A stretch of 64,000 nucleotides of DNA. Origin: an uncultured Thermoleophilia bacterium. Its GTDB lineage: Bacteria; Actinomycetota; Thermoleophilia; UBA2241. Positions 1 to 64,000 of this stretch are shown here, piece after piece (positions within the stretch are counted from its first letter, which is position 1; every line of letters starts with the position of its first letter). Below the pieces are notes generated by a model. That model saw only the letters and a list, made by a program, of their open reading frames with translations, had not been told where the DNA came from and ran no database searches. Where the stretch lies: positions 6,916 through 70,915 of the forward strand of contig CAVTKL010000009.1 in the NCBI GenBank assembly GCA_963735345.1. Reading direction: 5' to 3'. The translations under genes were made by a program, and so were the position numbers.

Positions 1-234
1 TTCCAGTGGGTCAAGGGAGCCGACAGACGGCCAACGCTCGCGAAAGGAGCCCTCGTCGGCGAGCTGGCGGATGCGCTCCCGGGCGCCGACACGAAGATGA
101 TGACCACAGAACGGACACACCATGTGGGTGGCGCGCAGGTGGGCAAGGCTCGTGTCTCGCCGACAGGAGGGACACTCCCACTCCGGCTTGGCCGGCTCGC
201 TGGCGCGACGCTCGATCTCGACGATGACATTCAT
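1..234 (-). CDS. accD: acetyl-CoA carboxylase carboxyltransferase beta subunit, N-terminal 78 aa (gene continues beyond window start)
   Basis: Reverse-complement translation from ATG at 234-232 reads MNVIVEIERRASEPAKPEWECPSCRRDTSLAHLRATHMVCPFCGHHLRVGARERIRQLADEGSFRE, the AccD Cys4 zinc-ribbon N-terminus. No stop before position 1, so it is absent from the ORF track. It lies 22 nt downstream of the fabF stop. Confidence 0.7.
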   Translation of the reverse strand, partial: MNVIVEIERRASEPAKPEWECPSCRRDTSLAHLRATHMVCPFCGHHLRVGARERIRQLADEGSFRERWPSVGSLDPLE

Positions 235-256
235 TGAGGGTCCGGTCGGTCCGTGA

Positions 257-1501
257 TCACCCGTCGTAGCGACGGAACACGAGCGTCACGTTGTGGCCAC
301 CGAAGCCGAAGCTGTTGCTGAGAGCGACGTCGACCTGCCGGGCGCGAGCGCGCAGCGGCACGTAATCGAGATCGCATAGCGGGTCCTGATGTGTCAGGTT
401 GATGGTCGGCGGCACCACGTTGTTGACGATCGTCAGGACGGTGGCCACGGCCTCGATGGCGCCGGAGGCGCCCAGGCAGTGGCCGATCATCGACTTGTTG
501 GATGAGATCGCGACGCTCCGGGCGCTATCGCCGAGAGCCACCTTGAGGGCCTTGGTCTCGGCGAGGTCGCCCGCCTCGGTGGCCGTGCCGTGCGCATTGA
601 CGTAGTCCACATCCGCAGGACACAGGCCGGCCTCGTCCAGCGCCATGGTCACGGCCTGCGCCTGCGACTCGCCGGTCTCGTCCGGGAGCGTCATGTGGAA
701 GGCATCCGAACTCATACCGGCGCCGGCCAGCTCGGCGTAGATCCGGGCGCCGCGCGCAAGCGCGTGGTCGAGGCTCTCCAGCACAAGGCAACCAGCGCCC
801 TCGCCCATGACGAAGCCGTCGCGCCCCGCATCGAAAGGCCGAGACGCCTCGACGGGATCGCCGCTGTTGGTCGAGAGCGCGCGTGCCGCGGCGAAGCCTG
901 CCACGGCGATCGGGCAGATGGGTGCTTCGCTGCCCCCGGCGAACATCACGTCGGCGTCGCCGCTGCGGATGATGCGCGCCGCGTAGCCGATGGCATCGGA
1001 ACCGGCCGCGCAGGCGGTCGCGGTGGCGCTCAAGGGACCCTTGGTCCCCAGCGCAAGCGAAACATGCGCCGCGCCCATGTTGGGGATCATCATGGGCACC
1101 AGCAGCGGGTTGACGCGCTCGGGGCCCTTCTCGAGAAGCTTGAGCGTCTCGGCGTGGAGGGTCTGCAGGCCGCCGACCCCGCTGCCGATGACCGCCCCCA
1201 CGCGCGTCGCCTCGGGTCGCGGATCGAAGTCGGCGTCCGCGGAGGCGCCTCTGCCGGCGGCGACCGCGAACTGGCTGAACAAGTCGAGACGGCGCGCCTG
1301 GCGCTTCTCGACGTGGTCCTCAGCGTTGAAGTCCTGGACCTCGGCGGCGATGTGCACTCGATACTCCGAGTGGTCGAAGCGGGTGATCTCGCCGACCCCG
1401 GACTCGCCCGCGACAAGCCGTCGCCAGAACGTCGCGAGGTCGTTGCCGAGCGGCGAGATGACGCCCAATCCGGTGACGACGACTCTGGTGGATGCTGCCA
1501 T
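257..1501 (-). CDS. fabF: 3-oxoacyl-ACP synthase II
   Basis: 414 aa. N-terminus VVVTGLGVISPLGN and a C-terminal HGTAT...GH KAS fold. Operon context with fabG/fabD/fabH. Confidence 0.9.
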   Translation of the reverse strand: MAASTRVVVTGLGVISPLGNDLATFWRRLVAGESGVGEITRFDHSEYRVHIAAEVQDFNAEDHVEKRQARRLDLFSQFAVAAGRGASADADFDPRPEATRVGAVIGSGVGGLQTLHAETLKLLEKGPERVNPLLVPMMIPNMGAAHVSLALGTKGPLSATATACAAGSDAIGYAARIIRSGDADVMFAGGSEAPICPIAVAGFAAARALSTNSGDPVEASRPFDAGRDGFVMGEGAGCLVLESLDHALARGARIYAELAGAGMSSDAFHMTLPDETGESQAQAVTMALDEAGLCPADVDYVNAHGTATEAGDLAETKALKVALGDSARSVAISSNKSMIGHCLGASGAIEAVATVLTIVNNVVPPTINLTHQDPLCDLDYVPLRARARQVDVALSNSFGFGGHNVTLVFRRYDG

Positions 1502-1523
1502 GCGCGAATCCGCCCTTTCCGAC

Positions 1524-2279
1524 CTAGATACCCAAGCCGCCGTCGACGGGAAGGACGACGCCGGTGATGAATCGGGCCTGCGACGACGCCAAGAAGACGA
1601 CCGCAGCCGCCACGTCGTCGGGCGTCCCGATGCGCCTCAGCGGCGTCGCCGTCACGATCGTGCTCCTCGTCTCCTCGGGCAGCGCTTGCGTCATGGGTGT
1701 GTCGATGTAGCCGGGGGCGATGGCGTTGACCCTGACTCCTCGCGAACCCAGCTCCTTGGCCAAGGACTTGGTCAGCCCGATGATGCCGGCTTTGGCGGCG
1801 GCGTAGTTGGCTTGACCGGCGTTCCCGCGGCGACCGACCACACTTGACAGATTGATGATACAGCCCGACCGGCGACGGAACATCCTGCGCGCCGCCGCCT
1901 TGCTGACTAGGAACGTGCCACGCAAGTGCGTGGCGATCACCGCGTCGAAGTCGCCGGCGTCCATCATCATGACGACGTTGTCTCGCGTGATGCCGGCGTT
2001 GTTGACGACCACGCCGAGCGGGCCCAGTTCTTCCTCGGCGCGCGCGATCATCGCGTTGACCTGCTCCTCGTTGGAGACGTCGCCCATCACGCAGACCGCC
2101 CTGCGACCCAGACGCTCGACCTCGCCGACGACAAGCGAGCAGGCCGCCTCGTCGGAGAAGTCGTTGATGGCGATATCGGCGCCGGCCGCGGCCAGTTCGA
2201 GTGCGATGGCGCGCCCGATGCCACGCCCTGCACCCGTGACCAGGGCGACAGTCCCGCTGAGATCCAGATCCATGCTCAC
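1524..2279 (-). CDS. fabG: 3-oxoacyl-ACP reductase (SDR)
   Basis: 251 aa. TGAGRGIGRAIA Rossmann motif and NAG...Y..AK SDR catalytic motifs. Overlaps the fabD stop by 4 nt. Confidence 0.9.
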   Translation of the reverse strand: MSMDLDLSGTVALVTGAGRGIGRAIALELAAAGADIAINDFSDEAACSLVVGEVERLGRRAVCVMGDVSNEEQVNAMIARAEEELGPLGVVVNNAGITRDNVVMMMDAGDFDAVIATHLRGTFLVSKAAARRMFRRRSGCIINLSSVVGRRGNAGQANYAAAKAGIIGLTKSLAKELGSRGVRVNAIAPGYIDTPMTQALPEETRSTIVTATPLRRIGTPDDVAAAVVFLASSQARFITGVVLPVDGGLGI

Positions 2280-3208
2280 AGAGCCTCCAGGTAGCGTCCG
2301 TCGTTTCGCAACGCCGCGAGGGTCTCCGCGTCGGAGACACGGGCGACGCTTGCCTCCGGCACGATGCGCCGCACGAGGCCGCCGAGCACGCCGCCCGGCC
2401 CGACCTCAAGAAAGGCATCATACCCTGCCGCGTGCAAAGCCTTCACGGCTTGGGTGAAACGCACCGGCGCGACGAGCTGCCGCTGCAGCAGTTCCGGGAA
2501 CGCCTCCATCTCGAACTGCAGACTGCTTACCGAGTAGAACCGCGGCTCAGGAAGGCGCCAATCGGAGCACTCCAGTTGGCGCCGCAGAGGCTCCAGCGCA
2601 GGCTCCATGAGCGGCGAATGAAAGGCCCCGCTCACGGCGAGCGGGATGACCCGGCGAGCGCCGGCGGCCTTGGCCTTGGCGCCCAGCTCGCTCAAGGCTG
2701 CCTGCGTGCCGCTCACGACGATCTGACCGGGGCTGTTGAAGTTGGCGGGCCAGACGCCCTCCGTCTCGGCACAGAGCCTCTCTGCCGTGGCATCGTCCAG
2801 CCCAATGAGCGCCATCATGCCGCCGGCGCTGGCTGCGGCGGCGGCTTGCATGGCCTCACCCCGCCGGCGCACGAGGCGAACGGCGTCGGCGAACGGCACG
2901 GCCGTCGTTGCCACCAGAGCCGAGTACTCGCCGAGACTGTGGCCGAAGGCCACCGTGAAGCGCAGGCCCTCGGCCCGCAGGATCCGGAAGATGCCCACCG
3001 ACGCAGCAAGCAACGCCGGCTGCGTGACATCGGTGCGCGCCAGGAGGTCCGAGGGACCGGCTGCGCAGAGTCGCTCGAGGTCGTAGCCGAGCACCGCCGA
3101 GGCTTCCTCGTATGTAGCGCGCATGACGGGCTCGTCCGCGCAGAGATCGCAGCCCATGCCCACCACCTGTGATCCCTGACCGGGAAACATCAGCGCGAGG
3201 TCCTTCAT
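2276..3208 (-). CDS. fabD: malonyl-CoA:ACP transacylase
   Basis: 310 aa. FPGQGSQ and GHSLGE active-site motifs. Confidence 0.9.
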   Translation of the reverse strand: MKDLALMFPGQGSQVVGMGCDLCADEPVMRATYEEASAVLGYDLERLCAAGPSDLLARTDVTQPALLAASVGIFRILRAEGLRFTVAFGHSLGEYSALVATTAVPFADAVRLVRRRGEAMQAAAAASAGGMMALIGLDDATAERLCAETEGVWPANFNSPGQIVVSGTQAALSELGAKAKAAGARRVIPLAVSGAFHSPLMEPALEPLRRQLECSDWRLPEPRFYSVSSLQFEMEAFPELLQRQLVAPVRFTQAVKALHAAGYDAFLEVGPGGVLGGLVRRIVPEASVARVSDAETLAALRNDGRYLEAL

Positions 3209-3217
3209 GAAGACGAC

Positions 3218-4219
3218 CTAGAGCTCCCACTCAGTGAGGCACGTGCCCCAGGTGAGACCGGCGCCGAAGCCCGCCATGAGAAGCCGGTCGCCCTTCTTGA
3301 GCCGACCGCAGGCACTGGCCTCACTGAGACAGATGGGGATCGACGCGCATGAGGTGTTGCCGTAGCGATCGAGATTGGCGAAGACCTGATCCTCCCTGAA
3401 CCCCAGACGACGCACCGCCGAGTCGATGATGCGGATGTTGGCCTGGTGGGGGACGAAGAGATCCACATCAGCCACGCCAAGCTCCGCGTCGCCGAGCACC
3501 CGTTCGCAGGACTCCGCCACGGCACGGGTCGCGAAGCGGAACACTTCGCTGCCGGTCATCTGCATGGTATGCGCGTGCTGTCGCACGGTCTCGTGGCTGG
3601 CCGGCATACGGGAGCCGCCGGCCGGGATACTGAGGAACGCGGCGCCACTGCCGTCGTTGCCGAGGTCGAAGTGGAACATACGGCCTTCGTCGGCGGCCTC
3701 GACCAGCACGGCCCCGGCGCCGTCGCCGAAGAGCACGCTGGTACTACGGTCCTCCCAATCCACCATCCGGCTGAGGACCTCGGCGCCGATCACGAGCACC
3801 CGCTCGTAGATGTTCGCGGAGACGAACGCCGCGGCGCTGGCGAGGCCGTACACGAACCCGGTGCATCCCGCCTGGACGTCGAACGCCCCGGCGCGCAGCG
3901 CGCCGATCTTGTCGGCCACGATCGACGCCGTGGCGGGCATGATGTGATCGGGCGATATCGTCGTCACGATCACTAGGTCCAGCGCCTGAGGATCCATGCC
4001 AACCGATTCGAGGCAGCGGCGAGCGGCGATCACGCCCAGATCGCTCGCCGCTTGATCGGGGCTCGCGATCCTGCGCTCGCGGATGCCCGTCCGCGACATG
4101 ATCCACTCGTCCGACGTCTCGAGGAACCCCGAGATCTCGTCGTTGGTGAGGATCTTCTCGGGGACGTACACGCCCAGCGCCGAGATCCTGGCGCCGCGGG
4201 CAAGACCGCGACGCCTCAC
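3218..4219 (-). CDS. fabH: 3-oxoacyl-ACP synthase III
   Basis: 333 aa. ISALGVYVPE start; Cys-His-Asn KAS III architecture (ACTGF, HQAN, GAGL motifs). Confidence 0.9.
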   Translation of the reverse strand: MRRRGLARGARISALGVYVPEKILTNDEISGFLETSDEWIMSRTGIRERRIASPDQAASDLGVIAARRCLESVGMDPQALDLVIVTTISPDHIMPATASIVADKIGALRAGAFDVQAGCTGFVYGLASAAAFVSANIYERVLVIGAEVLSRMVDWEDRSTSVLFGDGAGAVLVEAADEGRMFHFDLGNDGSGAAFLSIPAGGSRMPASHETVRQHAHTMQMTGSEVFRFATRAVAESCERVLGDAELGVADVDLFVPHQANIRIIDSAVRRLGFREDQVFANLDRYGNTSCASIPICLSEASACGRLKKGDRLLMAGFGAGLTWGTCLTEWEL

Positions 4220-4680
4220 AGCTTGGCCTCACCGGCAGCGATGGAATCGGCATCCACGATGGCGGACATCAGCTCACCGCGACAGACCAGCTGACCCTCG
4301 ACCTTGGCCACGACCCTGGCGCGACCGACCGGCCCGCGCGCGGCGATGATCTCCGCTTCGAGGTGCAGCGTGTCGCCTGGCTTCACGACACGCTTGAAGC
4401 GCACCTTGTCGATCCCGGCGAAGAGCCCGATCTTGCCCTCCGTCGATCCTGCGCTCGCCGCGGCCAAGGTGGCGGTCTGGGCGAGCGCCTCGACGATGAG
4501 CACGCCTGGCATCACGGGATTGCCGGGGAAGTGCCCGGCGAACCAGAAGTCGTCGTCGCGGAGCAGACGCGTGGCCACGCAGCGCGCCCCCGGCTCGAGC
4601 TCTATGACCTGGTCGACGAGCAGGAAGGGTGGGCGATGCGGGAGCAGCGCCATGATCTGATCGCGGTCGAGCTTCACCAA
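4216..4680 (-). CDS. fabZ: 3-hydroxyacyl-ACP dehydratase
   Basis: 154 aa. LPHRPPFLLVD and HFPGNPVMPGVLIVEALAQ hot-dog motifs. Confidence 0.9.
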   Translation of the reverse strand: MVKLDRDQIMALLPHRPPFLLVDQVIELEPGARCVATRLLRDDDFWFAGHFPGNPVMPGVLIVEALAQTATLAAASAGSTEGKIGLFAGIDKVRFKRVVKPGDTLHLEAEIIAARGPVGRARVVAKVEGQLVCRGELMSAIVDADSIAAGEAKL

Positions 4681-4694
4681 TGGGTCTCCCTCGC

Positions 4695-5123
4695 TCAGGA
4701 TGGTCTCAGCTCACGGGAGTGCCGCACGTGCCGGCGCTCGATCCCGATGAGCACGGCTGCGGCCGCGAGGCCCCAGCCGATCAGGTTTCTGACGAGCATC
4801 GAACGGCCGCCCGGCAAGGCCACGCGGCCCAGGAGGCCGTCGATCTCCCGGAGTCGCCCGTCGACTGCCCTCAGAATGGGCCGCGCAGCAGCATCCGGCT
4901 CACGCTCGACCGCCGCGATGACGCGCTGTGCGAACCCAGGCGGAGGGGCGAGCTCAATGCTACCCCATGCGGCGAGGGCGATGCGCATCGCGCTCGTCTC
5001 GGCCAACTCCGCGGCGCAGTCCTCGCAGGAACCGAGGTGACGCTCGAGCTCCGCACTTTCGAGATAGCCCAGCTCACCGTCCAGGTAACGGTCGGTGAGC
5101 GCCTGGACATAGCTGCATTCCAT
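4695..5123 (-). CDS. membrane-anchored zinc-binding anti-sigma factor (ZAS-like)
   Basis: 142 aa. N-terminal C..(25)..HxxxCxxC (HLGSCEDC) zinc motif and a C-terminal TM helix LIGWGLAAAAVLIGI. Its ATG overlaps the sigma stop (ATGA). Confidence 0.65.
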   Translation of the reverse strand: MECSYVQALTDRYLDGELGYLESAELERHLGSCEDCAAELAETSAMRIALAAWGSIELAPPPGFAQRVIAAVEREPDAAARPILRAVDGRLREIDGLLGRVALPGGRSMLVRNLIGWGLAAAAVLIGIERRHVRHSRELRPS

Positions 5124-5719
5124 CAGCCTCCGTCCGTCTGGTCGTCCGACTGCGGCCCCAGGCCACGGGCGCGCAACCGCAGGCGCAGACAGGCGCGCCC
5201 CCGATGCACCATCACCTTGACGGTGCCCAGCGGTCGTCCGGTGAAGGCGGCGATCTCCTGGTACGGCAGGCCGTAGACATCGCGCAGGACGGTGGGCGCC
5301 CGGTAGTCGTCCGGCAGCTCACCCAGCGCGCCGACCAGGACGGCGGCGCCCAGCCCCTCGGGGGACTCAGCCCCGATCTCGTCGACGAGCTCGTGCAGGG
5401 GGGCCGCCTCGGGGCGGCGCCGCTCGCGGCGCCGCAGATCGAGGGCGGAAGAGACCGCCACCCGGAAGAACCAGGTGGTGAACGAAGCGTCGCCGCGATA
5501 CTGACCCAGCTTGCGGTAGCACCTCAGCAGCGCCTCTTGCGCCGCGTCTTCCGCGTCCAGGCGATCGCCCAGGATGTTGTACGCGATCGAATACGCCATG
5601 CCTTGATACCGCTCCACTATCCGCGTGAACGCCGCCACGTCGCCGCTCGCAGCGCGCGCGAGCTCCTCAGGCGATGGGTCGGGCTGCGAGCCCCACTTGT
5701 CAAAGTTAGACGCAATCAA
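5123..5719 (-). CDS. ECF (group IV) sigma-70 factor
   Basis: Region 2/4 homology (AFTRIVERYQGMAYSIAYNILGDRLDAEDAAQEALLRCYRKL ... PYQEIAAFTGRPLGTVKVMVHRGRACLR). The track ORF extends to 5863 but overlaps the divergent ABC gene start. A TTG at 5719 is the preferred start, but the start is uncertain. Confidence 0.75.
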   Translation of the reverse strand: MIASNFDKWGSQPDPSPEELARAASGDVAAFTRIVERYQGMAYSIAYNILGDRLDAEDAAQEALLRCYRKLGQYRGDASFTTWFFRVAVSSALDLRRRERRRPEAAPLHELVDEIGAESPEGLGAAVLVGALGELPDDYRAPTVLRDVYGLPYQEIAAFTGRPLGTVKVMVHRGRACLRLRLRARGLGPQSDDQTDGG

Positions 5720-5824
5720 TGCAGAGGAAGTTACAGGGAGCGAGGAGACTCTCGGACCAGCAGGCTGGGCCACGGCCAGTCTACACTGCTCGCGCCCACC
5801 GGAGAGAGGGTAAGCTCTGACCGG

Positions 5825-7591
5825 ATGAAGACCGTCTGGCGTATCCTGGGTCTCCTGCGTCACTACAAGTTGCTCACCTTCGTGGGCTTCGCGCTGGCCT
5901 TCGCCCAGATGGGGCTCGGGCTCCTCGTCCCCAGGATCATCCAGCTGACCATCGACGACGCCCTGATCGGTGGCCAGTCAAGCCTCCTCGTGACCTACGG
6001 TCTGGCGCTGCTCGCTATCGCCGGCGTGCGCCTCATCGTCGCCATCGGCCGCCGACTCGCCAGCGGCAAGGTCAGCCTCGACATCGAGTACGACCTGCGC
6101 AATCGGCTGTGGTCGCACCTGCTGCGTCAGTCGTTCGGGTACTTCGACCGCTGGCCGACAGGCCAGCTCATGAGCCGCGCCATGAGCGACGTGCAGAACG
6201 TGCGCATGTTCCTGGGCTACGGCCTTGTCTTCTTCGCGACCAACCTGGTGATGATGTTCGCAGTCGCGGTGATCCTGTTCGCGCTCGACTGGCAGCTTGC
6301 GCTGCTCTCGTACGCTTTCATCCCGTTCCTCCTGCTCGCTACCGTGCGTTTCAGCCGGCGCCTGCAGCCCATCCTCAAGGATGTGCAGCAGCGGATCGCC
6401 GATGTGACGGCGGCGGCCGAGGAGAACGTGGTCGGCTCACGTATCGTGCGCATCTTCGCGCGCGAGGAGGACGAGCTGGAGAAGTTCAGCGACCGCAGCT
6501 ACAAGGTGTTCCAGGCCAGCGTCGCCGCGGCGCATACGCGGGCCATCTACATCCCGCTCATCGCCTTCATCCCCAACCTGGCGGTGGCCGTCCTCCTGTA
6601 CTTCGGCGGACGCCAGGTGATCGCCGGCGATCTGAGCCTGGGTTCGCTGGTCGCCTTCTACAGCTACCTGATGATGCTCGTCTACCCCGCCCAGGTGATC
6701 GGCTGGCTGACGAGCCTTGCGCAGCGCGCCATCGCCAGCGGCGAGCGGGTGTATGAACTGCTTGACGCGCCGCTGGAGCGCGTCGAGAAGGCCGACGCCC
6801 GGCCGCTGCGCCTGGCGCGACCGGCCGGCTCCGTCACCCTCGAAGACGTGTCCTTCAGTTTCGCCGACCGGCCTGTGCTCCAGGCGACAAGCCTGGCGGT
6901 CCCGGCTGGCCGGACCATCGCCCTGGTCGGCCACACGGGCTCCGGCAAGTCCACCCTGACGAACCTGATCCCGCGCTTCTACGATCCCGATGCCGGCCGC
7001 GTCCTCATCGACGGACAAGACGTGCGCGATGTCCCGCTCGCCGATCTGCGCAGCCACATCGGCGTGGTCACGCAGGATCCCTTCCTGTTCAGCATCTCGA
7101 TCGCGGAGAACATCCGCTTCGGACGCCCTGAAGCCAGCGACACGGAGGTGCGAGCGGCCGCTTCCCTGGCGCAGGCGGATGACTTCATCGCCGCGCTCCC
7201 CGAAGGCTACGCGACCGTCGTCGGCGAACGCGGCTTCACGCTCAGCGGTGGCCAGCGACAGCGTGTCGCGATTGCGCGCGCGCTCATCATGGACCCCTGC
7301 ATCCTCATCCTCGACGATGCGACCTCGAGCGTGGATGTCGAGACTGAGGCAAGGATACGCGCCGCGCTGAGAGAGATCACGCGCGGCCGCACGACGTTCA
7401 TCATCGCTCATCGCCCATCGACCATCTCTCTCGCCGATGAGATCGTCGTGCTCGACGACGGACGCATCGTGGAGCGCGGCACGCACGCCGAGCTGATGGC
7501 CGGCCAGAAGCAGTACGCCCGCATGTTCGGCCAAGCCGAGCGCGAAGGTCGCGATCTCGACGAGATCGACGTCCACGTCGGGGACGAGTGA
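5825..7591 (+). CDS. ABC exporter, fused permease/ATPase, subunit 1 of a heterodimer
   Basis: Start ATG 5825 (MKTVWRILGLL) preceded by GGAGAGAGGG. 6-TM domain plus Walker A GHTGSGKST, signature LSGGQRQR and Walker B ILILDDATS. The upstream 208 codons of the track ORF overlap the sigma gene and are rejected. Confidence 0.9.
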   Translation: MKTVWRILGLLRHYKLLTFVGFALAFAQMGLGLLVPRIIQLTIDDALIGGQSSLLVTYGLALLAIAGVRLIVAIGRRLASGKVSLDIEYDLRNRLWSHLLRQSFGYFDRWPTGQLMSRAMSDVQNVRMFLGYGLVFFATNLVMMFAVAVILFALDWQLALLSYAFIPFLLLATVRFSRRLQPILKDVQQRIADVTAAAEENVVGSRIVRIFAREEDELEKFSDRSYKVFQASVAAAHTRAIYIPLIAFIPNLAVAVLLYFGGRQVIAGDLSLGSLVAFYSYLMMLVYPAQVIGWLTSLAQRAIASGERVYELLDAPLERVEKADARPLRLARPAGSVTLEDVSFSFADRPVLQATSLAVPAGRTIALVGHTGSGKSTLTNLIPRFYDPDAGRVLIDGQDVRDVPLADLRSHIGVVTQDPFLFSISIAENIRFGRPEASDTEVRAAASLAQADDFIAALPEGYATVVGERGFTLSGGQRQRVAIARALIMDPCILILDDATSSVDVETEARIRAALREITRGRTTFIIAHRPSTISLADEIVVLDDGRIVERGTHAELMAGQKQYARMFGQAEREGRDLDEIDVHVGDE

Positions 7592-9420
7592 TGGCCACCT
7601 CCTCCCGTCATGCCCAAGGACCGCACGGCACAGGCGCCTCCCTGGAGGAACTGCGGGGATGGCGCGCCTTCGTGCATCTGGCGCGCGAGCTCAAGCTCGC
7701 CCGGCTCGCGCGCTATGCCCGCCCGTACCGGCGGCGCGCCATCCTCAGCCTGCTCGCCATGGTCGCGGTCACGCTCAGCGGGCTCGCCGTCCCGTACCTC
7801 CTCAAGGTCGCCATCGACGCCGGGATCGGCGCCGGCAGCATCACGGTGCTCACCTGGGTGATCGTGGCCTTCATCGGAGTGAGCCTCGTCAATCTCGGCG
7901 CCAGCTACCTTCAGACATACTTGACGAGTTGGGTTGGCTCACACGTCATCGATGATCTCCGCCGCGAGCTCTTCGCCCACCTGCAGAAGCTCTCGCTCGA
8001 CTTCTTCAGCCGCCAGCGGACCGGCTGGATCGTGAGCCGCCTCACCAACGACATCGACGCCCTCGACCAGCTCGTCACCGAGGGCGTCACAACGCTGGTC
8101 ACGAATTCCCTGACCTTTGTCGGGGCCATCGTCTTCCTCTTCATCCTCGATTGGCGCCTTGCCCTCGCCACTCTGACCATCATGCCGCCGCTCCTGGCCG
8201 CGACCCTCATCTTCCGCTCCCGCTCGGCGCGGACGTACGCGCAGGTGCGCAATCGGATCGGCGACGTCAGTGCGCACCTTCAGGAGTCCATCTCGGGCAT
8301 CCGCGTGCTCCAGGCCTTCCGCCGGGAGGAGAGCGACTACGCGCGCCTCGACGCCGCCGACGCCGCCTACCGCACGGCCAACATGCGCACCGTCGTCCAG
8401 AGCGGCGTGTACTTCCCGTTCGTCGAGTTCCTGTCGGCCGTGGCCGTCGTCATCGTCCTCTGGTACGGCGGCTCACTCATCAGTGGCGACGCCCTCGAGA
8501 TCGGCGTGCTGGTGGCGTTCATCGGGTACCTGAACAGCTTCTTCGACCCCCTGCAGCAGCTCAGCCAGCTCTACAACACCTTCCAGGCGTCGATGGCCGC
8601 GGTCCAGAAGATCTACGCCGTGCTCGACACGGAGCCGGACATGACCGACGCCCCAGACGCCGTCGCTCTGCCCGACGTCCGCGGCGATGTGGAGCTCCGC
8701 GGCGTGACCTTCGGCTACCACGCCGATCAGCCTGTGCTGCACGCCCTCGACATCGCCATCGCCGCGGGGAAGACGGTGGCCCTGGTCGGGGCGACGGGCG
8801 CGGGCAAGTCAACGGTGATCAAGCTGCTGGCGCGCTTCTACGACCCCGACCAAGGGACCGTTCTCATCGACGGTCACGATCTGCGCAAGGTCACGATGCG
8901 CTCGCTGCGCGAGCAGCTCGCCGTCGTCCCCCAGGAGGCCTTCCTGTTCAGCGGGTCGATCCTCGACAACATCCGCTTCAGCCGGCCGTCCGCCGACCCC
9001 GCCGAGGTCAAACGCATCGCTCGCATCGTCGGCGTCCATGAATTCGTCGAGGCCCTGCCACAGGGGTACGACACCGAGGTGCATGAAGGCGGCGCCGGGC
9101 TGAGCACCGGGCAGCGGCAGCTCATCAGCTTCGCCCGAGCCCTGCTCGCCGACCCCCGCGTCCTCATCCTCGATGAGGCGACGTCCAGCGTCGACGCCGA
9201 GAGCGAGCGCCGTATCGAGCGCGCCATGGAGGTGCTCTTCAGCGGGCGTACCTCGGTGATCGTCGCGCACCGCCTGAGCACGGTGCGCTACGCGGATGAG
9301 ATCCTCGTCATCGACGGGGGGCGCGTCATCGAGCGCGGCGCCCACGACCAGCTCGTCGCCCTCGGCGGCTCCTACGCTCGCTACTATGCCGAGTGGGAGG
9401 CCACGGGCGAGGCTCTCTAG
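7588..9420 (+). CDS. ABC exporter, fused permease/ATPase, subunit 2 of a heterodimer
   Basis: 610 aa. Walker A GATGAGKST, signature LSTGQRQL, Walker B LILDEATS. 4-nt overlap with the preceding gene. Confidence 0.9.
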   Translation: MMATSSRHAQGPHGTGASLEELRGWRAFVHLARELKLARLARYARPYRRRAILSLLAMVAVTLSGLAVPYLLKVAIDAGIGAGSITVLTWVIVAFIGVSLVNLGASYLQTYLTSWVGSHVIDDLRRELFAHLQKLSLDFFSRQRTGWIVSRLTNDIDALDQLVTEGVTTLVTNSLTFVGAIVFLFILDWRLALATLTIMPPLLAATLIFRSRSARTYAQVRNRIGDVSAHLQESISGIRVLQAFRREESDYARLDAADAAYRTANMRTVVQSGVYFPFVEFLSAVAVVIVLWYGGSLISGDALEIGVLVAFIGYLNSFFDPLQQLSQLYNTFQASMAAVQKIYAVLDTEPDMTDAPDAVALPDVRGDVELRGVTFGYHADQPVLHALDIAIAAGKTVALVGATGAGKSTVIKLLARFYDPDQGTVLIDGHDLRKVTMRSLREQLAVVPQEAFLFSGSILDNIRFSRPSADPAEVKRIARIVGVHEFVEALPQGYDTEVHEGGAGLSTGQRQLISFARALLADPRVLILDEATSSVDAESERRIERAMEVLFSGRTSVIVAHRLSTVRYADEILVIDGGRVIERGAHDQLVALGGSYARYYAEWEATGEAL

Positions 9421-9425
9421 CCGCG

Positions 9426-11711
9426 CTACTCGATGCGTGGCAGGCGCCGGTCGAGCCACTCGGGCAACCACCAGTTCCAGCGCCCGATCAGGCGCATCGC
9501 GGCGGGCACCATCAGGATGCGGATCACGGTCGCGTCGAGCAGGACGGCCACGGCCAGACCCACGCCGATGGCCTTGGTGATGAGGATCGAAGTGAAGGCG
9601 AACGAACTCGCGACCACGACCACGATGAGTGCCGCACTCGTGATGATCCGGCCGGTCTTGGCGAGACCACGACGCACGGCCTCGCGGTTGTCGCCTGTCT
9701 CATCCCAGGACTCTCGCATGCGGGTCAGCAGGAACACCTCGTAGTCCATGGATACGCCGAACACCGTACAGAAGAGCAGGATGGGCAGTTCGGCATCGAT
9801 CGCACCCGTGCTCGAGAAGCCGAACAGCCACTCCAGGTGCCCTTCCTGGAAGACCCATACCATGGCGCCGTAGCCCGCGAGAAGCGAGAGCATGTTCATG
9901 GTGACGGCCTTGATCGGCAGCACGACGCTGCGCAGGAGGACGAGGAGGACGAGCGCCGTCACGCAGACGACGAACAGGATGATCCACGGGAAGCGGTCGG
10001 CGAGCACGCTCAGGAAGTCGTGCACGGCCATGGAGACGCCCGCGACCCGGAGTTCGGCGCCCGGCGGTCCGCCCGCCTCGAGGATCCGCGTCGCCAGGAT
10101 CTGAGACTCTCGCGCCGTCGGCGGAGTCGCCGACACCACACGGAAGAGCGTCGCGCCGGGCGCGGTCGTGACCTCGCGAAGCCGGACCGCCCGCTTGCGC
10201 GCCTCTGCCTCCATCAACCCCTGGATGATGCTCGGCAGGCCCGCTGAAGGGCTCTCGGCGCCGATCTGAGGGCCGCGATCGACCGCCTTCCAGAAGGCCG
10301 CGACGTCCGCCGCGGATTCCATCCCGGAGACATTGACGACGCTGACCACGCGATCCACTCCTGGCAGCGCCTCGAGCCTCTGCCCGTAGGCGAAGAGGCG
10401 CTCGAGATTCTCGGGGTCGAGTGGATCGGACCCGCCCTTCCACGTCACCAGCGTCTCGATGGGCGAGAGCGCCGAGGCGTCGAAGCGGCTCTGGAGGATC
10501 TCGTAGCCCTGCCGGGCCTCCGAGTCCCGTGGAAGGGAGGTGGCGCTCGGGACCTCGGTCGTCAGGCGCGTCGCCGGCCACGCGACCAGCACCATGAGCG
10601 CCACCGTCAGGAGGAGGACGGGAACGGGCCGGCGCATGACCCAGTCTGACCAGCGCCGCCAGAACATGCCTTCTCTGCCCGATCGGCCGACGATCCGCAG
10701 CGCATCGACACGAGGACCGAGCATCCCAAGAAGAGCGGGCAGAAGCGTCAGCGCGGCAAGCACCGAGATGAGCACGACGAGCCCTCCGCCTATTCCCATG
10801 GAACGCATCGACATGAAGGGGATGCTGATGAGCCCCAGCAGCCCGATGACCACGGTGAGCCCCGAGAAGAAGATGGACCTGCCGGCGAACTGGACCGTCC
10901 GTGCAACCGCGTCGTCGACGGGGCGGCCCGCCGCCAATTCCTCTCGAAACCTGCCGACCATGAACAACGCGTAGTCGATCCCGATGGCGAGACCAAGCAA
11001 CGTGGCGACGTTCATGGCGAACACAGAAAGGTCCATGGCCTGGGCCAGCAGCCAGAAGATGCCCAGGGTGACGCTGACCGCCATTGCACCGCAGACCACC
11101 GGGAGGGCGGCGGCAACCAGCGTCCCGAAAATGAGGAGCAGGACGAAGACGGCCACCGGCAGCGTGTAGCCCTCCGCGGTCCGCAGGTCATCCGCCGACT
11201 TCTCCTCCAGTTCCGCGTAGACTGCCGAATCGCCGGTGAGGTATGTCGTGAGGTCGGTGGGCCGCAGGGCCCGGCGGACGCCCTCCACCTGGCCCTGCAC
11301 CTGCTCCGTGCTCGCGTTGAACTCGAGCACGGCGAACGTCGACCGGCCGTCTCGCGAGATGAAGTCCGGATCGCCGGTCGAGGCCGCCGTCTGCACGGCG
11401 ATGAGCCCCGGGAAGCGCTGCGCGTCGATGTTGGCGAGGGCTTCGTCGATCTGAGCGCGAAAACCCGGGGAGCGGGCATCGAGGTGATCGCTGGCGAAGA
11501 CCACCGTCAGGCGGGCCGGACCGAAGCCAAGACGCTTCTGCATCTCTCGCTGACCTTCTTGCGACGGCGAGTCCGGCCGCGTGAAGCCGCCACCCTTCAG
11601 CTGCGAGGGCAGACTGAGCGTGCCCAATAGACCCGCGAGGAACGCCAAGCTCCAGAGGATCACCACCAGGTGGCGCCGGCGATATGAGAACCGCCCCAGG
11701 GCCGCGAACAT
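9426..11711 (-). CDS. MMPL/RND-superfamily membrane transporter
   Basis: Start at the internal Met (MFAALGRFSYRRRHLVV), which avoids overlap with the NUDIX gene. Two 6-TM bundles with large periplasmic loops, typical of the MMPL family. Confidence 0.85.
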   Translation of the reverse strand: MFAALGRFSYRRRHLVVILWSLAFLAGLLGTLSLPSQLKGGGFTRPDSPSQEGQREMQKRLGFGPARLTVVFASDHLDARSPGFRAQIDEALANIDAQRFPGLIAVQTAASTGDPDFISRDGRSTFAVLEFNASTEQVQGQVEGVRRALRPTDLTTYLTGDSAVYAELEEKSADDLRTAEGYTLPVAVFVLLLIFGTLVAAALPVVCGAMAVSVTLGIFWLLAQAMDLSVFAMNVATLLGLAIGIDYALFMVGRFREELAAGRPVDDAVARTVQFAGRSIFFSGLTVVIGLLGLISIPFMSMRSMGIGGGLVVLISVLAALTLLPALLGMLGPRVDALRIVGRSGREGMFWRRWSDWVMRRPVPVLLLTVALMVLVAWPATRLTTEVPSATSLPRDSEARQGYEILQSRFDASALSPIETLVTWKGGSDPLDPENLERLFAYGQRLEALPGVDRVVSVVNVSGMESAADVAAFWKAVDRGPQIGAESPSAGLPSIIQGLMEAEARKRAVRLREVTTAPGATLFRVVSATPPTARESQILATRILEAGGPPGAELRVAGVSMAVHDFLSVLADRFPWIILFVVCVTALVLLVLLRSVVLPIKAVTMNMLSLLAGYGAMVWVFQEGHLEWLFGFSSTGAIDAELPILLFCTVFGVSMDYEVFLLTRMRESWDETGDNREAVRRGLAKTGRIITSAALIVVVVASSFAFTSILITKAIGVGLAVAVLLDATVIRILMVPAAMRLIGRWNWWLPEWLDRRLPRIE

Positions 11712-11839
11712 CTGGGGGCACCTCCTGTGCCGAGGCGGGTCGGGAGCGCCGCGGCAGATCTCCCCACGAAGACGACGGCGCTGTTGGGAACGATATACTA
11801 AGCGGCAGAAAGGGGGGCCTTCGCAGCGGCCCCTATGCC

Positions 11840-12283
11840 GTGACGCATCCAGAGAGAAGGACATCCGCAGGCGGCGTCGTCGTGCGCACAGACGGCGCTC
11901 TGGAGGTCTGCCTTATCAGGCCCAGCGGTCGCGGTCGCAGAGTGTGGGGCCTGCCCAAGGGGGGCATCGAGGAGGGCGAGACCCCAGCGCAAGCCGCCGT
12001 CCGTGAAGTCGCGGAAGAGACGGGCATCACCGCCACCGTCGGCCGGGAGCTGGGTTCCATAGACTACGCCTTCTACTCCCGGGAGAGCGGCGGCCGCATC
12101 CACAAGACGGTGCACTACTTCCTGATGCAGGCCGTCGGCGGCGACACGTCCCGACACGACGACGAGGTCAGAGAAGCCCGCTGGGTGCGCCTGCACGACG
12201 CCCTTCAGATGATGACGTATCCGAACGAGCGGGAGATGGTGCGCCGGGCCGCGGCAGCGGTAGACGATGTCGAAGACGGCTGA
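11840..12283 (+). CDS. NUDIX hydrolase
   Basis: Nudix box GLPKGGIEEGETPAQAAVREVAEETGI. GTG start at 11840 chosen to clear the divergent MMPL start; the start is uncertain. Confidence 0.7.
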   Translation: MTHPERRTSAGGVVVRTDGALEVCLIRPSGRGRRVWGLPKGGIEEGETPAQAAVREVAEETGITATVGRELGSIDYAFYSRESGGRIHKTVHYFLMQAVGGDTSRHDDEVREARWVRLHDALQMMTYPNEREMVRRAAAAVDDVEDG

Positions 12284-12304
12284 CACGCTGAGGTCGAGGC
12301 CAGC

Positions 12305-13141
12305 ATGCGCGTGACGCTTCTGGGCACGGCGGGGTGGATGCCGAGCCGGCACCGCGAGACCACGTGCTTCGCTTCTCGCGCCGACGACGTCCTGTTCATC
12401 TTCGATGCGGGCACGGGCTTGCGCCGTCTCGGCGACGTTGAGCACGCGCACCTTCTCGAAGGCGTCTGTGACATCCACCTCTTCCTGACGCACTATCACC
12501 TCGACCACGTCTGTGGACTCGCCTATCTCCCTGCAGTCCTGCCCGGCCGCCAAGTAACGATCCACGCGCCGACGGCGAGCCTCTCGGGGATCGACCCCGA
12601 GGCGGCCCTGTCCGGCCTGCTCAGACGGCCCTACAACCCACACGACTGGGCCGAGCTCACGCACCTGCGGGTCGAGCCGATCGGACCACAGTCCATCATT
12701 GCCGGCCGGACGGTGAGCGTGCGTCCGCAGAAGCACTCCGACGTGAGCGTCGCCTATCGCGTCGACGACGCCTTGGTCGTCGCCACCGACACGGTGGCCG
12801 ACCCCGGCACAGCAAAATTCGCTGCCGGGGTCGGCCTGCTCCTCCACGAAGCCTGGTACTGCACCGCCGACGTGGCCGACGTCGTCGCCGGCCCGCCTCC
12901 CGGGTACGCAGCGCACAGCGAGGCCGCGGAGGTCGGTCGTCTCGCGAGTGATGCCGGCGTTGGTCGGCTGGTGCTCATCCACCTTGACCCGCGGCGCAGC
13001 GAGAGCGCGAACGCTGTGCTGGCAGCTGCTGCCAGAAGCGCGTTCGGCGCGACGGAGCTCCTTGCCGACGGCGCTGTCGTCGACACCGAGGAACAAGACG
13101 TGCTTGCCGGCGGCTTGGGCACCACGTCAGGCGAGACATGA
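12305..13141 (+). CDS. MBL-fold metallo-hydrolase
   Basis: 278 aa. THYHLDH metal-binding motif with downstream His/Asp ligands. Confidence 0.8.
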   Translation: MRVTLLGTAGWMPSRHRETTCFASRADDVLFIFDAGTGLRRLGDVEHAHLLEGVCDIHLFLTHYHLDHVCGLAYLPAVLPGRQVTIHAPTASLSGIDPEAALSGLLRRPYNPHDWAELTHLRVEPIGPQSIIAGRTVSVRPQKHSDVSVAYRVDDALVVATDTVADPGTAKFAAGVGLLLHEAWYCTADVADVVAGPPPGYAAHSEAAEVGRLASDAGVGRLVLIHLDPRRSESANAVLAAAARSAFGATELLADGAVVDTEEQDVLAGGLGTTSGET

Positions 13142-13674
13142 GCCTGTTCCGCAACAAGCGCTTCCTCGTGGTGTTCGTCGTCATCGTCGCCTTCGCCACC
13201 ATAGTCCTGCCCGCGCTCGTCGCCTACCGGTACACCGCACAGGAACAGCGCGGCGAGTTCGTCCGGCGGCCCTGGCGCGGCTGGGCCTTCACGTATGCCG
13301 CGCTCGCCGTACCCGCAGACTCCCGCCTCAAGACGTCCGGCATGGCATTGCGCAAGGCCGACTGGCTCTTCAAGGGCACCGCGGTAGACCCCCGGGAGGT
13401 CCAACTCCTGTTCGGGCCCCAGGACGTTCCGTTCACCCTCAGCCACGACATCGGAGCCCGCTCGGTCACCTCGACCGTCACCCCGAGCTACCGGTTCATC
13501 TGGCTCGTGCGTGGGTCCATCGCGACGATCCCCGACTCTTCAAGGACCATCGTCGCGCTGCTCGACTACCAGACAGGCCGCGTGCTCTACGACGTTCGCG
13601 ACGACCTCTTGCCGCCGGAGCTGACGCCCTCGCCATCGGCCGCGCCGACGCCAGACCCGACCGCTGTCCCTTGA
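13138..13674 (+). CDS. hypothetical signal-anchored extracytoplasmic protein
   Basis: 178 aa. N-terminal TM (FLVVFVVIVAFATIVLPALVAY) and a Pro/Ser-rich C-terminus. ATGA overlap with the MBL gene. No recognisable family. Confidence 0.5.
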   Translation: MSLFRNKRFLVVFVVIVAFATIVLPALVAYRYTAQEQRGEFVRRPWRGWAFTYAALAVPADSRLKTSGMALRKADWLFKGTAVDPREVQLLFGPQDVPFTLSHDIGARSVTSTVTPSYRFIWLVRGSIATIPDSSRTIVALLDYQTGRVLYDVRDDLLPPELTPSPSAAPTPDPTAVP

Positions 13675-13687
13675 GACAGGCCAGGCC

Positions 13688-14527
13688 ATGAAGACCGTCG
13701 CCGTCGCCTTCTACCAGACTCCCTGGTTCCAGGCGATCCTGATCGTACTGATCGCCATCATCGCGGCGCGCATCGTCGACGCGCTCCTGGCACGACGCGA
13801 CGGCGCCATGACGAGGCTGCTCGGCAAGGAGCCGGACAGCGCCGGGCGGACCCGCTTCGTCATGGTCCGCCGTCTGGCGCAGGCGTCGATCCTCTTCGTC
13901 GGCGTCGCCTTCGCCCTCAGCAAGTTCCCCGTGGTGGCCAACTTGGCTCAGGCCATGCTGGCCTCCGTGGCGATCTTCGCCGCCGTCATCGGCATCGCCG
14001 CCCGCGCCCCCCTGGCGAATCTGGTGAGCGGCGTCATGATCGCCTTCTCGCAACCGGTCCGTCTGGGCGACTACATCAGCGTCGACGACGTCTACGGGAC
14101 CGTCGAGGAGATCGGCCTCACCTACACCTTCATCCGCACACACGACAGCCGCCGCGTCGTCATCCCCAATGAGGTCTTCGCCAGCAGGGCGGTCAGCAAC
14201 TACTCGATGGGGTCGCCGGGGAGCATGGTGGAGGTGAGCTTCGCGGTGCCCCCGACGGTCGACCTCGAGAAGGTGCGCGCCGCGGCGCTCGAAGTCGCGG
14301 ATCGTCTCGCCCCCGCTCCCGAAGGCGCCGGCAACAGCGTCCACGTCCGGGGCCTCGGCGCCAGCGACGTGACTCTTGCGGTCCACGCCTGGGCGGCCGA
14401 ACCGCTGGGGCGGCGCCTGCTCGCCAGCGACCTGCGCGCCGCGATCCTGACGCGGATCGTCCGCGACGACCTCCTCGGCCAGGCATCCGGCAAGGAGGAG
14501 CGGGCGGTGGAGGATCACCCTGGCTGA
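13688..14527 (+). CDS. small-conductance mechanosensitive channel (MscS family)
   Basis: 279 aa. 3 TM helices followed by the MscS beta domain (GDYISVDDVYGTVEEIGLTYTFIRTHDSRRVVIPNE). Confidence 0.85.
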   Translation: MKTVAVAFYQTPWFQAILIVLIAIIAARIVDALLARRDGAMTRLLGKEPDSAGRTRFVMVRRLAQASILFVGVAFALSKFPVVANLAQAMLASVAIFAAVIGIAARAPLANLVSGVMIAFSQPVRLGDYISVDDVYGTVEEIGLTYTFIRTHDSRRVVIPNEVFASRAVSNYSMGSPGSMVEVSFAVPPTVDLEKVRAAALEVADRLAPAPEGAGNSVHVRGLGASDVTLAVHAWAAEPLGRRLLASDLRAAILTRIVRDDLLGQASGKEERAVEDHPG

Positions 14528-14570
14528 GGCCTCCCAGGTCGCCTCCGACGCGGCGTCGAGGCGCCTGCGG

Positions 14571-15764
14571 GTGCAGGCGATCGTCGCGGCCGTAGGCAGC
14601 CGCATCCTCATCTTCGCCGTGGCCTTCGCCGCCGCGACCCTCATCGGCGTCAAGGATCTGCCGATCAACTGGCGCTTCCCGTCCGGAGCAGAGGTCTTCA
14701 CTGGAGCGCTGGGGCACCTCCTCAATCCGTGGGCCCACTGGGACGGCGTCTGGCTCATCAAGATCGCCATCAGCGGCTACGCGGACGAGGGTGGCAGCAC
14801 CGCCTTCTTCCCTCTCCTGCCCTCGCTGCTGCGCTACGTCGGTATCCTCTTCGGCGGCAACCTGGTGATCACCGGCATCGTCATCTCCCTGGTCTGCTTC
14901 GGCGGAAGCGCGTGGCTCCTCCATCGACTCGTGCGCACCGACTTCGACGAGGTCATCGCTTCGCGCACTGTCGTCTACCTCGCCATCGGCCCACTCTCGT
15001 TCTTCTTCCAGGCGGTGTACACGGAGTCGCTCTTCCTCCTGCTCTCGCTGGCCTGCTTCGTGTTCGCCCGCGAGGGTCGCCTGCGACTCGCGGGCGTCAT
15101 GGGCCTCCTCGCCGTCCTCACGCGCAGCACAGGCGTCCTTCTGCTCATCCCCATGACCTACTACTACTATCAGCGGCGCGACTGGAAGCTACGCCGCACC
15201 GATTCTCACGTCGCCAATCTCCTCATGATCCCCGAGGGGCTCCTGGTGTGGATGACCTACCTCAGTCTGGCCTTCGGCAACCCGTTCTCATTCGCGGGAG
15301 CTCAGACGCAGTGGGCACGCATGCTGGCGGCGCCCAACTACACCGTCGGACGCGCCGTCGCCGCTGCCTACGAGGGAGTCAAACAGATCGTCGCGACAGA
15401 ATACGGCGCCCTCTCGTTGAACATGCCCAACCGCTGGGGCGCCGTGGACCTCGCGGCCACGAACATCATCGCCCTCGGCGCGCTAGTCATTGCGGCGCTG
15501 CTCCTGTGGTATGGCGCCCGTCGTCTGCCACCGGCGTACTCGCTGTTCGCTCTGGCTTCCCTGGTGTTCCCGCTGTTCTTCCCGGCGCACTCCGTGCCGC
15601 TCATGTCCTTCCCGCGGTTCGCGCTCACCGTGTTTCCGCTCTACATCTCGCTGGCGCTGTTCACGCGCGATCGGCGGTGGGCTCACGTCACGGTCGTGGC
15701 CGCGGGACTGCTGCTCCTCGTGCTGCTCACCGCGAAGTTCGCACTCTTCAGCTGGGTGGCGTAG
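14571..15764 (+). CDS. GT-C fold integral-membrane glycosyltransferase, PIG-V/Mannosyl_trans2-like
   Basis: 397 aa polytopic membrane protein. Motif NPWAHWDGVWLIKIAISGY...AFFPLLP resembles the WDxxWY..IA..GY / AFFPLYP signature of GPI-mannosyltransferase-2-like bacterial enzymes. Confidence 0.55.
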   Translation: MQAIVAAVGSRILIFAVAFAAATLIGVKDLPINWRFPSGAEVFTGALGHLLNPWAHWDGVWLIKIAISGYADEGGSTAFFPLLPSLLRYVGILFGGNLVITGIVISLVCFGGSAWLLHRLVRTDFDEVIASRTVVYLAIGPLSFFFQAVYTESLFLLLSLACFVFAREGRLRLAGVMGLLAVLTRSTGVLLLIPMTYYYYQRRDWKLRRTDSHVANLLMIPEGLLVWMTYLSLAFGNPFSFAGAQTQWARMLAAPNYTVGRAVAAAYEGVKQIVATEYGALSLNMPNRWGAVDLAATNIIALGALVIAALLLWYGARRLPPAYSLFALASLVFPLFFPAHSVPLMSFPRFALTVFPLYISLALFTRDRRWAHVTVVAAGLLLLVLLTAKFALFSWVA

Positions 15765-15769
15765 AGGGA

Positions 15770-17299
15770 TCAGTCCCCGAGCGGCGCCGTTCGCCTGAAG
15801 ACGTGCACACCGTCCATCGAGAAGACGCTGTGGAAGCGGTCGTCCGCCATCAGGTCACGGAGGGCCTGCGCGTGGACGGCCGCATCCTCCCTGTCGTACA
15901 CGAACGGATGACGCTCGTCGACCAGTATCCACTCCGCGGCGTCGTAGTACGGGAAGACATAGGCGACCCTTCTCGCCGCCAGTTGCGCCCCGGCGTTGTT
16001 GTTCGCGGAGACCCTGGCATCGTCCGGGATGAGACGGACCGCCTCATCGAGCGCCGCACTGTGGGCGTTCCGCGCGTAGTACCCGCCGTAGGTGGAGCTC
16101 GGGAACGGGAGCGGGCCAAGCAGGTAGTTGCCGGCGAGCGCGCACAGGACGACCAGCGCCGCGATCGTCGTGCGCCGCACGCGCTCACTGGCCATTGCCT
16201 GCTCGGCGCGCCGGAAGCCGCCGCCGAGCCAGCGCCATAGGCGCATGAGGCCGAAGACAGTCGCGACGGTGAGGAACGGAATGGTGAGCGCGGAGTAGTG
16301 GAACTCGATGCGACGCTGGTATGGCGTCGCTGAAAGCGCATTCAACATGAGCTCCGGCGCCGCGATGAGCGTGGTGATGGGACTCAGCAAGGAGAGAAAC
16401 CCGAAGGGCCACAGCAACCGTAGCCAGTAGGTCAGATTCGCCGTCGCCAAGACGTCGCCGATCGTCTGGACCGGGTCGGAGAGCATCGTCGTGATCACCT
16501 GACCCGCGCCTTCCCCGTACTCGCCGTACCTCGCGATGAAGGCGCTCTGACTCAGATTGAAACGCGGGATGACGACCCAGACCGCGCCGGCGAAGTACGC
16601 GCCGGCGAGCGCCGTCACGATCAAGGGCCGCCAGGAACGCTTGCGCAAGGCGAAGTACGCGCCCATCACGCCGATGACCAGCGGCACCGTCTCCTTGCAG
16701 AGCGCCGCCAGCACAAGGAAGACGCCGGCACGCAGCCAGCGGTCCTCCTCCATGTACAGGAACGCCCAGATCAGCAGCGGCGTCGCGAGAGCCACGGGGT
16801 GGAACTCGTTGAGCACCAGAAAGCCGGTGGCGGGGTAGAGCAGGTAGGCGCCCGCCAGAAGAGCGCCGACGCGTGGGTCACGCGTGACGCGGGCGCCCAG
16901 ACGAAACACCGGCCAGGCGCCCGTGGCGACGATCGCGGACTGCAGGACGAGGAGCATCACGGGGCTGGGCCAGACCAGCCACGGCAGCGCGAACAGCGCG
17001 AGGATCGGGTCGACATGGGAGCCCAGCCGCGACATCTGGCGCGGCTGGGCCTCTCCCGTGGTGATCTCCAAGAAACGCCCGTGCGCCGTGTTGTACACGG
17101 CTTGTGTCATGTTGCCGAGATCGAAGCGGGCGTCCATGTAGGCGCGGTACTTGAGCCACGAGAGTACGCCGTACAGCCCCGCAAAGAGCAGCGCGCCGAC
17201 AATGACGTACACGGCGCTGCGCCGGAACAGCCGCGTGCGGTCCTCAGGCGCAAGCTCACCGACCGGCGAGAGCGCGAACAGCCTCACCTGGCTCTCCAT
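15770..17299 (-). CDS. DUF2079-family polytopic membrane protein (GT-C-like)
   Basis: Start at the internal Met (MESQVRLF). N-terminal ARFDLGNMTQAVYNTAHG motif and 10 or more TM helices. Confidence 0.6.
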   Translation of the reverse strand: MESQVRLFALSPVGELAPEDRTRLFRRSAVYVIVGALLFAGLYGVLSWLKYRAYMDARFDLGNMTQAVYNTAHGRFLEITTGEAQPRQMSRLGSHVDPILALFALPWLVWPSPVMLLVLQSAIVATGAWPVFRLGARVTRDPRVGALLAGAYLLYPATGFLVLNEFHPVALATPLLIWAFLYMEEDRWLRAGVFLVLAALCKETVPLVIGVMGAYFALRKRSWRPLIVTALAGAYFAGAVWVVIPRFNLSQSAFIARYGEYGEGAGQVITTMLSDPVQTIGDVLATANLTYWLRLLWPFGFLSLLSPITTLIAAPELMLNALSATPYQRRIEFHYSALTIPFLTVATVFGLMRLWRWLGGGFRRAEQAMASERVRRTTIAALVVLCALAGNYLLGPLPFPSSTYGGYYARNAHSAALDEAVRLIPDDARVSANNNAGAQLAARRVAYVFPYYDAAEWILVDERHPFVYDREDAAVHAQALRDLMADDRFHSVFSMDGVHVFRRTAPLGD

Positions 17300-18183
17300 C
17301 GCCGTATGAGAACGTCGGCGCCCACCGTCAGGCCGACGAACCCCAACTCGACCACCGTCACCCAGAGGCGCAGGAAGAGCGCCCAAGCGAGCGCCACGCC
17401 ACCAGGAAGCCAGCGCGCCAGCGACGCCGTCAGCACGGCCTCACGGACCCCGATCCCCGAGGGGAAGATGAACGCCGCCATGCCCGCGACGTACGCGAGC
17501 GCATAGGCGGCGATGACCAGGGGCAGCGCTTCCACCGGGAGATCGACAAGCCCCCGTCCGAGGAGCCAGGCGCCGGCGCCGGCCAAGAGCCAGGTGGCGG
17601 TGTAGTAGACCAGCAGCGCCACGACCCGGCCAAACGGCAGGACGACGCCCAAGGGAGGTCGCCGCAGCAGGCGAAGCAGGCGTGCGGCCAGCGGGCCGAA
17701 CACGCGCGGATGCAGCAGGCCGACGAGGATGGGGAGAGCGATCAGGCCGAGCGCCGTCAAGCCAGGACGGTACTCCCAGAAGGGAAAGAGGACGGCCAGC
17801 ATCACCAGCGCCGAACACACACCCAGGGCCTGCTCGTACACCATCGCGGCGCTGACGCGCTCCACCGACAAGCCCTGGGCGTGACACATCCAGGCGCGAC
17901 CGACGAACATGAAGACGTTGCCCGGCAGATAGCGGGCGAGGATCGACTTGGCCCACGTCGCGGTAGCGACAGAGAGCGGGCTGTCCAGCTGGAAGCCCCT
18001 CAGGAGGAGCCACCAGGCAAAGGCCTGCGCAAAGTAGAACGCGAGGAAGGCCAGAGCCGACAGAAAGAGCCAGCCGGGACGCATCGTCCAGTCGTAGCCC
18101 TCGATACTCGTCCACGAGCGCCGCAGATAGGCGACCAGGAAGTAGAGGATCGCCGCGAGCAGAAGGATCTGGGCGACGCGCAT
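17284..18183 (-). CDS. flippase-like membrane protein (UPF0104 / LPG-synthase TM-region family)
   Basis: Start at the internal Met (MRVAQILLLAAILYF). 8 TM helices; this family is often paired with GT2 genes. 16-nt overlap with the upstream DUF2079 gene. Confidence 0.6.
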   Translation of the reverse strand: MRVAQILLLAAILYFLVAYLRRSWTSIEGYDWTMRPGWLFLSALAFLAFYFAQAFAWWLLLRGFQLDSPLSVATATWAKSILARYLPGNVFMFVGRAWMCHAQGLSVERVSAAMVYEQALGVCSALVMLAVLFPFWEYRPGLTALGLIALPILVGLLHPRVFGPLAARLLRLLRRPPLGVVLPFGRVVALLVYYTATWLLAGAGAWLLGRGLVDLPVEALPLVIAAYALAYVAGMAAFIFPSGIGVREAVLTASLARWLPGGVALAWALFLRLWVTVVELGFVGLTVGADVLIRRWRAR

Positions 18184-18263
18184 GGCGGGACGGACCCAAG
18201 GCCGCGTGGGGCGCGGCGGGAGGGCATCCGGTGGCACGCCGCTCGGCTCACCGGGCGCGAAGT

Positions 18264-19382
18264 TCACAGATCGTCCAGAGCCGCGAGGAGCGTGCCGGCC
18301 ACAACGCTCGGGGTGAGCGAACGACGATAGAGCGCCAAGGCGCCGGCGCCCAGACGCGCGCGCTCGCCGCCGTCGAGCATATCCCTGAGCGCCTCCGCCA
18401 AGGACTCGGCGTCGGCGGTCGGCACAAGGACGGCGTTCACGCCATCCCTCAGGACTTCGCGAGCGCCCAGGGTGTCGGCAGTGATGAGCGGCCTGCCGCA
18501 GCTCAGCGCGTCGTACACCTTGTTGGGCACCACGCGCGCCGCTTTCTCCGAGCCCCCGAAGACCCCGAGACAAACGTCTGCGGCCAGTGTCTGGGCGCGC
18601 AACGACGCAGGGTGAAGAGCGCCCAGCCACTCAACATTGGCGAGCCGCCGCGAGGCGATCAGTCCCCTGAGCGACGCCGAGAGCTGGCCCTCTCCTGCCA
18701 GGACAAAACGGAACGGCTCGTGGCGCAGCAGACCAGCTGCCTCCACGACTGTCTCGGCGCCGTGCAGAGGGCTCCACTTGCCATACTGGAACACCCTGAG
18801 GGGCTCGCCGGCCTGCAGGCGACGGGCGCTGCCATCGGCGCCAAGCGCCGGGAGCGCCCCGACCGGGACCACGGCAAGGCGCCGATCGGGCATGCGGAAG
18901 GCCGACCGGTAGTACGCCGCGTGAGCTCGAGTGTCGGCGAGCACGAGGTCCGGCAGCGCGAAGGCAGCTCGGTCGACGGCGCGCACGGCGCGCGCCTTCC
19001 ACCCCCCCTCGGCGACCAGACCGCGGTCCCCCGCGAAAGTGTCCGTCAGCGAGACCAAGGGATCGAACACGAGCCGCGTGCGCAGGAGCGTCGCGACCGC
19101 GCGCCCGAGCGGGACCACGAAGTGCCCAGGATAGCCGACGATCAGCGCCTCCACCGGGACGCGACCGCGGAGCTGAGCAAGCAACGCCACATGGGCCGCG
19201 GCAAGCGCCGCAGCCAGCCGGGCGACCCCTCGCGGCGTCGTCATCTCGACGGCCGTCAGCGACGGAAGAGGCGCCCTGACCTCATGGACCGTGACCCCTA
19301 GCTCACGCAGCCCGGCGATGACGACGGCGCTGCGCGGATAGTCAGGGTCGTACGTCCCGAAGTAGGCGACTGCGCGGGTCAC
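18264..19382 (-). CDS. glycosyltransferase family 4 (GT-B)
   Basis: C-terminal GT4 motif (VVPNKVYDALSCGRPLITADT...E). GTG start at 19382 forms a GTGA overlap with the upstream GT2 stop. Confidence 0.8.
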   Translation of the reverse strand: MTRAVAYFGTYDPDYPRSAVVIAGLRELGVTVHEVRAPLPSLTAVEMTTPRGVARLAAALAAAHVALLAQLRGRVPVEALIVGYPGHFVVPLGRAVATLLRTRLVFDPLVSLTDTFAGDRGLVAEGGWKARAVRAVDRAAFALPDLVLADTRAHAAYYRSAFRMPDRRLAVVPVGALPALGADGSARRLQAGEPLRVFQYGKWSPLHGAETVVEAAGLLRHEPFRFVLAGEGQLSASLRGLIASRRLANVEWLGALHPASLRAQTLAADVCLGVFGGSEKAARVVPNKVYDALSCGRPLITADTLGAREVLRDGVNAVLVPTADAESLAEALRDMLDGGERARLGAGALALYRRSLTPSVVAGTLLAALDDL

Positions 19383-20464
19383 GACCTGTCGATGGCGCCC
19401 AACGCGGCCGGTGGCATCCGGCCCGGCGCCTCCCCGGACTCGGCGGCCGCGTCGGCGACCAGTGGCGCACACGCCTGAGGCCCGGGTCCATCGCCACCGG
19501 CCTCAAGCCATCCGGCCCCGATGACGGCTGCGATCTGCGCAGCATCGGGGCCCCCGCGGGCGCGAGAGCTGGCGATCAGCTCGCCGATGAGCCCCAGAGA
19601 AAGGAGCTGCACGCCGACGATGATGAGCAGCACCCCGAAGAGGAGCAGTGGGCGCTGCCCGATGGGCTGGCCGAACAGCAGCTTGTCGATCGTGAGATAG
19701 AGCTCGACCAGCACGCCCACGAAGACCAGCAGCGTGCCGATCCCGCCGAACAAGTGCTGCGGCCGATGCTGATACCGCCCCAGAAACAGCACGGTCAGGA
19801 GATCGAGATAGCCCCGCAGATAGCGCTGCCAGCCGTACTTGGAGCGACCCGCGACCCGGCGGCGATGACTCACCCTCTCCTCGGTGACGCGGAAGCCGGC
19901 CTGCGCTGCGACGACAGGGATGTAGCGGTGTTGCTCGCCATACACGCTGATCGTCTCGATGACTTCACGGCGATACGCCTTGAGGCCGCAGTTGAAGTCG
20001 TGCAGCGGAATACCCGTCGTGCGCCGCACGGTCCAGTTGAAGAACCGCGACGGCAGCGTCTTGCTCAACGGGTCCTGGCGACTCTGCTTCCAGCCGGACA
20101 CGAGATCGAAGTCCGCGTCCAGCGGCGCGATGAGCCGCGGAATCTCCCGAGGATCGTCCTGGCGATCGCCGTCCAAGGTGACGATGTAGTCGCCGCGGCA
20201 GACGGCGAACCCATGAGCCAGAGCCGCGGCCTTCCCGAAGTTGCGCCTGAGCCGCACGACGCACACCTCAGGCCGCGCCTCGGCAAGCCCCTTCATCACG
20301 CGAAAGGAGCCGTCCGTCGATCCGTCGTCCACGAAGACGATCTCGTAGGGGCGACCGAGTTGCGCAAGCGCCTCGTCGATCTCGTCGACGAGCAGCTCGA
20401 GGCTGTCGGCCTCGTTGAACACGGGAATCACAAGTGAGAGTGTCGGTTCCATCTCGCCCGTCAA
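19379..20464 (-). CDS. GT2 polyprenol-phosphate sugar synthase (Dpm1/GtrB/Ppm1-like) with C-terminal TM helices
   Basis: SLVIPVFNE, DDGSTDGS and the DGD motif of GT2 (VTLDGDRQDDP), plus two C-terminal TM helices as in GtrB. Confidence 0.8.
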   Translation of the reverse strand: MTGEMEPTLSLVIPVFNEADSLELLVDEIDEALAQLGRPYEIVFVDDGSTDGSFRVMKGLAEARPEVCVVRLRRNFGKAAALAHGFAVCRGDYIVTLDGDRQDDPREIPRLIAPLDADFDLVSGWKQSRQDPLSKTLPSRFFNWTVRRTTGIPLHDFNCGLKAYRREVIETISVYGEQHRYIPVVAAQAGFRVTEERVSHRRRVAGRSKYGWQRYLRGYLDLLTVLFLGRYQHRPQHLFGGIGTLLVFVGVLVELYLTIDKLLFGQPIGQRPLLLFGVLLIIVGVQLLSLGLIGELIASSRARGGPDAAQIAAVIGAGWLEAGGDGPGPQACAPLVADAAAESGEAPGRMPPAALGAIDRS

Positions 20465-20539
20465 GAATACATGCTTCCCGGGACGCCCGCCCTCAAGCGC
20501 CGCGGCGTCTCACGACGGCGCCGGACTGAGCGACCGCCC

Positions 20540-21487
20540 TCAGGATCGGATCGAACGGAGCAGCTCGATCAGCCGCCCCATCTCCGACTTGTCCTTGAAC
20601 ACGATCTGGATGGTGCCGCCACGGCGCCCCGCGCGGATGCGCACCGGCGCATCGAAGACGCCGTAGAGCTCGTCGATGAGAACGCCCAGGTCGGGATTCG
20701 GGTCAGGCCGGGCCGCGGTCTTGGCCGACGGCTCCACCTCGTCCATTCCTCTGACCAGTTCCTCGGTCTGGCGTACGCTGAGCCCCTGCGCCACGACCAG
20801 ACGCGCCGCCTTGCGCCGCCGCCCGTGGTCGGACAGCGCAAGAAGAGCGCGGCCATGGCCCTCGCTCAGCTCCCCGGACTCGAGCATGCCCTGTACGTCG
20901 TCGGGGAGATCGAGCAGGCGCAGGATGTTGCTGACCGCCGCGCGACTGCGGCCGACCAGCTCGGCGACTCTCTCGTGCGTAAGACCAAACTCGTCGACGA
21001 GGGCAGCGTAGGCGTGCGCCTCCTCGATACTGTTGAGGTCCTCACGAGCGACGTTCTCGGCGACGGCGATCTCGAGCGATGCGGCCTCGTCGGCCGGTCG
21101 CACGAGGGCCGGGATGCGCTCCAGACCGGCGAGCCTGGCGGCGCGCAGTCGCCGTTCCCCTGCGATCAGCTCGTAGCGAGGGCCGGGCGGCGACGGACTG
21201 GCGACGGACTCGGCTGGACCGGTCGCTGCCTCGGGGGTCTCCGGCGGCGACGCCGTCAGCGGCCTCACGACCACCGGCTGAACGACGCCCAAGGCTTTGA
21301 TGGACGCGGCGAGCTCGGCGAGGTCTTCGTCCGCGAACGTGCGCCGCGGCTGACGCCGATTCACCGCGATCTCCGCGAGCGCGAGCTCGCGCAAGCGACC
21401 TTCGACTGCGCCGCTGCGACCCAGGGAGGCCCTGCCGTCGCCGATCAGAGCGCCCAGACCCTTGCCCAAAGCTTTCCTGCTAGACAC
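20540..21487 (-). CDS. parB: chromosome partitioning protein ParB
   Basis: GTG start after AAGGAGG (VSSRKALGKGLGALI). ParB box LAEIAVNRRQPRR and an HTH domain. Confidence 0.9.
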   Translation of the reverse strand: MSSRKALGKGLGALIGDGRASLGRSGAVEGRLRELALAEIAVNRRQPRRTFADEDLAELAASIKALGVVQPVVVRPLTASPPETPEAATGPAESVASPSPPGPRYELIAGERRLRAARLAGLERIPALVRPADEAASLEIAVAENVAREDLNSIEEAHAYAALVDEFGLTHERVAELVGRSRAAVSNILRLLDLPDDVQGMLESGELSEGHGRALLALSDHGRRRKAARLVVAQGLSVRQTEELVRGMDEVEPSAKTAARPDPNPDLGVLIDELYGVFDAPVRIRAGRRGGTIQIVFKDKSEMGRLIELLRSIRS

Positions 21488-22241
21488 GGGAGACGACCTC
21501 CTTGGCGAGATCGAAGTAGGCGTCGCTGCCGGCACACGTCGCATCATAACGCGAGATGGGCAGCCCGTGACTCGGCGCCTCGCTGAGCCGCACGTTGCGA
21601 GGGACCACTGTGCTGAAGACGTGCTCCCCGAGGTGCTCGCGCACTTCTCGTGCCACTTCGCGGCCCAGACGAGTGCGACCATCGTACATGGTCACCAGGA
21701 CGCCCAGGATCACCAGCTCCGGATTGAGATGCTCCTGGACGAGGGCCACGGTGTCGAGCAGCTGCGCCAGGCCCTCAAGGGCGTAATACTCCGACTGCAC
21801 CGGGATGAGGACCTCTCCGGCGGCGACCAGCGCGTTGATCGTGAGCACGCCGAGTGACGGCGGGCAATCCACAAAGACGAAATCGTACTGAGACACCTGG
21901 CCGGTGAGCGCGTTATCGAGCACGTATTCGTTGCCCTCGGCGTTGGCGAGCTCCACGACGGACCCCGCGAGATCGGGACAGGACGGAACCAGCCAGAGGT
22001 GCGCGACCGGCGTCGAGACCGTCGCCTCAGCGACGCCGACGGCCCCTCCCAGGACCCCATACGTGCTCAGGCGCGCGTCGCGGGCACGCGCCATGAGGCC
22101 GGCAGAGGCATTCGCCTGGGGATCAAGGTCGATGAGGAGTACGTCGAAGTCGGCCTCCGCCAAGCAGGCCGCGAGGTTGACGGCCGTCGTGGTCTTACCG
22201 ACGCCACCCTTCTGATTGGTCACGGCGATGACGCGAGTCAC
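21480..22241 (-). CDS. parA: chromosome partitioning ATPase ParA/Soj
   Basis: Deviant Walker A VTNQKGGVGKTTTAVNLAA. Confidence 0.9.
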   Translation of the reverse strand: MTRVIAVTNQKGGVGKTTTAVNLAACLAEADFDVLLIDLDPQANASAGLMARARDARLSTYGVLGGAVGVAEATVSTPVAHLWLVPSCPDLAGSVVELANAEGNEYVLDNALTGQVSQYDFVFVDCPPSLGVLTINALVAAGEVLIPVQSEYYALEGLAQLLDTVALVQEHLNPELVILGVLVTMYDGRTRLGREVAREVREHLGEHVFSTVVPRNVRLSEAPSHGLPISRYDATCAGSDAYFDLAKEVVSRV

Positions 22242-23029
22242 CGATCTCCTTTCACAGGGTCGCCGATACTCACAGACGGCGACCTTGGCGCGGCCCTCAT
22301 CACGTTCCCGCTGAGAGGCCGCTTCGCGGCGAGCCCTTCGCGGCGCGGCAGACGCTGCGGAGTGGGACCGATCTTCTCATACACGACGCCCACAGCGTCG
22401 TCGAGAGGGGAGCGAGGTAACGCGACGACCGCGCCGAACGCAAGGCCGCAGTGAGCTGCGGCAACGGCCCCGTCGCCGCCCTCCTCGGCCACGGCACGGC
22501 GCGTCTTGCTGGCCACCAGTACGCCACCCATGCTCAGCAGCGGCGCGGCCAGCTCGACAAGGACGGGCAAGGGCGCCACGGCTCGCGCCAGCACCACGGC
22601 GAACGCCTCGCGCCCGGGCTGCCCTTGGGCCGCGTACGTCTCGCTGCGCGCACACTCGACGTGGGTGCGCGCGGCGACGCCGGTCGCGAGCGCCGCCGCC
22701 TCCAGGAAGAGGCACTTCTTGGCGGCGGATTCGAGCAGTGTCAACTCGATCGAAGGCAGGGCGACACACAGGGGGACGCCGGGCAGACCCGCGCCGGCTC
22801 CGAGGTCGACCCAGGCGGCCCCGGCCCGCATCTGCAGTCCCGGCACATCGAGGAGGGCCAGAGAGTCGCCGATGAGCACACGAAGGATATCGTCCCGGGT
22901 GCGGAGAGCGGTGATGTTGGACGCGCGCCAGTGGAGCACCAGATCGACGTACCGCGCCAGCGCCCCGGCTTGATCCGTATCGAGGCCAAAGACGGCGGCC
23001 ACCTGTTCCGCGCTGCTCCATGGCTCCAT
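22238..23029 (-). CDS. rsmG: 16S rRNA (guanine527-N7)-methyltransferase
   Basis: Start at the internal Met (MEPWSS). SAM-binding motif VDLGAGAGLPGVPLCVALP. Confidence 0.85.
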   Translation of the reverse strand: MEPWSSAEQVAAVFGLDTDQAGALARYVDLVLHWRASNITALRTRDDILRVLIGDSLALLDVPGLQMRAGAAWVDLGAGAGLPGVPLCVALPSIELTLLESAAKKCLFLEAAALATGVAARTHVECARSETYAAQGQPGREAFAVVLARAVAPLPVLVELAAPLLSMGGVLVASKTRRAVAEEGGDGAVAAAHCGLAFGAVVALPRSPLDDAVGVVYEKIGPTPQRLPRREGLAAKRPLSGNVMRAAPRSPSVSIGDPVKGDR

Positions 23030-23101
23030 GCGGTGAGGGTACCACGGGCGCGAGAGGCGGTCGCGACAGATCTCACCCGCCACGCGGCGGCGACAGGCGG
23101 G

Positions 23102-23572
23102 TCAGTCGTCCTGCAGCTTCGTGAAGACCAGCGAGGTGCCCCCGTCACGCTGCTTGCGCACGTCCAAATCGTCGACGACGGCGCGAATGATCGAGATGCC
23201 CATCCCGCCTTCGCCTTTGGGCAGTCCGGGGATGGTCGCGCACTCGGGGCAGTCCACTTCGTCCACGTCGAACCCGGCGCCGTCGTCGCAGATCTCGATG
23301 ACGACGCGGTCGTCGTGCATCGTGAACACCATGTGTACCTGGCCGTCGCCATCGTCGTACGCATGGCGGACCGAGTTGGAACACGCCTCCGTGAGGGCGA
23401 GCTTGAGATCGGCCACAGCGTCTTCGGAGTAGCCCCTCGAACGCAGCAGACCGACGAGCGCGAGACGACCAAGCACGACATACTCGGGCCTCGCCGGGAT
23501 ATCAAGCTTCACGTAATCGCTCACGGGCAGCAATGCTACTGGTTCGCCGACTCGCACACCAACTCCGGTCAT
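23102..23572 (-). CDS. RsbW/SpoIIAB-like GHKL serine kinase (anti-sigma regulatory factor)
   Basis: HATPase_c N-box (EACSNSVRHAY) and G-boxes (DDGAGFD ... GGMGISII). Its ATG at 23572 overlaps the radical SAM gene stop (ATGA). Confidence 0.75.
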   Translation of the reverse strand: MTGVGVRVGEPVALLPVSDYVKLDIPARPEYVVLGRLALVGLLRSRGYSEDAVADLKLALTEACSNSVRHAYDDGDGQVHMVFTMHDDRVVIEICDDGAGFDVDEVDCPECATIPGLPKGEGGMGISIIRAVVDDLDVRKQRDGGTSLVFTKLQDD

Positions 23573-24633
23573 TTGATCGTCACGCGCACGTTGACGTTTG
23601 TTCCGCACATGGAGCATAGGCTTCCCCGCAGGGCGACATCTTCAACCGCCGCACCGGTGCGACGCACCAGGAGCCGCTTGCAGTTGGGGCAGATGGTGTT
23701 CTGGCCCTCGTGCCCCGGCACGTTGCCCAGATACACGAAACGCAGCCCCGCGTCTTCGCCGATCCTGAGCGCTCGCTGCAGTGTGGGGATGGGCGTCGCC
23801 GGAAGGTGCGCGTACTCGAGATAGGGCGTGAAGCGCGTCACATGCCACGGGGTCTCGGCCCCAAGTTCCGCGACGATCCACCGGGCAATACCGCGCAACG
23901 TATCGTCATCGTCGTTGAAGGTCGGGATCACGTTCGTCACGATCTCGACGTGGCACCCGTGCTCGCGCTTCGCGCGCACGGCGGCGCGGAGGACAGGTTC
24001 CACGTGTCGGACCCGGCACAGCTCCTGATACTGATCGTCGGTCAGCCCCTTGACGTCGACACGATAGGCGTCGATGTGGGGCGCCAGGACATCGAGCGCC
24101 TCTTCGGTGATGTACCCGTTGGTGACCATCACCGTGTAGAGGCCGTGCTCGTGGGCGAGTTGCGCACCGTCGAGGATGTACTCCAGCCAGATGGTCGGCT
24201 CGTTGTAGGTCCAGGCCACGCCCTGACAGCCATTGTGATCAGCGAGGACGGGCAGGTTGCGCACGGGGAGTTCCCGCAGGTCGCGGGTCGCCTCTGAAGG
24301 ATCGGCATGGGCGATCTGCCAGTTCTGGCAGTGACGGCACGCGAAGTTGCAGCCGAGGCTCCCGAGCGAGAGCACCGTGGAGCCGGGGAAGAAGTGATAG
24401 AGAGGCTTCTTCTCGATGGGATCGGCCGCCACGCTGCAGACGCGCCCGTAGGTGATCGCGTAGAGCGTCCCGTCACGGTTGACACGAGCTCTGCACGAGC
24501 CGCTCTTGCCCGGCAGGATATGGCAGAGACGAGGACAGACGCGGCAGTCCACGGACCCGTCGTCACGACGCTCGTACAGCATCGCCTCGTGCCAGAGGGA
24601 CTCATCCATCACACCCGCGGTCTTCTCGCTCAC
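23569..24633 (-). CDS. AmmeMemoRadiSam-system-type radical SAM enzyme (PFL-activase-like)
   Basis: 354 aa. N-terminal Cys cluster (CRVCPRLC...SC) plus a radical SAM CNFACRHCQNW site and the family-typical GVAWTYNEPT and VTNGY motifs. Confidence 0.8.
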   Translation of the reverse strand: MSEKTAGVMDESLWHEAMLYERRDDGSVDCRVCPRLCHILPGKSGSCRARVNRDGTLYAITYGRVCSVAADPIEKKPLYHFFPGSTVLSLGSLGCNFACRHCQNWQIAHADPSEATRDLRELPVRNLPVLADHNGCQGVAWTYNEPTIWLEYILDGAQLAHEHGLYTVMVTNGYITEEALDVLAPHIDAYRVDVKGLTDDQYQELCRVRHVEPVLRAAVRAKREHGCHVEIVTNVIPTFNDDDDTLRGIARWIVAELGAETPWHVTRFTPYLEYAHLPATPIPTLQRALRIGEDAGLRFVYLGNVPGHEGQNTICPNCKRLLVRRTGAAVEDVALRGSLCSMCGTNVNVRVTIK

Positions 24634-24788
24634 GCGACGCTCCCCTCCAGGCCACCCGAAGGGCGACCATTCCAGACCTCCGATTGTACCCTGCTATACT
24701 CGGCTCTGTCGTACGGAGCCATGCACCTGAACGCTCGAGCGCCTGCCGTCTGCACCATGCCCGTTCCCACACTACAGCCCCGATCATC

Positions 24789-25445
24789 ATGAGCAGGCCT
24801 GTCACGCGCAGCGCCGGGCAGGTGGCCTATCGCGGGCCAAGCGGGGCGATCTACCTCAACCTCACCAATCGCTGCTCCGCTTCCTGTGCGTTCTGCCTGC
24901 GCGAATGGTCCGACAGCGTGTACGGCGCACACCTGTTCCTGGACGGCGAACCTGAAGCCGAGGAGGTCGTCGTCGCGATCGAGATGGAGTACCTGGACGG
25001 ACCCGCCCCAGAGGTCGTCTTCTGCGGGTTCGGCGAGCCAACCATGCGTCTTGACGTCGTGCTCGCGGTCACCGAATGGCTGCGTCTGCGGCGCATCCGC
25101 GTACGCCTCGACACCAACGGTCACGCCGGCCTCCTCAACCCCGGCGTGGACGTGCCGGCGGCGCTGGCGGCGACCGGCCTGAGCGCCGTGACCGTGAGCC
25201 TGAACGCCGCCGACTCGCTCACCTACGATCGCATCTGCAAGCCTGTCTTCGCCAAGACGCACAGGGCAGTGATCAGCTTTGCCGAACAGTGTCTCCAGCA
25301 CGGTATCGAGACGACGCTGAGCACCGTCGACTACCCCGGCGGCGACGTGTCTGGCTGCGCGGCCATCGCGGAGAGGATCGGAGCAGGGTTCCGCGTGCGC
25401 ACCTTGGTGACACCACGAGGCCGGAGCGAGGGGGACACGACATGA
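24789..25445 (+). CDS. small radical SAM protein (TatD-associated-type)
   Basis: Start at the internal Met (MSRPV). CxxxCxxC site NLTNRCSASCAFC and FCGFGEPTMR. About 218 aa. Confidence 0.65.
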   Translation: MSRPVTRSAGQVAYRGPSGAIYLNLTNRCSASCAFCLREWSDSVYGAHLFLDGEPEAEEVVVAIEMEYLDGPAPEVVFCGFGEPTMRLDVVLAVTEWLRLRRIRVRLDTNGHAGLLNPGVDVPAALAATGLSAVTVSLNAADSLTYDRICKPVFAKTHRAVISFAEQCLQHGIETTLSTVDYPGGDVSGCAAIAERIGAGFRVRTLVTPRGRSEGDTT

Positions 25446-26149
25446 CAGACAGCGGAGCCCGCATCCTTCTGGTCGATGACGAGGAGGCCATTCTGAAGCT
25501 CCTGCGTTTCCCGCTGGAGAAGGAAGGCTACCAGGTCGTGACAGCCAAGGACGGGGCTGAGGCACTCCAGATCTTCGCGCGCGAGAGCTTCGATCTCGTG
25601 ATCCTCGACCTGATGATGCCGCAGGTGGACGGCATGGAGGTCTGTCGGCGGATCCGCGCCAACAGCATCGTGCCCATCGTCATGCTGACGGCCAAGTCCG
25701 ATGAGTTCGACAAAGTGCTTGGCCTCGAGATCGGCGCCGACGACTACATCACCAAGGACAAGTTCAGTCTGCGTGAGTTCCGCAGCCGTGTTCGCGCCCA
25801 GCTGCGCCGCGCCCAGATGAGTCGCAGTTCGGAGGCGGCCAAACAGGACGTCATCAAGGTCGACAGCCTCGAGGTCGACCTGCCGAAGCGCAACGTCACC
25901 GTGCGCGACAGCAGAGTCGACCTGACGTACATCGAGTTCGAGATCCTCAAGACGCTCATCGCCCACCCGGGCCGCGTGTACAGTCGCCAACTCCTGCTCC
26001 AGCTGGTCTGGGGCGACTCGGACTACCGCGATGCTCGTACTGTCGACGTGCACATCCGGCACCTGCGCGAGAAACTCGAGATCGAACCCAAAGACCCGGA
26101 GTTCATCTTCACAGTGCGCAACATCGGGTATAAGTTCCGCGAGTTCTGA
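25442..26149 (+). CDS. OmpR-family response regulator
   Basis: 235 aa. Receiver domain (ILLVDDEE...D...K) plus a winged-helix output domain (RNIGYKF). ATGA overlap with the previous gene. Confidence 0.9.
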   Translation: MTDSGARILLVDDEEAILKLLRFPLEKEGYQVVTAKDGAEALQIFARESFDLVILDLMMPQVDGMEVCRRIRANSIVPIVMLTAKSDEFDKVLGLEIGADDYITKDKFSLREFRSRVRAQLRRAQMSRSSEAAKQDVIKVDSLEVDLPKRNVTVRDSRVDLTYIEFEILKTLIAHPGRVYSRQLLLQLVWGDSDYRDARTVDVHIRHLREKLEIEPKDPEFIFTVRNIGYKFREF

Positions 26150-26191
26150 CATGACGTTCGTCTAGGCGCCGGGCGAGGTCACGCCTATCCC

Positions 26192-27982
26192 ATGCTGTTC
26201 CGCTCCGTCAAGAATTGGCTCACCCTGCTCATCCTGGCTCTGGTCGCGCTGGCCATGGCGGTCGCTTGGGTCTACGTCGTGCCGCCCCTGCTCGACCGGC
26301 TCGACCAGCAGAAGCTCATGGACCAGCGTGGCAACGCCAAGCTCGTCAGCGACACCGTGAACCAGTGGGTCAACTACGACGAGGGAACCGACCAGACCGT
26401 CATCACCGACCCCGCTTTCCTGGAGACCCTCGTGGGACGCCTTGGCCTGCGCTTGAGCGCTCGCGTCGTGGTCCTGACACGGGAGCTGGAATCGAGCTAC
26501 GACACCGGCGGCTTCGACGAGTTGCGCGTGCGGGACTTCCCCATCGCGGAGCGCGCCCTGCAGTCCGGAGAGGTCGTGCAGAGCGTCACCACGTTTCCCT
26601 CGGGCCGCTACGCGGCCACGGCACTGCCCCTGTTCGCCGACGGCAGCCCCGACACCGTTGCCGCCGTCGTACTGACCATCGCTTCGCTCAGCGACGTGGA
26701 CAAGGCCGTGGCCGCCGTGCAGCGGCAGCTCTTCCTTGCTCTGATGCTGGCGCTGGGCCTCAGTCTCGTCCTCGGGTATATGGTCTCGTTCTTCATCGCC
26801 CGGCGGCTCAAGCGCATCGAGCGCAGCGCCGAGGCCATCGCCACGGGCGACCTGACGGCCAAGGTGCCGGACGCGCACGATGACGAGATCGGTCAGCTGG
26901 CGTCGGCCTTCAACATCATGGCCGAGCGGCTGAGAAACGCCTTCGCCCAAGTGGAGAATGAGCGTGACCGCGTGGAGGTTCTGCTCAACGACCTCAGCGA
27001 AGGCGTCATCGGCCTCTCGGCGGAAGGGACGATCATGATCGCCAACCCGGCAGCCGGAGAGCTGCTCGGCGAGCGCGGGCTTCTCGGCCGTGACCTCGAC
27101 GAGGCCTTCCCCGCCGACGTCGGCGAAGCCTGGAGAGAATCGCGCAAGCACGGCACCGTGGAGGCCGCCGTCTTCGTCCACGGCGAGCAGACGCTGGAGG
27201 CGACGACATACCCGGTCGGCAGCGGCGCCGACTTCACGTCGATCGTGGTGCTGCGCGACGTCACCGCCCGGGCGCGCCTTGAGCGCGCCCGGCGCGATCT
27301 GATCGCCAACGCCTCGCACGAGTTCAAGACGCCGCTCTTCTCGCTTGCAGGCTCGCTTGAGCTCATCGACGAAGGCGACTTGAGCCCCGACGAGCAGCGT
27401 GACTTCCTGCAGATCATGCGGCAGCAGATCGATCGCTTGAGCAATCTGGCAGTCAGCATGCTCGACCTCTCACGGGTCGAGGCGGGATCCTTCGAGCTGC
27501 ACCCCGAGCACGTCGACCTGGCGACAGTCACCAACTCCGTGCTCGACGAGTTCCAGGCGCAGGCGCAGGCCAAAGGCTTGTCGCTGATCCTTGAAGGCGG
27601 CCACGGAGAAACCGCCTGGTGCGACGAGCAGCGATTGGCCCAGGTGCTGCGCGCGCTGATCGACAACGCCATCAAGTTCTCGCCGCCGGGGAGCACGGTG
27701 CGCGTCACAGCCGCGGCCGACGCAACGACCGCGACGCTCATCGTCAGCGACAACGGCCCCGGCATCCCGGAGGAGGAGCTGCCGCACATCTTCGAGAGGT
27801 TCCACCGCGGCAGGCAGGAGAGAGCGACCACGTCCGGCGCGGGACTGGGGCTGTCCATCGCGCGCGAACTCACCGAGTTGCTGGGAGGGCATATCTCTGC
27901 GGCCTCGCGGAACGGCGAGGGGGCGGCCTTCACCGTGCTCTTGCCGCGCGTAGCCCCCCGCCGCGCCGCAGATCGATCGTGA
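26192..27982 (+). CDS. sensor histidine kinase (TM-HAMP-PAS-HisKA-HATPase)
   Basis: H-box ANASHEFKTPL; N, G1 and G2 boxes (DNAIKF, DNGPGI, GAGLGLSI). Confidence 0.9.
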   Translation: MLFRSVKNWLTLLILALVALAMAVAWVYVVPPLLDRLDQQKLMDQRGNAKLVSDTVNQWVNYDEGTDQTVITDPAFLETLVGRLGLRLSARVVVLTRELESSYDTGGFDELRVRDFPIAERALQSGEVVQSVTTFPSGRYAATALPLFADGSPDTVAAVVLTIASLSDVDKAVAAVQRQLFLALMLALGLSLVLGYMVSFFIARRLKRIERSAEAIATGDLTAKVPDAHDDEIGQLASAFNIMAERLRNAFAQVENERDRVEVLLNDLSEGVIGLSAEGTIMIANPAAGELLGERGLLGRDLDEAFPADVGEAWRESRKHGTVEAAVFVHGEQTLEATTYPVGSGADFTSIVVLRDVTARARLERARRDLIANASHEFKTPLFSLAGSLELIDEGDLSPDEQRDFLQIMRQQIDRLSNLAVSMLDLSRVEAGSFELHPEHVDLATVTNSVLDEFQAQAQAKGLSLILEGGHGETAWCDEQRLAQVLRALIDNAIKFSPPGSTVRVTAAADATTATLIVSDNGPGIPEEELPHIFERFHRGRQERATTSGAGLGLSIARELTELLGGHISAASRNGEGAAFTVLLPRVAPRRAADRS

Positions 27983-28037
27983 CCGTCCTCGGCGGCGTCC
28001 CGGCCGCAGGCGCCGAGAGTCGAATGGAAGGGATGGA

Positions 28038-29204
28038 ATGCCGACGCTGAGAGGATTCGCCGTGGGCGCTGTAGGCGGGGTATTGGGCGCAGCCTTCGTC
28101 CTGACCGTCCTGGTTCTGGTCTTCGACCTCGGTCAGAACACGAAGACCGTCGTGACCATCGCGCCATCCCCAGTGGCATACGCCTCCGGCGCCCAGGGCC
28201 TGTCGCCCGACCAGATCTACAAGAGCTTGTCGGGCGGCGTCGTCATGGTCCTTTCGAGCTTCGGCGATGAGGGAGTCGGCCCCTTCGGCGATGCACAGAC
28301 CGGACAAGCTCTGGGCACGGGGTTCGTGGTCGACGAGGACGGCTACATCCTCACGAACGCCCACGTCGTCAACGATCAGGGCCAGTCGGCGAGCTCGGTC
28401 ACGGTCGTGTTCCGCGAGAACGACGCCGAGACCACACGCGTCAAGGGAGAGCTCGTGGGTGTCGACGTGAGCAGTGACGTGGCCGTCATCAAGGTCGACC
28501 CAAAGGGCCTCGCCCTACGACCGCTGCCCCTGGGCGACTCCGGCAAGGTGATCGTCGGGGAGCCTGTCGTCGCCATCGGCAACCCCCTCGGGTACGACTT
28601 CTCGATCACCTCCGGGATCGTCTCGGCCACGGGCCGTAGCCTGCACGCCCCGAACGGCATGACGATCGCCAACGGGATCCAGACCGACGCGGCGATCAAC
28701 CTGGGCAACTCGGGGGGTCCGCTCATCGATGGCCGAGGGCGGGTGATCGGCATCAATGAACAGATCGCGTCGCAGTCAGGCGGAAGTCAGGGTCTCGGCT
28801 TCGCCGTCCCCATCAACACCGCCGTGCGCTCTCTGAACCAGCTCCGCGAGAACGGCAAGGTCGAGTACGCGTGGCTCGGCGTCACGGGGCAGACGCTGTC
28901 GAGCGACGTCGCCGCCATGTTCGGGATCGACACTTCAGGAGGCGTCCTTGTCGAGGAGGTTTCGCCGGGGAGTCCGGCGGCGGCGGCGGGCATCAGGGGC
29001 GGCGGCCACATCGTCTCGATCCAGGACCAGACCTTCACGCTCGGCGGCGACATCATCGTCAAGATCGATGCGACCCCGATCGCGAGCTTCGACGACCTCG
29101 TCGCCTACCTCTCCGGCAAACGGCCAGGCGACGAGGTCACGTTGATCCTCGATCGCGACGGCGAGCATCTCGAACTCACGGCCACACTCGCCGAGCGCCC
29201 GTGA
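28038..29204 (+). CDS. htrA: HtrA/DegP-family trypsin-like serine protease with PDZ domain
   Basis: Catalytic triad motifs TNAHVV ... D ... GNSGGPL, and a C-terminal PDZ domain. Confidence 0.9.
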   Translation: MPTLRGFAVGAVGGVLGAAFVLTVLVLVFDLGQNTKTVVTIAPSPVAYASGAQGLSPDQIYKSLSGGVVMVLSSFGDEGVGPFGDAQTGQALGTGFVVDEDGYILTNAHVVNDQGQSASSVTVVFRENDAETTRVKGELVGVDVSSDVAVIKVDPKGLALRPLPLGDSGKVIVGEPVVAIGNPLGYDFSITSGIVSATGRSLHAPNGMTIANGIQTDAAINLGNSGGPLIDGRGRVIGINEQIASQSGGSQGLGFAVPINTAVRSLNQLRENGKVEYAWLGVTGQTLSSDVAAMFGIDTSGGVLVEEVSPGSPAAAAGIRGGGHIVSIQDQTFTLGGDIIVKIDATPIASFDDLVAYLSGKRPGDEVTLILDRDGEHLELTATLAERP

Positions 29205-29248
29205 AGACGACTGGCCTCGCCGCCTGCGACGCCCTCTCCAGACTCGTC

Positions 29249-30322
29249 ATGGATGCGCCGGTACGTGCCTTGGCGGTCATCGGTCTCGTCAAGAACGCCG
29301 GCAAGACGACAGTGGTCAACGCACTCTTGGAGACCTGCGCCTGCGGGTTCGGCCTCACCTCTCTCGGCCTCGACGGTGAGCCTGTCGACCACGTCACGGG
29401 ACTCGCGAAGCCGCGCATTGCTCCACCGAGCGGGACGCTGGTGGCGACGACGCGCGGCTCCCTCGAGCGCTCCGGCTACACGATGGACATCGTGGAGGAG
29501 TTGCCCTTCCGCACCCCCCTTGGCCCCGTGGTCATAGGCAGGGCACATGGCCAAGGGCGGGTCGAGGTCAGCGGGCCGACCACGCTTGCCGAGGTGCGCG
29601 CCACCGTCGACCGATTGCACGCGCATGGCGCCGAGCGTGTCCTCGTGGACGGCGCCATCAATCGGCTCGGCAGCGCATCCCCCAGAGTCAGCGACGGGCT
29701 TCTCCTGGCCACCGGTGGCATGGTGGGCGATACGCTCGAGGACGTCGTCGAGAACACCGTCGCAGCACTCGATCATCTGTCGCTGCCGGAGGTATCGCCA
29801 CAGACGCGGGGAATGCTGGCTCCCTGCCTGGAAGATGACGCCCGCCTGGTGTCGTTCGACGCACAGGGACGGGCGACGCCCTTGACGCCTGCCACCGCCG
29901 TGGGTACCGGCGCGGCGGTCGCACGCGAGGCCGTGAGGCTCGCCGCGGTGACGCTCTTCGTGGGAGGCGCACTGACCGAGGGATTCCTCGAAGAGCTCCT
30001 CCGCGTGTCGCCCCCTCAGTCGCGCCTGCGGATCGTGGTGCGAGACGCCACGGTCCTCGTGGCCCCCGCGCGCAGCGTGCAGCGCTGTCAGCGCGGCGGT
30101 CTCCGCCTCGAGGTCCTCACACCACTGCGCCTGCTGGCTGTGACGACCAACCCGTTCCGCTCGCCCCATTCATATCCCAGTACGACCTTCTTCAAGGCGA
30201 TCGTCGACGCGCTCGGCGATCGCGTTCCCGTCTTCGATGTTGTGAGCGACCTCTCCTCATTGCAGGGCGACCCACGCCCGTCCCAAGGCAGCGGCACTCA
30301 CGAAAAGGGGTTGATGCAGTGA
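29249..30322 (+). CDS. uncharacterised P-loop protein preceding kamDE (possible aminomutase accessory/reactivase; function unknown)
   Basis: ATG 29249 (MDAPVRALAVIGLVKNAGKTTVVNALL carries a Walker A-like GKT motif). An alternative GTG at 29201 would overlap the htrA stop. Its 3' end overlaps the kamD start. Confidence 0.5.
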   Translation: MDAPVRALAVIGLVKNAGKTTVVNALLETCACGFGLTSLGLDGEPVDHVTGLAKPRIAPPSGTLVATTRGSLERSGYTMDIVEELPFRTPLGPVVIGRAHGQGRVEVSGPTTLAEVRATVDRLHAHGAERVLVDGAINRLGSASPRVSDGLLLATGGMVGDTLEDVVENTVAALDHLSLPEVSPQTRGMLAPCLEDDARLVSFDAQGRATPLTPATAVGTGAAVAREAVRLAAVTLFVGGALTEGFLEELLRVSPPQSRLRIVVRDATVLVAPARSVQRCQRGGLRLEVLTPLRLLAVTTNPFRSPHSYPSTTFFKAIVDALGDRVPVFDVVSDLSSLQGDPRPSQGSGTHEKGLMQ

Positions 30323-31932
30323 ACGACGCACTCTGTTTGAACGCGAATCTGACGGTCCGCGCTCGCGCGGCCGCGAGCGCCATCGCCGACGACATCCAGC
30401 GGCACATCGCGAAGCACACCACCGACGCCACCGAGCGCGCCACCCTGCGACTTCTCGGTGTCGCGGGCGTGAACGCGGTCGATGTGCCTCTGGTCAATAT
30501 CGTCGTCGAGCACGCACGGGAGCTGCTGCCCGCCGGCATCGTGCGGCCCTTCGTCGACCTCATGAACCAGACCGGGAGAAGCGCCCAGTCGGTCGCGGAG
30601 GGCGTAGCCGCCGGCGAGATAGCCGTCGCCGAGCCGCCGGCCAGGCGCCGTGCGGCGGCCGAGACCCGTGGCGAGGAACTCGCCGCCGAGGGCGTGGCGC
30701 GTATCGATGCGGTGCGGCGCCGGCGCAACGAACTGGTGGCCGAGATCGGCGAGCCTCTGAAGCCATATGTCTACGTCATCGTCGCGACCGGCGACATCGT
30801 CGAGGACGCAGCCCAAGCCAAGGCGGCCGCCCGCGCCGGGGCGGATGTCATCGCCGTCATCCGCACCACGGCGCAGAGCCTGCTGGACTATGTGCCGTAC
30901 GGCGAGACTCGAGAGGGTTTCGGCGGCACCTACGCCACCCAGGAGAACTTCCGTCTCATGCGCACGGCTCTCGACGAGGTCGGCGAGGAGGTGGGGCGCT
31001 ACATCCGCCTGTGCAACTATGCGAGTGGCCTCTGCATGCCCGAGATCGCCGTCATGGGCGCCCTGGAGCGACTCGACATGATGCTGAACGACTCCATGTA
31101 CGGCATCATCTTCCGCAACATCAACATGCAGCGGACCTTTGTCGACCAGTACCTCAGCAGGCTGATCAACGCACGCGCCGGCATCGTCATCAACACCGGC
31201 GAGGACAACTATCTAACGACCGCGGACGCCTTCGAGAAGGGCCACACGGTCGTCAGTTCGGACTTCATCAACGAGGCCTTCGCGCTGCGCGCCAACCTGG
31301 AGCCCTGGCAGATCGGGCTCGGGCACGCCTTCGAGATCGATCCGTCCAGACCCGATCAGGTCGTGTATCAGATCGCCGACGCACAGCTCGTCCGGCAACT
31401 CTTTCCGGGCTACCCGCTCAAGTACATGCCGCCCACCAAGTACATGCCGGGCGACATCTTCCAGGGTCACGTCATCGACGCCATGTTCAACTTCACCGGC
31501 ATCTTCACCAGGCAGGAGATCATGCTCCTCGGCATGCCGACCGAGGCGTTGCACACGCCGTTGCTGCAGGATCGCTACCTCAGCATCAGGAACGCCAAGT
31601 ACGTCTTTGAGGCGTGCCGCAGCCTCGCCGGCGAGATCTCCTTCAAGCCTGGGGGGATCATCGAACAGCGCGCCAACGACCTGCTCCAGAAGGCCACGGA
31701 GCAACTCGAGCACGTCCGCGAGATCGGCCTGTTCCAGGCGCTTGAGAGCGGCGAGTTCGCCGACGTCAGACGCGAGCCTTGTGGCGGACGCGGCTTCGAC
31801 GGTGTCTTCACGGTGAGCGACGACTACTTCAATCCGTTCTTCTCCGCCTTGCGCGATGGCCGCATGAGCGGAGCGCCCGCCGCGCCGGAGCTCCAGGGCG
31901 GACTCCACGCCGAGGCGGGGGGTACAGCATGA
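30319..31932 (+). CDS. kamD: lysine 5,6-aminomutase alpha subunit (D-lysine / L-beta-lysine)
   Basis: 537 aa. Recalled as matching the PLP-binding TIM-barrel alpha subunit of KamD/OraE-family B12 aminomutases. Immediately followed by the B12-binding beta subunit. Confidence 0.8.
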   Translation: MNDALCLNANLTVRARAAASAIADDIQRHIAKHTTDATERATLRLLGVAGVNAVDVPLVNIVVEHARELLPAGIVRPFVDLMNQTGRSAQSVAEGVAAGEIAVAEPPARRRAAAETRGEELAAEGVARIDAVRRRRNELVAEIGEPLKPYVYVIVATGDIVEDAAQAKAAARAGADVIAVIRTTAQSLLDYVPYGETREGFGGTYATQENFRLMRTALDEVGEEVGRYIRLCNYASGLCMPEIAVMGALERLDMMLNDSMYGIIFRNINMQRTFVDQYLSRLINARAGIVINTGEDNYLTTADAFEKGHTVVSSDFINEAFALRANLEPWQIGLGHAFEIDPSRPDQVVYQIADAQLVRQLFPGYPLKYMPPTKYMPGDIFQGHVIDAMFNFTGIFTRQEIMLLGMPTEALHTPLLQDRYLSIRNAKYVFEACRSLAGEISFKPGGIIEQRANDLLQKATEQLEHVREIGLFQALESGEFADVRREPCGGRGFDGVFTVSDDYFNPFFSALRDGRMSGAPAAPELQGGLHAEAGGTA

Positions 31933-32681
31933 ACGTCCGGCCCTACGGCGATACCCGGGACGACGGCATGATGCAGTTCTCGTTCACGCTTCCTATCCCC
32001 TATTCCGTCAAGGCGCCCGACGTCGGCAAGCGCTTCCTCGAGGACATGGGCTTCCACACCGTCTCAGTGGCGGAGTGCACCTCGATCGACCCCAGGTACA
32101 CCTTCTACGTAGCGTACGGCCGTACGAACGCCACCATCGACCCCGATGAGGTGGAGGGCGACTACCTCGAGATGGAGGCGATGGACTACTACGCAGTCAA
32201 CCGCCTCATCGAGGAGAGACTCGGACGCAAGTTGGTGGTCGTGGGCGCGGCTATCGAGAGCGACGCCCATACCGTCGGCATCGACGCCATCATGAACATG
32301 AAGGGCTTCGCAGGGCACTACGGGCTCGAACGCTACCCGCAACTCGACGCCTCGAACCTTGGTTCGCAAGTGCCGAGCGAACAGCTTCTGAAGTACGCCC
32401 TGAGCGTAGGCGCGGACGCCATCCTCGTCTCGCAGATCGTCACGCAGAAGAGCATCCACGCGCAAAACTTGACGAAGCTGATCGAATTACTTGAAGCTGA
32501 GCGCGTACGCGAGCGCTTCGTACTGGTCGTCGGAGGGCCCCGTATCAGCAACGCCTTCGCCAAGGAGCTCGGGTACGACGCCGGATTCGGCCCCCGCACG
32601 ACCCCGCTGGAGGTGGCAGCGTTCCTTGCCCAGGAGGTCGTGAGGCGGCACGCAGCGACGGAGGGAGGCAAGCATGCCTGA
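31929..32681 (+). CDS. kamE: lysine 5,6-aminomutase beta subunit (B12-binding)
   Basis: Start at the internal Met (MNVRPYGD), forming an ATGA overlap with kamD. DxHxxG cobalamin motif (ESDAHTVGIDAI). Confidence 0.8.
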   Translation: MNVRPYGDTRDDGMMQFSFTLPIPYSVKAPDVGKRFLEDMGFHTVSVAECTSIDPRYTFYVAYGRTNATIDPDEVEGDYLEMEAMDYYAVNRLIEERLGRKLVVVGAAIESDAHTVGIDAIMNMKGFAGHYGLERYPQLDASNLGSQVPSEQLLKYALSVGADAILVSQIVTQKSIHAQNLTKLIELLEAERVRERFVLVVGGPRISNAFAKELGYDAGFGPRTTPLEVAAFLAQEVVRRHAATEGGKHA

Positions 32682-33870
32682 CACCGACATCGTGATCCTT
32701 GCGGCAGTGCGCACCGCACACGGCCGCTTCCAGGGCGGCTTCTCCGGCACATCAGCCGTGGATCTCGCGGCCGTCGTGATGAAGGAGGTGCTGCTCCGGG
32801 CAGGGGTGGACGGAGAGCAGCTTTCTGAGGTCGTCTTCGGAAACGTCATCCAGGCTGGCCAGGGCCAGAACCCGGCACGGCAAGCCGCGCTCAAGGCTGG
32901 CATCCCCGCGCAGATCCCGGCGATGACGGTCAATCGGGTCTGCGTGTCGAGCAGCTCCGCTTTGGCGATCGCCGCCAACGCGATCGCTGCCGGCGCGGGG
33001 GACTTGTTCCTCGTCGGGGGCACCGAGAACATGACGCGTGCTCCCTGGCTGATGCAGGACGGCCGCAGCGGGTACCGCATGGGACTGCCCACAGAGCCGA
33101 TCTACGATGCCATGGTGTGGGACGGACTCTGGTGTGCCGTGGGGGATTACCACATGGGCGTGACTGCGGAGAACCTGTGCTCGCAGTTCGACATCACGCG
33201 CGAAGAACAGGACGATGCCGCGTACGAGAGTCACGTCAGAGCCATCGCCGCCATCGACAGCGGCCGCTTCGCCGACGAGATCACCCCGGTCGTCGTCCCC
33301 CAGCGCAAGGGAGAGCCCCTTGTCTTGGCTACTGATGAGTGCCCGCGCCGCGATGCGAGTCTCGAGTCCTTGGCGAGACTCAAGCCCTTCTTCCTGGAAG
33401 GCGGCGTGGTGACGCCGGGCAACTCGTCGGCGATCGCCGACGGCGCGAGCGCCTTGGTCGTGGCCTCGCGCCGCAGAGCGGCGGAGCTCGGCCTCCGCCC
33501 CATCGCCGAGCTGCTGAGTCACACGACAGTCGCCGTCGCCCCCGAGATCATGGGAGTAGGTGCGGCGAGCGCGGCGCAGGGCGCCCTCGAGAAGGCCGGG
33601 CTGAGGCCCGGCGATGTGGATCTCGCCGAGTTCAACGAGGCCTTTGCTTGCGTCTCGCTCCTGGCCACGAGAGAGACCACGATCGACCCCGCCATCGTCA
33701 ACGTCAACGGCGGGGCGATCGCGCTCGGACATCCGCTGGGCAGTACCGGGACCCGGATGCTCGTCTCGCTCATCCATGAGCTGCGCCGCCGCGGCGGAGG
33801 GACAGGGCTCACCGGAGCGTGCGTGGGCGGCGGCCAGGGCGCCGGGTCAGTCATCAGAACGATCGACTAG
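32674..33870 (+). CDS. acetyl-CoA C-acetyltransferase (thiolase II)
   Basis: 398 aa. Thiolase signatures NRVCVSS ... NVNGGAIALGHPLGSTG ... GGGQG. Confidence 0.9.
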   Translation: MPDTDIVILAAVRTAHGRFQGGFSGTSAVDLAAVVMKEVLLRAGVDGEQLSEVVFGNVIQAGQGQNPARQAALKAGIPAQIPAMTVNRVCVSSSSALAIAANAIAAGAGDLFLVGGTENMTRAPWLMQDGRSGYRMGLPTEPIYDAMVWDGLWCAVGDYHMGVTAENLCSQFDITREEQDDAAYESHVRAIAAIDSGRFADEITPVVVPQRKGEPLVLATDECPRRDASLESLARLKPFFLEGGVVTPGNSSAIADGASALVVASRRRAAELGLRPIAELLSHTTVAVAPEIMGVGAASAAQGALEKAGLRPGDVDLAEFNEAFACVSLLATRETTIDPAIVNVNGGAIALGHPLGSTGTRMLVSLIHELRRRGGGTGLTGACVGGGQGAGSVIRTID

Positions 33871-33879
33871 GGAGGCACA

Positions 33880-34962
33880 ATGATGGAAGGCAACAAATTC
33901 GGGGCGCACAGGGTCCTTGAGCCAAAGGGCGTGCTGCCGCAGCCGGCGCTGCGCGTCGACAACACTATGGTCATCTACGACAACGAGATCCTCATCGACG
34001 TCGATACGCTCAACGTGGACGCGGCAAGCTTCACGCAGATCGAGGCGGCTGAAGGCGGCGACGTGCGCAAGATGGCACGCCGCAGCTTGGGCATCATCGC
34101 CGAGCGCGGCAAGCATCACAATCCGGACACGGGCTCGGGAGGCATGCTTCTCGGCACCGTGAGGGAGATCGGGCCAAGACTCAAGGACCGCGATCTGAAG
34201 ATCGGTGACCGCATCGCCACGCTCGTCTCGCTGTCGCTCACGCCCCTCAAGGTCGACGAGGTGCTCGCGATCAACAAGGACACCTGCCAGATCAAGGTCA
34301 AAGGGCAGGCGATCCTCTTCGAGAGCGGGATCTACGCGAAGATGCCCGACGATCTCGACGAGGCCCTGGCGCTCGCCATACTCGATGTCGCGGGAGCGCC
34401 CGCGCAGGCGGCTAAACTGTGCCGGCCTGGAGACACGGTCTTCATCATCGGGGCGGGCGGCAAGAGCGGCCTACTCTGCGCCTACGAGGCCCGCAATCGC
34501 GTAGGCGTCACCGGCAGGGTCATCGGCCTCGTCCACGGGGATGCAGGAAAGGCGCGCCTCGAGAGAACGGGATTCTGCGACGACATCATCCAGGGGAGCG
34601 CGACAGACCAGCTCTTCGTGTACGAGGCTGTCAGTGCCCTCACCGCGGGCGAGATGGCCGATCTGACGATCAACTGCGTCGACGTCCCCAATACTGAGAT
34701 GGCCTCCGTCCTGGCGACCAAGGACTCCGGCACGGTCTACTTCTTCAGCATGGCGACCAGCTTCACGGCGGCGGCGCTGGGCGCAGAGGGCATCGGCGCT
34801 GACACGACGATGCTCATCGGTAACGGCTACACGAAGCATCATGCCGAGATCTCTCTGGCCGACGTGCGACAGAGCCCCATCCTTATGGAGATCTTCCAGG
34901 AGACCTACGCGACTGGAGCCGGGCTTTCTGAACCGGTAGGCCTGAAGGCTGACGAGGTCTAG
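33880..34962 (+). CDS. kdd: L-erythro-3,5-diaminohexanoate dehydrogenase
   Basis: 360 aa. Rossmann motif IIGAGGKSG. Overall similarity to Kdd of the lysine fermentation pathway, and adjacency to kamDE. Confidence 0.75.
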   Translation: MMEGNKFGAHRVLEPKGVLPQPALRVDNTMVIYDNEILIDVDTLNVDAASFTQIEAAEGGDVRKMARRSLGIIAERGKHHNPDTGSGGMLLGTVREIGPRLKDRDLKIGDRIATLVSLSLTPLKVDEVLAINKDTCQIKVKGQAILFESGIYAKMPDDLDEALALAILDVAGAPAQAAKLCRPGDTVFIIGAGGKSGLLCAYEARNRVGVTGRVIGLVHGDAGKARLERTGFCDDIIQGSATDQLFVYEAVSALTAGEMADLTINCVDVPNTEMASVLATKDSGTVYFFSMATSFTAAALGAEGIGADTTMLIGNGYTKHHAEISLADVRQSPILMEIFQETYATGAGLSEPVGLKADEV

Positions 34963-34971
34963 CCACCGGCC

Positions 34972-34993
34972 CGGTGTTTCACGTGAAACACCG
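34972..34993. repeat. 22-bp perfect palindrome CGGTGTTTCACGTGAAACACCG (copy 1 of a duplicated motif)
   Basis: The sequence is identical to its own reverse complement. It shares a 20-mer TGTTTCACGTGAAACACCGC with the second copy at 35247-35266. Confidence 0.85.
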
Positions 34994-34994
34994 C

Positions 34995-35038
34995 CGACAG
35001 ACCGGGCGCGCAGAGGACTCTGCGCGCCCGGTCTGTCG
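34995..35038. terminator. GC-rich perfect hairpin (21-bp arms) just after the kdd stop; candidate intrinsic or bidirectional terminator
   Basis: CGACAGACCGGGCGCGCAGAG-GA-CTCTGCGCGCCCGGTCTGTCG. No U-tract follows, as is common in high-GC genomes. Confidence 0.55.
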
Positions 35039-35246
35039 AACCTGCGGCCCCCCCGACCACGCATCAGCGGGAGGCTCGGTGAGCCGCGAGCAGTTCCCGT
35101 ACCGACCATGCGGGGGATCGGCCGGTCGAACCCTCCTCGCGCGCAGCGCTGCTCAAGGGCAACGTATCGAGGGTGCCCGGAGCATCCCATTGCGCACGAC
35201 ACCAAGGGATGCGATTCGCGACACCTCCACATCTCGGGACACGCTC

Positions 35247-35266
35247 TGTTTCACGTGAAACACCGC
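35247..35266. repeat. second copy of the TGTTTCACGTGAAACACCGC motif (16-bp palindromic core)
   Basis: Exact 20-nt repeat of the motif at 34975-34994, about 270 bp away, in an ORF-free convergent intergenic region. Confidence 0.85.
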
Positions 35267-35442
35267 GACGCGACGGCAGTTCAGGTCCTGACTGGCGGCA
35301 TGAGCCCTGGGAGTGGCGCAAGCACGTGGCAGCATCCCTCGCACCGCTCTGCTAGTGCCATAGTAGACATCCGCGCATGCCGTGCGCCCTGCCAGGGACC
35401 ACGCTATCCCCAGGCGTCCCGGCACGCGCCCGGCGTTACCGC

Positions 35443-36606
35443 TCAGGTCCCTCTGGCTGGGCGCTGCAGAGCAAGGCCAGCCACGACCTCCACCGCTGCC
35501 CGCGCCGCGAGTTGGCTCAGGTGGCCCTGGAGGTCGTAGCGCGGCGCGAGACAGCAGATGTCAAACCCTGCGATCCGCCCGCGACTCAGGATGCGCAGCG
35601 CGCGCAGGAGCTCGCGCGCGCTCAGCCCGGCAGGATCGGGGTACTTCTGCCCCCCGTGGGCGGGATCGACAACGTCGATGTCCAACGACACGTAGATCGC
35701 CTCGGTGCCGGCGCCGGCTGCCTCCAGCGCCTCCTGAGCCACCGCGGCGATGCCGAGTTCGTCCACGTCGGCCATGGTGAAGTAGCGGATCCCGAGCTCG
35801 TCGGCGACGTGTTTGTCGCTGAGCGACTCCCGGCCTCCGCGAATGCCGATCTGCACGAAGTTGTCGGGCTCGACGACCCCCAACTCGAAGGCGCGCGCCC
35901 ATTGTGAGCCCGCCCAGTACTTCGGCTCCCGGCTCAGATCGAAGTGCGAGTCCAAGACGACGATGCCCAGCTTGCCGGTCAGCGTCCCCGCAAGCACCTG
36001 GAGGACGGGAATGGGCACGGAGTGGTCGCCGCCGAACACGATGGGGAGGGCACCTGCGGCGAGGATGTCGGCGACCTTCTCGTGAGCACGCAGGAAGGTC
36101 TCCTCCACGTCCCCCGGCACGACGGCGACGTCGCCGTAGTCCATCAAGTGGAGGTAGTCCAGGAGCACGAGATCGCGGCCGGCCTCGGGAAGCAGTCCGC
36201 GGCCGTGACGCAGTGAGTAGAAGACCGAGTGGCGACGGATGGCATCGGGCCCTTCGTCGGCGCCGGAGCGGTAGTAGATGCTGCCCTCCGGCGCCGGCGC
36301 GGCCAAGGGCGGCGCGTACGTGACCGGATCCAGCAGCTTGACGCCTTCGTAAGGAATACCCAGGAAGACAACGTCCGCGCCGCTCAGGTCTCCGGCGCGC
36401 GTCGCCAGTGGCGCCTCCATGAACGTGGGCACATCCCCACGCAAGATAGGGGCCATCGAGCGCTCGGGACGCCCGGCTGAGGCCCTTTCCTCGGCCCGGT
36501 TCCAGGCGGCCTTCACGTCCTTGGCGTCCATGCTTCCTCCTTGGAGGTCAGGCCAGTCTGACTTGCCCGACGCCTTCGAATGCCGTATAAGTATTGTCCC
36601 TCGCAA
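35443..36606 (-). CDS. ureohydrolase (agmatinase/arginase/guanidino-acid hydrolase family)
   Basis: Mn-binding motifs GGDHS, DSHFD and SLDIDVVDPA. TTG start. Confidence 0.85.
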   Translation of the reverse strand: MRGTILIRHSKASGKSDWPDLQGGSMDAKDVKAAWNRAEERASAGRPERSMAPILRGDVPTFMEAPLATRAGDLSGADVVFLGIPYEGVKLLDPVTYAPPLAAPAPEGSIYYRSGADEGPDAIRRHSVFYSLRHGRGLLPEAGRDLVLLDYLHLMDYGDVAVVPGDVEETFLRAHEKVADILAAGALPIVFGGDHSVPIPVLQVLAGTLTGKLGIVVLDSHFDLSREPKYWAGSQWARAFELGVVEPDNFVQIGIRGGRESLSDKHVADELGIRYFTMADVDELGIAAVAQEALEAAGAGTEAIYVSLDIDVVDPAHGGQKYPDPAGLSARELLRALRILSRGRIAGFDICCLAPRYDLQGHLSQLAARAAVEVVAGLALQRPARGT

Positions 36607-36619
36607 GGGACCCGTTCGT

Positions 36620-36695
36620 GGGGCATTAGCTCAGCTGGGAGAGCGCCTGGATCGCACCCAGGAGGTCAGCGGTTCGATTCCGCTATGCTCCACCA
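36620..36695 (+). tRNA. tRNA-Ala (anticodon CGC)
   Basis: GGGGCATTAGCTCAGCTGGGAGAGCGCCTGGATCGCACCCAGGAGGTCAGCGGTTCGATTCCGCTATGCTCCACCA. G3:U70 Ala identity pair, cloverleaf with anticodon loop AUCGCAC, and an encoded CCA end. Confidence 0.9.
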
Positions 36696-37063
36696 CTTCC
36701 CTCATTCTCGGTCCCATCGTCGATGGTGACGTCGGTGAGCTGTACCATGGGCGCATCTGGATCGAGGATCACCGTCACCGACGAGCAGTTCGGGCAGCGC
36801 TCATGTCGCGCGTGCACTGTGAACTCCTCGCTGCATTCCATGCACCGCGCCACGATCGGCCGGTGGTCGAAATGCAGTCTGGCCCCCGCGAAGAAGGCGT
36901 CATCACCGGTCAGCATCTCGAAGTACATCTCGATGGAGTCCTGGGAGAAGTCCGCGGCAGGCGTCATAGCGAGAAAGAGGTCGGTGACGCGCGCGGCCCC
37001 ACTAGCCAGCGCCGCTTCGCGGGCGTGGTCGATGATCCCCTGCGTGATGCCCAACTCGTGCAT
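36686..37063 (-). CDS. hypA: hydrogenase/urease nickel-insertion metallochaperone HypA
   Basis: Start MHELGITQGIIDH (the conserved MHE N-terminus). CxxC...CxxC zinc ribbon (CMEC ... CPNC). The C-terminal tail overlaps tRNA-Ala on the opposite strand. Confidence 0.75.
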
Positions 37064-37182
37064 GGCGAGCCTCCGTGAGAGCCCATTGTACTTCCGCATG
37101 GCCGAAGGCCGGCAGGACGTCGCGCCCCGAAGGCATGCGGCGGTCCGGCGATCGGCAGCGGCCGGCGCGGCCACGCCGCGCC

Positions 37183-37557
37183 CTACTGCCGGCGGGACCG
37201 GCTCATGTCGGCGTACTGATGGATCGGGGTGCCCTCCGGAAGACGAAGGACCAGCAGCCCCTCCGCGTCGAGCACCTTGACGTCGTCCGCAAGGAGCGAC
37301 GCGAAGAGGCTTACGATGCCGACCGCGTCAGATCCGCCGCCGAGCTCGTCGACGCCGAGCGTGTGGTTGGCGATGAGTCGCCGCAGGGTGGCGTCGAATC
37401 GCTCCCACGTATAGCGGACGCGAATGCCGCGGATGAGCAAGTCCAGGCCGACCTCGTCAGAGGCGGCGATGCGGCCCTGGCCGCGCCAGAGCACCAGCGG
37501 AAAACTGCCGCCCGCCGAGTTCGTCGCGCTGGTCCTGAGCGCCTCGATCGCGATCAT
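37183..37557 (-). CDS. hypothetical protein (124 aa)
   Basis: Intact ORF between CDF and hypA in the same orientation. No recognisable motifs. Confidence 0.4.
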   Translation of the reverse strand: MIAIEALRTSATNSAGGSFPLVLWRGQGRIAASDEVGLDLLIRGIRVRYTWERFDATLRRLIANHTLGVDELGGGSDAVGIVSLFASLLADDVKVLDAEGLLVLRLPEGTPIHQYADMSRSRRQ

Positions 37558-37615
37558 CCTGCCTCCCGAAGACGAGGGTCGCCTAGTCTACCGGCAGGGA
37601 GGGTGCCGCGGCCAG

Positions 37616-38488
37616 TCACTGTCGCGGTTCCACATGAACGACTACGTCGGCGATCTGCCGGTACTCGCGGCGCAACGTCGCCTCGACGTCGTGGGCGATC
37701 GCGTGACCTTCCTTCACCGTCGTCTCTGGGTCCACCAGCACATGGAGATCCACGTAGACATGGGCTTCCGGACCACGCGTGCGAACGGCGTGGCAATCGA
37801 TCACCCCCGGCACGTCGCGGACACGCCCCTCCACCTCGGCGGCCGGCAGCCTGGCGGCATCCCCCAGCGTCATCATCACGTCGCTGATGATCCCCCAGGC
37901 GGTGCGGAAGATGGCCACCGCCACGAGCAGCGCCACGATGCCGTCGGCCATCTCCCAACCTGCGCGCACAAGCACGAGACTGAGGATGACACCGCTGCTC
38001 ACAAGCACGTCGCTGAGCGTGTGATTCGCGTCGGCCAGAAGGACTTCGCTACGGAGATGACGGCCCGCCCGACGCTCCCACAGCGTGACGAGACTGTTCA
38101 CGCCAAGCGTCCCGAACATGACCACGAAGGAGATGGTCGTGACCTCAGTGGGCAAGCCCCTGCCGAGAAGGCTGTCGATCGCGCCACGGCCGACCGTGTA
38201 GCCCGCGAAGGCCAGCATGACGCCGATGAGGGCGGCCGCGAAGCTCTCGAACTTACCGTGGCCGTACGGGTGTTCGGCATCAGGGGGACGCGACGCGAAC
38301 CAGAGTCCCACGAGACCGACGACATTGGAAGCCCCGTCGAACAGCGAGTGGAACCCGTCCGCCTGCATCGCCGCGGAGTGGCTGGCATACCCGTAGGCGA
38401 GCTTGGCGACGGCGACCGCCAAGTTGAGAAACAGCACGACCCACAGGACCCTGCGGATGCGACGGTAGCGATCGCTCTCCCGCACCAC
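37616..38488 (-). CDS. cation diffusion facilitator (CDF) divalent metal efflux transporter
   Basis: 6 TM helices, HSLFDGASN and HPYGHGK motifs, C-terminal cytoplasmic domain. Confidence 0.85.
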   Translation of the reverse strand: MVRESDRYRRIRRVLWVVLFLNLAVAVAKLAYGYASHSAAMQADGFHSLFDGASNVVGLVGLWFASRPPDAEHPYGHGKFESFAAALIGVMLAFAGYTVGRGAIDSLLGRGLPTEVTTISFVVMFGTLGVNSLVTLWERRAGRHLRSEVLLADANHTLSDVLVSSGVILSLVLVRAGWEMADGIVALLVAVAIFRTAWGIISDVMMTLGDAARLPAAEVEGRVRDVPGVIDCHAVRTRGPEAHVYVDLHVLVDPETTVKEGHAIAHDVEATLRREYRQIADVVVHVEPRQ

Positions 38489-38542
38489 GCGCCTCCCCTC
38501 AAGCGAGCGAACGACCGCCGCTTCCCATGCCGCCTTTGGACG

Positions 38543-39592
38543 CTACGGCCGCGGCACGAGCCCCACGCGCTCGCGCACCTTGCTGAGCGTCCGGTTTGCG
38601 ATCGTCTCGGCCCGTTCGGCGCCGGCCTTCAGGACCTCGAGGGTATACGTCTTGTCCGCCTCAAGTTCCCTGATGCGCTGTTGGATGGGAGTAAGGGCAT
38701 CGACCACGACCTCGCCGAGATCGGCCTTGAAGTCCGCGTAGCCTCGGCCCTCGTAGCGCGCGACGATCTGCTCGACGGTCTCACCGCTCAAGATGCTGTA
38801 GATGCCGAGGAGATTGCTGAGCGCCGGCTTGTCCGGCCCGGGAACGACCTCGCTGCCCGAGTCGGTGACGGCGCGCCGGATCTTCCTGCGGATCACGTCC
38901 GGCGAGTCCGTGAGCGCGATGTAGCTGTTCACCGAACCGGCGCTCTTGCTCATCTTCTTGCGGGGCTCGTCGAGAGCCATGACGCGGGCCCCGACTTTGC
39001 GGATCACCGGCTGCGGCACAACGAAGGCTTTGCCGAAAGCGTTGTTGAAACGCTCGGCGACGTCGCGAGTGAGTTCGACGTGCTGCTTCTGATCCTCACC
39101 GACCGGCACCTCGTCGGCGCGATACAGAAGGATGTCAGCGGCCATCAGGACAGGATAATCGAACAAGCCGACGGGGATGCTCTCCCCCTCGCCGCCCTCG
39201 GTCTTGTCCTTGAACTGGGTCATGCGCCGCAGCTCGCCCATGTACGTGACCGTATTGAGGATCCAGGTCAGTTCGCTGTGCGCCGGTACGTGACTCTGCA
39301 CGAAGACGATGGAGCGCTCGGGATCGATGCCGGCCGCCAGGAAGAGGTTGGCAAGATCGATCGTGCTGCGCCGGAGGTCCGCCCGCTCCTGGTGGACGGT
39401 GATGGCGTGGAGATCGACCACGCAGTACACGCATTCGTGGGTGTCCTGCATCGTCACCCAGTTGCAGAGCGCGCCCAGATAGTTGCCGAGATGCAACGAG
39501 CCCGACGGCTGAATGCCGCTGAACACCCGCGGCTTGCGCACGGGCGCGGCCGGCACGTCGGAGGCGGAGGTGGTGTCGGATGCTTGGCTCAC
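38543..39592 (-). CDS. trpS: tryptophan--tRNA ligase
   Basis: HLGN (HIGH-class motif) and KMSKS present. GIQPSGSLHLGNYLGA. Confidence 0.9.
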   Translation of the reverse strand: MSQASDTTSASDVPAAPVRKPRVFSGIQPSGSLHLGNYLGALCNWVTMQDTHECVYCVVDLHAITVHQERADLRRSTIDLANLFLAAGIDPERSIVFVQSHVPAHSELTWILNTVTYMGELRRMTQFKDKTEGGEGESIPVGLFDYPVLMAADILLYRADEVPVGEDQKQHVELTRDVAERFNNAFGKAFVVPQPVIRKVGARVMALDEPRKKMSKSAGSVNSYIALTDSPDVIRRKIRRAVTDSGSEVVPGPDKPALSNLLGIYSILSGETVEQIVARYEGRGYADFKADLGEVVVDALTPIQQRIRELEADKTYTLEVLKAGAERAETIANRTLSKVRERVGLVPRP

Positions 39593-39737
39593 GGGCGTGG
39601 AGTCTATCCGAGCCGAGGCTGACGGGCCACCGTTGCCGCCCTTACCCCACGCTGTTACCCTCGCGCTGCCAGACGCCGCGCGACGCCCGACCGTGTCGCG
39701 CCGCGCGACGACTCATCGATCATACGAGGGGTGGAAC

Positions 39738-40925
39738 ATGAAACGCGCCGCATGGACCGTCCTCAACCCGGCGGGCAGCCGCAGGGTCATCGTCACGAAG
39801 ACGCTGCCGGGCTCCCGGTGGCAGCGTCTCCTGATCGCCGCGGACTGCCGTGTCGAGGTGGCGGAAGGAACGCGCACTCTGGGCGAGGAGGAGCTCATTG
39901 CGGGCATCGGCGATCGCTGCGACGCCGCGATCGGCCAGCTCACCGAGCCTTGGTCGGCGAGCGTGCTCCGGAACCTCGCCGCTGCCGGAGCCCTTGTCTA
40001 CAGCGCCTACGCCGTGGGCTACGACAACGTCGACGTGCCCGCTGCGACGCGTCTCGGCCTGCCCGTCGGCAACACGCCGGGAGTACTCACCGAGGCTACG
40101 GCCGAGATGGCGGTCGCCCTCACCTTCGCCGCGGCGCGGCGTGTGGCGGAGGGCGACCGGCACATGCGCGTCGGCGCGTTCTCGGGTTGGCTGCCGACGC
40201 TGCTGCTTGGCGAGCTCCTGTGGCGCAAGACGCTCGGCGTGGTGGGCACGGGGCGCATCGGCGCCGCCTACGCACGCATGATGCTTGAGGGCCACAAGAT
40301 GGACCTCGTGTACTACAGCCCGAACGCGAGCGGGGACCTCGAGCGGCATGCCGCCGAGTACGGGGCCTTTCTCTCGGCACGGGGCGAGGCACCGGTGTCT
40401 TGCCGACGCGCCACGACCCTCGTCGAGTTGCTGCGCGGAGCCGATGTGGTAAGCCTGCACCCTGCACTCAATGAGGCCACGCGCCATCTCATCGGACGTC
40501 CCGAGCTCGCCGCCATGAAGGAGACCGCGGTGCTCGTCAACACAAGCCGCGGTCCCGTCGTCGATGAGGCTGCGCTGATCGACCACTGCCGCACCCACCC
40601 GAGCTTCCGTGCCGGGCTGGACGTCTACGAGGACGAGCCTCTCATGAAGTCCGGGCTCGCCGAGCTCGACAACGTGGTGCTCACTCCCCATCTCGGCTCG
40701 GCCACAAGCTGGACACGCGAGGGCATGGCGACGCTCGCGGCCGCGAACGTCGCCGCGATTCTCAGGGGCTGGCCGGTCTGGCCGAGGGCGAAGACGCTCG
40801 CCGACATCCTGCCCTTTCTCGAAGACCCCGCGCCGCAGGCCGCGCCGAGCATCGTCAACGCGGACGCGTTGGGGCTGCGCAGGCTTCCGCCGACAGCCGC
40901 GGATGATCACGCGGAGGCGTCGTGA
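39738..40925 (+). CDS. D-isomer-specific 2-hydroxyacid dehydrogenase (glyoxylate/hydroxypyruvate reductase-like) with a C-terminal extension
   Basis: Start at the internal Met (MKRAAWTV). NAD-binding motif GVVGTGRIGAAYA and catalytic R/E/H residues. The extra 60 or so C-terminal residues are unexplained. Confidence 0.8.
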   Translation: MKRAAWTVLNPAGSRRVIVTKTLPGSRWQRLLIAADCRVEVAEGTRTLGEEELIAGIGDRCDAAIGQLTEPWSASVLRNLAAAGALVYSAYAVGYDNVDVPAATRLGLPVGNTPGVLTEATAEMAVALTFAAARRVAEGDRHMRVGAFSGWLPTLLLGELLWRKTLGVVGTGRIGAAYARMMLEGHKMDLVYYSPNASGDLERHAAEYGAFLSARGEAPVSCRRATTLVELLRGADVVSLHPALNEATRHLIGRPELAAMKETAVLVNTSRGPVVDEAALIDHCRTHPSFRAGLDVYEDEPLMKSGLAELDNVVLTPHLGSATSWTREGMATLAAANVAAILRGWPVWPRAKTLADILPFLEDPAPQAAPSIVNADALGLRRLPPTAADDHAEAS

Positions 40926-41050
40926 GCCCAGCCTGTGACTGGCTGCCACATGTGACTCCTGGAGCAAGACTCCCTCGATAGGGTCGTCGCTGTGCCTCAG
41001 GGGACGACGAGCAGGACGCCAAAGAGCGCTCTCTGACCATCCGCCTCGCG

Positions 41051-41093
41051 GAACAGGCGGGCGGGGTGGCGGCGCCACCCCGCCCGCCTGTTC
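41051..41093. terminator. perfect 43-nt palindrome (21-bp arms); bidirectional terminator candidate between convergent genes
   Basis: GAACAGGCGGGCGGGGTGGCG|GCGCCACCCCGCCCGCCTGTTC. Confidence 0.6.
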
Positions 41094-41126
41094 CTTCGCA
41101 AGGGCAGATCAGCGCCCCGCAGGCAC

Positions 41127-41732
41127 TCAGCCGCCGTAACGGACGAGCAACGCCTCGAAGGCGTTGAGATGGTTCTCAGAACCACGCAGCAGATTCGCAT
41201 AGACCCTGTCGAGATCGGCGTTCTTCGTCTCGGCCATACGGGCCTTCAGATCGGCGATATCCAGCTCCTCGATGGCGATGCCGACCTTGAGAGCGGCAAC
41301 GAGACTATCGTCGCCTTGGTCGAGGAGTCTGGCATACAGATCCTGAAGCTCGGCATTCTGGTAGACGTCCGGCACGTCGGGGTCGGCGGGGTCGGCCAAG
41401 CCGTAGCGATCCAGGAGTCGGTCTACCGCGGCCATGTGGCGGGCCTCGGATGCCGCGATCCTGGTGAAGGCGCGTACCGGATACTGCGCGCCGAGCTCCT
41501 GATAGACGTCGCGGGCGAGCCTCTCCTCTTCGCGCATTCACGCCAGCCCCGCGCTCTCGGCCTCTGTCAGCGTCGCCGTGGCCGGGGTGGCACATGCCGT
41601 ACAATCGGCGTTCCGCTGAGCGGCGCCGGCCGCCGCACTCACATCCGGTCCTGAAAGAGCACCGAACGCCACGACTGCGGCGACGGCAACCCCAGTGGCG
41701 CCGGCTAACGCAATCAACCTCTTCATCCTCAT
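41127..41732 (-). pseudogene. DUF2202 ferritin-like protein split by an in-frame TGA between the signal-peptide part and the DUF2202 domain (pseudogene, readthrough, or sequencing error)
   Basis: ORF 41538-41732 (MRMKRLIALAGATGVAVAAVVAFGALS... signal peptide ...TLTEAESAGLA) stops at TGA 41538-41540. It is immediately followed, in the same frame, by ATG 41537 starting MREEERLARDVYQEL, the canonical beginning of the DUF2202 domain. Confidence 0.5.
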
Positions 41733-42006
41733 CCTGTGTCTCCTTTCCGCTACGTCTTGTGCGTCGAGGATCACCCCGACCTCGCCACACAACCTTCGCG
41801 AGAAGTCTGTGCAAGGGCTGTGAGTTACCCCCTGGGGTACTGTGAGTGATCCGCGCGCGGCGTCTCTGAACAAGACTCCCGCTCTCAAGGCGGGGAGGCG
41901 AAGAGGCAGGCCTGATGCGGGGACGCCAACTGGTCAGACGATGCGGAGACCGTGTTCGTGGCACATGCCCCAGGGCGAACGAGGATCCCTCACGCGAGCC
42001 TTGGAC

Positions 42007-46912
<4,906 letters not shown>

Positions 46913-47042
46913 TCAGGAAACGGCCCGGGTGCTGCTGTGAGTATAGCAGATTCGGGGTTGGGGAGCGAGCCGCAGACACTCAAGAAACTCCTGCAAAGAG
47001 ACCACTTATTCGGCCCTTCGAAGAAGACCGTGGAGATAGGTG

Positions 47043-47531
47043 TCAGTGATCCCCTGAAGAGGCTCGCAAGGCCGCCTCGATGGCGGCGCGGAGGTGAGGA
47101 TCACGCACCTCCACGGCCATCGCTCTGGCGCCCTCAAGAGCTTCACCGGAGAGTCTCTCCGCGGGCTCCTTCGCAGGCTCCGCAGGGCGCTCCGAGTCAT
47201 CGGGGGGGCGCACAATGCGTTCGACCACGAAACGCAGCCGCTTCACGGGCTGCCCCGGCGCGACCTCGTCCATGTGGGCGAGTATCTCGCCGCTGAGATA
47301 GGTCAGCTCATTCGCCCAGATCGACGACGCGCACTCCACCGTGAGCACGCCGTTGAAGAAGCGGCTGGGGCGCGCGCAACTGGAGACGGGCGCGCCCGAG
47401 GCTCGTGTCCAGGCACTGAAGGCGCGCGCTTGATCGCTTCCGGCGAGGCGCTGCAGAGCGGGATCGAGGATCTCGCTGAGCGGTCTCGGCAGACTACTGC
47501 GCTGCCGCTCGGTGTCACCCTCACGACTCAC
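47043..47531 (-). CDS. dciA: DUF721/DciA-family protein (putative replicative-helicase loader)
   Basis: 162 aa. DUF721 hallmark WANEL within VLTVECASSIWANELTYL. Conserved recF-gyrB position (as Rv0004 / YaaB). Confidence 0.7.
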   Translation of the reverse strand: MSREGDTERQRSSLPRPLSEILDPALQRLAGSDQARAFSAWTRASGAPVSSCARPSRFFNGVLTVECASSIWANELTYLSGEILAHMDEVAPGQPVKRLRFVVERIVRPPDDSERPAEPAKEPAERLSGEALEGARAMAVEVRDPHLRAAIEAALRASSGDH

Positions 47532-48778
47532 AGCGCATCAATCGCCGGCGTCGAGGGTCCGGCCGCTTCCGCCGGCGCGTCCCGCGACGCCGGGTCCACG
47601 GATCCCTGCAGTGGCAGTTGGATCAGCGTCGCTTGAGCCAACTCCTCCTCTGTGAAGTACTGGCGATTGGTGGTCGTGATGATCGTTTGCCCTGCCACCG
47701 ACAGTTGGCGTATCAGCAGCCTCCGGCGCGCGTCGTCGAGTTCACTCATGACATCGTCGAGAAACAAGGTGCCGACCGCATTCGTCCTGGCGGCCGCGAC
47801 CTCCTGCTCCGCGAGGAGCAGGGCGAGGACGGCGAGACGCTGCTCGCCCTGAGACCCGAACAGCCGCAAGTCCCGCCCTCCCGGCGGCAGTTCGACCGGC
47901 CCGCAGACCGAGCCTGCAAGATCCGCGGTCTGAGCCGGCGGGCCGGAGCCGCCCGACGAAGGCGTGGCGGCTTCGAAGAACCGCAGATCATCGCGGTGCG
48001 GACCATACAGCGACAGACCCCGGCTGATCTCTCCAGGACGGCGACGCAGCAACTCGTCCCGGAGAGCGTCTTGCTCAAACCCGACGGCCTCGAGCTGCGT
48101 CACGAGTTGTAGCCGGTAGGTCTCATTCTGCGGAGTCAATGCGGCGGCGGCGGCCGTGTAGCGACCGCCGAGCTCCACGACCAGGTCGCGGCGGCGGCGG
48201 CCAAGCTCCGTGGCGGCGCGCGCGAACTGCGTGTCCCAAGGGTCCAGGCCGCGCGCTGAAGCACCGGCCTTCACCGACGCCAGTTGGGCGTTACGTTGCC
48301 GCAACGCTTCCTGCAGGTCACGAACAGCGGCCGCGTATTGTTTGTCAAGAGCGCCGGCGTAGGTGTCGAGATGAGCGCGACGCCGGGCCGGACTGCCTTT
48401 CACCAGCAGGAGACTCTCAGGCATGAAGAGTGAGATCTGGCTGCGACTGCGCAAGTCCTCCAGTGAGCTCACCTCGACGCCCGACCAGCGCACGCGCTTG
48501 CCCTCGCGCGGCGCGTAGCCGAACTCGACTTCTGTTGGCGCTCTGGAGCCGCCCTCGAGCGTCAACTCAATGCGGGAGAAGTGGGCTCCCCACAGTACGA
48601 GCTTCTCTTCGCGCCGGGTGCGCGGAGAGGCGCCACGCAGTGCGAACCAGGCGCCCTCCAGGAGATTCGTCTTGCCGGTGGCGTTCGCGCCCACCACGAC
48701 ATTGAGGCCGGGGCCGAAAGCGACAACGGCATCACAGTACGAACGGAAATTGATGAGCCTCAGTCTGGAGACGAACAC
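47528..48778 (-). CDS. recF: DNA replication and repair protein RecF
   Basis: GTG start. Walker A GANATGKTNLLEGA. Confidence 0.9.
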   Translation of the reverse strand: MFVSRLRLINFRSYCDAVVAFGPGLNVVVGANATGKTNLLEGAWFALRGASPRTRREEKLVLWGAHFSRIELTLEGGSRAPTEVEFGYAPREGKRVRWSGVEVSSLEDLRSRSQISLFMPESLLLVKGSPARRRAHLDTYAGALDKQYAAAVRDLQEALRQRNAQLASVKAGASARGLDPWDTQFARAATELGRRRRDLVVELGGRYTAAAAALTPQNETYRLQLVTQLEAVGFEQDALRDELLRRRPGEISRGLSLYGPHRDDLRFFEAATPSSGGSGPPAQTADLAGSVCGPVELPPGGRDLRLFGSQGEQRLAVLALLLAEQEVAAARTNAVGTLFLDDVMSELDDARRRLLIRQLSVAGQTIITTTNRQYFTEEELAQATLIQLPLQGSVDPASRDAPAEAAGPSTPAIDAL

Positions 48779-48975
48779 ACGCGATACTCCACTCCCTGCA
48801 CGGCGACCACGTCATCAAGCTGGAGAATCCGGCCGCGGCGCTGCTCAAGTTCACCGTTCACCGTGACCTCGCCACCTTGCACCAGGATCTTGGCGTGACC
48901 ACCCGTACCTGCAGCGCCGGCGAGTTTGAGAAAGGACCCCAGCGACAGCGGTCCGCTGACGAAGACGTCGTTCAG
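48760..48975 (-). CDS. yaaA: S4-like RNA-binding protein YaaA/RlbA homologue (small hidden gene, about 70 aa)
   Basis: Reverse-complement translation of the dnaN-recF gap: (L/M)NDVFVSGPLSLGSFLKLAGAAGTGGHAKILVQGGEVTVNGELEQRRGRILQLDDVVAVQGVEYRVCSSPD*. It aligns along its length with B. subtilis YaaA as recalled from memory (ITLGQFLKLA..GG.AK..L....V.VN.E.DNRRGRKL..GDVV...G). No in-frame ATG/GTG/TTG is available upstream; the best start is CTG at 48975-48973, adjacent to the dnaN stop. It overlaps the recF start by 19 nt. It is missing from the ORF track for this reason. Confidence 0.6.
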   Translation of the reverse strand: MNDVFVSGPLSLGSFLKLAGAAGTGGHAKILVQGGEVTVNGELEQRRGRILQLDDVVAVQGVEYRVCSSPD

Positions 48976-50084
48976 TTGCTCAACCGGATCGGCATGATGA
49001 GGTATGTGAAGTCTTCGCCGGCGCCACTGATGATGCCGGGGCGCAATGGGCTGGTGAAGCGCAGAATCACGGCGGCGTCATCAACGGCGTCGATACCCTC
49101 TATGAGGTACACGGGACTGAACCCGATCTCGAAGGGCTCGCCTGAGAAGTCCACCTCGAGCACCTCTTCAGCTTGACCGACATCCTGCGTCAGGGCCTTC
49201 ATCGTCAGTTTGTGGTCGGCGAACGATAGCCGCAGCGGCACGCTCTTCTGGGCAAGGAGGCTGACGCGCCTGGCCGCGGCCATGAGCTCGTCCCTTCCGA
49301 GGCGCACCTCGTGGTCGAACGCATCAGGAATGAGCTGCCGGTGGTTGGGGAATTGGCCGTCGATGAGGCGCGAGGCGACCCACACTGTGCCCGTGGGTCC
49401 GGCCAGCCGGAAAAGGGCCTGGTTCGCGGTGATGCTGATATCGATCTCGCCGGAGCCCATCGCGGACGCGAGCCGCGACACTTCGGCAAGCGCCTTCACA
49501 GGGACGATCGCCTGCACTTCCGTCGCCAAGGCGTGATCGAGCTTGGTCTCCTTGACCGCCAAACGGTAGCTGTCGGTGGCCACCATTCTGAGTGTATCTC
49601 CGAGAATCGTCATCAGGACGCCCGTGAGGATAGGCCGTGTCTCGTCGCGTGACGCCGCGCGGCCGACCTTGTTCAGCGTCTCGATGAACGGCTCTCGGCT
49701 GACGGAGAATCCGTCGCCGACCTCGAACGTCGACGTCTGCGGGAAGTCGCTCGCCGACCAGGCATTGAGGGAGAACTTCGCCTCTCCTGCGCGGACTTCG
49801 AGGGCCGTCTCGCCGGCTTCGATCATCACTCTGTCTGTGGGCAGGTTCCTCACGATATCGGAGAAGAGACGCGCCGGGATGACGAGTTCGCCGTCCCGCT
49901 CGACGTCAATCGCAAGGCTCGCCTTGATCGAGAGTTCCATGTCGGTGGCGAACATGTCGAGGCGTCCGTCGGCGGCCTGAAGAAGAATGCCGGAGAGCAC
50001 AGGCAGAGCACTGCGCGTAGACACGCCTCGGGCGAGGATCGTCAGTTTGTCGACGAGCTGTGAGCGATCACACGAGAACTTCAT
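48972..50084 (-). CDS. dnaN: DNA polymerase III beta sliding clamp
   Basis: 370 aa, three-domain clamp. MKFSCDRSQLVDKL N-terminus. Confidence 0.95.
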   Translation of the reverse strand: MKFSCDRSQLVDKLTILARGVSTRSALPVLSGILLQAADGRLDMFATDMELSIKASLAIDVERDGELVIPARLFSDIVRNLPTDRVMIEAGETALEVRAGEAKFSLNAWSASDFPQTSTFEVGDGFSVSREPFIETLNKVGRAASRDETRPILTGVLMTILGDTLRMVATDSYRLAVKETKLDHALATEVQAIVPVKALAEVSRLASAMGSGEIDISITANQALFRLAGPTGTVWVASRLIDGQFPNHRQLIPDAFDHEVRLGRDELMAAARRVSLLAQKSVPLRLSFADHKLTMKALTQDVGQAEEVLEVDFSGEPFEIGFSPVYLIEGIDAVDDAAVILRFTSPLRPGIISGAGEDFTYLIMPIRLSN

Positions 50085-50395
50085 CCCGACTCCTTATGAC
50101 AATCAAGAGAAGAGTTTCTCTTCATCATCGTCATAGCACCTGTTGACAATGCGGAGAGCGACGCTTCTTCCTGCACTGGGGCGTCATTGGCCTCTGCAGG
50201 GATCTGTGGACAAATACACGGGATCGGGCGCGTTCTCCGCAGCCCCCTGCGGTACAGGCGAAGCATAGCGGATTTTCATGTTGAGACGACGACAATATCC
50301 ACCGTCAACGCGAGGCTCTTCACACTTGCATGTGGAGAGGCGCCGGGGTCCTCTCGTGAGTCACTCGCGAGATCGTGCCCGGAAACGGAACCCCG
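50085..50395. promoter_or_regulatory. dnaA-dnaN intergenic region with DnaA boxes and the most AT-rich stretch of the window (oriC candidate / DUE)
   Basis: Perfect TTGTCCACA (rc at 50206-50214), TTGTCAACA (rc at 50141-50149) and weaker boxes near 50295 and 50331. AT-rich runs at 50091-50150 and 50250-50300. Confidence 0.6.
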
Positions 50396-51838
50396 TCAGC
50401 GGCTGGATCGTAGCCGTGTGCTGATAAGGTCGATCAAGTCTTGGAGTTGCGGATCGTGGCCGTCCTTGAGTTGGCGCTCCACCTTGTCGACCGCGTAGAT
50501 GACCGTCGTATGGTGGCGTCCCCCGAAGCGTGCGCCTATCTGCGGCAGCGAGGTCTCCGTGAGTCTGCGCGTCAGGTACATCGCGATCTGTCGGGCATAG
50601 GCGACTTCCTGAGTGCGACGGTTGCCGCGCAGGTCGTTGACGTGAAGCCCGAACTGCCTGGCCACCTCCGCCTGGATCATCTCGACGGTGATGGCGTGCT
50701 GGTAGGCCTGCGGGACGATGTCCTTGAGCGCTTCCTTGGTCACGTCGAGGGTCACCTCGACGCCGCGGAACGAGGCGAAACTGACCACACGGGTGAGCGC
50801 GCCATAGAGCTCGCGGATGTTGGTGGTGACACGGGAGGCGATCCACTCAAGGACTTCCGGCTCGCGGATCTGGAAGCCTTCCCACTTCACGTGCTTGCGG
50901 AGGATCGCGATGCGCGTCTCCAGGTCAGGCCGGCTGATGTCGACGACCACACCCTGGCCGAAGCGAGAGCGCAAACGCTCTTCGAGTTCCACCAACTCGC
51001 GTGGCGGCCGATCGGACGTGATCACGATCTGCTTGCCCGCCTCGTAGAGCGCGTTGAATGTGTGGAAGAACTCGACCTGCGTCTGCTGCTTCTCGACGAG
51101 AAACTGGACGTCGTCGATGAGCAGGACGTCGTTCTGGCGGTACGCCTGCTTGAAGCCGTCGATGCGGTTCTTGTCGGTGACGGCGTTGATGAAGTCGTCG
51201 GTGAAGCGCTCCACCGTCACGTACTTGACCTGCAGATCAGGGTGCTGCTGGTGTGTGGCGTGAGCGATGGCCTGGATGAGATGGGTCTTGCCGAGCCCGG
51301 TGTCGGCGTAGATGAACACCGGGTTGTACGCGGTCGCCGGCGACTCGGCGACGCTGCGCGCCACAGCCGCCGCGTACTGATTGTGCGGCCCCTCCACGAA
51401 GCGGTCGAAGAGGTAGCGCGGATTGAGGTCGCCAGAGGCTTGGGAATGGCGCGTCTCAGGAGCGACGCGAGAGGCCTTCGCCGTGGGTCCTCGCTTGTTC
51501 GGGGCAGGGTCCTCCCCCTCCGTTGACACGGGACCCAGGGACGGCAGCGCCGCCGCACGAGCGTCGACGACGACGCGCACGCTCACTGCGTCGCCAAGCA
51601 CTTCGCTGAGCGCCTCGGCCACCATCCCGGCGAGGCGCTTTTCGATCCAGTCCCGGGCGAAGTCGTTGGGCACGCCGATGACGAAGGCTCCATCATCGAG
51701 ACCGAGAGGCAGCGTGCGATCGAACCAGAAGCGGAAGGCGGATTCGTTGAGGCGTCCGCGAAGATGGGCCTTCGCGGTGTCCCAGATGAGTGTCAGTTGG
51801 TCGTCCGTGGCCGCCTCGTGGTGTGATTCCCCGAACAC
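50396..51838 (-). CDS. dnaA: chromosomal replication initiator protein DnaA
   Basis: 480 aa. AAA+ Walker A GDTGLGKTHL and a C-terminal DNA-binding domain (VAYARQIAMYLTRRLT). GTG start 29 nt after the upstream gene stop. Confidence 0.95.
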   Translation of the reverse strand: MFGESHHEAATDDQLTLIWDTAKAHLRGRLNESAFRFWFDRTLPLGLDDGAFVIGVPNDFARDWIEKRLAGMVAEALSEVLGDAVSVRVVVDARAAALPSLGPVSTEGEDPAPNKRGPTAKASRVAPETRHSQASGDLNPRYLFDRFVEGPHNQYAAAVARSVAESPATAYNPVFIYADTGLGKTHLIQAIAHATHQQHPDLQVKYVTVERFTDDFINAVTDKNRIDGFKQAYRQNDVLLIDDVQFLVEKQQTQVEFFHTFNALYEAGKQIVITSDRPPRELVELEERLRSRFGQGVVVDISRPDLETRIAILRKHVKWEGFQIREPEVLEWIASRVTTNIRELYGALTRVVSFASFRGVEVTLDVTKEALKDIVPQAYQHAITVEMIQAEVARQFGLHVNDLRGNRRTQEVAYARQIAMYLTRRLTETSLPQIGARFGGRHHTTVIYAVDKVERQLKDGHDPQLQDLIDLISTRLRSSR

Positions 51839-51867
51839 CCTGGCTATCCGCGGGGATCCCTCGTCAG

Positions 51868-52764
51868 TCAGAGGATGCTTTCCAGGAGATGAAGACCTTC
51901 CTCGGCCAAGGCGCGCTTGCCGTCGCCGACCGCGTGGATGAGGCCCATCTCCTGCAGTATAACGAGTTCTCGGAACGCGGTCGCCGGGGCGACGCCGAGT
52001 TCTTTGGCGACGGCGGTGGGGCCAGCGGCGCCCAACTCCATGAGCAGGACCAGGACCTTCGTCTGTCGGGTCGAGAGCTTCACCTTGGGAGGCGACACGA
52101 GCGGCGCCAACTCGGCGGCGTGGGCCGGCATCTTGATCGTGAACACCGCGCCCCCGCCCAGGTTGTCCTCGACGGTGAGCACGCCGCGCAGGAACTGGAG
52201 CGACTCGCGCGCCACCGGTAGTCCCGACCCTACTCCACGGATGAGGTCGCGCTGCATGGCGGTCGCCGTGGTGAAGCCCGGCAGGAAGGCGCGCTCCTTG
52301 TCGTCGACGCCGGGGCCGTGGTCGGAGATACGGATCGTCTGGCCGTTGTCGAGGATAGTGATCACCACATCCTTGAAGTAGGCATGGAGGAGGTTCTCGA
52401 TGAGTTCCTGGAGGACGGTGAAGGGGATCTGACCGCCCTGCTCACGGCATTGGCTGTACGTCTTCTCCGCTAGAGAGGCGATGAGCGCCGGCAGGTCCTT
52501 CTCCTCGACGATCACGACCCGCGGCGGCGACGTGAGGGCATCGTAGATCGCGATACGGGGGGCGCCGCCGCCGGAGGGGACATCGGGAAGTCCGCGAGGT
52601 GCGGGCGATGGGTCAGTTGGTGTGTCGACAACGGGGACCGCGGCGCCTGCAGCCGGCTTCTCAGGCTGGATCGCGGCCTCCCTGTCGGCGAGCAGCCTGT
52701 CGAGGAAGGACTCCATAGGGGGCACGAGTATAGCAGAGCCGTTTGCCCGCACCGGAACCGTCAT
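51868..52764 (-). CDS. GHKL (HATPase_c) ATPase domain fused to a C-terminal winged-helix HTH; unknown N-terminal domain; origin-proximal, co-directional with dnaA
   Basis: 298 aa. Bergerat-fold N-box (ELIENLLHAYF), G1 (DHGPGVDD) and G2 (GVGSGLPV) motifs. C-terminal HTH LSTRQTKVLVLLMELGAAGPTAVAKELGVAPATAFRELVILQEMGLI. No kinase H-box. The N-terminal 120 aa have no recognisable family. Confidence 0.6.
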   Translation of the reverse strand: MTVPVRANGSAILVPPMESFLDRLLADREAAIQPEKPAAGAAVPVVDTPTDPSPAPRGLPDVPSGGGAPRIAIYDALTSPPRVVIVEEKDLPALIASLAEKTYSQCREQGGQIPFTVLQELIENLLHAYFKDVVITILDNGQTIRISDHGPGVDDKERAFLPGFTTATAMQRDLIRGVGSGLPVARESLQFLRGVLTVEDNLGGGAVFTIKMPAHAAELAPLVSPPKVKLSTRQTKVLVLLMELGAAGPTAVAKELGVAPATAFRELVILQEMGLIHAVGDGKRALAEEGLHLLESIL

Positions 52765-52805
52765 CGGGGCTCAAGAAACGCGGTTTTGCAGCCCGAACGG
52801 CAGAG

Positions 52806-53129
52806 TTGTCCACAGGGTGTTCACGAAGTGTGGAGAGTGTTCCCGCCACATGACGCGCGCCCTCCCGACGGACGCCTGTTGTGGAGAAGACGGTTTCAGT
52901 CCACTCCTCGTGGTAGACCGCCGGCCGTCTCGGAGCGAATCGATGGCGCCCGCGCTCAAGACGCCGACCGGCTTCGACGATCGCCTTGAAAAGACCTGTA
53001 AATCGGCATGTTCGACGGCGACATTCCGGGTCTTCGCCTCGGCGAACCGACGTCCAGTCGTCAACCCCTTATCCACGGCGATTGTGAGCCTGATAGCACG
53101 GCAAAGCGGTCTTATCCACATTCTCCACA
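52806..53129. promoter_or_regulatory. cluster of at least 6 DnaA-box 9-mers (second oriC module / DnaA autoregulatory region)
   Basis: TTGTCCACA at 52806-52814; rc TGTGGAGAG at 52829; rc TGTGGAGAA at 52880; TTATCCACG at 53069; perfect TTATCCACA at 53112-53120 directly abutting TTCTCCACA at 53121-53129. Confidence 0.6.
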
Positions 53130-53194
53130 GGGGAGTGCGAACGCCGGCCGAGGGCTCTGAAAAGCAGTCTCAGGCGCCGCGCTCGTGCGCTATA

Positions 53195-53328
53195 CTGGCT
53201 CTGTCCTGCGGAGCTCCTGGATGAGGAGCTGAGAAGGCGCTTCCTAGCGCCGACGCGTCGTACCTGACCACCGTCGAGGTGGCGGCGCCCTCTGGCGCTG
53301 CTGGGTAATGCCAGCGAAGGGAGAGATC
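53195..53328 (+). promoter_or_regulatory. TPP (thiamine pyrophosphate) riboswitch
   Basis: Contains the conserved GCTGAGA (53228) and ACCTGACC elements and the 3' pyrophosphate-sensing helix CTGGGTAATGCCAGCGAAGGGA directly upstream of thiT. The ATG inside this helix (53308) is the false start used by the ORF track. Confidence 0.8.
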
Positions 53329-53331
53329 GTC

Positions 53332-53958
53332 ATGACCCCCACACCCATCCCCCGCCCGGGCTCTGCGTCAGGAGCAGGCACCGCGATCGACGCGCGGGTG
53401 CGACTGAATCTCAACCCTGCCTACTGGGGCGTGCAGACCATGGCGGAGATGGGCATCGCGATCGCTCTCGCGGCGGTGCTGGGCCAGTTGCGGCTGTTCG
53501 TGATGCCGCAGGGCGGATCTGTGAGCCTTGAGTTGCTGCCGATCATCTTCGTCGCGGTGCGCCGAGGGGTCGTGCCGGGGCTCACCGCCGGACTCCTCTA
53601 CGGCTTGGTGCAACTCCTGCTGCCCGGAGCCTTCGTCTACCACCCGGTCCAGGCGGCGCTCGACTACCCTCTCGCCTTCGCCGCCCTCGCTCTGGCTGGT
53701 CTCGTGGTGGTGCGCGGGTGGCGCGGCTTGATCCTCGCGGTCGCTTTGGCGGTCGCCGGCCGCCTCGTGTTCCACGCGCTGTCGGGTCTGATCTTCTTCG
53801 CCGAGTACGCGCCTTCATGGGAGAGTCCCTGGTTGTACGCGATCACGTACAACCTGCTGTACCTGGTGCCGGAGGGGGTGCTGACTGTCCTTCTCCTCTG
53901 GCCGCTGCTGAAGGCGTACGACGCGGCCTTCCCGGGGCGCCGGCGGGGGGCGAGGTGA
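53332..53958 (+). CDS. thiT: thiamine transporter ThiT (ECF-type S component, YuaJ family)
   Basis: Start at the second ATG (MTPTPIP). Signature GQLRLFVMPQGGSVSLELLPIIF and 6 TM helices. Confidence 0.8.
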   Translation: MTPTPIPRPGSASGAGTAIDARVRLNLNPAYWGVQTMAEMGIAIALAAVLGQLRLFVMPQGGSVSLELLPIIFVAVRRGVVPGLTAGLLYGLVQLLLPGAFVYHPVQAALDYPLAFAALALAGLVVVRGWRGLILAVALAVAGRLVFHALSGLIFFAEYAPSWESPWLYAITYNLLYLVPEGVLTVLLLWPLLKAYDAAFPGRRRGAR

Positions 53959-54671
53959 GACTCGAGCCGGCGGCGCCGCGGGCGCTCTGTGCGCCGGCGG
54001 CCGTCGTGTTCCTCGCCGGCGCCTATGAGGAGGCGGATTACTACGCTGCCTGGGCGGCAGACGCCGATCTGGTCGTCGCGGCGGACGGCGCGGCGGCCTT
54101 CCTCGTGGAGCAAGGCATCCGTCCAGATGTGGTGATCGGCGACCTGGACTCGCTGCCGGGGGTGACGTGCGCGAGGTTGGTGGGCGACGGCGTCGAGGTC
54201 GTGCGCCATCCGGTCCGCAAGAACGAGACCGACGGCGAGCTGGCCGTCGCCGAGGCGCTGCGCCGCGGCGCCGCCGAGGTGCTCCTGGCAGGCGCCCTCG
54301 GCGCCCTCGACCACACGCTGGGTCACCTCGCCATCCTTCGCAAGTTGGCGGCGGCCGGGGTCGCGGCGCGCCTGGTCTCGCCCCAGTTGACCGTCCGCGT
54401 GTTCGTGGCGCCCACGGAGAGCCGACTCGACGCGGCGCCCCCGACGAGGGTGTCCCTTGTGGCGCTTGGAGGTGACGCCCAGGTCACACTGGAGGGCTTC
54501 GACTACCCTCTCGTGAGGCAGACTCTGCCTTGGGACACATGTCTTGGCCTCGGTAACGCGGTTGCCCTGTCGCTGCCGAGCATCGTGGTGCATGAGGGGA
54601 CTGTCGCAGTCCTCGTGGCCTCCGGGGAGGAGGCCTTTGGCGCGAGGCCGACTGGTCTTGTCTCCGGGTGA
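53955..54671 (+). CDS. thiN: thiamine pyrophosphokinase
   Basis: GTG start forming a GTGA overlap with thiT. TPK motifs VVIGDLDSL and KNETDGELA. Confidence 0.75.
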   Translation: MRLEPAAPRALCAPAAVVFLAGAYEEADYYAAWAADADLVVAADGAAAFLVEQGIRPDVVIGDLDSLPGVTCARLVGDGVEVVRHPVRKNETDGELAVAEALRRGAAEVLLAGALGALDHTLGHLAILRKLAAAGVAARLVSPQLTVRVFVAPTESRLDAAPPTRVSLVALGGDAQVTLEGFDYPLVRQTLPWDTCLGLGNAVALSLPSIVVHEGTVAVLVASGEEAFGARPTGLVSG

Positions 54672-55066
54672 AGCGCGGCGCCCGGACATGGCGTGCCGCG
54701 GCCGCGGCTTGGGCGCTGCTGATCGTGGTGTTCGGCGTCATACCCACTCAGCAGATCGTGAGTGCAGCGGCTCCTGACCACGAGATCGCGTCGACGCTGG
54801 CGGGTCATTTCATGGAGTACTTCGTTCTCGCCGTCCTCATCTCGGCGGCGGGGACGGGTCGTTCTGGGCGGATGCCGGGTGCGGCCGTGACGTTGACACT
54901 CGCGGTGGGCCTGGGCGCGATGATCGAACTGGCGCAGGCGTTCCTGCCGTACCGGGACTGTCAGGCCATCGATGTGCTCGTCAACGCCGCCGGCGCAGCC
55001 TGCGGCGTCGCTGTGTTCAGCGCTGTATCGAAGGTACTGGGGCGTCGACGATCGCGGCGTTCATGA
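54668..55066 (+). CDS. VanZ-like family membrane protein
   Basis: 132 aa, 4 TM helices. C-terminal ELAQAFLPYRDCQAIDVLVNAAGAACG resembles the VanZ motif. GTGA overlap with thiN. Confidence 0.55.
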   Translation: MKRGARTWRAAAAAWALLIVVFGVIPTQQIVSAAAPDHEIASTLAGHFMEYFVLAVLISAAGTGRSGRMPGAAVTLTLAVGLGAMIELAQAFLPYRDCQAIDVLVNAAGAACGVAVFSAVSKVLGRRRSRRS

Positions 55067-55319
55067 TGCTGGCCGCGACATCCTCAGAAGGGACGTCGTA
55101 CACTGACTTCTCGACCAGGTCCTTGAGGGCTGAGACGCGACAGGCCCGCACCTTGACCACCGGCGCATCAAGCTGCGCCCGTACGCGCTGTCTCTGAGCG
55201 TTCATGTGTCGTCCCTCCTTTCGCGCCTTGCATCGTCTTCAGGCGAGGAATCGGCGGAAGAAGGGGCGAAGTTGACAAGGATGCGTAGGCAGAAGAGGCT
55301 CCACCAAAGGAGAAAGCCC

Positions 55320-56573
55320 GTGACTGACATCAACGAAGCCCTCGACTTTGTGCTCGACTCCATAAGGCCCCTCCCGGCGGAGGAGGTGCCGCTGCTCGAG
55401 GCGTTGGGGCGTGCCACGGCCAGCGCGATCGTCTCTACTGAGCCGGTCCCATCTTTCGACAACTCGGCGATGGACGGCTACGCGGTCCGCGGTGCGGAGC
55501 TCGAAGCCGGCCGCCGGGAGTTTCGCGTGGTCGTCGACATCCCAGCCGGCCGCTGGGTCGGCGAGGCCGTCGGCGAGGGCGCCGCGGCGAAGATCATGAC
55601 GGGCGCGCCTGTCCCTCCGGGCGTCGACACGGTCGTCCCGGTCGAGCTCACAGAGCAGACCGGCGACCGGCTGATCGTCCACAAGAGCGTGCCGGCGGGA
55701 GCAAACGTGCGCCGCGCCGCCGAGGACATCGCCCCCGGCGATGTCCTCCTTGAGCGCGGCGCACTTCTGGCTCCCGCCGACATCGGCCTCCTGGCGTCCG
55801 TGGGCCAGAGGTCTGTGCTGGTGACGCGCCGGCCGCGCGTTGCCATCTTGGCCACAGGGAGTGAACTGGTGCCTCTCGGCCAGCCTCTCGGCCCAGGCCA
55901 GATCCGCAACTCGAACTCGGCGACCGCCTATGGGCAGGTGCTCGCCGCCGCCGGCGATCCGCTCCTGCTGGGCATCGCCCCCGACGATCTCACCGCGACG
56001 AGACGACTCATCGGCGCGGCGCTCGACCAAGACGTCGTCATCACGTCTGGGGGCGTCTCGGTGGGTGAGTACGACTTCGTGAAGCAGGTCCAGGACGAGC
56101 TCGGCGTCGAACGCCGATTCTGGGGCGTGACGATGAAACCGGGCAAGCCGTTGACGTTCGGCACGCGCGGCGACACCTTGGTGTTCGGTGTGCCCGGCAA
56201 TCCCGTGGCGGCCATGGTGTGTTTTGAGCTCTACATTCGGCCGGCCCTGCTGGCCCTGCAAGGGCGGCAGGATCTCTACCGTCCGTACGTGTACGCCGCG
56301 GCAGAGGAACCCATGAAGGCGAGCCGGCGGCGCACCGAATTGCGCCGCTGCCGACTGGTGCACCGTCGGCGGGGCTGGGGCTGCACGACGACGGGGCCAC
56401 AGGGCTCGGGCATCCTGCGCTCCATGGCCCAGGCTGACGGCCTCGTCGTGGTGCCCCCCGAGCATGCGAAGGTCGCGCCGGGGGAGGAGTTCCTGGTGAT
56501 GCTGCTCGATGGGCGGGCTGTGGAGCGCCCGCCCTTCCCAGGGGGAGGCGCGCCGGCTTCATCGGGTGATTGA
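55320..56573 (+). CDS. moeA: molybdopterin molybdenumtransferase MoeA
   Basis: GTG start 8 nt after AAAGGAG. PSFDNSAMDGYAV motif and GGVSVG in the MoCF biosynthesis domain. Confidence 0.85.
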   Translation: MTDINEALDFVLDSIRPLPAEEVPLLEALGRATASAIVSTEPVPSFDNSAMDGYAVRGAELEAGRREFRVVVDIPAGRWVGEAVGEGAAAKIMTGAPVPPGVDTVVPVELTEQTGDRLIVHKSVPAGANVRRAAEDIAPGDVLLERGALLAPADIGLLASVGQRSVLVTRRPRVAILATGSELVPLGQPLGPGQIRNSNSATAYGQVLAAAGDPLLLGIAPDDLTATRRLIGAALDQDVVITSGGVSVGEYDFVKQVQDELGVERRFWGVTMKPGKPLTFGTRGDTLVFGVPGNPVAAMVCFELYIRPALLALQGRQDLYRPYVYAAAEEPMKASRRRTELRRCRLVHRRRGWGCTTTGPQGSGILRSMAQADGLVVVPPEHAKVAPGEEFLVMLLDGRAVERPPFPGGGAPASSGD

Positions 56574-57341
56574 GCTCGCCTTGACGCGAGGGGTCAAGGC
56601 TTCCAGAGAGCCCCAGACGACCAGCCTGTGGCTGGCGCTGTACGGCGGCGTGCAGGTGGTGAGCACCAGCGCGTAGCCGCGATCGAGGAGGACGCTGACG
56701 TCGGTCGGCCTCACCACGGTCTTCTTGACCACGGAGTAGCGGAACCGTGCGTAGGGCGTGTCGACCAGGATCTTGTCGCCGGGCTTGAGCTCATCGAGTT
56801 TGGCGAACGGCGCTCCGTAGGTGGTCCGATGGCCGGCGACGGCGAAGGGCTCCCCGGCCCCCGGCAAGGGCGTTACAGCGTAGTGCACGGGTCCGTTGCG
56901 CAGCAGGGCGCGATCGCCGTCGGGATCGATCGCCGTCGGACCGCTCACTCCCTGCTGGATCAGACGGTCGAGGGAGATGCGCGGGATCTTCAGGCGGCCG
57001 ATCGCGTCGCCTCTTTCGAGGCCATGGCCATAGGCCACCGCCAGGCGGCGCACGATCTCGCCTTCAGGGACCGTCCGGGTATCGCCCCCCCCGGCGTGCG
57101 CCGTGACACCCGCGAAGCGGCTGCTCGAGTCCTGATAGGCGGCATCAAGCCGACCCTGCTGAACCTGGGCGTAGCCGGCCGACCAGAACGGATATGCGAG
57201 GATGAGGCCGCCGGCGATGAGCAGGATGTCGCCGAGCCGACGCATCTGTCTGCCGGGCGACGCGCTGCGCGCCGGGTCTCCGGCGGGCGCTGATGGCGTC
57301 GCCTGTCCGCTCGTTGCCGACCGTCGCCGTCGAGGCATCAT
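56559..57341 (-). CDS. class E sortase (transpeptidase)
   Basis: N-terminal TM anchor. Catalytic TLxTC motif LVLTTCTP, plus His and Arg. Start uncertain: Met at 57341 or 57245. Confidence 0.7.
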   Translation of the reverse strand: MMPRRRRSATSGQATPSAPAGDPARSASPGRQMRRLGDILLIAGGLILAYPFWSAGYAQVQQGRLDAAYQDSSSRFAGVTAHAGGGDTRTVPEGEIVRRLAVAYGHGLERGDAIGRLKIPRISLDRLIQQGVSGPTAIDPDGDRALLRNGPVHYAVTPLPGAGEPFAVAGHRTTYGAPFAKLDELKPGDKILVDTPYARFRYSVVKKTVVRPTDVSVLLDRGYALVLTTCTPPYSASHRLVVWGSLEALTPRVKASSITR

Positions 57342-57430
57342 CCTGCCATGGTACTCAAGCCGGTCGACGACCGCCAACTTGCCGCGGCGCGAGGGTGTGC
57401 GCGCGGGCGGCGTGCTGTACTGTGGCGGCC

Positions 57431-58811
57431 ATGACGCTGACACGGACTCACGCCATGGGCACGGCTGCACGCCTGGCCGTGCTTGCTCCCGAGGAGATGC
57501 AACGGCTGGACGCCGCCGCCCTCGAGGTGCTGGAGGAGGTCGGCGTCGCCATTCCTTCGGAGCGCGCCCTCTCGGCCCTGGCCGGCGCCGGGGCGGACAT
57601 CGACGGCGACGCCGTCAGGTTCCCGCCCGAACTGGTCCGGCGGCTCGTGGCGCTGGCGCCCTCGCGACTCACGCTGGGGGCGAGAGCGGCCGCCCCCCTC
57701 GTGACCGGCGAGCGGGCGTTGGTGACCACGGACGGCTGCTGCGTCGAGATCTACGATCTGGAGAGCGGCGTGAAGCGGCGCACCGTCGCGCGCGATGTGG
57801 CGCAGATCGCCCACGTCGTCGACGGCATGCCGGAGATCGACTTCTGCTGGCCCTCGGTCAGCGCGCACGATCGACCTGTCGAGAGGCGCGGGCTTCATGA
57901 GCTGTATCTCGCTCTCGCGAACACGGGCAAACACGTGCAGACCGTCACCGTCGTCGAGCCGGGGCTCGCGGAGGTCGCTGTGCGCATGGCGCGAGTCGTG
58001 GCGGGAAGCGATGCTCGTCTACGTCACGGGTCTCCTGTCAGCGCTCTTCTCGGGACGGTGACGCCTCTGGGCAGCGACCCCGGGACCCTCGAGGCCGGCC
58101 TGGTCTTCGCCGGGGCTGGTGTCCCCGTCGGCTTCGTGACCATGCCGATGGGCGGGTCCACGACCCCCATCACCATGGCGGGCTCCCTGGTGGTCGGTAT
58201 CGCCGAGGCGCTCAGCAGTGTCTGCGTGATCCAGGCTGTCTTCCCCGGCGCGCCCGTCTTCATCTGTTTCATCCCCAGCCTCATGGACCTCAAGACCGGC
58301 GACTTCACCGGCGGCGCCCCTGAGGATACGATCATGGGCGCCGCCGTGGCGGACGTGGGCGTCTACTACGGACTGCCCACGCAGTGCGGCATCAACTCCT
58401 CGGGCGCCAAGCTGCCGGGCTGGCAGTCCGCTCTCGACGACGCAACGACGACCTTTCTGTCGGTGGCCTGCGGCGTCGACATGCTCGCCGGCGTCGGCAT
58501 GGTCTCGGGGGGTCGCATCTTCAGCTACGAGGAGATGGCCCTGGCCGTCGAGACTCTCACGCAGGCGCGCGCTGTCGCCGCGGGCATCGATCTCAGCGCT
58601 CTCGACGGACCGTCGGCTGTGGTGCATGAAGCGCCTGCGGATCTTCCGTCCCTCACGTCGGGGACAGTCCCCAGTTCTTTCGGTGGACCGCGCACGCGAG
58701 CGCGTACGGGCGATCCTCGCGGGGCATCGCCCGCCGGCCCTTGCGCCGTCCGTCGACACTGAGCTGCGCCGGCTCGTGGGCAGCGAGCGGGGCGCCTCCT
58801 TCGCGGACTAG
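57431..58811 (+). pseudogene. MttB-superfamily (trimethylamine-type / non-pyrrolysine quaternary-amine) corrinoid methyltransferase, disrupted by a +1 frameshift near 58620-58640
   Basis: N-terminus MTLTRTHAMGTAARLAVLAPEEMQRLDAAALEVLEEVGV fits the family. The body runs in frame 57431 up to about 58620. The family C-terminus (...DRARERVRAILAGHRPPALAPSVDTELRRLV) is encoded in the +1 frame (track ORF 58626-58811). The total span is not a multiple of 3. Confidence 0.55.
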
Positions 58812-59011
58812 CGCCGCCCAGCGACGGGACAACAGCCTGCGCGTCGGGGCATTTGTGCTTGTCTTTTGTGGCTCGTGCTGTATAAAAGGGCATCGGATCC
58901 CTCCGCGTGAGCGCCGTCGGGGCACTTGTTCGCTCACGCCGGGGCAGGCTCGGGCGCGTCTTGTCGCGCCTCTGGGGCATGCCGGTGCCAATCAGCCCGA
59001 AAGGATGGAGT

Positions 59012-59914
59012 ATGAGAAAGAGCAGGACCTATATCGTGGCGGCGGCACTCGTCGTCGCGATCCTGGCGGTCATGGCGATCGCCGTCGGCTGCGGGGGGAG
59101 CGACACCCCAGCGGCGGACGAGAGCAGCCCGGCTGCGGGCGGGCTGGATGGCAGCGCCGCCCAGCGTGCCGAGGAGATTCTCGGGCACGCGCCGACAGGC
59201 AAGGCCAAGGAGGTCATCGACAAGGGTACGATGACGGTCAACAACGACCCCAAGTATCCGCCGCAGAGTTCCATCGACGAGGCGACGGGTGACCTCGTGG
59301 GCTTCGACGTGGATGTTGCCAAGAAGGTCGGCGAGCTTCTCGGTCTCCAGGTCGAGTTCACTGACCATCCCTTCGATACGATCCTCACCGATGTCAACCA
59401 GGACCGCTACGACGTGTCGATCGGCTCCATGACGATCACCAAGGAGCGCCTGGCGAAGGTGGACATGACGGAACCGTATTACTTCACCCCAGCGGGTATC
59501 GTGGTGAAGGAAGGCGGGACGCAGATCACCGGCGTGGAGGATCTCGCCGGCAAGAAGGTCGGCGTCGGCGCCGGCACCACGTACCTCACGTGGTTGCAGG
59601 ACAACAGCGACGCGAAGGTCGTGATCTACGATACCGATGCGTCCATGTTCCCGGACTTGGCCAAGGGGAGCCGCATCGACTTCGGGTTCACCGCGGTCCC
59701 CACTTCGATCGAAGCGATCAGGCAGGGCCAGCCGTTCGAGCTCTCCGGAGATCCGCTTTACTACGAGGATCTGGCGTTCGCGAGCAAGAAGGGTGAGGCC
59801 GACTGGCTCGCTCTCCTCAACTACACCGTGAAGACCATGCACGACGACGGATCGCTCACCGACATGAGCGAGGTCTGGTATGCGGGCGTCGATCTCACGC
59901 GGAAGGCGCAGTAG
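59012..59914 (+). CDS. ABC transporter substrate-binding lipoprotein, polar amino-acid (family 3) type
   Basis: ATG 59012 after AAGGATGGAG. Lipobox AVGCGGS. PBPb fold motifs (DVSIGSMTITKERLAKVDMTEPYY). Confidence 0.85.
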   Translation: MRKSRTYIVAAALVVAILAVMAIAVGCGGSDTPAADESSPAAGGLDGSAAQRAEEILGHAPTGKAKEVIDKGTMTVNNDPKYPPQSSIDEATGDLVGFDVDVAKKVGELLGLQVEFTDHPFDTILTDVNQDRYDVSIGSMTITKERLAKVDMTEPYYFTPAGIVVKEGGTQITGVEDLAGKKVGVGAGTTYLTWLQDNSDAKVVIYDTDASMFPDLAKGSRIDFGFTAVPTSIEAIRQGQPFELSGDPLYYEDLAFASKKGEADWLALLNYTVKTMHDDGSLTDMSEVWYAGVDLTRKAQ

Positions 59915-60024
59915 AAGATCCGCAGCTGGTCCGTCCGCGTACTCCGCGGACCCGCATTCTGCTTGACCCCGGCGGGGGTCTGAGTATACTCAGGCCCCCG
60001 CCGTGTCACCTCGACGAGAGGTCA

Positions 60025-61263
60025 GTGCCCGTGCAGACGAGACGCTGGTGCACACGAGTCACCCTTCTTGCGGTCGCCGTCGCCCTTGTGGCGGTCCTCT
60101 TTGCGTCTTCTGCCGCCGCGGCCTCGCCGTCGCCGTCGCCGTCGCCTGCGCCGCAGGGCACGCCCGAGGTCACCGGCACCATCCCCAACCCGAAGGATCC
60201 CAAGGGCCAGAAGGGCTGGACAGGCCGGTCGGTCATCGTCAACTACAAGCCCAACGGGGCTGAGGTAGACGCCGCCAGCTGCAAGCTCTTCGTCGACGGC
60301 ACGGAGCAGGAACTCAGCCAGCCGCCCAGACAACTCCCCACCGGCTCGGCCGTGACGCAGTCGATCGAGTTTCGTTGGCTGGAGGCATATCCCGAGGGCG
60401 ACTACAAGTTCCGCGTGGTGCTCGTGACGACCGCCGGCGAGGAGGTCGAGTATACGTGGAACTTCGGCTCGACGGGCGAGGCGGGTTCCGGGGCGCTGAT
60501 CGACTTCAAGGTGATGCGCGACTGGTTCTGGTTCATCGCCCGAGGCGCGGTCGTCACGGTGGAGTTGACGATCATCTCGATCGTGTTGGCCTCCGTGTTC
60601 GCTCTTTTCGGGTCCCTGGGGAGACTCTCCAAGAAGATGAGCTTCAAGCAGGCGTGGGATCGTTACCAGAGCTGGGGCTACATGGCCCGGATGGTCATCG
60701 GCCGCATCCCGTACTGGGTGGCGACGTTCTACACCTCCCTCTTCCGCGGGACCCCGCTGCTCCTGCAGATCGTCGCCATCTACTCGGTCATCCCGGAGGT
60801 GATCGACAGGTTCGGACTGCCGCAGTCGTACGCTCCGTCGGCGTTCTGGTGCGGCGTCGCCGCCCTCTCGCTCAACTACGGCGCCTACCTCAGCGAGGTC
60901 TTCCGCGCCGGGATCCAGGCAGTGCCCAAGGGCCAGCACGAGGCCGCCTGGGCGATCGGCCTGAGCGGATGGCAGACGCAGCGGCGTGTCGTCCTGCCGC
61001 AGGCGTTCAAGATCGTGTTGCCGGCGGTCGGCAACGACTTCATCGCGCTCATCAAGGACACCTCGCTGGTGTCGGTCATCACCATCCAGGAACTGCTGCG
61101 CCGCTCGCAGCTTGCAGGGGCCGCCACCTTCAGTTTCTTCAGTACGCTGCTTGTGGCGGCCGCCTTCTACTGGGCCCTGACGATCTTCTTCAGTTTCTGG
61201 CAGGCCAAGCTCGAGACGCGCATGGCGCGCGACAAGGCGAGAGAGAAAGAAAAGGCGCGCTGA
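60025..61263 (+). CDS. amino-acid ABC transporter permease (HisM/GlnP type) carrying an unusual ~170-aa N-terminal secreted domain
   Basis: C-terminal 5-TM permease core with EAA-like loop ([21 protein letters not shown]). Preceded by a signal peptide, a PSPSPSPAP linker and a ~130-aa domain of unknown fold ([22 protein letters not shown]...[21 protein letters not shown]). Confidence 0.8.
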
Positions 61264-61264
61264 C

Positions 61265-62233
61265 ATGGCGACGAACGACGGGAGCAGTGTCTCGGTGACG
61301 GACGAGCGCGAGATCATCGTCGAGGTCAAGGACCTGCACAAGTACTTCGGCAGGAACGAAGTACTCAAAGGCATCGACCTTGTCGTCCGCAGGGGCGAGG
61401 TGGTCGTACTCATCGGCCCCTCGGGTTCGGGCAAGAGCACCTTCCTGCGCTGCCTGAACTTCCTCGAGGATCCGACGACGGGCGAGATCACGGTCGGCGG
61501 AGTGCATGTCGTCTGCGGCAGCCATGGGAGCACCTTCAAGAAGGCGGTGCACCAGATCCGCATGAAGTGCGGCATGGTGTTCCAGGAGTTCAATCTGTTT
61601 CCCCACAAGGACGCCACCGAGAACGTCATCGAGGGGCCTATCCTGGTGCGCGGAGAGAAGAAGGCCGACGCCATCGCCAAGGCGCACGATCTCCTGACGA
61701 AGGTCGGCCTTGCTGAGCGCATCGACTACTTCCCCAGCCAGCTCTCCGGCGGCCAGAAGCAGCGCGTCGCGATCGCCCGGGCCATGGCCATGGAGCCCGT
61801 CCTGATGCTCTTCGACGAGCCGACGAGCGCTCTCGACCCCGAGCTGATCGGTGAGGTCCTCAAGGTCATGAAGGACCTCGCCAAGCAGGGCATGACCATG
61901 ATCGTCGTCAGCCACGAGATGGGCTTCAGTCGCGATGTGGCCGACCGCGTCGTGTACATGGACGCCGGCGTCTTCATCGAGGAGGGGCCGCCCAACGAGG
62001 TGTTCTTCCACCCGCAGGACGAGCGCACGAAACGCTTTCTGCGGCACATCCTGCCCGAGCAGGAGCCCCAGCATGCGAAGGAGCTCGGTATCGTGGAGGT
62101 CGACCAGGAGCTGCCAGATCCCGGGGCAGTCGGGTCACAGGGGTCTGCGGCCGACGCGGCCATCCCGGAGATCCCAACCGGACAGGGCGCGGCAGGCGAG
62201 TTGCCTCTCCCGCCCGGCGACGAGATGCTCTAG
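61265..62233 (+). CDS. amino-acid ABC transporter ATP-binding protein with a C-terminal extension
   Basis: Walker [10 protein letters not shown], signature [14 protein letters not shown], Walker [13 protein letters not shown]. About 70 extra acidic/Pro-rich C-terminal residues. Confidence 0.9.
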
Positions 62234-62242
62234 GCGAGTCGA

Positions 62243-62707
62243 CTAGGAGCGCTTGTTCAGCGCGGCTTCGATCCGTGCGAGGCGCTCGTCGATCTGGCGC
62301 AATTGCTCCGCGGACGGAGCGTCGTCGTCGGGGGGCTGCTGATCTTGGCGCGTCCGGGTCACCAGCGAGCTGGTGATCGAGGCGGTGATCACCGTGATGA
62401 ACCCGATGCCGAGCAACATGACAAGCGCTGCCAGGATCTGGCCGGCGCCCGTCGTCGGGACGTGGTCGCCGTAGCCGACCGTGGTGACTGTCTGCACGCC
62501 CCACCAGAGCCCAGAGCCCAGCGAGGGGAAGTGCTCGCGGTCGATGACCGTCATGAGCAGGCCCGCGACGATCGTGATCGAGGTCGTGACGCTGGCGATG
62601 ACGATCGCCGCCCCTCGAGGCTTCGCGGCGCGGGCAATCCGCCGGTCGAGCCAGCGCTCGCTTCTGCTCTCCGGTTCCATGACCGTAGGGTTCGCGATGG
62701 CGGCCAC
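62243..62707 (-). CDS. small 2-TM potassium channel (Ion_trans_2 family)
   Basis: K+ selectivity filter TTVGYGD between two TM helices. GTG start. Confidence 0.8.
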   Translation of the reverse strand: MAAIANPTVMEPESRSERWLDRRIARAAKPRGAAIVIASVTTSITIVAGLLMTVIDREHFPSLGSGLWWGVQTVTTVGYGDHVPTTGAGQILAALVMLLGIGFITVITASITSSLVTRTRQDQQPPDDDAPSAEQLRQIDERLARIEAALNKRS

Positions 62708-62811
62708 CAGTCCTGCCGCGCACGGCAGGACTGGCTCGCGGCTGGTACGTAAGGGTAGTAGAGTCGGTGGCCGTGGTGCGGGGACCGCAGGAGAGCGAAG
62801 CAGAAGGTGGC

Positions 62812-64000
62812 ATGAACTCGGCCCGACTGACGATCTGGGACGACGCGGCTTGCAGGCGCGTGCACGAAGCGACGCTGGACGTGCTCGGCGACACAGGCAT
62901 CGAGGTGCGCTATGCGCCGGCGCTCACCGTCTTCGCGAAGGCCGGCGCAGAGGTCGAGGGCACACGCGTGCGCATCCCGGCCACGCTGATCAACCGCGCC
63001 ATCAAGAGCGCTCCGCGTGACTGGACGCTGAAGTCACGCGGCGGAGACACTGCGCCGCTTGTCCTCGACGCTCACCACAGCTACTGCGGTACGGGCAGCG
63101 ATGTGCTCTACGTCCGCGACCCCGACACGCGCGAGCGCCGTCGCGCGCGCAAAGCCGACATCGAGGGCATGGCCGCGCTCTGCGAGAAGCTCCCCCACAT
63201 CGATTTCGTGATGAGCATGGGTCTGCCTGAGGATGTGCCGCAGGCCATCGACGATCTCGCCCAAGTCGACGCCATGGTGCGCGGCACGCGCAAGCCGCTG
63301 CTTGTCGCGGCACGCGATGGCCACGTCCTCGTCAAGCTCAAGGAGATGGCGGCGCTGGCCGGCGAGGTCGACAGCTTCGGCATCTATGCGATGCCCGTGC
63401 CGCCTCTCATGATCGACGAGGATGGCGCGAGCAAGGTGATCGCCTGCGCCGAACTCGACATCCCGTTGATCTGGGCGCCGGCGCCGGCCGCGGGGACCAC
63501 GGCGCCGGCCAGCATCACCTCGGTGATCGTGGTCGCCAACGCCGAGGTGCTCGCCGGCCTCGTGCTGAGTCAGGCTGTCAAGCCGGGTGCTCCCTTCGTG
63601 TGGGGCGTCGGTGCGGGAGCCATGAACATGCGCACCATGAACGAGGTGTACTCTTCGGCTGGTCCCGTGCAGGGCTATCAGGCACAGACCGACTTGGCGC
63701 GTTGGTACGACCTGCCCAGCTTCAGCTATGCGGCACACTCCGACAGCAAGACCCTCGATGAGCAATGGGGAGTGGAGAGCGCCATCACGACCGTCACCGG
63801 CCTGCTCTCGCGCGCGACACTGTTGCACGACGTCGGGTACCTGGAGGCCGGCCTGCAGAGCAGCTACGAGTCGATCTTGCTCGGCAACGAGCTCGTCGGC
63901 TACACGAAGGCGTTCATGAGCGAACTCAGGGTGGACGACGAGGCGCTGGCGCTTGACGAGATCAAGGCCGTCGGGCCGGGCGGCAGTCATCTGGCCCGGC
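62812..64000 (+). CDS. second MttB-superfamily corrinoid methyltransferase (3'-truncated by the window end)
   Basis: ATG 62812 after GAAGGTGG. MNSARLTIWDDAACRRVHEATLDVLGDTGIEVRYAP parallels the N-terminus of the first copy. The frame stays open for 396 codons to the window edge, with no stop, so it is absent from the ORF track. Confidence 0.75.
   Translation, partial: MNSARLTIWDDAACRRVHEATLDVLGDTGIEVRYAPALTVFAKAGAEVEGTRVRIPATLINRAIKSAPRDWTLKSRGGDTAPLVLDAHHSYCGTGSDVLYVRDPDTRERRRARKADIEGMAALCEKLPHIDFVMSMGLPEDVPQAIDDLAQVDAMVRGTRKPLLVAARDGHVLVKLKEMAALAGEVDSFGIYAMPVPPLMIDEDGASKVIACAELDIPLIWAPAPAAGTTAPASITSVIVVANAEVLAGLVLSQAVKPGAPFVWGVGAGAMNMRTMNEVYSSAGPVQGYQAQTDLARWYDLPSFSYAAHSDSKTLDEQWGVESAITTVTGLLSRATLLHDVGYLEAGLQSSYESILLGNELVGYTKAFMSELRVDDEALALDEIKAVGPGGSHLAR

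Follow-up and report, generated by a model that had tools for sequence, protein, structure and literature searches.

Why should the genes of an ECF sigma factor and a zinc-type anti-sigma factor stand at the head of a run of fatty-acid genes? To our knowledge, transcriptional control of fatty-acid synthesis in bacteria has been described almost wholly for repressors and activators sensing acyl-CoA, acyl-ACP or malonyl-CoA (such as FadR, FabR, FapR, FabT, FasR), and we know of two cases of ECF input to the pathway: sigmaW, through one internal promoter, and SigX, whose influence is largely indirect. The window analysed here, a 64 kb stretch of DNA from an uncultured Thermoleophilia bacterium, carries on its minus strand, in this order, an ECF sigma gene, a zf-HC2 anti-sigma gene, fabZ, fabH, fabD, fabG, fabF and the start of accD:

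5123..5719, minus strand: ECF (group 4) sigma gene, 198 aa, start codon TTG 5719, stop codon 5125-5123, Sigma70_r2 and r4_2 domains
4695..5123, minus strand: class I zinc-type anti-sigma gene, 142 aa, zf-HC2 domain, C-terminal hydrophobic helix and basic tail
4216..4680, minus strand: fabZ (3-hydroxyacyl-ACP dehydratase), NF000582, 159 bits against a cutoff of 113
3218..4219, minus strand: fabH (beta-ketoacyl-ACP synthase III), NF006829, 414 bits against a cutoff of 249
2276..3208, minus strand: fabD (malonyl-CoA:ACP transacylase), TIGR00128, 291.5 bits against a cutoff of 260.9
1524..2279, minus strand: fabG (3-oxoacyl-ACP reductase), TIGR01830, 314.7 bits against a cutoff of 297.75
257..1501, minus strand: fabF (beta-ketoacyl-ACP synthase II), TIGR03150, 592.6 bits against a cutoff of 493.75
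1..234, minus strand: 5' part of accD (acetyl-CoA carboxylase carboxyltransferase beta), translated N-terminal zinc ribbon

Pfam and NCBIfam profiles confirm all gene identities in the block, with FabZ, FabH, FabD, FabG and FabF each above an NCBIfam equivalog or subfamily cutoff; accD begins at 234 with a CxxC..CxxC zinc ribbon and leaves the window at its left end. Together with the layout, these matches bear out the initial annotation, which had described a sigma/anti-sigma pair heading a co-oriented fabZ-fabH-fabD-fabG-fabF-accD block. Its junctions needed some correction. The sigma stop codon and the anti-sigma start codon form TGATG, a 1-nt overlap at 5123, in place of the 4-nt ATGA coupling first given. 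The 14-nt gap reported between the anti-sigma gene and fabZ is correct for a fabZ start at TTG 4680, and becomes 17 nt for GTG 4677, the position that aligns with relatives and is likely the true start; an SD, GGGAG, lies upstream of the fabZ start. Further along, fabZ and fabH share a 4-nt GTGA overlap, fabH and fabD are separated by 9 nt, fabD and fabG overlap by 4 nt, and gaps of 22 nt separate fabG from fabF and fabF from accD, so that all junctions from sigma to accD fall between a 4-nt overlap and a 22-nt gap. The contiguous fabH-fabD-fabG-acpP-fabF core is not found: the 22-nt fabG/fabF gap is too small for acpP, and tblastn with the ACPs of E. coli, B. subtilis, S. coelicolor and M. 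tuberculosis gave no match in the 64 kb window or in 69 related loci, which agrees with the absence of acpP from the cluster as originally described.

Is this arrangement more than an accident of one genome? It recurs in 50 species-level relatives, all of them MAGs of uncultured Thermoleophilia/Actinomycetota, a class of environmentally widespread actinobacteria. The sigma and anti-sigma genes and fabZHDGF are colinear in 50/50, at anti-sigma identities down to 46%, so the arrangement is more than chance, and accD-accA follows fabF in all 42 loci with enough sequence. The upstream ABC/MMPL flank is retained in a minority of loci only; because this flank varies, the stretch from sigma to accA is conserved as a unit. 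Of 51 sequences, 47 have TGATG joining sigma to anti-sigma, and the SD there is conserved. In 43/50 loci fabZ starts within the last 4 nt of the anti-sigma gene (GTGA or ATGA), the rest showing gaps of 10-37 nt or assembly frameshifts. Such an overlap leaves no room for a terminator between the two genes. The junction has widened to 13-17 nt, with its own SD, in the window and the relatives nearest to it. A consensus scan found no terminator-like or sigma70-like site between genes; its two terminator-like matches lie within fabD and are at chance level, so an independent sigma70 promoter plus terminator between genes was rejected. With one strand, tight junctions, no terminator and conserved order throughout, co-transcription from sigma through accA is strongly supported by the comparison of loci, and the proposal that the pair is transcribed with the fab/acc genes stands on the 50/50 order, the 43/50 overlap and the lack of a terminator. 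Sigma/anti-sigma pairs that are more distantly related (29-38% identity), from other phyla, have no fab genes with them. The main text of the ECF re-classification paper mentions no fatty-acid-linked group, and the text of the ECF specificity-code paper offers no usable rule.

The sigma factor itself belongs to the ECF family in a general sense. It has a sigma2 domain (PF04542, Sigma70_r2, residues 34-102) and a sigma4 domain (PF08281, r4_2, residues 130-178) joined by a linker of 27 aa, under the 50 aa expected of ECF (group 4) proteins, with no match to the sigma3 profile PF04539. The generic ECF model, TIGR02937, alone accepts it (87 bits against a cutoff of 42.9); its NCBIfam equivalog scores are all far under cutoff, for example 106.8/190 for SigM, 105.1/209 for SigW, of which it is hence not a member, and 94.5/265 for SigE. 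None of the curated characterised equivalogs in NCBIfam (SigW, SigM, SigE, RpoE, SigH/R and others) claims it. Its best PDB sequence match is M. tuberculosis SigE (E 7.5e-24), and SigW is among its top matches.

What might such a sigma factor read? An ECF-type motif had been envisaged upstream of 5719 and upstream of fabZ. A conserved motif does exist at the head of the sigma gene; it straddles 5719 rather than preceding it, and scans of the window and 50 loci found no second ECF motif before fabZ:

5705..5735, minus strand: predicted ECF-type promoter motif P2, TGTAAC-N17-CGTCTAAC
5697..5703, minus strand: predicted P2 transcription start (about 5700), at sigma codon 7, placed by ECF -10-to-+1 spacing

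The -35 element TGTAAC occupies 5735-5730 and the -10 element CGTCTAAC 5712-5705, and the 17-nt spacer holds the sigma start codon (5719-5717), the sole conserved one, 7 nt ahead of CGTC. The 64 kb window has a single match to P2. All 49 relatives with upstream sequence have the motif too, in the identical position and always with N17, and its GTAAC and CGTC are invariant in window and relatives alike. Known ECF promoters have AAC at -35 and CGTC/TCTAA at -10, a pattern that P2 matches. Conservation here acts on DNA and not on protein, because the first base of sigma codon 3 is random (IC 0.07) while the following CG is fixed, so that NCG codes for T, A, P or S, and because TCT is retained despite a GC3 of about 86% in the genome. 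Autoregulated ECF operons carry, at the sigma gene head, a conserved bipartite AAC/CGT motif whose halves stand 16-17 nt apart, as here, and about half of ECF sigmas autoregulate (PMC7776599).

Could the motif be something other than an ECF promoter? The sigma mRNA might be leaderless, with TGTAAC(TT) as its sigmaA -10 and with CGTCTAAC, within the first codons, acting in translation or at the RNA level. The sigma start codon, conserved as ATG, GTG or TTG at the aligned position (34/14/2 of 50, window plus 49 relatives), has no Shine-Dalgarno sequence, and the ATG of the divergent ABC exporter gene is preceded by TAAGCT at a distance of exactly 8 nt, a geometry shared with TAACTT, 8 nt and the sigma start codon. 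This reading is nevertheless most improbable: the would-be TAnnnT hexamer ends in C in 18/50 loci while GTAAC is invariant, which led to its rejection, the exact 17-nt spacing is typical of ECF promoters, and the two boxes are not mutually complementary and have no Rfam match (positions 1-12000 of the window). Nor does an upstream uORF ending at the invariant TAA, with termination-reinitiation onto the SD-less start, account for the site, as the uORF is not conserved and has no consistent start codon. A longer sigma from an upstream start was likewise discarded; the window ORF is open to 5863, but the upstream sequence is unconserved and 26/50 loci have no in-frame upstream start.

The ECF promoter reading of P2 has an unexpected consequence. 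The usual ECF distance from -10 to +1 is 6-9 nt. With the start codon in the spacer, the predicted +1 would fall about 19 nt inside the sigma ORF, near a conserved purine at motif position +34 (A in 45/50, G in 5/50). P2 thus does not lie upstream of the sigma start codon, as a promoter whose induced transcript encodes the sigma factor would, and simple positive autoregulation could not operate in the usual way. Might P2 then be read by another ECF sigma, a master stress sigma, in a cascade over sigma, anti-sigma and fab genes rather than an autoregulatory loop? GTAAC/CGTC-type motifs are common to several ECF groups, and the sigE gene of M. tuberculosis, whose product is the best PDB match noted above, has just such a promoter, P3, which lies within the gene and is recognised by another ECF sigma (PMC10027907). 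We regard such a cascade as quite improbable. In each genome the invariant motif goes strictly with this one sigma gene, as is usual for autoregulation (PMC7776599), and the conserved block showed no other ECF sigma gene.

If P2 serves as a signal-dependent promoter, basal expression of the essential genes would come from a promoter further upstream, for which one conserved element is a candidate:

5776..5787, minus strand: candidate housekeeping -10 or operator P1, AGTGTAGACTGG; family consensus GGTGTACACTKG

Sites resembling TGTACACT occur 37-189 nt upstream of the -35 in 34/49 relatives, and only 5 further copies are found on that strand in about 690 kb. P1 is absent or diverged in 15/49 loci, and in the window the match, with 2 mismatches, is no better than chance. 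The flanks of TGTACACT are asymmetric (GG...T); the sequence favours a -10-like element rather than a symmetric operator.

Together, these elements suggest a circuit. The sigma gene, the anti-sigma gene, fabZHDGF, accD and, beyond the window, accA would form one operon with a constitutive upstream promoter and an ECF-dependent booster, and this operon would be a conserved trait of the uncultured Thermoleophilia lineage; we hold this reading, together with the mechanism that follows, to be reasonably, though not highly, probable. A P1 transcript would carry the SD-less sigma start codon, with anti-sigma and fabZ translated from their own SDs. The anti-sigma, with a zinc domain like that of RsiW, a short hydrophobic helix at the C-terminus as its tether and no extracytoplasmic sensor, would keep sigma inactive until it was itself inactivated by intramembrane proteolysis or thiol oxidation, the candidate routes. 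Sigma would then guide RNA polymerase to P2 (TGTAAC-N17-CGTCTAAC) at the head of its own gene. P2 activity would yield more anti-sigma and more transcription of the full fatty-acid elongation and carboxyltransferase genes, and the co-induced anti-sigma would reset the switch. Membrane-lipid synthesis is thus probably wired directly to a signal-responsive switch.

Is P2 what drives the fab genes, or are they carried along with a promoter of their own? In one rather unlikely scenario, an autoregulated pair has become fused to the fab operon, a hidden constitutive promoter within the sigma/anti-sigma coding sequence drives fab, and the sigma regulon lies elsewhere, with minor read-through to fabZ. 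The fab and acc genes, being essential, must be expressed steadily and constitutively, so an unseen internal promoter may dominate; actinobacterial sigmaA promoters often consist merely of a weak TAnnnT -10 element, which a consensus scan misses. The opened junction before fabZ in the window and its nearest relatives is compatible with this, as is the span of the P2 scan, which covered the 64 kb window and 694 kb of flanks. Within that span, however, no other consistent P2 site was found; four further matches across the 50 loci are scattered, three within the coding part of fabF and one where fabF meets accD. The synteny persists in 50/50 loci though flanks change, the 43/50 stop/start overlap argues for selection on coupled expression, and fabZ is not preceded by a second conserved motif.

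The booster circuit also depends on the anti-sigma factor. The protein matches zf-HC2 (PF13490, 33.2 bits against a cutoff of 22.2). The HxxxCxxC zinc motif first noticed in it is present as H29-x3-C33-x2-C36 and is completed by an N-terminal C3; these four residues and LPGGR (103-107) are invariant across 22 homologues. HxxxCxxC plus a fourth N-terminal Cys/His ligand in a helical anti-sigma domain define a class I ZAS, and this protein has them all. An AF2 model has helices at 3-14, 20-32, 34-54, 64-73, 83-98 and 111-138, and its N-terminal 65 residues superpose on RsiW (5wuq; TM 0.75, rmsd 2.3 A), the best structural match; RsiW is also the best profile match (E 0.0019). The gene has its own SD, GGAGG, before the ATG. 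At the C-terminus of the window protein, the hydrophobic helix has an uninterrupted run of 15 residues and a Kyte-Doolittle 19-residue maximum of 1.8 (1.33-1.94 across the family). The membrane anchoring that had been assigned to the protein is accordingly plausible but not certain: one short hydrophobic helix is there, and its hydropathy is borderline. RsiW combines a single TM helix with an extracytoplasmic site-1 substrate domain that is trimmed by PrsW, whereas here only 13-16 residues follow the helix, 4-7 of them K/R, a strongly basic tail with no extracytoplasmic domain.

Does the zinc site indicate the signal? The zinc ligands of S. coelicolor RsrA are C11, H37, C41 and C44, and the spacing C-x25-H-x3-C-x2-C is identical to that of C3, H29, C33 and C36. 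RsrA, however, is a soluble redox sensor, its TIGR03988 model gives this anti-sigma 26.9 bits against a cutoff of 62.5, it lacks the C-terminal hydrophobic helix seen here, and the regulon of its partner sigmaR is thiol homeostasis. The same C-H-C-C set occurs in redox-sensing RsrA and in non-redox RsiW, which is regulated by proteolysis. Nothing here marks the signal as the envelope or thiol stress initially proposed.

How does the operon compare with known ECF control of fatty-acid genes? Its closest counterparts are B. subtilis sigmaW/RsiW (fabHA-fabF) and P. aeruginosa SigX. The sigmaW system also pairs an ECF sigma with a class I zinc (C-H-C-C) anti-sigma, and sigmaW promoters are of the type TGAAAC-N16-CGTA, similar to TGTAAC-N17-CGTC in this operon. 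SigmaW directly drives the type II fatty-acid synthesis genes fabHA-fabF (PMC8144471), and with SigX activity the expression of ACC subunits and of most FAS II genes rises and membrane fluidity changes (PMC3875570); ECF control of fatty-acid genes is therefore not without precedent. Each differs from the present case. SigmaW uses a promoter inside fabHA, in an operon apart from sigW, and remodels acyl-chain type; here the whole fabZHDGF-accDA operon opens with the sigma and anti-sigma cistrons. SigX, likewise an ECF sigma that raises FAS II/ACC expression (PMC3875570), has dispersed targets with no clear consensus promoter, is unlinked to fab, has no ZAS partner and belongs to a different phylum. 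What distinguishes the present case is a sigma/anti-sigma switch in cis to the full elongation set and the committed-step carboxyltransferase, in about 50 species. If confirmed, it would provide a one-operon model for signal-responsive membrane-lipid supply, with a minimal anti-sigma whose membrane helix is its sole non-cytoplasmic feature.

Could the switch be the main driver of the operon and not just its booster? In that stronger form, the whole FAS II and ACC-carboxyltransferase operon would owe its expression chiefly to its own ECF sigma, acting at the start-codon-skipping P2, in a circuit with negative feedback only, and the tail-anchored anti-sigma would report membrane state and set fatty-acid capacity as a membrane-lipid homeostat. 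We consider this unlikely. If true, induced transcripts would encode anti-sigma and the Fab/Acc proteins and at most an N-terminally truncated sigma.

The booster circuit itself predicts that, with the P2 start about 19 nt within the ORF, induced transcripts would encode no sigma, or a shorter isoform from an alternative start. Shorter isoforms have parallels. M. tuberculosis sigE is also an actinobacterial ECF gene with several promoters (P1, P2, P3), one of them, P3, ECF-dependent and inside the annotated ORF, and downstream non-canonical starts give shorter isoforms (PMC10027907); unlike the promoter proposed here, P3 is read by sigmaH and not by SigE, and the downstream operon is rseA-htrA-tatB, with no fab genes. 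SigmaR and sigmaR' are likewise two isoforms from two promoters (PMC4921905). P2, if confirmed, would be a second deeply conserved ECF promoter inside a sigma ORF, with bearing on sigma isoforms and on the sign of feedback. In the alignment of relatives, no canonical start further downstream, from which a short sigma could be made, is conserved. V28 is not conserved as an alternative start, with GTG there in about half the loci, and V35 is encoded by GTG in 45 of the 47 sequences with Val there, a bias that other Val columns nearly equal.

Gene calls together with Pfam and NCBIfam searches bear out, with small corrections, the claim of the initial annotation that a sigma/anti-sigma pair heads a set of fab and accD genes on one strand. 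In the window, whose G+C content is 68%, the genes from sigma through accD all lie on the minus strand, and every identity was confirmed with both databases:

5719-5123, minus strand: ECF sigma factor, 198 aa from TTG 5719; passes only the generic ECF model
5123-4695, minus strand: zf-HC2 anti-sigma factor, 142 aa; passes zf-HC2
4680 or 4677 to 4216, minus strand: fabZ, Pfam/NCBIfam above curated cutoff; gap of 14-17 nt after the anti-sigma gene
4219-3218, minus strand: fabH, Pfam/NCBIfam above curated cutoff; 4-nt overlap with fabZ
3208-2276, minus strand: fabD, Pfam/NCBIfam above curated cutoff; gap of 9 nt after fabH
2279-1524, minus strand: fabG, Pfam/NCBIfam above curated cutoff; 4-nt overlap with fabD
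1501-257, minus strand: fabF, Pfam/NCBIfam above curated cutoff; gap of 22 nt after fabG
234-1, minus strand: accD, first 78 codons, continuing beyond the window edge; gap of 22 nt after fabF

The first two genes had been described as coupled through a 4-nt ATGA, but the actual junction is TGATG, with a 1-nt overlap. The lack of acpP between fabG and fabF is real, and acpP is found neither in the 64 kb window nor in any related locus. A scan of positions 1-12000 against Rfam gave no match at the locus.

The anti-sigma factor has more than 140 close homologues, each about 143 aa long. Scanning one genome per species yielded 50 loci, all of them in MAGs of uncultured Thermoleophilia or Actinomycetota that come from soils, permafrost, lake sediment and anaerobic reactors. 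The genes for sigma, anti-sigma, fabZ, fabH, fabD, fabG and fabF are colinear on the same strand in all 50, even where identity falls to 46% for the anti-sigma and 62% for the sigma factor, and accD and accA follow fabF in every locus with sufficient sequence (42/42). The flank seen in the window, a divergent ABC-exporter pair plus an MMPL gene, is adjacent in only about nine loci, and in 32 none of these genes lies within 8 kb. Since the flanks change while the nine genes stay together, the block is conserved as a unit, and the linkage of the sigma/anti-sigma pair to the fab genes is a real, lineage-wide feature. No fab genes occur near 13 distant sigma/zinc anti-sigma pairs of other phyla (sigma identity 29-38%).

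The junctions bear on whether the block is transcribed as one. TGATG joins the sigma stop to the anti-sigma start in 47 of 51 sequences, and the anti-sigma gene has a GGGAG/GGAGG Shine-Dalgarno (SD) sequence 5-9 nt upstream of its start. In 43 of 50 relatives fabZ begins within the end of the anti-sigma gene (4-nt overlap, GTGA or ATGA), the others having gaps of 10-37 nt or evident assembly frameshifts; in the window and its nearest relatives the gap is 13-17 nt and fabZ has its own GGGAG. Such 4-nt stop/start overlaps are typical of translationally coupled cistrons, and no terminator fits into overlapping junctions, which together give strong comparative support for co-transcription of the sigma, anti-sigma and fab genes. 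The linkage could instead be that of passengers, with the fab genes served by a hidden constitutive promoter; this we regard as unlikely. A simple scan of positions 1-6200 found no sigma70-type promoter and two terminator-like hairpins, both within fabD and at chance level, so that the promoter and terminator between anti-sigma and fabZ that would have spoken against read-through did not appear. In several long-read MAGs (relatives L038, L049 and L056, and L003 compared with L004) the reading frame of sigma, anti-sigma or fabZ is probably broken by a frameshift; for example, the L038 anti-sigma frame runs into fabZ and the L003 sigma gene is uncalled. Errors of assembly are a likelier cause than true pseudogenes.

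A search for an ECF autoregulatory motif had been proposed both upstream of the sigma gene and before fabZ. Aligning the regions 5' of the sigma genes revealed one, TGTAAC-N17-CGTCTAAC, here called P2 (5735-5705, minus strand). The window has it, as does each of the 49 relatives with upstream sequence, always with a 17-nt spacer and at a constant position; none precedes fabZ. GTAAC and CGTC never vary, T at -1 is found in 96% of sequences and the TAAC after CGTC in 94-100%, within intergenic DNA that is otherwise poorly conserved. The codon supplying the CG of CGTC is NCG with a random first base, giving T, A, P or S, and TCT follows it in 47 of 50 sequences despite about 86% G+C at third codon positions, which indicates that the motif is conserved at the DNA level. 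It occurs once in the 64 kb window, and 694 kb of related flanks hold only four extra matches, three within fabF and one at the fabF/accD boundary. The sequence fits the classical ECF pattern, with a -35 like GGAAC/GTAAC/TGAAAC and a -10 like the CGTC/TCTAA of E. coli rpoE P2 and of B. subtilis sigmaX, sigmaM and sigmaW promoters. Autoregulation is found in about half of ECF sigmas (PMC7776599). That P2 is read by a different ECF sigma seems improbable. Less probable still is a non-ECF meaning of the motif, because 18 of 50 loci have C as the last base of the would-be TAnnnT and the idea of uORF coupling fails.

The only conserved sigma start codon sits within the P2 spacer, 7 nt ahead of CGTC. 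Of the sequences, 34 have ATG there and 14 GTG; the other two have TTG, one of them being TTG 5719 of the window. No in-frame start precedes it before a stop in 26 of 50 loci, and in two the stop is the adjacent codon. From about W9 on the frame is clearly coding, since variation there is synonymous. The distance from an ECF -10 element to +1 is usually 6-9 nt, which puts the predicted P2 start near 5700, about 19 nt into the sigma ORF, at a base that is a purine in 50/50 sequences. Full-length sigma would thus have to come from a transcript starting further upstream, and P2 transcripts would carry anti-sigma and fabZ, with their own ribosome-binding sites, along with no sigma or a shortened one whose start is not obvious. 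The shortened product would miss residues 1-27 (5719-5639, minus strand), an extension conserved in the family at the protein level (M-x-x-S-N-x-H-K-W-x-x-L-P-D-P-[ST]-P-x-[ED]-L-A-R-A-A) that precedes the usual GD..AF start of ECF region 2; the family alignment holds no conserved canonical downstream start for it. The best PDB sequence match of the sigma factor is M. tuberculosis SigE, whose gene offers a close precedent for an ECF promoter within a sigma ORF: the sigmaH-dependent promoter P3 lies inside sigE, and its mRNA gives isoforms of 215 and 218 aa from non-canonical codons, the main form having 257 aa (PMC10027907). Streptomyces sigmaR likewise has two isoforms (PMC4921905). A distant ECF sigma from an Acidobacteriota MAG (locus L057, 7300-7420; 38% identity, without fab genes) also has its ORF start ATG inside GCAAC-N18-CGTCTAAG, while a downstream ATG gives the canonical ECF N-terminus MALVARCRAGD, so the calling of start codons within the spacers of ECF promoters may be a broader matter of annotation or biology.

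A candidate for the upstream promoter, P1, came from the comparison of loci. The element GGTGTACACTKG (window copy AGTGTAGACTGG at 5787-5776, minus strand) lies 37-189 nt upstream of the P2 -35 in 34 of 49 loci, with few copies elsewhere; the match in the window alone is not significant. Its core is the palindrome GTGTACAC, and it could be a regulator binding site, but the TAnnnT core and the lack of symmetry in the flanks point to a housekeeping -10 box more than to an operator. On the opposite strand, TAAGCT stands exactly 8 nt before the start codon of the divergent ABC exporter gene (ATG 5825, plus strand; 5811-5827) and is retained, as agcttacc on the sigma strand, in relatives keeping the ABC pair; it probably serves as the -10 box for an mRNA with a very short leader or none.

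The anti-sigma factor had been called membrane-anchored, and it is at most tail-anchored. Its hydrophobic run has only 15 residues (Kyte-Doolittle 19-residue maximum 1.8; 1.33-1.94 in the family), followed across the family by 13-16 residues with 4-7 Lys/Arg. So short a helix and tail leave no extracytoplasmic sensor domain, and a signal would have to be sensed in the membrane or cytoplasm. In the AlphaFold model (mean pLDDT 70, 80-90 in the N-terminal domain), four class I anti-sigma helices are followed by one more helix, a short hairpin formed by LPGGR and, at the C-terminus, a helix spanning 111-138. The first 65 residues superpose on B. subtilis RsiW, the anti-sigma of sigmaW (TM 0.75, rmsd 2.3 A, identity 28-29%), which is also the top profile match (E 0.0019). 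C3, H29, C33, C36, LPGGR (103-107) and several neighbouring residues are invariant in the homologue alignment. The ligand spacing is that of RsrA, the anti-sigma of sigmaR, but the RsrA model scores far below cutoff, and RsiW, which is not regulated by redox, shares the ligand set, so that thiol sensing is a possibility to which nothing specifically points.

The reading we favour, with moderate confidence, is that the genes are co-transcribed as one operon and boosted from a promoter of ECF type. The content and order of the genes, their junctions and the conservation of the motif are observed, whereas the use of the promoters, the start of transcription, the sigma that reads P2 and the signal are inferred. 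In such an operon with two promoters, P1 would keep the essential fab/acc genes expressed at a basal level; the sigma factor, whose start lacks an SD, would be translated weakly and the anti-sigma, with its strong SD, well, so that sigma would stay sequestered. Inactivation of the anti-sigma, either through intramembrane proteolysis, for which it would be a naturally "pre-trimmed" substrate, or through oxidation of its zinc site, would free sigma to fire P2 and raise transcription of anti-sigma, FabZ, FabH, FabD, FabG, FabF, AccD and AccA, the additional anti-sigma closing the feedback loop.

Two cases of ECF control of fatty-acid synthesis are already known: sigmaW acts at a promoter within fabHA-fabF, stiffening the membrane (PMC8144471), and overexpression of P. 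aeruginosa SigX induces most FAS II and ACC genes (PMC3875570). The system here would work like these but belongs to neither family, as NCBIfam equivalog tests fail. Unlike in those systems, the sigma/anti-sigma genes are the leading cistrons of a complete fabZHDGF-accDA operon, the anti-sigma is without any external domain and the sigma start codon falls within the ECF promoter. A group of ECF sigmas linked to fatty acids is absent from the main text of the ECF re-classification paper.

An envelope-related neighbourhood adjoins the operon (5825-11864), its ABC/MMPL part kept only in the closest relatives, and the window also contains the replication-origin neighbourhood, with five of its genes at 42-52 kb (42007-51838, minus strand) and parB at 20.5 kb:

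5825-7591 and 7588-9420, plus strand: two fused ABC exporter genes
9426-11864, minus strand: MMPL-family transporter
20540-21682: parB
42007-44487, minus strand: gyrA
44480-46876, minus strand: gyrB
47528-48778, minus strand: recF
48972-50084, minus strand: dnaN
50396-51838, minus strand: dnaA

The cumulative GC skew is lowest near 40-42 kb. About 45 kb separates the fab operon from dnaA, and the operon is probably on the leading strand. The envelope-related neighbourhood goes on, between 12.3 and 19.5 kb, with genes for a metallo-beta-lactamase-fold protein, an MscS-like channel, a PIG-V-like mannosyltransferase, DUF2079 and a GT1 glycosyltransferase, and at 26192-29204 a HAMP histidine kinase is followed by an HtrA-like trypsin/PDZ protease. 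The alpha subunit of D-lysine 5,6-aminomutase, with a thiolase nearby (30319-33870), hints at lysine fermentation. An MttB-family methyltransferase is encoded at 57293-58762; in relative L005, genes for MttB and an arginase take the place directly upstream of the sigma operon.

Follow-up and report, generated by a model that had tools for sequence, protein, structure and literature searches.

The 64-kb stretch of DNA analysed here (the window), from an uncultured Thermoleophilia-class actinobacterium, carries what an initial annotation described as part of a lysine-fermentation module, led by a P-loop gene that could not be placed in a known family. The locus raises two questions: what the P-loop protein does for the genes behind it, and how such a module comes to stand in a high-GC lineage, for which lysine fermentation had been called unusual. 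The five tightly packed genes that had been placed at 29201-34962 are all found there, on the + strand (Table 1). Judged by its sequence, this is a genuine five-gene operon, kamB-kamD-kamE-thiolase-kdd, for beta-lysine breakdown in an uncultured high-GC actinobacterium. All five products exceed curated NCBIfam cut-offs in a profile scan; every gene of the operon is already covered by a curated family, which for annotation proper is an ordinary result.

Table 1. Coordinates, products and family matches of the operon genes and the gene directly upstream.
Feature	Coordinates	Strand	Product and notes	Families
htrA-like	28038..29204	+	Serine protease, Trypsin_2 + PDZ; context gene outside the pathway	TIGR02037 (305 bits)
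kamB	29201..30322	+	P-loop NTPase, 373 aa, GTG start; presumed accessory/reactivating factor of lysine 5,6-aminomutase	NF052386
kamD	30319..31932	+	GTG start	NF052384, PF09043
kamE	31929..32681	+		NF052385, PF16554, PF02310
thiolase	32674..33870	+	Acetyl-CoA C-acetyltransferase type	TIGR01930, Thiolase_N, Thiolase_C
kdd	33880..34962	+	L-erythro-3,5-diaminohexanoate dehydrogenase	NF052381

Read from the sequence, kamD and kamE overlap in an ATGA (31929-31932), kamE and the thiolase gene overlap by 8 nt (32674-32681), and a 9-nt spacer containing GGGAGG separates the thiolase gene from kdd. The ATGA and 8-nt overlaps reported earlier hold for these junctions; the P-loop gene also overlaps the kamD start, as had been claimed, but in a GTGA (30319-30322) and not an ATGA. 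Because starts and stops overlap between the operon genes, translational coupling is indicated. As the htrA stop in turn overlaps the kamB start, again in a GTGA (29201-29204), the module may in this genome be reached by read-through from htrA and from the response regulator and histidine kinase genes farther upstream. We found no terminator-like sites on the + strand between 25.6 and 36 kb, and a promoter/terminator scan gave nothing beyond shuffled expectation. Scanned with Rfam, the entire window gave one tRNA as its sole match and no cobalamin or lysine riboswitch.

The mutase genes had been read as those of lysine 5,6-aminomutase (5,6-LAM), and both products pass the lysine models: KamD scores 775 bits on NF052384 (cut-off 600; PF09043, E = 5.5e-234) and KamE 341 bits on NF052385 (cut-off 280), whereas on the OraE model, with its cut-off of 800, they reach only 147 bits (KamD) and 108 bits. 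Against solved structures, KamD aligns over its full length with 5,6-LAM, at 621 bits to the alpha subunit 8t0v_A and 615 bits to 1xrs_A, compared with 122 bits to ornithine aminomutase. These differences (775 versus 147 bits and 621 versus 122 bits) rule out an ornithine aminomutase. KamE matches 8t0v_C at 273 bits and keeps the base-off/His-on cobalamin motif DxHxxG, as DAHTVG, and the PLP lysine, in IMNMKG, with the same residues aligned in 8t0v_C; we take these, from the 1xrs structure, to be the ligand residues. The kdd assignment likewise stands, with 254.5 bits on NF052381 (cut-off 200) and a full-length match (residues 3-344, 384 bits) to the solved 3,5-diaminohexanoate dehydrogenase, PDB 7dl3. 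So does that of the thiolase gene, whose product scores 433.6 bits on TIGR01930 (cut-off 240.55) and 401 bits against solved thiolases, with the catalytic Cys/His/Cys stretches aligned. By these matches it looks like an ordinary acetoacetyl-CoA thiolase, with acetoacetyl-CoA as its probable substrate.

The leading gene had been described as encoding a protein of about 360 aa with a GKT P-loop, starting at 29249. The P-loop is present, as GLVKNAGKTT, but the start is better placed upstream. The ATG at 29249 would give 357 aa; we favour the GTG at 29201 because a 97% identical homologue (P0001) also has 373 aa and because this start brings back an N-terminal segment seen in the alignment of KamB homologues. 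The statement that the protein fits no known family is true for Pfam and PDB only, where we found no domain at E <= 10 and no sequence relative, respectively. In NCBIfam, however, it passes the equivalog NF052386, "lysine 5,6-aminomutase reactivase subunit KamB", with 264.7 bits against a cut-off of 210 (E = 9.8e-79), over profile positions 1-326 of 326. Three over-long family members (P0195, P0203 and P0130) that might pass for KamB fusions look like frameshifted or mis-called high-GC ORFs.

All KamB family members in our alignment share the Walker A lysine and threonine and a Walker-B-like aspartate, and the Walker A spacing, judged by eye, is of the dethiobiotin-synthetase type, G-x5-GKT. 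An AlphaFold2 model (pLDDT 91.8) predicts a SIMIBI-class, dethiobiotin-synthetase-like P-loop NTPase to which about 140 residues add a further, C-terminal domain, and the Walker A loop, the Walker-B aspartate and the fold of that class are all present. The structural matches are weak (Z <= 9.4), include no close solved homologue and support the fold class only, not a function. Structure comparison places MeaB/MMAA, the chaperone of methylmalonyl-CoA mutase, and UreG in the same P-loop class. KamB nevertheless differs from the G3E GTPase MeaB/MMAA in its Walker A spacing and extra domain; it has no sequence similarity to that chaperone and matches the ArgK/MeaB models of the G3E family by no HMM.

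In the canonical cluster of Clostridia and Fusobacteria, kal-kce-kdd-kamA-kamB-kamC-kamD-kamE, whose order we confirmed in a Clostridium cadaveris locus (L060), kamB also lies upstream of the mutase genes, and kamB, kamD, kamE and kdd are orthologous to those of the window, above NCBIfam equivalog cut-offs. The two KamB proteins share only about 35% identity, however, and the window lacks the kamC that in the canonical cluster stands between kamB and kamD. KamC is a MutS2-like ATPase (NF052383) encoded 3' of kamB in Clostridia and Fusobacteria; in C. cadaveris it follows kamB and scores 578.7 bits. NCBIfam scans, tblastn and a KamC profile HMM found no match to it in the 64-kb window or in 21 loci of the window's clade, so far as these searches reach leaving kamB here apparently without the second partner of a two-subunit KamB-KamC system. 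The missing KamC partner is a point that the earlier reading had not raised.

For comparison we used 80 species loci, those most similar to the window KamB. Of the 52 with 4 kb or more of flank, only 19 have an adjacent KamC and 30 have kamD without KamC, a KamC-less fraction that is probably overestimated relative to the whole KamB family, since the loci were chosen by similarity to the window KamB. Most non-Firmicute lineages among them appear, as here, to lack an adjacent KamC. The locus is a KamC-less variant of a known system. KamC, NCBIfam's reactivase ATPase, is absent from the window and the clade loci; KamB may be insufficient by itself or may act otherwise, for example in cofactor loading.

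Collectively, our data favour, at a probability of roughly 0.7, a catabolic operon of a Thermoleophilia-type actinobacterium that would supply the KamDE, Kdd and thiolase steps together with KamB, a dedicated KamDE helper with no adjacent KamC. KamDE, using adenosylcobalamin and PLP, would shift the terminal amino group of beta-lysine to yield 3,5-diaminohexanoate; Kdd would convert this to 5-amino-3-oxohexanoate by oxidative deamination; and the thiolase would turn acetoacetyl-CoA arising later in the pathway into two acetyl-CoA. KamB would serve KamDE in a nucleotide-dependent manner, most likely by hydrolysing ATP or GTP to open the inactivated enzyme, with damaged cobalamin swapped for fresh adenosylcobalamin. 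It would be paired with KamC in Clostridia and Fusobacteria and act without an adjacent KamC in the window's lineage. It had been guessed before that the protein reactivates or chaperones the B12 enzyme at the expense of ATP, and the curated name of NF052386 and the near-universal adjacency to kamDE agree with that guess.

Other self-inactivating B12 enzymes offer a parallel. DdrAB, GdrAB and EutA, the reactivases of diol/glycerol dehydratase and ethanolamine ammonia-lyase, are Hsp70/actin-like (ASKHA) ATPases. Their ATP-driven exchange of damaged cobalamin is what we propose for KamB; KamB, in contrast, is a P-loop NTPase, and the resemblance is in proposed function only. Closer to hand, recombinant KamDE inactivates itself with substrate (PMC3958899, PMC12429584), and an auxiliary protein of about 80 kDa, E2, known biochemically since the 1970s, activates 5,6-LAM with ATP (PMC3958899). 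This E2, from Clostridium sticklandii, helps to keep the mutase active in a nucleotide-dependent way, which is the role proposed for KamB (PMC3958899). The sizes differ: KamB alone comes to about 40 kDa and KamB with KamC to roughly 95 kDa, and the window has KamB only. We found neither a study of E2 genes in the open literature nor, in the searchable literature, a link of the E2 preparation to a gene. Since searches of the open literature likewise returned no experiments on KamB, KamC or 5,6-LAM reactivase genes, the "reactivase" label derives from the curated name and the gene context.

Could the P-loop protein instead have nothing to do with the aminomutase and be, say, a central-metabolism kinase that happens to be encoded upstream? 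It has no Pfam domain or solved homologue, and its sequence alone gives no direct function. Gene-neighbourhood data contradict this reading, which we regard as barely credible: besides the overlap of the kamB stop with the kamD start, kamD lies within 3.5 kb of kamB in 48 of the 52 species loci whose flanks reach 4 kb or more, across bacteria and archaea and in several gene orders, and pairwise KamB distances track those of KamD and KamE (r = 0.84-0.90, a correlation to which shared phylogeny contributes). A stronger competitor, though one that we still consider unlikely, keeps KamB with KamDE but gives it another task. In methylmalonyl-CoA mutase, loading with B12 is under the control of G-protein chaperones, and KamB might by analogy be a delivery or adenosylation factor that loads or makes adenosylcobalamin on apo-KamDE, repair being left to KamC where present. 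Membership of the P-loop class of MeaB/MMAA and UreG fits such a task, and a basic loading role would suit the pattern in which KamB is universal and the ATPase KamC lineage-restricted. In addition, E2 preparations had adenosylcobalamin synthetase activity and passed label from ATP to the enzyme (PMC3958899). Reactivation of KamDE remains our preferred role for KamB. Going further, we would tentatively entertain, while holding it doubtful, that 5,6-LAM depends for repair or chaperoning on KamB, which would be essential and sufficient by itself, and not on KamC, and that KamB is a third structural type of B12-enzyme helper.

The pathway around these steps is locally incomplete. The canonical genes kamA, kce and kal had been reported absent within 10 kb on either side, and this extends to the whole 64-kb window, where NCBIfam scans of GC3-supported ORFs, tblastn and profile HMMs on six-frame ORFs found none; profile HMMs also found none within 10 kb of kamB in the 21 clade loci. 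A Kce search seeded from an actinobacterial locus (L062) had its best matches in Gaiellales and the next ones, at about 57% identity, in a mixture of phyla; none was labelled as the window's clade. With none of KamA, Kce and Kal turning up in the window or near the clade's kamB genes, and no clade-labelled Kce from the seeded search, a complete lysine-to-butyrate/acetate pathway is unproven from the genes in the window and the 21 clade loci. Presumably other parts of the genome encode KamA, Kce, Kal or Kat, and a CoA transferase. In Candidatus Cloacimonas acidaminovorans, too, the genes of the pathway do not all stand at one locus (PMC3149608).

Unlike the canonical cluster, the window has a thiolase gene inserted between kamE and kdd, a position that we saw, among the compared loci, only in the window's clade and throughout it; sister actinobacterial lineages (L036 and L062) have kal-kce at the corresponding place. 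Together with the 8-nt overlap with kamE and the failure to find Kce in the window or the clade loci, this might suggest a Kce-independent route, in which 5-amino-3-oxohexanoate would become a CoA ester and be split by the thiolase into acetyl-CoA and 3-aminobutyryl-CoA. We think this improbable. The enzyme is an unremarkable acetoacetyl-CoA thiolase homologue (about 400 bits), the operon contains no CoA transferase or ligase, and the searches that found no Kce covered the window and the clade loci only. Moreover, acetoacetyl-CoA thiolysis is already a recognised step of the canonical lysine fermentation, and in Cloacimonas genes of the lysine pathway have an acetoacetyl-CoA thiolase gene as their neighbour (PMC3149608). 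There, in contrast to the window, the thiolase gene adjoins kat and the cluster includes a mutS-family (KamC-like) gene (PMC3149608). Thiolysis of acetoacetyl-CoA is the role that we retain for the window's enzyme.

The local incompleteness, and the occurrence of the classical pathway in low-GC anaerobes, could also point to Firmicute fermentation genes that were acquired recently by horizontal transfer, arrived truncated and may not function; a horizontal origin of kamDE had been hinted at. Yet the operon's GC3 (0.81-0.875) equals that of its neighbours (0.80-0.91), and the reading frames and catalytic motifs are all intact. The order kamB-kamD-kamE-thl-kdd is kept in the sufficiently long clade loci (among L001-L020 and the P0006 contig), and across the Thermoleophilia clade the operon stands in the same origin-proximal context, with parB-parA-rsmG, a response regulator and a histidine kinase, in relatives with a KamB identity of only 58-88%. 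One relative, at 77% identity, has between htrA and kamB a PAS_6 + HTH_22 regulator gene that has no counterpart in the window. In the KamD tree, the window sequence groups with KamC-less actinobacterial sequences and with those of Syntrophomonadaceae and Desulfobacterales, apart from the KamC-bearing Firmicute/Fusobacteria group. On GC3, synteny and the KamD tree we reject a recent transfer, which is very improbable; the operon, by this evidence, is inherited. Nor, given its synteny across the clade, is the module the oddity for a high-GC lineage that the initial annotation took it to be.

Lysine 5,6-aminomutase is an attractive biocatalyst for beta- and other shifted amino acids, but its use is limited by the self-inactivation of KamDE, which a 2025 specialist paper still treats as an unsolved obstacle, mentioning no reactivase (PMC12429584). 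KamB is the constant companion of KamDE in the compared loci, and many lineages, the window's among them, manage without an adjacent MutS-like KamC. KamB and KamDE make a simple, testable three-protein system, and KamB is suggested as a gene to co-express for stabilising KamDE. If KamB did prove self-sufficient, the helper would be a SIMIBI NTPase that resembles dethiobiotin synthetase and bears a new C-terminal domain, unlike both the G3E GTPases and the Hsp70-like reactivases, and the KamC-less actinobacterial operon would be a minimal natural system in which to demonstrate it. For the organisms themselves, our results indicate that uncultured Thermoleophilia-class actinobacteria carry beta-lysine catabolic genes as a stable, inherited trait.

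The GC content is 63-70% across the whole window, and real genes were chosen by GC3 and then subjected to profile searches (Pfam, NCBIfam). All five operon genes exceed their curated NCBIfam cut-offs. Pfam assigns KamD to the alpha TIM barrel of the aminomutase (E = 5.5e-234), finds OAM_dimer and B12-binding domains in KamE, and detects both thiolase domains. In comparisons with the PDB, alpha chains of solved lysine 5,6-aminomutase match KamD at 621 bits and ornithine aminomutase matches it at 122 bits. KamE retains DAHTVG, its DxHxxG cobalamin motif, and the PLP-carrying lysine of NMKG; residues 3-344 of Kdd align with the solved 3,5-diaminohexanoate dehydrogenase (384 bits), and the thiolase matches acetoacetyl-CoA thiolases at ~400 bits with its catalytic Cys, His and Cys stretches aligned. 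Collectively, these matches rule out the possibility, raised in the initial annotation, that kamDE encode an ornithine or other aminomutase.

Features of the window, with NCBIfam scores for the operon genes
Feature	Position	Strand	Match or remark
fabZ, fabH, fabD, fabG, fabF	257-4710	-	fatty-acid synthesis operon
rsmG-parA-parB	20540-23083	-	upstream of operon
htrA	28038-29204		directly before kamB
kamB	29201-30322	+	reactivase_KamB, 264.7 bits (cut-off 210)
kamD	30319-31932	+	Lys_5_6_mutase, 775 bits (cut-off 600)
kamE	31929-32681	+	Lys_5_6_beta, 341 bits (cut-off 280)
thiolase	32674-33870	+	acetyl-CoA C-acyltransferase, 433.6 bits (cut-off 240.55)
kdd	33880-34962	+	Lys_ferment_KDD, 254.5 bits (cut-off 200)
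arginase/agmatinase family	35443-36606	-	below all NCBIfam cut-offs
tRNA	36620-36692	+	
hypA-like	36683-37174	-	lone nickel metallochaperone gene
gyrA, gyrB, recF, dnaN, dnaA	42007-51838	-	~20 kb from rsmG-parA-parB
MttB superfamily	57221-58762	+	
amino-acid ABC transporter	58886-62233		between the MttB-superfamily genes
MttB superfamily	62689-63999	+	runs past window end

The tight packing first described holds for the kamD/kamE (ATGA) and kamE/thiolase (8 nt) overlaps, while kamB and kamD meet at GTGA rather than ATGA. The 9-nt spacer between thiolase and kdd contains GGGAGG. For kamB, the sequence favours the GTG start at 29201, which overlaps the htrA-like stop, over the ATG at 29249, because the 97%-identical homologue P0001 is likewise 373 aa and because the longer form brings back an N-terminal segment present in homologues. 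No terminator-like site lies between the two-component genes and kdd, and a riboswitch search of the window found none.

The window is an origin-proximal part of the chromosome. An AmmeMemoRadiSam radical SAM gene also lies upstream of the operon, and a WalRK-like pair of response regulator and histidine kinase genes, then htrA, immediately precede kamB. Downstream, the arginase-family gene, tRNA and hypA are followed by a CDF transporter, trpS and the gyrA-dnaA genes. Cumulative GC skew is lowest near 40-42 kb, some 10 kb away from dnaA, a position that may reflect coding-strand composition and not the origin itself. The arginase-family/hypA pair is conserved in the contig of P0006, another KamB family member. 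Some arginase-family guanidine hydrolases are nickel-dependent, with HypA/HypB-like helpers, and the window's gene may encode such an enzyme. The hypA ORF as called is long and runs ~10 nt into the tRNA, so translation probably begins downstream of the called start. The two MttB-superfamily genes resemble [trimethylamine-corrinoid protein] methyltransferase at ~260 bits, far under the cut-off of 525. Both probably encode quaternary-amine methyltransferases of the non-pyrrolysine type, and they add corrinoid-dependent metabolism to the organism that carries kamDE. The fatty-acid synthesis operon at the left end is ordinary.

The initial annotation had left the P-loop gene without a family. This stands for Pfam, where KamB finds none even at E <= 10, and is superseded by its NCBIfam match. 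KamB has no sequence relative in the PDB. Among 1.8 billion representatives, its family comprises 1731 clusters at 50% identity (E <= 0.001), with members mostly ~340-350 aa long and sharing 30-45% identity with the window's KamB. Its invariant segments are the Walker A loop G-x-x-K-N-x-G-K-T, S-x-G-x-D-G-E-x-x-D, a K-P pair and a Walker-B-like D-G-A-x-x-R. Together with a confident AlphaFold2 model (mean pLDDT 91.8, pTM 0.89), these motifs place KamB among the SIMIBI-class NTPases. Read by eye, its Walker A residues are spaced as in dethiobiotin synthetase, and the protein has an additional domain.

The Clostridium cadaveris cluster, verified gene by gene, reads kal-kce-kdd-kamA-kamB-kamC-kamD-kamE. 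Its KamC is a 495-aa MutS2-like ATPase (NF052383, 578.7 bits), and its kamB and kamC correspond to the "HP" and "mutS" genes of the Fusobacterium cluster as drawn previously (PMC3149608). Using the C. cadaveris proteins as tblastn queries, we compared 80 species-representative loci retrieved with a KamB alignment.

Gene arrangements around kamB
Lineage	Order	KamC
Firmicutes, Fusobacteria, Kosmotogaceae	canonical	present
Window's clade (Thermoleophilia-labelled MAGs; KamB 58-66% identical)	kamB-kamD-kamE-thl-kdd	absent
Gaiellales and related actinomycete	kamB-kamD-kamE-kal-kce	absent
Desulfobacterales	kamD-kamE-(kal)-kce-kamB-kdd	absent
Syntrophomonadaceae	kamB-kamD-kamE	absent
Solirubrobacterales	kamD-kamE-kamB only	absent
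Wansuia, Promethearchaeota MAG, another archaeon	kdd-kamA-kamB-kamD-kamE	absent

Where at least 4 kb was available on both sides of kamB (52 loci), kamD lay within 3.5 kb in 48. KamC was adjacent in 19 and kamD occurred without KamC in 30, a share probably inflated because loci were ranked by similarity to the window's KamB. The qualitative result holds despite this sampling: KamB constantly accompanies KamDE, and KamC is optional. Pairwise distances of KamB, KamD and KamE correlate (r = 0.84-0.90, to which shared phylogeny contributes), consistent with inheritance as a unit. KamB evolves faster, with within-clade identity of 63% (KamD, 82%; KamE, 79%). The Solirubrobacterales module (L023, L028, L030, L031, L033, L039, L040, L049, L050, L055-L057, L059, L076, L079, L082, L083) shows ~50% identity to the KamD proteins that served as references, with no kdd, kamA, kce or kal within 10 kb. 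Two archaeal MAG contigs, one Asgard (L032, Promethearchaeota, 3276-13331) and one from an uncultured archaeon (L069), carry a near-complete lysine-fermentation cluster of kce, kdd, kamA, kamB, kamD and kamE without kamC. Two loci, L048 and L074, have kamB-kamC pairs, while kamDE is absent from the flanks retrieved (10 kb both sides for L048); thus, the accessory genes can occur away from the mutase.

Lysine fermentation had seemed unusual for a high-GC lineage, with a hint of horizontal origin. Neither impression was borne out. GC3 of the five genes (0.81-0.875) falls inside the neighbours' range (0.80-0.91), and relatives from several metagenomes and MAGs share the context of parB-parA-rsmG, radical SAM, response regulator and histidine kinase. 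In a KamD neighbour-joining tree, the clade sits beside Gaiellales-type sequences, then Syntrophomonadaceae and Desulfobacterales, apart from the KamC-bearing Firmicute/Fusobacteria group. Thus, the module is an old resident of the Thermoleophilia. In relatives (the P0006 contig and L001-L004, one with 77% KamB identity), a PAS_6 and HTH_22 (YheO-like) regulator gene lies between htrA and kamB, overlapping the start of the latter. It is missing from the window and from an 88%-identity relative (L085), so that kamB overlaps the htrA stop directly. A dedicated regulator seems to have been lost recently, which may have brought the operon under control of the two-component system upstream.

In lysine fermentation, beta-lysine is converted to 3,5-diaminohexanoate and then 5-amino-3-oxohexanoate, and acetoacetyl-CoA is thiolysed further downstream (PMC3149608); KamDE, Kdd and the thiolase would perform this established chemistry. 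The absence of kamA, kce and kal first noted near the operon extends to the entire 64 kb: no ORF matched KamA, Kce, Kal or KamC in NCBIfam scans of all GC3-supported ORFs, in tblastn with verified reference proteins, or with loci-derived profile HMMs against all six-frame ORFs of at least 50 aa. Presumably, other parts of the genome encode KamA, Kce, Kal or Kat, together with a CoA transferase. Sister lineages keep kal-kce and not kdd beside kamDE, so it is common for the pathway's genes to be dispersed among multiple loci. A less favoured possibility is that the thiolase of the operon cleaves a CoA ester and so replaces Kce.

KamDE inactivates itself during turnover, and its activity in cell extracts required E2, an auxiliary protein that depends on ATP (PMC3958899; PMC12429584). 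KamB is a predicted nucleotide-binding protein translationally coupled to this B12 enzyme, and we put the probability that it is a dedicated KamDE accessory factor at about 0.8. The ATP-dependent reactivase or chaperone role suggested initially agrees with the curated family name and the kamDE linkage. As that name implies, KamB would use nucleotide to swap damaged cobalamin for adenosylcobalamin; from gene context and structure, cobalamin exchange is the best-supported mechanism. As to its main job, we lean mildly towards repair over the alternative, cofactor loading.

As every gene belongs to a curated family, the operon's annotation is ordinary. We found no open publication characterising KamB or KamC, and the functional label is therefore one inferred by curators. 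Compared with the described lysine-fermentation system, the locus lacks KamC, embeds a thiolase in the operon, and is an inherited operon near the replication origin of an uncultured Thermoleophilia bacterium. The locus overturns nothing; KamB with KamDE is a candidate minimal system for settling how the enzyme stays active.

Follow-up and report, generated by a model that had tools for sequence, protein, structure and literature searches.

What are the two identical palindromes that lie between convergent genes in this stretch of DNA, the 64-kb window analyzed here in its entirety? They occupy a non-coding gap of 480 bp (34963-35442) that is bounded, as originally predicted, by the 3' ends of kdd on the forward strand (33880-34962) and of an arginase/agmatinase-family gene on the reverse strand (35443-36606; Pfam E 1.7e-60). 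kdd encodes L-erythro-3,5-diaminohexanoate dehydrogenase (NCBIfam Lys_ferment_KDD 254.5 bits, cutoff 200) and is the last gene of a lysine-fermentation operon; the gene caller places its start one codon later (359 aa). Copy 1 of the palindrome (16-bp core at 34975-34990) begins 12 nt past the kdd stop codon and copy 2 (35247-35262) has the identical core, TGTTTCACGTGAAACA; the gap and both copies carry no strand assignment. A duplicated 20-mer had been described about 270 bp apart, and TGTTTCACGTGAAACACCGC does occur twice, with a start-to-start spacing of 272 bp. The palindrome is perfect over 22 bp at copy 1 (34972-34993) and over 16 bp only at copy 2 (13-nt arms, 85%), again as described. 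Because the two copies have like right flanks, with the 4 nt CCGC in common and similar sequence further on, ACCGC(C)GAC, a local duplication is suggested, and the pair is most likely the product of one.

Both cores match the canonical parS consensus, tGTTNCACGTGAAACa, exactly, as the original prediction had stated. In the 64 kb, TGTTTCACGTGAAACA is found at these two positions only, even when up to three mismatches are allowed (0.04 expected by chance), and none of 100 shuffled sequences contained two or more matches. The degenerate pattern GTTNCACGTGAAAC, searched with up to two mismatches, returned the same two sites only. No further parS site was found in the ~18 kb beyond the window that could be read from strain-level relatives, and the count for this lineage covers ~82 kb (the window plus this flank in close strains). 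The core of copy 1 is also intact in L001, a strain-level relative contig that was found via a thiolase look-up and is 98-99% identical.

A parS site should be matched by a ParB protein, and ParA and ParB had been placed ~13 kb away. Indeed, a gidB-parA-parB operon lies 13.5 kb from the palindromes: parA (21480-22241, reverse strand) comes after gidB/rsmG (22238-23083) and overlaps the start of parB (20540-21487, reverse strand). ParA is a Soj-like Walker ATPase of 253 aa (AAA_31 E 1e-56, CbiA E 5e-30). ParB, the presumed parS-binding protein, comprises 315 aa from a GTG start and contains a ParB helix-turn-helix domain (Pfam HTH_ParB E 5e-36, ParB_N E 5e-27; TIGR00180 165 bits, cutoff 58). 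It carries the N-terminal motif KALGKGLGALIG and a GERRLRAA box at residues 110-117, which corresponds to Caulobacter G101-R104 in the GERRxR CTP-binding motif. Its closest solved relative is Caulobacter ParB (6T1F/7BM8, E 4e-48), for which there are structures with parS and with CTPgammaS. G170, S172, R173, N178, G201 and R204 (Caulobacter numbering), residues that contact parS, are kept, and of ten positions that contact parS or determine specificity, two are changed relative to Caulobacter (Q162 to H and K171 to R). According to PMC7383237, R173 and G201 show absolute conservation in ParB and are switched in Noc.

The expectation that the sites are origin-proximal was likewise borne out. 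dnaA (50396-51838, reverse strand) is followed on the same strand by dnaN, recF, gyrB and gyrA, in a cluster at 42-52 kb. One DnaA-box cluster (50141-50213) occupies the gap between dnaA and dnaN, where the GC content of the window is lowest, and another is located at 52623-53129; dnaA and these clusters are 15-18 kb from the palindromes. The cumulative GC skew reaches its minimum at 41.8 kb.

We compared the locus with those of 75 species-level Thermoleophilia relatives (1.3 Mb of related sequence). In this set, 94 of 96 parS-like sites lie 0-900 bp downstream of kdd and only two elsewhere, in 1.24 Mb, corresponding to 1.50 sites per kb after kdd versus 0.0016 per kb away from it, a ~930-fold difference. 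Directly 3' of kdd, 62 of 69 related loci retain the 14-bp core GTTTCACGTGAAAC, while its surroundings have diverged; the core is invariant, mismatches are nearly confined to positions 1 and 16 at the outer ends, and the information content of the flanks is about 0 bits. The low-identity kdd loci lack a parS site; several of them are second copies in the same MAG. Loci contain one to three copies, with signs of local duplication, and the genes adjoining parS vary by lineage while parS stays. The arginase-family gene adjoins it in the lineage of the window and a few relatives only, and ~27 relatives have a co-directional gene predicted next, according to a crude GC3-based gene finder from which only two large neighbor families were used. 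Beyond the clade, the same 20-mer is present on at least 120 unrelated metagenomic contigs from many organisms (GC 46-72%). Among the matches listed, a ParA homologue is encoded in the short retrieved stretch of 56 of 120 contigs and multi-site parS clusters are common; none of the 120 matches listed contained a relative of the 480-bp gap.

The consensus match, the cognate ParA and ParB, the proximity to the origin, the rarity of the motif in the ~82 kb covered and its conserved core after kdd all support the parS reading. Based on these sequence features, the two palindromes are very probably chromosomal parS sites, the centromere of the ParABS system of an uncultured Thermoleophilia (Actinomycetota) bacterium.

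What else does the gap contain? It had been described as lower in GC, which is not the case: its GC content is 68.3% compared to 66.9% for the window, 69% of 480-bp windows have a GC content equal to or below that of the gap, and its AT-rich parts are the two parS cores only. That it holds no credible ORF was confirmed, as the GC3 of its ORFs is 0.56-0.72 versus 0.82-0.91 in real genes; the gene caller predicted no gene in the gap of the near-identical contig L001. The gap is 95.2% identical to that of L001, versus 98.6-99.6% for the flanking genes, and in comparison with all relatives more distant than L001, parS is the only shared part. Apart from the parS sites and a hairpin, the DNA of the gap is most likely spacer.

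This hairpin (34995-35038, no strand assigned) had been noted as having 21-bp arms and was found as such, with perfect, GC-rich arms of 21 nt (34995-35015 and 35018-35038) around a 2-nt spacer. It begins 33 nt 3' of the kdd stop codon and 4 nt past the copy-1 palindrome, so that palindrome and hairpin are arranged side by side, copy 1 directly before the stem, rather than nested. The region 34950-35060 folds with -68.4 kcal/mol (z = -8.0), and elsewhere in the window two long hairpins of like kind directly follow the 3' ends of genes. A terminator scan revealed no U-tract after the hairpin, the stem being followed by AACCTGCGGCC. U-tract-less ("I-shaped") intrinsic terminators occur in high-GC Actinobacteria, and the hairpin is probably an element separate from parS, a terminator of this kind for the kam/kdd operon.

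Where relatives have two sites, a long GC-rich hairpin with covarying arms often carries the kdd-distal parS at its apex. At least six perfect flanking pairs are present at 16 of 30 distal sites and at none of 30 proximal sites (chance 0.1%). Arm covariation at distal sites is 0.361, compared to 0.143 in shuffles (0 of 500 reached 0.361), and the proximal-site control remains at background. Extended parS palindromes are also seen on unrelated high-GC metagenomic contigs, at ~5-11% of parS sites among the matches listed.

These stems raise the question of whether the palindromes act mainly at the level of RNA, as 3' stem-loops that terminate or stabilize the kdd and/or arginase-family transcripts, the parS match being incidental. 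Their position at the 3' ends of convergent genes, the tandem stem-loops formed by copy 1 and the 21-bp hairpin (z = -8.0) and the covarying hairpins around many distal sites of relatives would fit such a role. However, a terminator requires a stem and no fixed sequence, and a 14-bp core that is invariant over 75 species while the surrounding stems vary freely therefore counts against it. Moreover, proximal sites lack an extended stem and show the covariation of shuffled sequences, copy 2 in the window has no stem extension, a scan of the gap found no U-tract, and the invariant sequence is the exact consensus for ParB, of which a cognate copy is encoded. We thus regard an RNA-level role as improbable. 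Perfect palindromes are also typical of operators, and in the ~27 relatives mentioned above the sites lie upstream of the co-directional predicted gene, as would suit a dimeric transcription factor acting on lysine fermentation or on the downstream gene, or a Noc-like ParB paralogue. Such a function is very unlikely, given that most relatives, like the window, have the sites between gene 3' ends rather than at a promoter, that a scan of the gap found no promoter-like site, and that the neighboring gene changes by lineage while the site remains. In addition, the sequence is that of parS rather than of a Noc site, the window ParB does not reach the Noc cutoff and is devoid of the Noc residues (see below), and among the matches listed, 56 of 120 unrelated contigs carry parA along with the 20-mer.

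The gap itself might also be taken as the functional unit. With 480 bp it is long for a convergent pair and contains mechanical ORFs of 60-143 aa, and it could in principle encode a small RNA or a small protein that the parS sites merely flank; a possible small RNA between the copies had been proposed originally. The evidence does not support this proposal. The ORFs do not show the GC3 bias typical of real genes, scans of the gap found no promoter or terminator consensus, and a search for Rfam families returned none above noise, with sub-threshold miRNA-type hairpin matches on the 21-bp stem only. The gap shows no excess of RNA structure, its folding energies on both strands equaling those of shuffles (z -0.01 and -0.60), and it evolves faster than the rest of the locus, being conserved at the strain level only. 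A hidden gene is accordingly most improbable. Alternatively, the two copies could represent the ends, or copies, of a MITE- or REP-like element with the intervening 256 bp as its body, since the pair reads as a 24-nt, 92% inverted repeat around these 256 bp and relatives have one to three copies with signs of local duplication. The inverted repeat, however, is a by-product of each copy being palindromic, and no other copies exist in the 64 kb and the ~18 kb of flanks. The 256 bp have no match in the window or at any locus, save the same position in L001, and neither a transposase nor a target-site duplication is present. The dispersal that the original prediction had named beforehand as speaking against parS was not seen, with only two sites away from kdd in 1.24 Mb of related sequence. 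We therefore give a mobile repeat next to no weight.

Given that the palindromes are very probably parS, their mode of action can be proposed by analogy with a mechanism established for the family. A ParB dimer would recognize each 16-bp palindrome via its helix-turn-helix domain, and CTP bound at the N-terminal GERRxR domain would close the dimer into a clamp. The clamp could then leave parS and slide over the flanking kilobases, and because it slides off, repeated loading would build up a partition complex around 35 kb. This complex would be expected to stimulate the ATPase activity of ParA, moving the newly replicated origin region, and would probably load SMC. The two sites, 272 bp apart, might serve as two loading points of one complex. 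For these particular sites, the binding and spreading of ParB and the loading of clamps and of SMC are inferred from the family.

How does this centromere compare with known systems? Chromosomal parS sites were reportedly surveyed by Livny, Yamaichi and Waldor in 2007. The sites of Bacillus subtilis, of the Spo0J type (tGTTNCACGTGAAACa), share with the present ones the same 16-bp sequence, the location close to the origin, a nearby ParA and a ParB with a CTP motif, and, over the ~82 kb covered, the low copy number. Here, however, both sites occupy intergenic DNA at a distance of 13.5 kb from parAB instead of lying within or adjacent to parB, and the host belongs to an unstudied, uncultured Thermoleophilia lineage; a separation of 13.5 kb is within the normal range. 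Copy numbers of 2-10 parS sites per chromosome are normal (PMC7022226). Mycobacterium smegmatis has three sites with GTTTCACGTGAAAC (listed as 3/3), and the number of parS sites in Corynebacterium glutamicum is 10 (PMC7022226 Table 1). These sets resemble the Thermoleophilia sites in their invariant 14-bp core, their small, tight clusters in the ori domain and their high-GC actinobacterial hosts, but the Thermoleophilia cluster is anchored at the 3' end of the lysine-fermentation operon, in at least 62 species-level genomes. Two parS sites only, in the ori region, are also seen in Hyphomonas neptunium, listed as 2/2 with the identical 16-mer TGTTTCACGTGAAACA, and on chromosome I of Burkholderia cenocepacia (PMC7022226); these hosts are Proteobacteria and their counts are genome-wide, whereas the Thermoleophilia count covers ~82 kb.

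The Noc-binding site (NBS) of Firmicutes is likewise palindromic over 16 bp and recognized by a member of the ParB family. It departs from parS at positions 1 and 6, however, and NBSs are dispersed and excluded from the terminus rather than clustered at the origin. Noc requires Q173, K179, K184 and R201, where the window ParB has R, I, D and G. An identity as NBS and Noc was therefore rejected on the grounds of the parS sequence, the score against the TIGR04285 Noc model (199.7 bits, below the cutoff of 315) and the missing Noc residues.

The arrangement of parS at hairpin apices also invites comparison with I-shaped terminators. The hairpin in the window and those around the distal parS sites of relatives share with them long, perfect, GC-rich stems 3' of genes and the lack of a T-run; they differ in that the stem loop or apex in relatives holds a conserved protein-binding site, and termination is putative here. 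A keyword search of the literature found no published account of a parS nested in a hairpin apex. One possibility, which we put forward tentatively and consider rather doubtful, is that parS in this clade, and at the ~5-11% of sites on the unrelated contigs listed, is deliberately nested in a hairpin, yielding a dual-purpose element that would combine a (bidirectional) terminator or cruciform with a ParB loading site. If so, the loading site could be shielded from read-through transcription, or extrusion of the hairpin or cruciform could gate access of ParB. Alternatively, the nesting may be mere co-location, the palindrome sitting in a terminator loop at no cost. Template-switching "palindrome growth" is unlikely to account for the extended palindromes on its own, since both proximal and distal sites would then be expected to show them, at odds with the 0 of 30 versus 16 of 30 observed.

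Very probably, then, the centromere of this uncultured Thermoleophilia chromosome is fixed and the contig region is marked as the ori domain, an assignment that helps to orient and close MAGs of the clade. As parS is found just after kdd in at least 62 species-level genomes, its position relative to kdd might serve as a marker. parS, its clustering near the origin and ParB-CTP clamps are textbook knowledge, and the finding is therefore nothing new in kind. Its wider potential lies only in the hairpins with parS at their apex, which, if functional, would connect the loading of the centromere with the termination of transcription or with DNA secondary structure.

Two exact copies of the 16-mer TGTTTCACGTGAAACA were found in the window, at 34975-34990 (copy 1) and 35247-35262 (copy 2), with no further match at up to three mismatches in the whole 64 kb; shuffled versions of the window gave a mean of 0.04 matches, and none of 100 shuffles contained two. 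The repeat finder returned a 20-mer common to both copies at a spacing of 272 bp, delimiting copy 1 as a 22-bp perfect palindrome (34972-34993) and copy 2 as a perfect palindrome over its 16-bp core only, in agreement with the original prediction of a 20-mer duplicated about 270 bp apart with these palindrome lengths. The proposed identity of the core with the parS consensus was likewise borne out, as the degenerate consensus GTTNCACGTGAAAC, searched with up to two mismatches, matched only the same two positions in the window. Taken together, this consensus match, the parAB genes 13.5 kb away, dnaA and DnaA boxes at 15-18 kb and a conserved, kdd-linked position make it very likely that the two palindromes are canonical parS sites of this uncultured Thermoleophilia chromosome, as had been suggested.

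On the minus strand, gidB/rsmG (22238-23083) is followed by parA (21480-22241) and then by parB. The GTG start codon of parB, at 21487, overlaps with the parA 3' end, and the parB product of 315 residues begins with MSSRKALGKGLGALIG. The parB start lies 13.5 kb from copy 1, close to the 13 kb expected for ParA/ParB. Between 52 and 42 kb, the same strand carries dnaA (50396-51838), dnaN, recF, gyrB and gyrA consecutively. Clusters of perfect and one-mismatch DnaA boxes were located at two places. One, at 50141-50213, falls within the dnaA-dnaN gap, where the GC content of the window is lowest (~51%); the other, at 52623-53129, is upstream of the HATPase_c gene at 51868-52764, which directly precedes dnaA in a slot usually held by rpmH-rnpA. 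The cumulative G-C minimum falls at 41.8 kb, about 8 kb from the DnaA-box cluster. With oriC at any plausible position, judged by dnaA, the DnaA-box clusters and the G-C minimum, its distance from the parS pair is therefore 7-18 kb; dnaA and the DnaA-box clusters themselves are 15-18 kb away from the pair, consistent with the origin-proximal location originally proposed. Just beyond the right end of the window, close strains carry four to five MTTB-family (trimethylamine methyltransferase-like) paralogues in a row (L198-L200, 11547-15969), and after these come genes for a radical-SAM/LAM_C protein and a corrinoid activator of the RACo type.

Among solved structures, the window ParB best matches Caulobacter ParB (6T1F with parS and 7BM8 with CTPγS; E 4e-48), ParB/Spo0J of Myxococcus and Bacillus, and Thermus Spo0J, with Noc proteins scoring lower. 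Among NCBIfam models, it exceeds the cutoff of TIGR00180 (ParB/RepB/Spo0J partition protein; 165 bits vs 58) and remains below that of the Noc model (200 bits vs 315). The HMMER alignment to Caulobacter ParB is ungapped over residues 104-205, and an offset of +10 from the chain index yields a Caulobacter numbering that reproduces all residues named in Jalal et al. In this numbering, the CTP box (G101-E-R-R104 and R106) and the parS contacts G170, S172, R173, N178, G201 and R204 are kept, while Q162 is replaced by H and K171 by R; I and D are found at positions 179 and 184, which vary naturally. R173 and G201 are reported to be absolutely conserved in ParB and switched in Noc, whose specificity requires Q173 and R201, plus K179 and/or K184 (Jalal et al., PMC7383237). 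By these residues, the protein is a member of the R-x-x-G class, which is specific for parS. It differs from Caulobacter, Bacillus and Thermus ParB in a Pro/Ala/Ser-rich stretch of about 20 extra residues (LTASPPETPEAATGPAESVASPSPPGP; residues about 77-103, window 21180-21260, minus strand), inserted after the conserved N-terminal box and before the GERRxR CTP motif.

The gap holding the sites (34963-35442) is flanked by kdd (L-erythro-3,5-diaminohexanoate dehydrogenase; 33880-34962, plus strand; NCBIfam equivalog model KDD, 254.5 bits vs a cutoff of 200), the last gene of a lysine-fermentation cluster with D-lysine 5,6-aminomutase α and β subunits and thiolase, and by an arginase/agmatinase-family gene (35443-36606, minus strand; Pfam E 1.7e-60), so that both neighbors are as first named. 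Its supposed lower GC content did not hold, since the gap has 68.3% GC vs 66.9% for the window and exceeds the median of 480-bp windows. The lack of a credible ORF was upheld: mechanical ORFs in the gap have a third-position GC of 0.56-0.72, compared to 0.82-0.91 for real genes of the window, and the gene caller placed no gene in the gap of the near-identical contig L001.

For a small RNA between the copies, which had been raised as a possibility, we found no support. The sole Rfam match in the whole window at gathering thresholds is a tRNA-Ala(CGC) at 36620-36695, and a permissive scan of the gap gave only sub-threshold microRNA-type matches that merely recognize a long hairpin; the sequence right of this hairpin (404 nt) folds no more stably than shuffled sequences (z of -0.01 and -0.60 for the two strands), and neither a sigma-70-like promoter nor a canonical terminator was found in the gap. 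The gap is 95.2% identical to that of L001, vs 98.6% for kdd, 99.2% for the arginase-family gene and 99.6% for the thiolase gene, and in all more distant relatives alignment is limited to the parS sites and the sequence immediately next to them. Because ORF bias, Rfam families, structure, a promoter and conservation are all missing, the DNA between the copies behaves as neutral spacer. Between the hairpin and copy 2, about 38 bp (35050-35087) are wholly different in the otherwise 95-99% identical L001, which suggests a replacement or indel hotspot.

For comparison, 75 loci were retrieved by the kdd protein (69-89% protein identity) from species-representative genomes, all uncultured Thermoleophilia or Actinomycetota MAGs, and all 1.3 Mb were scanned for the 16-mer with up to two mismatches anywhere. 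Of 96 parS-like sites, 94 are found downstream of kdd at a distance of at most 900 bp, a density of 1.50 per kb vs 0.0016 per kb elsewhere (~930-fold). At least one site was present in 62 of the 69 loci with enough downstream sequence; 36 loci have one site, 26 have two and two have three. Five of the seven loci without a site are low-identity kdd loci, two of them demonstrably second kdd copies whose counterpart in the same MAG has a site (e.g. L059 without and L050 with a site). Mismatches are nearly all at the outer positions 1 and 16, whereas the inner 14-mer GTTTCACGTGAAAC, the actinobacterial core given for M. smegmatis (PMC7022226), is essentially invariant, and the flanks, taken as 25 columns per side, carry 0.0-0.2 bits. 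Crude GC3-based gene finding, from which only the two large families were used, placed next to the site a convergent small glycine-rich protein without Pfam match in 38 loci and a co-directional Mrp/ApbC-type Fe-S carrier ATPase in 20; the arginase-family neighbor is confined to the lineage of the window and a small number of others. Given the invariant core, the nearly information-free flanks and the changing neighbor, parS stays with the kdd 3' end, and strong purifying selection acts on its sequence rather than on a structure or on a gene containing it.

The behavior of a dispersed, origin-distal repeat, named at the outset as the outcome that would speak against parS, was not seen, as only 2 of the 96 sites in 1.3 Mb lie away from kdd; strain-level relatives contain no further parS-like site at up to three mismatches in about 10 kb to the left and 8 kb to the right of the window. 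Metagenomic contigs with the exact 20-mer number at least 120 and stem from many unrelated organisms; 56 of those listed also code for a ParA homologue in the few kb retrieved for each, as expected of the universal chromosomal parS. Because two or more 14-mer cores are common among the 20-mer contigs listed (65 of them; maximum 18), duplicated or clustered parS sites appear to be ordinary. The chromosomes tabulated in a review carry 2 to 22 parS sites, and Hyphomonas resembles the window in having two, with exactly the same 16-mer (PMC7022226). Beyond the 16-mer, copies 1 and 2 also agree in the next four bases (CCGC) and then, with a one-base indel, in GAC. Since parS was clearly tandemly duplicated with its flanks in, for example, L047 (sites 2 and 3; 11433, 11471), L051 (sites 1 and 3; 4407, 4535) and, with a 33-bp spacing, L017 and L020, copy number in the kdd-linked cluster seems to change by local duplication; the 272-bp spacing in the window is at the long end compared to the usual 32-141 bp in relatives.

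The predicted 21-bp-arm hairpin was recovered by the repeat finder, with two perfect 21-nt arms (34995-35015 and 35018-35038) starting 4 nt past the copy-1 palindrome. The region 34950-35060 folds as a tandem of stem-loops, one formed by the parS palindrome and one by a 20-bp stem (-68.4 kcal/mol vs -40.0 ± 3.5 for shuffles). Only two hairpins of the same class exist elsewhere in the 64 kb, at 41050-41094 (22-nt arms, 100%), between the 3' ends of a 2-hydroxyacid dehydrogenase gene and a convergent DUF2202 gene (L001 gene calls), and at 59970-60003 (19-nt arms, 95%), just past a solute-binding-protein gene. As all three lie just 3' of genes, they are probably terminators of this genome lacking a U-tract, a type described for high-GC Actinobacteria. 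Apart from the predicted terminator next to copy 1, no further feature was detected in the spacer around the parS pair.

While palindrome and hairpin are adjacent, not nested, in the window, the kdd-distal site of relatives with two sites very often lies inside a much longer perfect palindrome (e.g. L024, 11224-11265; L039, 10462-10503; L056, 11251-11292; L065, 11251-11292). The GC-rich arms, adding 6-19 pairs each, differ wholly between species yet remain complementary; in L024, parS is flanked by GACAAGGGCCACC and GGTGGCCCTTGTC, and L039 has 19 extra pairs per arm. At least six perfect flanking pairs were observed at 16 of 30 distal, 0 of 30 proximal and 3 of 34 single sites, vs 0.1% of random centers in the same loci. 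In ungapped alignments anchored solely on the parS core, the distal set gave a covariation of 0.361 (shuffles 0.143 ± 0.018, 0 of 500 reaching 0.361; slid partners 0.10-0.21), with 89 cells changed on both sides vs 37 expected, whereas the proximal set was at background (0.164 vs 0.166). A purely mutational origin by palindrome correction is disfavored by the asymmetry between proximal (0/30) and distal (16/30) sites; this difference favors a selected hairpin. Most simply, the selected hairpin would terminate transcription in both directions, that of kdd and that of the convergent small gene, and its apex would be formed by parS. Because unrelated metagenomic contigs also have extended palindromes (at least six pairs per arm beyond the 14-mer at 5% of non-query and 11% of query sites in the contigs listed; e.g. 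L107, 330; L156, 1806 and 2721; L104, 217), parS at a hairpin apex would extend past the Thermoleophilia clade. A non-exhaustive keyword search of the literature found no published account of such hairpins.

As in other members of its family, ParB would bind copies 1 and 2, load there as a CTP-dependent clamp and then spread, and ParA-driven segregation and SMC loading may follow. The parS pair itself is an element of a well-known type; only its anchoring at the kdd 3' end and the hairpin-apex arrangement in relatives go beyond routine annotation.

Follow-up and report, generated by a model that had tools for sequence, protein, structure and literature searches.

The dnaA region of an uncultured Thermoleophilia bacterium (Actinomycetota) is most likely its chromosome replication origin region, judging from a 64-kb stretch of its DNA (the window) and from 39 related species. 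Two clusters of DnaA boxes were found there: module D (50085-50395, minus strand), which occupies the dnaA-dnaN spacer, and module U (52806-53129), which lies 2.5 kb from D, past dnaA and a gene for a GHKL-HTH protein, and holds the strongest boxes. Our best reading of the locus is a split origin region resembling those of Bacillus and Helicobacter, with D as the putative unwinding core. This reading is supported by the enrichment of the boxes, their conservation and spacing in 39 species, the predicted opening of D, the promoter motifs, and an origin-proximal context of genes, two parS sites and a minus-to-plus GC-skew switch inside the window. The fuller proposal, a dnaA-linked two-part origin in which U would be both a distal array cooperating with D and the operator of dnaA, seems to us about evenly balanced between right and wrong. 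Elements of this kind are well known, but a few details here are unusual.

Two conserved clusters of DnaA boxes

Exact matches to TTRTCCACA occur three times in the 64 kb, at 50205 on the minus strand and at 52806 and 53112 on the plus strand, all inside the two spacers; the mean over 100 shuffled sequences was 0.25, and not one had as many as three. When one mismatch was allowed, 15 sites were found in the window versus 8.2 expected, and seven of the 15 are in the two spacers, which make up about 1.2% of it. A weight matrix trained on the boxes of the relatives alone gave, at a threshold of at least 10 bits, three matches in D, six in U, and 14 in the remaining 63 kb, which corresponds to 9.6, 12.7 and 0.22 per kb and to an enrichment of 44-fold in D and 57-fold in U. 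The 39 related species were compared on the basis of a common gene order (TPK<-thiT / GHKL->dnaA->dnaN->recF; DnaA identity about 62-86%). Their perfect boxes have densities of 3.4 per kb in U, 0.8 in D and 0.003 in the flanks, and one-mismatch boxes occur at 5.8 per kb in D versus 0.115 elsewhere. By shuffles, matrix scan and the relatives' flanks alike, the clusters are far above chance, one of the two points, with the GC skew, on which an earlier sequence-only reading of this DNA had made its proposal depend. That reading had described two clusters, the stronger of them some 1 kb 5' of dnaA and past the GHKL-HTH gene, and this arrangement turned out to be conserved in the 39 species; both clusters are present nearly box for box, with orientation kept and spacing almost invariant. 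With up to two mismatches, every U box was found in at least 34 of 38 relatives, and D2, D6 and D8 in at least 32 of 39. Each box that had been listed was recovered at its position.

Module U contains two perfect boxes and four with one or two mismatches, exactly as had been claimed, in an array between two predicted divergent promoters. U6 (TTGTCCACA, 52806-52814, plus strand) is perfect here and in 34 of 38 relatives. U5 (CTCTCCACA, 52829-52837, minus strand), U4 (TTCTCCACA, 52880-52888, minus strand) and U3 (TTATCCACG, 53069-53077, plus strand) are kept with at most two mismatches in 34, 37 and 36 of 38, respectively. The tandem boxes U2 (TTATCCACA, perfect here and in 31 of 38) and U1 (TTCTCCACA) at 53112-53129 on the plus strand point toward thiT and are followed by GGGG, with neither AT-rich DNA nor a triplet tract beyond. 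The invariant spacings are 23 bp between U5 and U6 (39 of 39), 51 bp between U4 and U5 (37 of 39), 189 or 190 bp between U3 and U4 (33 of 39, a length kept despite a poorly conserved spacer sequence), 43 bp between U2 and U3 (37 of 39), and the 9-bp register of U1/U2 (39 of 39).

Module D, the candidate oriC core, has the length of 311 bp given for the spacer in the sequence-only reading and contains one perfect and five other conserved boxes together with the least stable DNA. D1 (CTCTCCACA, 50331-50339, minus strand, 11.4 bits) is directed toward dnaN and has at most two mismatches in 16 of 39 relatives. D2 (CTCTTCACA, 50316-50324) and D3 (ATATCCACC, 50295-50303) are in the reverse orientation on the plus strand; at the same threshold they are found in 36 and 24 of 39, respectively, with a spacing of 22 bp in 23 of 32. 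D2 is degenerate in the window and is usually TCGTCCACA or TTGTCCACA in the relatives. The perfect box D6 (TTGTCCACA, 50205-50213, minus strand; 32 of 39 with up to two mismatches) also points toward dnaN and is followed at an invariant 55 bp (31 of 36) by D7 (CTCTCCGCA) and D8 (TTGTCAACA). These two abut in tandem at 50141-50158 on the minus strand, both toward dnaN; they are kept with at most two mismatches in 27 and 32 of 39 relatives, respectively, and their 9-bp register in 30 of 31. Two weaker sites of the earlier D list, at 50233 and 50279, lack conservation in the relatives and are probably chance matches.

Past the D7/D8 pair on the minus strand comes a GC cluster, GGTGC (consensus GGGGC, 50136-50140), the counterpart of the GC-rich gap in the basal unwinding system, and then a purine triplet tract, TAT GAC GAT GAT GAA GAG AAA (50115-50135; consensus TRT GAY GAY GRY GAG GAG). 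The tract is kept in at least 35 of 40 sequences and starts 5 or 8 nt past D8 in 22 of 35 anchored sequences. One oddity is its strand polarity: its A-centred triplets are on the box strand, whereas canonical DnaA-trios are on the other. At the candidate unwinding element the sense strand carries a T-centred run, CTT CTC TTG ATT GTC ATA, which has canonical trio polarity on the other strand and begins 28 nt past D8 in the window; the canonical-polarity run begins at least 26 nt past D8 in 31 of 35 anchored sequences. D also includes a -10-like element, GCTATGCT (50262-50269, minus strand), in a block whose conservation across the 40 aligned sequences is 90% or more; it is similar to both TATACT -10 elements of U and is a possible dnaN promoter.

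Genes and promoters around the clusters

The gene on the dnaN side of D (48972-50084, minus strand) has all three beta-clamp Pfam domains, and dnaA (50396-51838, minus strand) is identified by TIGR00362 (503 bits) and by Pfam Bac_DnaA, Bac_DnaA_C and DnaA_N. The gene for a GHKL ATPase with a winged HTH (282 aa; 51868-52716, minus strand) lies 29 bp upstream of dnaA. Its open reading frame spans 51868-52764, and the true start is the ATG at 52716. In the protein, the N, G1 and G2 motifs of the HATPase_c domain are intact, the HTH is C-terminal, and the N-terminal MESFLDRLLAD is invariant; the gene is immediately 5' of dnaA in every related locus covering that position. Ten nucleotides before the ATG is an extended -10 element of the leaderless type, TGCTATACT (52727-52735, minus strand). 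Its conservation in the 40-sequence alignment is 90% or more, and 14 of the 15 sequences listed match it exactly; there is no Shine-Dalgarno sequence before this ATG. Since the element is conserved at this distance and the gap to dnaA is just 29 bp, we infer that it is active as the promoter of a GHKL-dnaA operon. A conserved GHKL-HTH gene apparently co-transcribed with dnaA is itself an oddity of the locus.

On the other side of U, the genes for thiT and thiamin pyrophosphokinase are on the plus strand in the Pfam/NCBIfam gene map. A TATACT in a conserved block of the U alignment (53191-53196, plus strand) is the putative -10 element of thiT. The TPP riboswitch that had been suspected beside U was found as a full-length but weak match to RF00059 at 53197-53340 on the plus strand (30.8 bits against a gathering score of 54.3, E = 4.8e-4), a variant with a long P3 insertion; sub-threshold matches of 32 and 29.9 bits recur at the same place in two distant relatives, L037 and L007, respectively. 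It leads into a Thia_YuaJ thiamine transporter gene, thiT, whose start is the ATG at 53332; the start called by the ORF finder, 53308, falls inside the aptamer. Downstream of dnaA are dnaN, yaaA, recF, dciA, gyrB and gyrA (Pfam, NCBIfam). The usual neighbours of dnaA, rpmH-rnpA-yidC, are missing at the locus; the region has thus been rearranged.

The dnaN-proximal module as the candidate unwinding site

The most AT-rich windows of 20, 30, 50 and 100 bp in the 64 kb are all within 50059-50158, which agrees with the earlier claim that the dnaA-dnaN spacer region has the most AT-rich stretches. The dnaN ribosome-binding site is included in this AT-rich stretch, and part of the composition may therefore serve translation. 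By nearest-neighbour energy, the least stable 30-mer of the window is 50093-50122, and the least stable 50-mer is there too; in the window and in 38 of 39 relatives the least stable duplex is 16-33 bp upstream of the dnaN ATG, and the distance for the least stable 30-mer is 20-28 bp. A simplified stress-opening model, in a single run at sigma -0.055, opened 50079-50150 and nothing else in 47-56 kb, and with a 30-64 kb domain the opening was still only at 50.0-50.2 kb. The opening maximum is at the same place of D in 38 of 39 relatives; the median share of opened base pairs in the relatives was 98% in D and 1.7% in U. Duplex stability and stress opening thus agree on the spacer as the candidate unwinding element (50093-50135), as had been proposed. 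The accompanying caution that sequence could not decide which module unwinds was partly too strong, because calculation and comparison favour D rather than U.

In the mechanism that we propose, DnaA would occupy in D a fixed array of mostly low-affinity boxes, which terminates in the abutting D7/D8 pair oriented to dnaN and is followed by the GC cluster, the triplet-periodic tract and the least stable DNA (about 50093-50135). The duplex would melt in this last segment, and the helicase would be loaded there; the gene for DciA is nearby. U would bind DnaA when its concentration is low and might have two roles, as an operator for dnaA autoregulation and as a distal region of DnaA oligomerisation from which the complex at D would be fed or stabilised through looping, on the model of incA/B acting on incC in Bacillus and oriC1 on oriC2 in Helicobacter.

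Alternative explanations

The alternative that survives best, to which we would give about a third of our belief, is a continuous single-part origin in the dnaA-dnaN spacer, like that of the characterised Actinomycetota, with U a mere transcriptional operator that has no part in firing; DnaA bound to U would autoregulate the GHKL-dnaA operon and perhaps thiT. The dnaA promoter regions of E. coli, B. subtilis, Streptomyces and Mycobacterium commonly contain DnaA boxes, and at the present locus U is situated exactly between two conserved, predicted divergent promoters, from one of which dnaA is apparently transcribed. The U boxes, 70-400 bp upstream of the -10 element, could then be purely transcriptional in role. 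The computed opening site in D alone fits this alternative, as does the literature, in which Streptomyces is cited as continuous and the bipartite examples of one review include no actinobacterium (PMC4285127). However, simple repression would not need as many as six boxes, spread across 324 bp and unchanged in orientation and spacing in 39 species. The 189/190-bp spacing is fixed although the intervening sequence is poorly conserved, and no U box overlaps the -10 element or the start of the GHKL-dnaA promoter. Moreover, in Bacillus, Helicobacter and Clostridioides strong clusters flank dnaA, and the upstream one functions in the origin (PMC4285127, PMC7561715).

It is very improbable, in our estimate, that initiation takes place elsewhere, for example at the skew switch and parS sites of 33-43 kb or beyond the window, and that the clusters are DnaA regulatory or titration sites kept with dnaA. 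The local GC skew, taken over the 64 kb only, switches from minus to plus inside the window, and the best fit is 7-17 kb left of the boxes. The step was fitted at about 43 kb from all sites (naive interval 39-43 kb) and at 33-40 kb with GC3 and strand as covariate; steps at 50-53 kb fit clearly worse (delta about 12-26), which counts against an origin at the boxes. This switch at 33-43 kb is a further oddity of the region. Two perfect parS sites (exact TGTTTCACGTGAAACA; 34975-34990 and 35247-35262), an independent origin-proximal marker for which shuffles gave 0.04 matches at up to three mismatches, are 15 kb from the box region, and the missing rpmH-rnpA-yidC is also compatible with initiation at another place. 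However, a displacement of 7-17 kb is below the resolution of a 64-kb sample because of gene-specific codon bias; that of gyrA, gyrB and dnaN confounds the local fit, and the AT skew of gyrA and gyrB is also atypical. Furthermore, 33-43 kb has no box cluster (a single isolated one-mismatch site is at 39994) and no unusually unstable DNA. The clade also keeps the architecture of D down to the base pair.

About as improbable is the converse arrangement, in which U would be the true origin and melt at a moderately AT-rich patch of its own (about 52985-53014), and D would serve dnaN as a DnaA-regulated promoter and 5' leader. In its favour, U has the strongest and best conserved boxes, gene orientation diverges at U (eight of eight genes to its right are on the plus strand), D has a conserved -10-like element, and U contains the next least stable window after the minimum in 12-17 of 39 relatives and more than 10% of the predicted opening in 8 of 39. 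Against it, the patch is far more stable than the D site (-40.1 versus -35.9 kcal/mol over 30 bp), the median opening in U is small, the tandem U1/U2 is followed by GC-rich DNA and then by the putative thiT promoter, and the patch adjoins no box, whereas described architectures require a box cluster directly beside the unwinding element (PMC13643167).

Comparison with known origins

With the DnaA-autoregulated dnaA promoters of E. coli, B. subtilis, Streptomyces and Mycobacterium the locus shares DnaA boxes in the control region of its dnaA unit. Here, however, there are six rigidly spaced boxes, which extend across 324 bp and are without exception upstream of the core promoter; the first gene of the predicted operon is GHKL-HTH instead of dnaA, and its promoter belongs to the leaderless extended -10 class. 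The origins of Streptomyces and Mycobacterium have many more boxes than D. With these, with Corynebacterium and, by prediction, with Rubrobacter, the locus shares the phylum and the same dnaA-dnaN spacer, and as in S. coelicolor and R. xylanophilus a box pair with a GC cluster faces dnaN. The TTGTCCACA-type consensus is common to actinobacterial oriC and this locus (PMC4285127). On the other hand, actinobacterial origins are described as single-part (Streptomyces, PMC4285127), their canonical trios come 4 nt after the second box, and D has only about six conserved, mostly weak boxes, with the strongest in a separate array 2.5 kb away; the small number of D boxes counts against the two-part reading.

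D resembles the basal unwinding system (Pelliciari et al. 2021) in its oriented box pair, 5-nt GC cluster, triplet periodicity and AT-rich distal region. The strict rule of that system asks for three or more A-centred triplets on the 3'->5' strand, no farther than 16 nt from the box; at D the adjoining tract has the opposite polarity and the canonical run is too far away, a point against the proposed origin. The resemblance is one of layout, not of demonstrated mechanism.

In split origins a spacer gene separates two box clusters and the unwinding element is confined to one of them (PMC4285127), and an E. coli oriC engineered to be bipartite retained helicase loading (PMC13643167). As in H. 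pylori oriC1/oriC2, the high-affinity boxes here are upstream of dnaA and the candidate unwinding element is in the downstream cluster; cooperation by DnaA bridging is the mechanism proposed for that species (PMC3479198, PMC4285127). H. pylori differs in phylum and box consensus, its canonical trio array begins 3 nt away from its boxes, and it lacks the extra gene in the spacer. In B. subtilis (incA/incB on the upstream side of dnaA, incC in the dnaA-dnaN spacer) and C. difficile (oriC1/oriC2) there is likewise one cluster on each side of dnaA. Several details differ: the insert between the clusters is GHKL-HTH plus dnaA (about 2.5 kb) instead of dnaA alone, the upstream neighbour is not rpmH, the A-centred triplets beside the boxes are on the opposite strand with the canonical-polarity run at least 26 nt away, and the expected helicase-loading partner is DciA, not DnaD/DnaB/DnaI. 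As in Bacillus and C. difficile, the upstream cluster coincides with a promoter, here predicted, that drives dnaA, and the last boxes of the cluster next to dnaN form a pair in the TTATCCACA orientation, followed by a GC cluster, a triplet-periodic tract, AT-rich DNA and then the dnaN ribosome-binding site (PMC7561715). This order, from box pair to dnaN, is the same in B. subtilis, S. coelicolor and Rubrobacter.

A dnaA-linked region with two DnaA-box clusters

Two clusters of DnaA boxes, here called U (52806-53129, in the spacer between thiT and the gene directly upstream of dnaA) and D (50085-50395, the 311-bp dnaA-dnaN spacer), flank dnaA and its upstream neighbour and are conserved in 39 species. 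The sequence-only reading had proposed such a two-cluster arrangement, and the comparison bears it out; every element that it had listed was found where it had been placed. Together, the data support the view that this is an origin region linked to dnaA and built of two conserved modules of DnaA boxes, of which the functional steps are predicted from comparison and modelling.

The window has a G+C content of 67%. On the minus strand, gyrA and gyrB (assigned by position and length alone), a DciA-family gene, recF and a YaaA-type S4 gene are followed by dnaN (48972-50084), dnaA (50396-51838) and a gene for a protein of 282 aa that combines an ATPase domain of the histidine-kinase type with a helix-turn-helix at the C-terminus (GHKL-HTH gene, 51868-52716). 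Beyond the latter, the genes for a thiamine transporter (thiT) and thiamin pyrophosphokinase (TPK) lie on the plus strand. At 42007-53958, the classical downstream order dnaN-yaaA(S4)-recF-dciA-gyrB-gyrA is kept and the usual upstream neighbours of dnaA, rpmH-rnpA-yidC-jag, are absent, being replaced by the GHKL-HTH gene and the divergent thiamine-uptake operon; a search of the window for rpmH-rnpA-yidC found none. By a scan with the DnaA protein, we collected about 55 related loci from Thermoleophilia-type metagenome-assembled genomes (MAGs). These have in common the order GHKL-HTH, dnaA, dnaN and recF, with thiT and TPK divergent from it, which establishes the lineage of the window, and 39 full-length loci, one per species genome, served as the comparison sample. 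Some of the related loci lie on contigs of Mb size, among them CAVXXF010000004.1 (2.11 Mb, locus at 651.8-665.3 kb), CAWHHT010000012.1 (1.51 Mb) and CAWAPD010000001.1 (1.28 Mb).

Two of the contigs bear the labels of other groups, L055 that of a Methanomicrobiales archaeon MAG and L038 that of a Calditrichia MAG, and both are probably mis-binned because they contain a Thermoleophilia-type dnaA locus. A single MAG yielded two dnaA loci, L027 and L048, which points to contamination or a mixture of strains. Elsewhere in the window (25076-29204, plus strand), genes for a response regulator of the OmpR family, a histidine kinase with HAMP/PAS domains and an HtrA-like PDZ protease stand in tandem, a row that resembles the mycobacterial MprA-MprB-PepD arrangement.

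Occurrence and conservation of the boxes

Exact matches to TTRTCCACA occur three times in the 64 kb, at 50205 (minus strand), 52806 and 53112 (both plus strand); shuffled sequence has a mean of 0.25, and none of 100 shuffles reached three. There are 15 boxes with at most one mismatch in the window (8.2 expected), and seven of them fall within the two spacers, which together make up about 1.2% of it. When a weight matrix was built from the boxes of the relatives alone, the two spacers had 9.6 and 12.7 matches per kb against 0.22 elsewhere in the window, and the enrichment over the rest of the window in U (52806-53129) and D (50141-50339) was 44- to 57-fold. In the 39 species, the density of perfect boxes is 3.4 per kb in U, 0.8 in D and 0.003 in 349 kb of flanking sequence, and that of one-mismatch boxes is 3.4, 5.8 and 0.115 per kb, respectively.

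Each of the six boxes of U (U1 to U6) is kept at the same place and in the same orientation in 34 or more of 38 genomes, U2 being perfect in 31 and U6 in 34 of the 38. Among the boxes of D, D2, D6 and D8 are retained in at least 32 of 39 relatives, D7 in 27, D3 in 24 and D1 in 16; the weak window sites at 50233 and 50279 showed no conservation among the relatives. The spacings are similarly rigid: 9 bp for U1-U2 (39/39), 43 bp for U2-U3 (37/39), 189 or 190 bp for U3-U4 (33/39), 51 bp for U4-U5 (37/39) and 23 bp for U5-U6 (39/39), and, in D, 55 bp for D6-D7 (31/36) and 9 bp for D7-D8 (30/31). The long U3-U4 spacer is held in length and poorly conserved in sequence. An open reading frame for 116 aa overlapping U (52771-53121) has no Pfam match and was rejected as a gene because the difference between 189 and 190 bp in this spacer breaks its reading frame.

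We also looked for motifs other than boxes common to U and D, and every shared or repeated 8-mer was a derivative of the box (TCCACAGG, TCTGCACA). In the consensus of the relatives, U has the inverted 10-mers GTTTTGCAGG and CCTGCAAAAC about 210 bp apart (columns ~437-452 and 655-668). Their counterparts in the window lie at about 52999 and at 52781-52795, the first copy being degenerate there; they are possibly a site for another DNA-binding protein.

Predicted unwinding site

It had been thought impossible to decide from sequence which of the modules unwinds. Duplex stability and a model of stress-induced destabilization sharpen this point, as both predict D, the dnaN-proximal module, as the unwinding site. 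At each scale tested, the stretch richest in AT lies at 50059-50158, in the region of the dnaA-dnaN spacer as had been noticed, and the 30-mer and the 50-mer of lowest duplex stability in the window are found in the same interval. When the entire 6-13-kb loci of the relatives were compared, the 30-bp duplex of lowest stability had its centre 20-28 bp upstream of the dnaN start in 38 of the 39. In a single run of a simplified, self-written stress model on 47-56 kb, only 50079-50150 opened at sigma -0.055 and 50044-50158 at -0.065, and the site was unchanged when the domain was widened to 30-64 kb. For 38 of 39 relatives, the model put the opening maximum 16-33 bp before the dnaN ATG, and in the relatives a median of 98% of the opened base pairs fall in D and 1.7% in U. 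The predicted opening site comes straight after the abutting boxes D7 and D8 and a GC cluster; computationally, D is the single subregion with a predicted duplex unwinding element (DUE), and this element adjoins a box cluster.

U has a secondary soft patch at 52985-53014, which no box adjoins. The tandem pair U1/U2 leads into GC-rich DNA and the thiT promoter, and a canonical box-plus-trio module in U was rejected, as no run of T- or A-centred triplets follows U1/U2 and the subsequent GGGG.

Promoters, the GHKL-HTH gene and the role of U

Homologues of the GHKL-HTH protein have about 282 aa, and its start was thus placed at the ATG at 52716. Ten nucleotides upstream of this ATG is an extended -10 element, TGCTATACT (52727-52735), at least 90% conserved in an alignment of 40 sequences, and no Shine-Dalgarno sequence precedes the ATG; the predicted promoter is of the leaderless type. 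Since only 29 bp separate the GHKL-HTH stop from the dnaA start and the -10 element is conserved, dnaA is most likely transcribed from this promoter. A sigma-70 consensus scan gave 0 matches, and the promoters were predicted from conserved TATACT elements, of which another is located at 53191-53196, ahead of the thiT riboswitch. With conserved -10 elements on both sides, the six U boxes lie between two divergent promoters.

The riboswitch itself was predicted in the sequence-only reading as a TPP riboswitch. A full-length RF00059 match was obtained (53197-53340, plus strand), and in its alignment to the window 44 nt are inserted in P3; the score of 30.8 bits (E = 4.8e-4) is under the gathering threshold of 54.3. 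Full-length matches also occur at the equivalent place in the distant relatives L037 (32 bits) and L007 (29.9 bits), with E values for the three loci from 2e-4 to 8e-4 and scores below the threshold. At the gathering threshold, neither the window nor any of 11 relatives had an Rfam match, and default annotation would miss this variant because 30-32 bits is less than the Rfam gathering score. The thiT/TPK context and the conservation support a divergent TPP aptamer upstream of thiT. The real ATG of thiT is at 53332; the start given by the ORF finder, 53308, falls inside the aptamer.

One possible role of U is that of an autoregulatory operator for dnaA. The U boxes are situated 70-400 bp upstream of the -10 element, in the control region of the transcription unit that contains dnaA, and this arrangement fits such a role. 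If U were only an operator, the locus would be an ordinary dnaA-dnaN origin in a new lineage. The number of boxes in U and their rigid geometry exceed the needs of simple repression.

All related loci that extend far enough have the GHKL-HTH gene as the immediate upstream neighbour of dnaA. In its product, the N, G1 and G2 motifs are intact and the N-terminal MESFLDRLLAD is invariant; the protein also has a Pro/Ala-rich linker and, at the C-terminus, a winged helix-turn-helix. Searches of NCBIfam and PDB with this protein gave no specific family match, and its AF2 model was poor (pLDDT 58) and unfit as a query for structure search. We regard it as a candidate lineage-specific partner or regulator of DnaA, and its conservation and apparent co-transcription with dnaA flag it as a candidate new initiation regulator.

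GC skew and parS sites

The local GC skew switches from minus to plus within the window, as at an origin, and its placement differs from that of the boxes. With all sites, a step model put the switch at about 43 kb, with 39-43 kb as the naive interval; modelling GC3 gene by gene with a strand term put it at 33-40 kb, and steps at 50-53 kb fitted worse. The interval of 33-43 kb contains no box cluster and no unstable DNA, and the placement is driven by gyrA and gyrB, both of which have an atypical AT skew; for these reasons we take the signal as confounded and of low resolution. Codon bias of gyrA, gyrB and dnaN is a likely confounder. Pending data for the whole chromosome, the local placement still counts against the origin model.

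Two exact copies of the 16-bp palindrome TGTTTCACGTGAAACA, at 34975-34990 and 35247-35262, are parS sites; shuffled sequences have 0.04 parS-like matches at up to three mismatches. They share one intergenic spacer of 480 bp, at a distance of 272 bp from each other and of about 15 kb from dnaA-dnaN, and independently mark the window as origin-proximal. No parA or parB was found in the window.

The box-trio rule and the GAY tract

In the basal unwinding system (BUS), a box with at most two mismatches, optionally with a second one with at most four, faces the unwinding site and is followed, starting within 16 nt, by at least three consecutive 3'-NAN-5' triplets (DnaA-trios) on the strand complementary to 5'-TTATCCACA-3'. 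In D, the abutting boxes D8 (TTGTCAACA, one mismatch) and D7 (CTCTCCGCA, three mismatches) both point toward dnaN, and the pair is conserved in about 30 relatives. Trios as in the rule are lacking in D, where the tract near the box has the opposite polarity and the canonical run is too distant. The former is the conserved sense-strand sequence TRT GAY GAY GRY GAG GAG, which begins 5 or 8 nt past D8 in 22 of 35 anchored sequences and in which the A-centred triplets are on the strand of the box. The latter consists of T-centred triplets of the sense strand (CTA CTT CTC TTT ATT GTC ATA); 6-7 triplets are present in 17 of the 35 sequences, and the run begins at least 26 nt past D8 in 31. The dnaN-sense strand of B. 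subtilis carries the box or boxes, a GC gap and then CTA-type triplets. From that order, and because Table S2 of Pelliciari et al. 2021 gives box and trios in 3'->5' notation, the A-centred 3'-GAT-5' trios belong on the non-sense strand, at most 16 nt from the box. The GAY tract of the window (50115-50135, minus strand) sits where DnaA-trios would, on the opposite strand.

Other readings of this tract were rejected. An MtrA box (GTCACAGCG) is present with at most one mismatch in only 5 of 39 relatives, and U is not enriched in it. A period-3 variation hinted at an upstream open reading frame, of which the starts, stops and frame relative to dnaN vary by species. A hairpin of RNA or single-stranded DNA, formed with the following pyrimidine tract, has a consensus fold of only -2.7 kcal/mol and almost no covariation, and a terminator-like match at 50123-50109 was no better than in shuffles.

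A bolder explanation joins both peculiarities of the locus in a lineage-specific mode of initiation, which we consider improbable. The GHKL-HTH protein, encoded in one operon with dnaA and conserved about as well as DnaA, could be a dedicated regulator of the origin or of DnaA, acting at U and/or D, and the unwinding module may be a non-canonical relative of the BUS in which the conserved 21-nt GAY/GAG tract, lying on the opposite strand, separates the box pair from the trios of canonical polarity. If true, the latter would imply a different engagement of single-stranded DNA or an extra factor.

Comparison with known origins

The layout near dnaA of two conserved box modules is as a replication specialist would expect, and each functional step is one that we infer. 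The locus provides a blueprint at base-pair resolution for the whole clade, with the identities, orientations and fixed spacings of the boxes, the predicted opening site and the promoters, and it makes three questions testable: whether split origins exist in Actinomycetota, whether a split origin tolerates a 2.5-kb insert of two genes, and how strict the spacing and polarity of the BUS box-to-trio rule are. Thermoleophilia are a deep class of Actinomycetota and mostly uncultured, and to our knowledge none of their origins has been characterized.

The succession of elements in D (D7/D8, GC cluster, predicted opening site) matches that of the origins between dnaA and dnaN in B. subtilis, S. coelicolor and Rubrobacter xylanophilus. 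When compared with a continuous actinobacterial oriC, D by itself has boxes and a predicted DUE, and the strongest conserved boxes are outside it, in U. With two clusters flanking dnaA, the region has the form of a split (bipartite) dnaA-linked oriC, and the box array of U resembles the upstream parts of the bipartite origins found in Bacillus, Helicobacter and Clostridioides (PMC4285127, PMC7561715). Bipartite re-arrangement is tolerated even by E. coli oriC (PMC13643167), and Streptomyces is cited as having a continuous origin, with no actinobacterium among the examples of split origins given (PMC4285127). The locus is set apart by the predicted split architecture in the phylum of the continuous Streptomyces origin, the insert of two genes, including the conserved GHKL-HTH gene, between the modules, and a putative unwinding module that deviates from the published box-trio rule.
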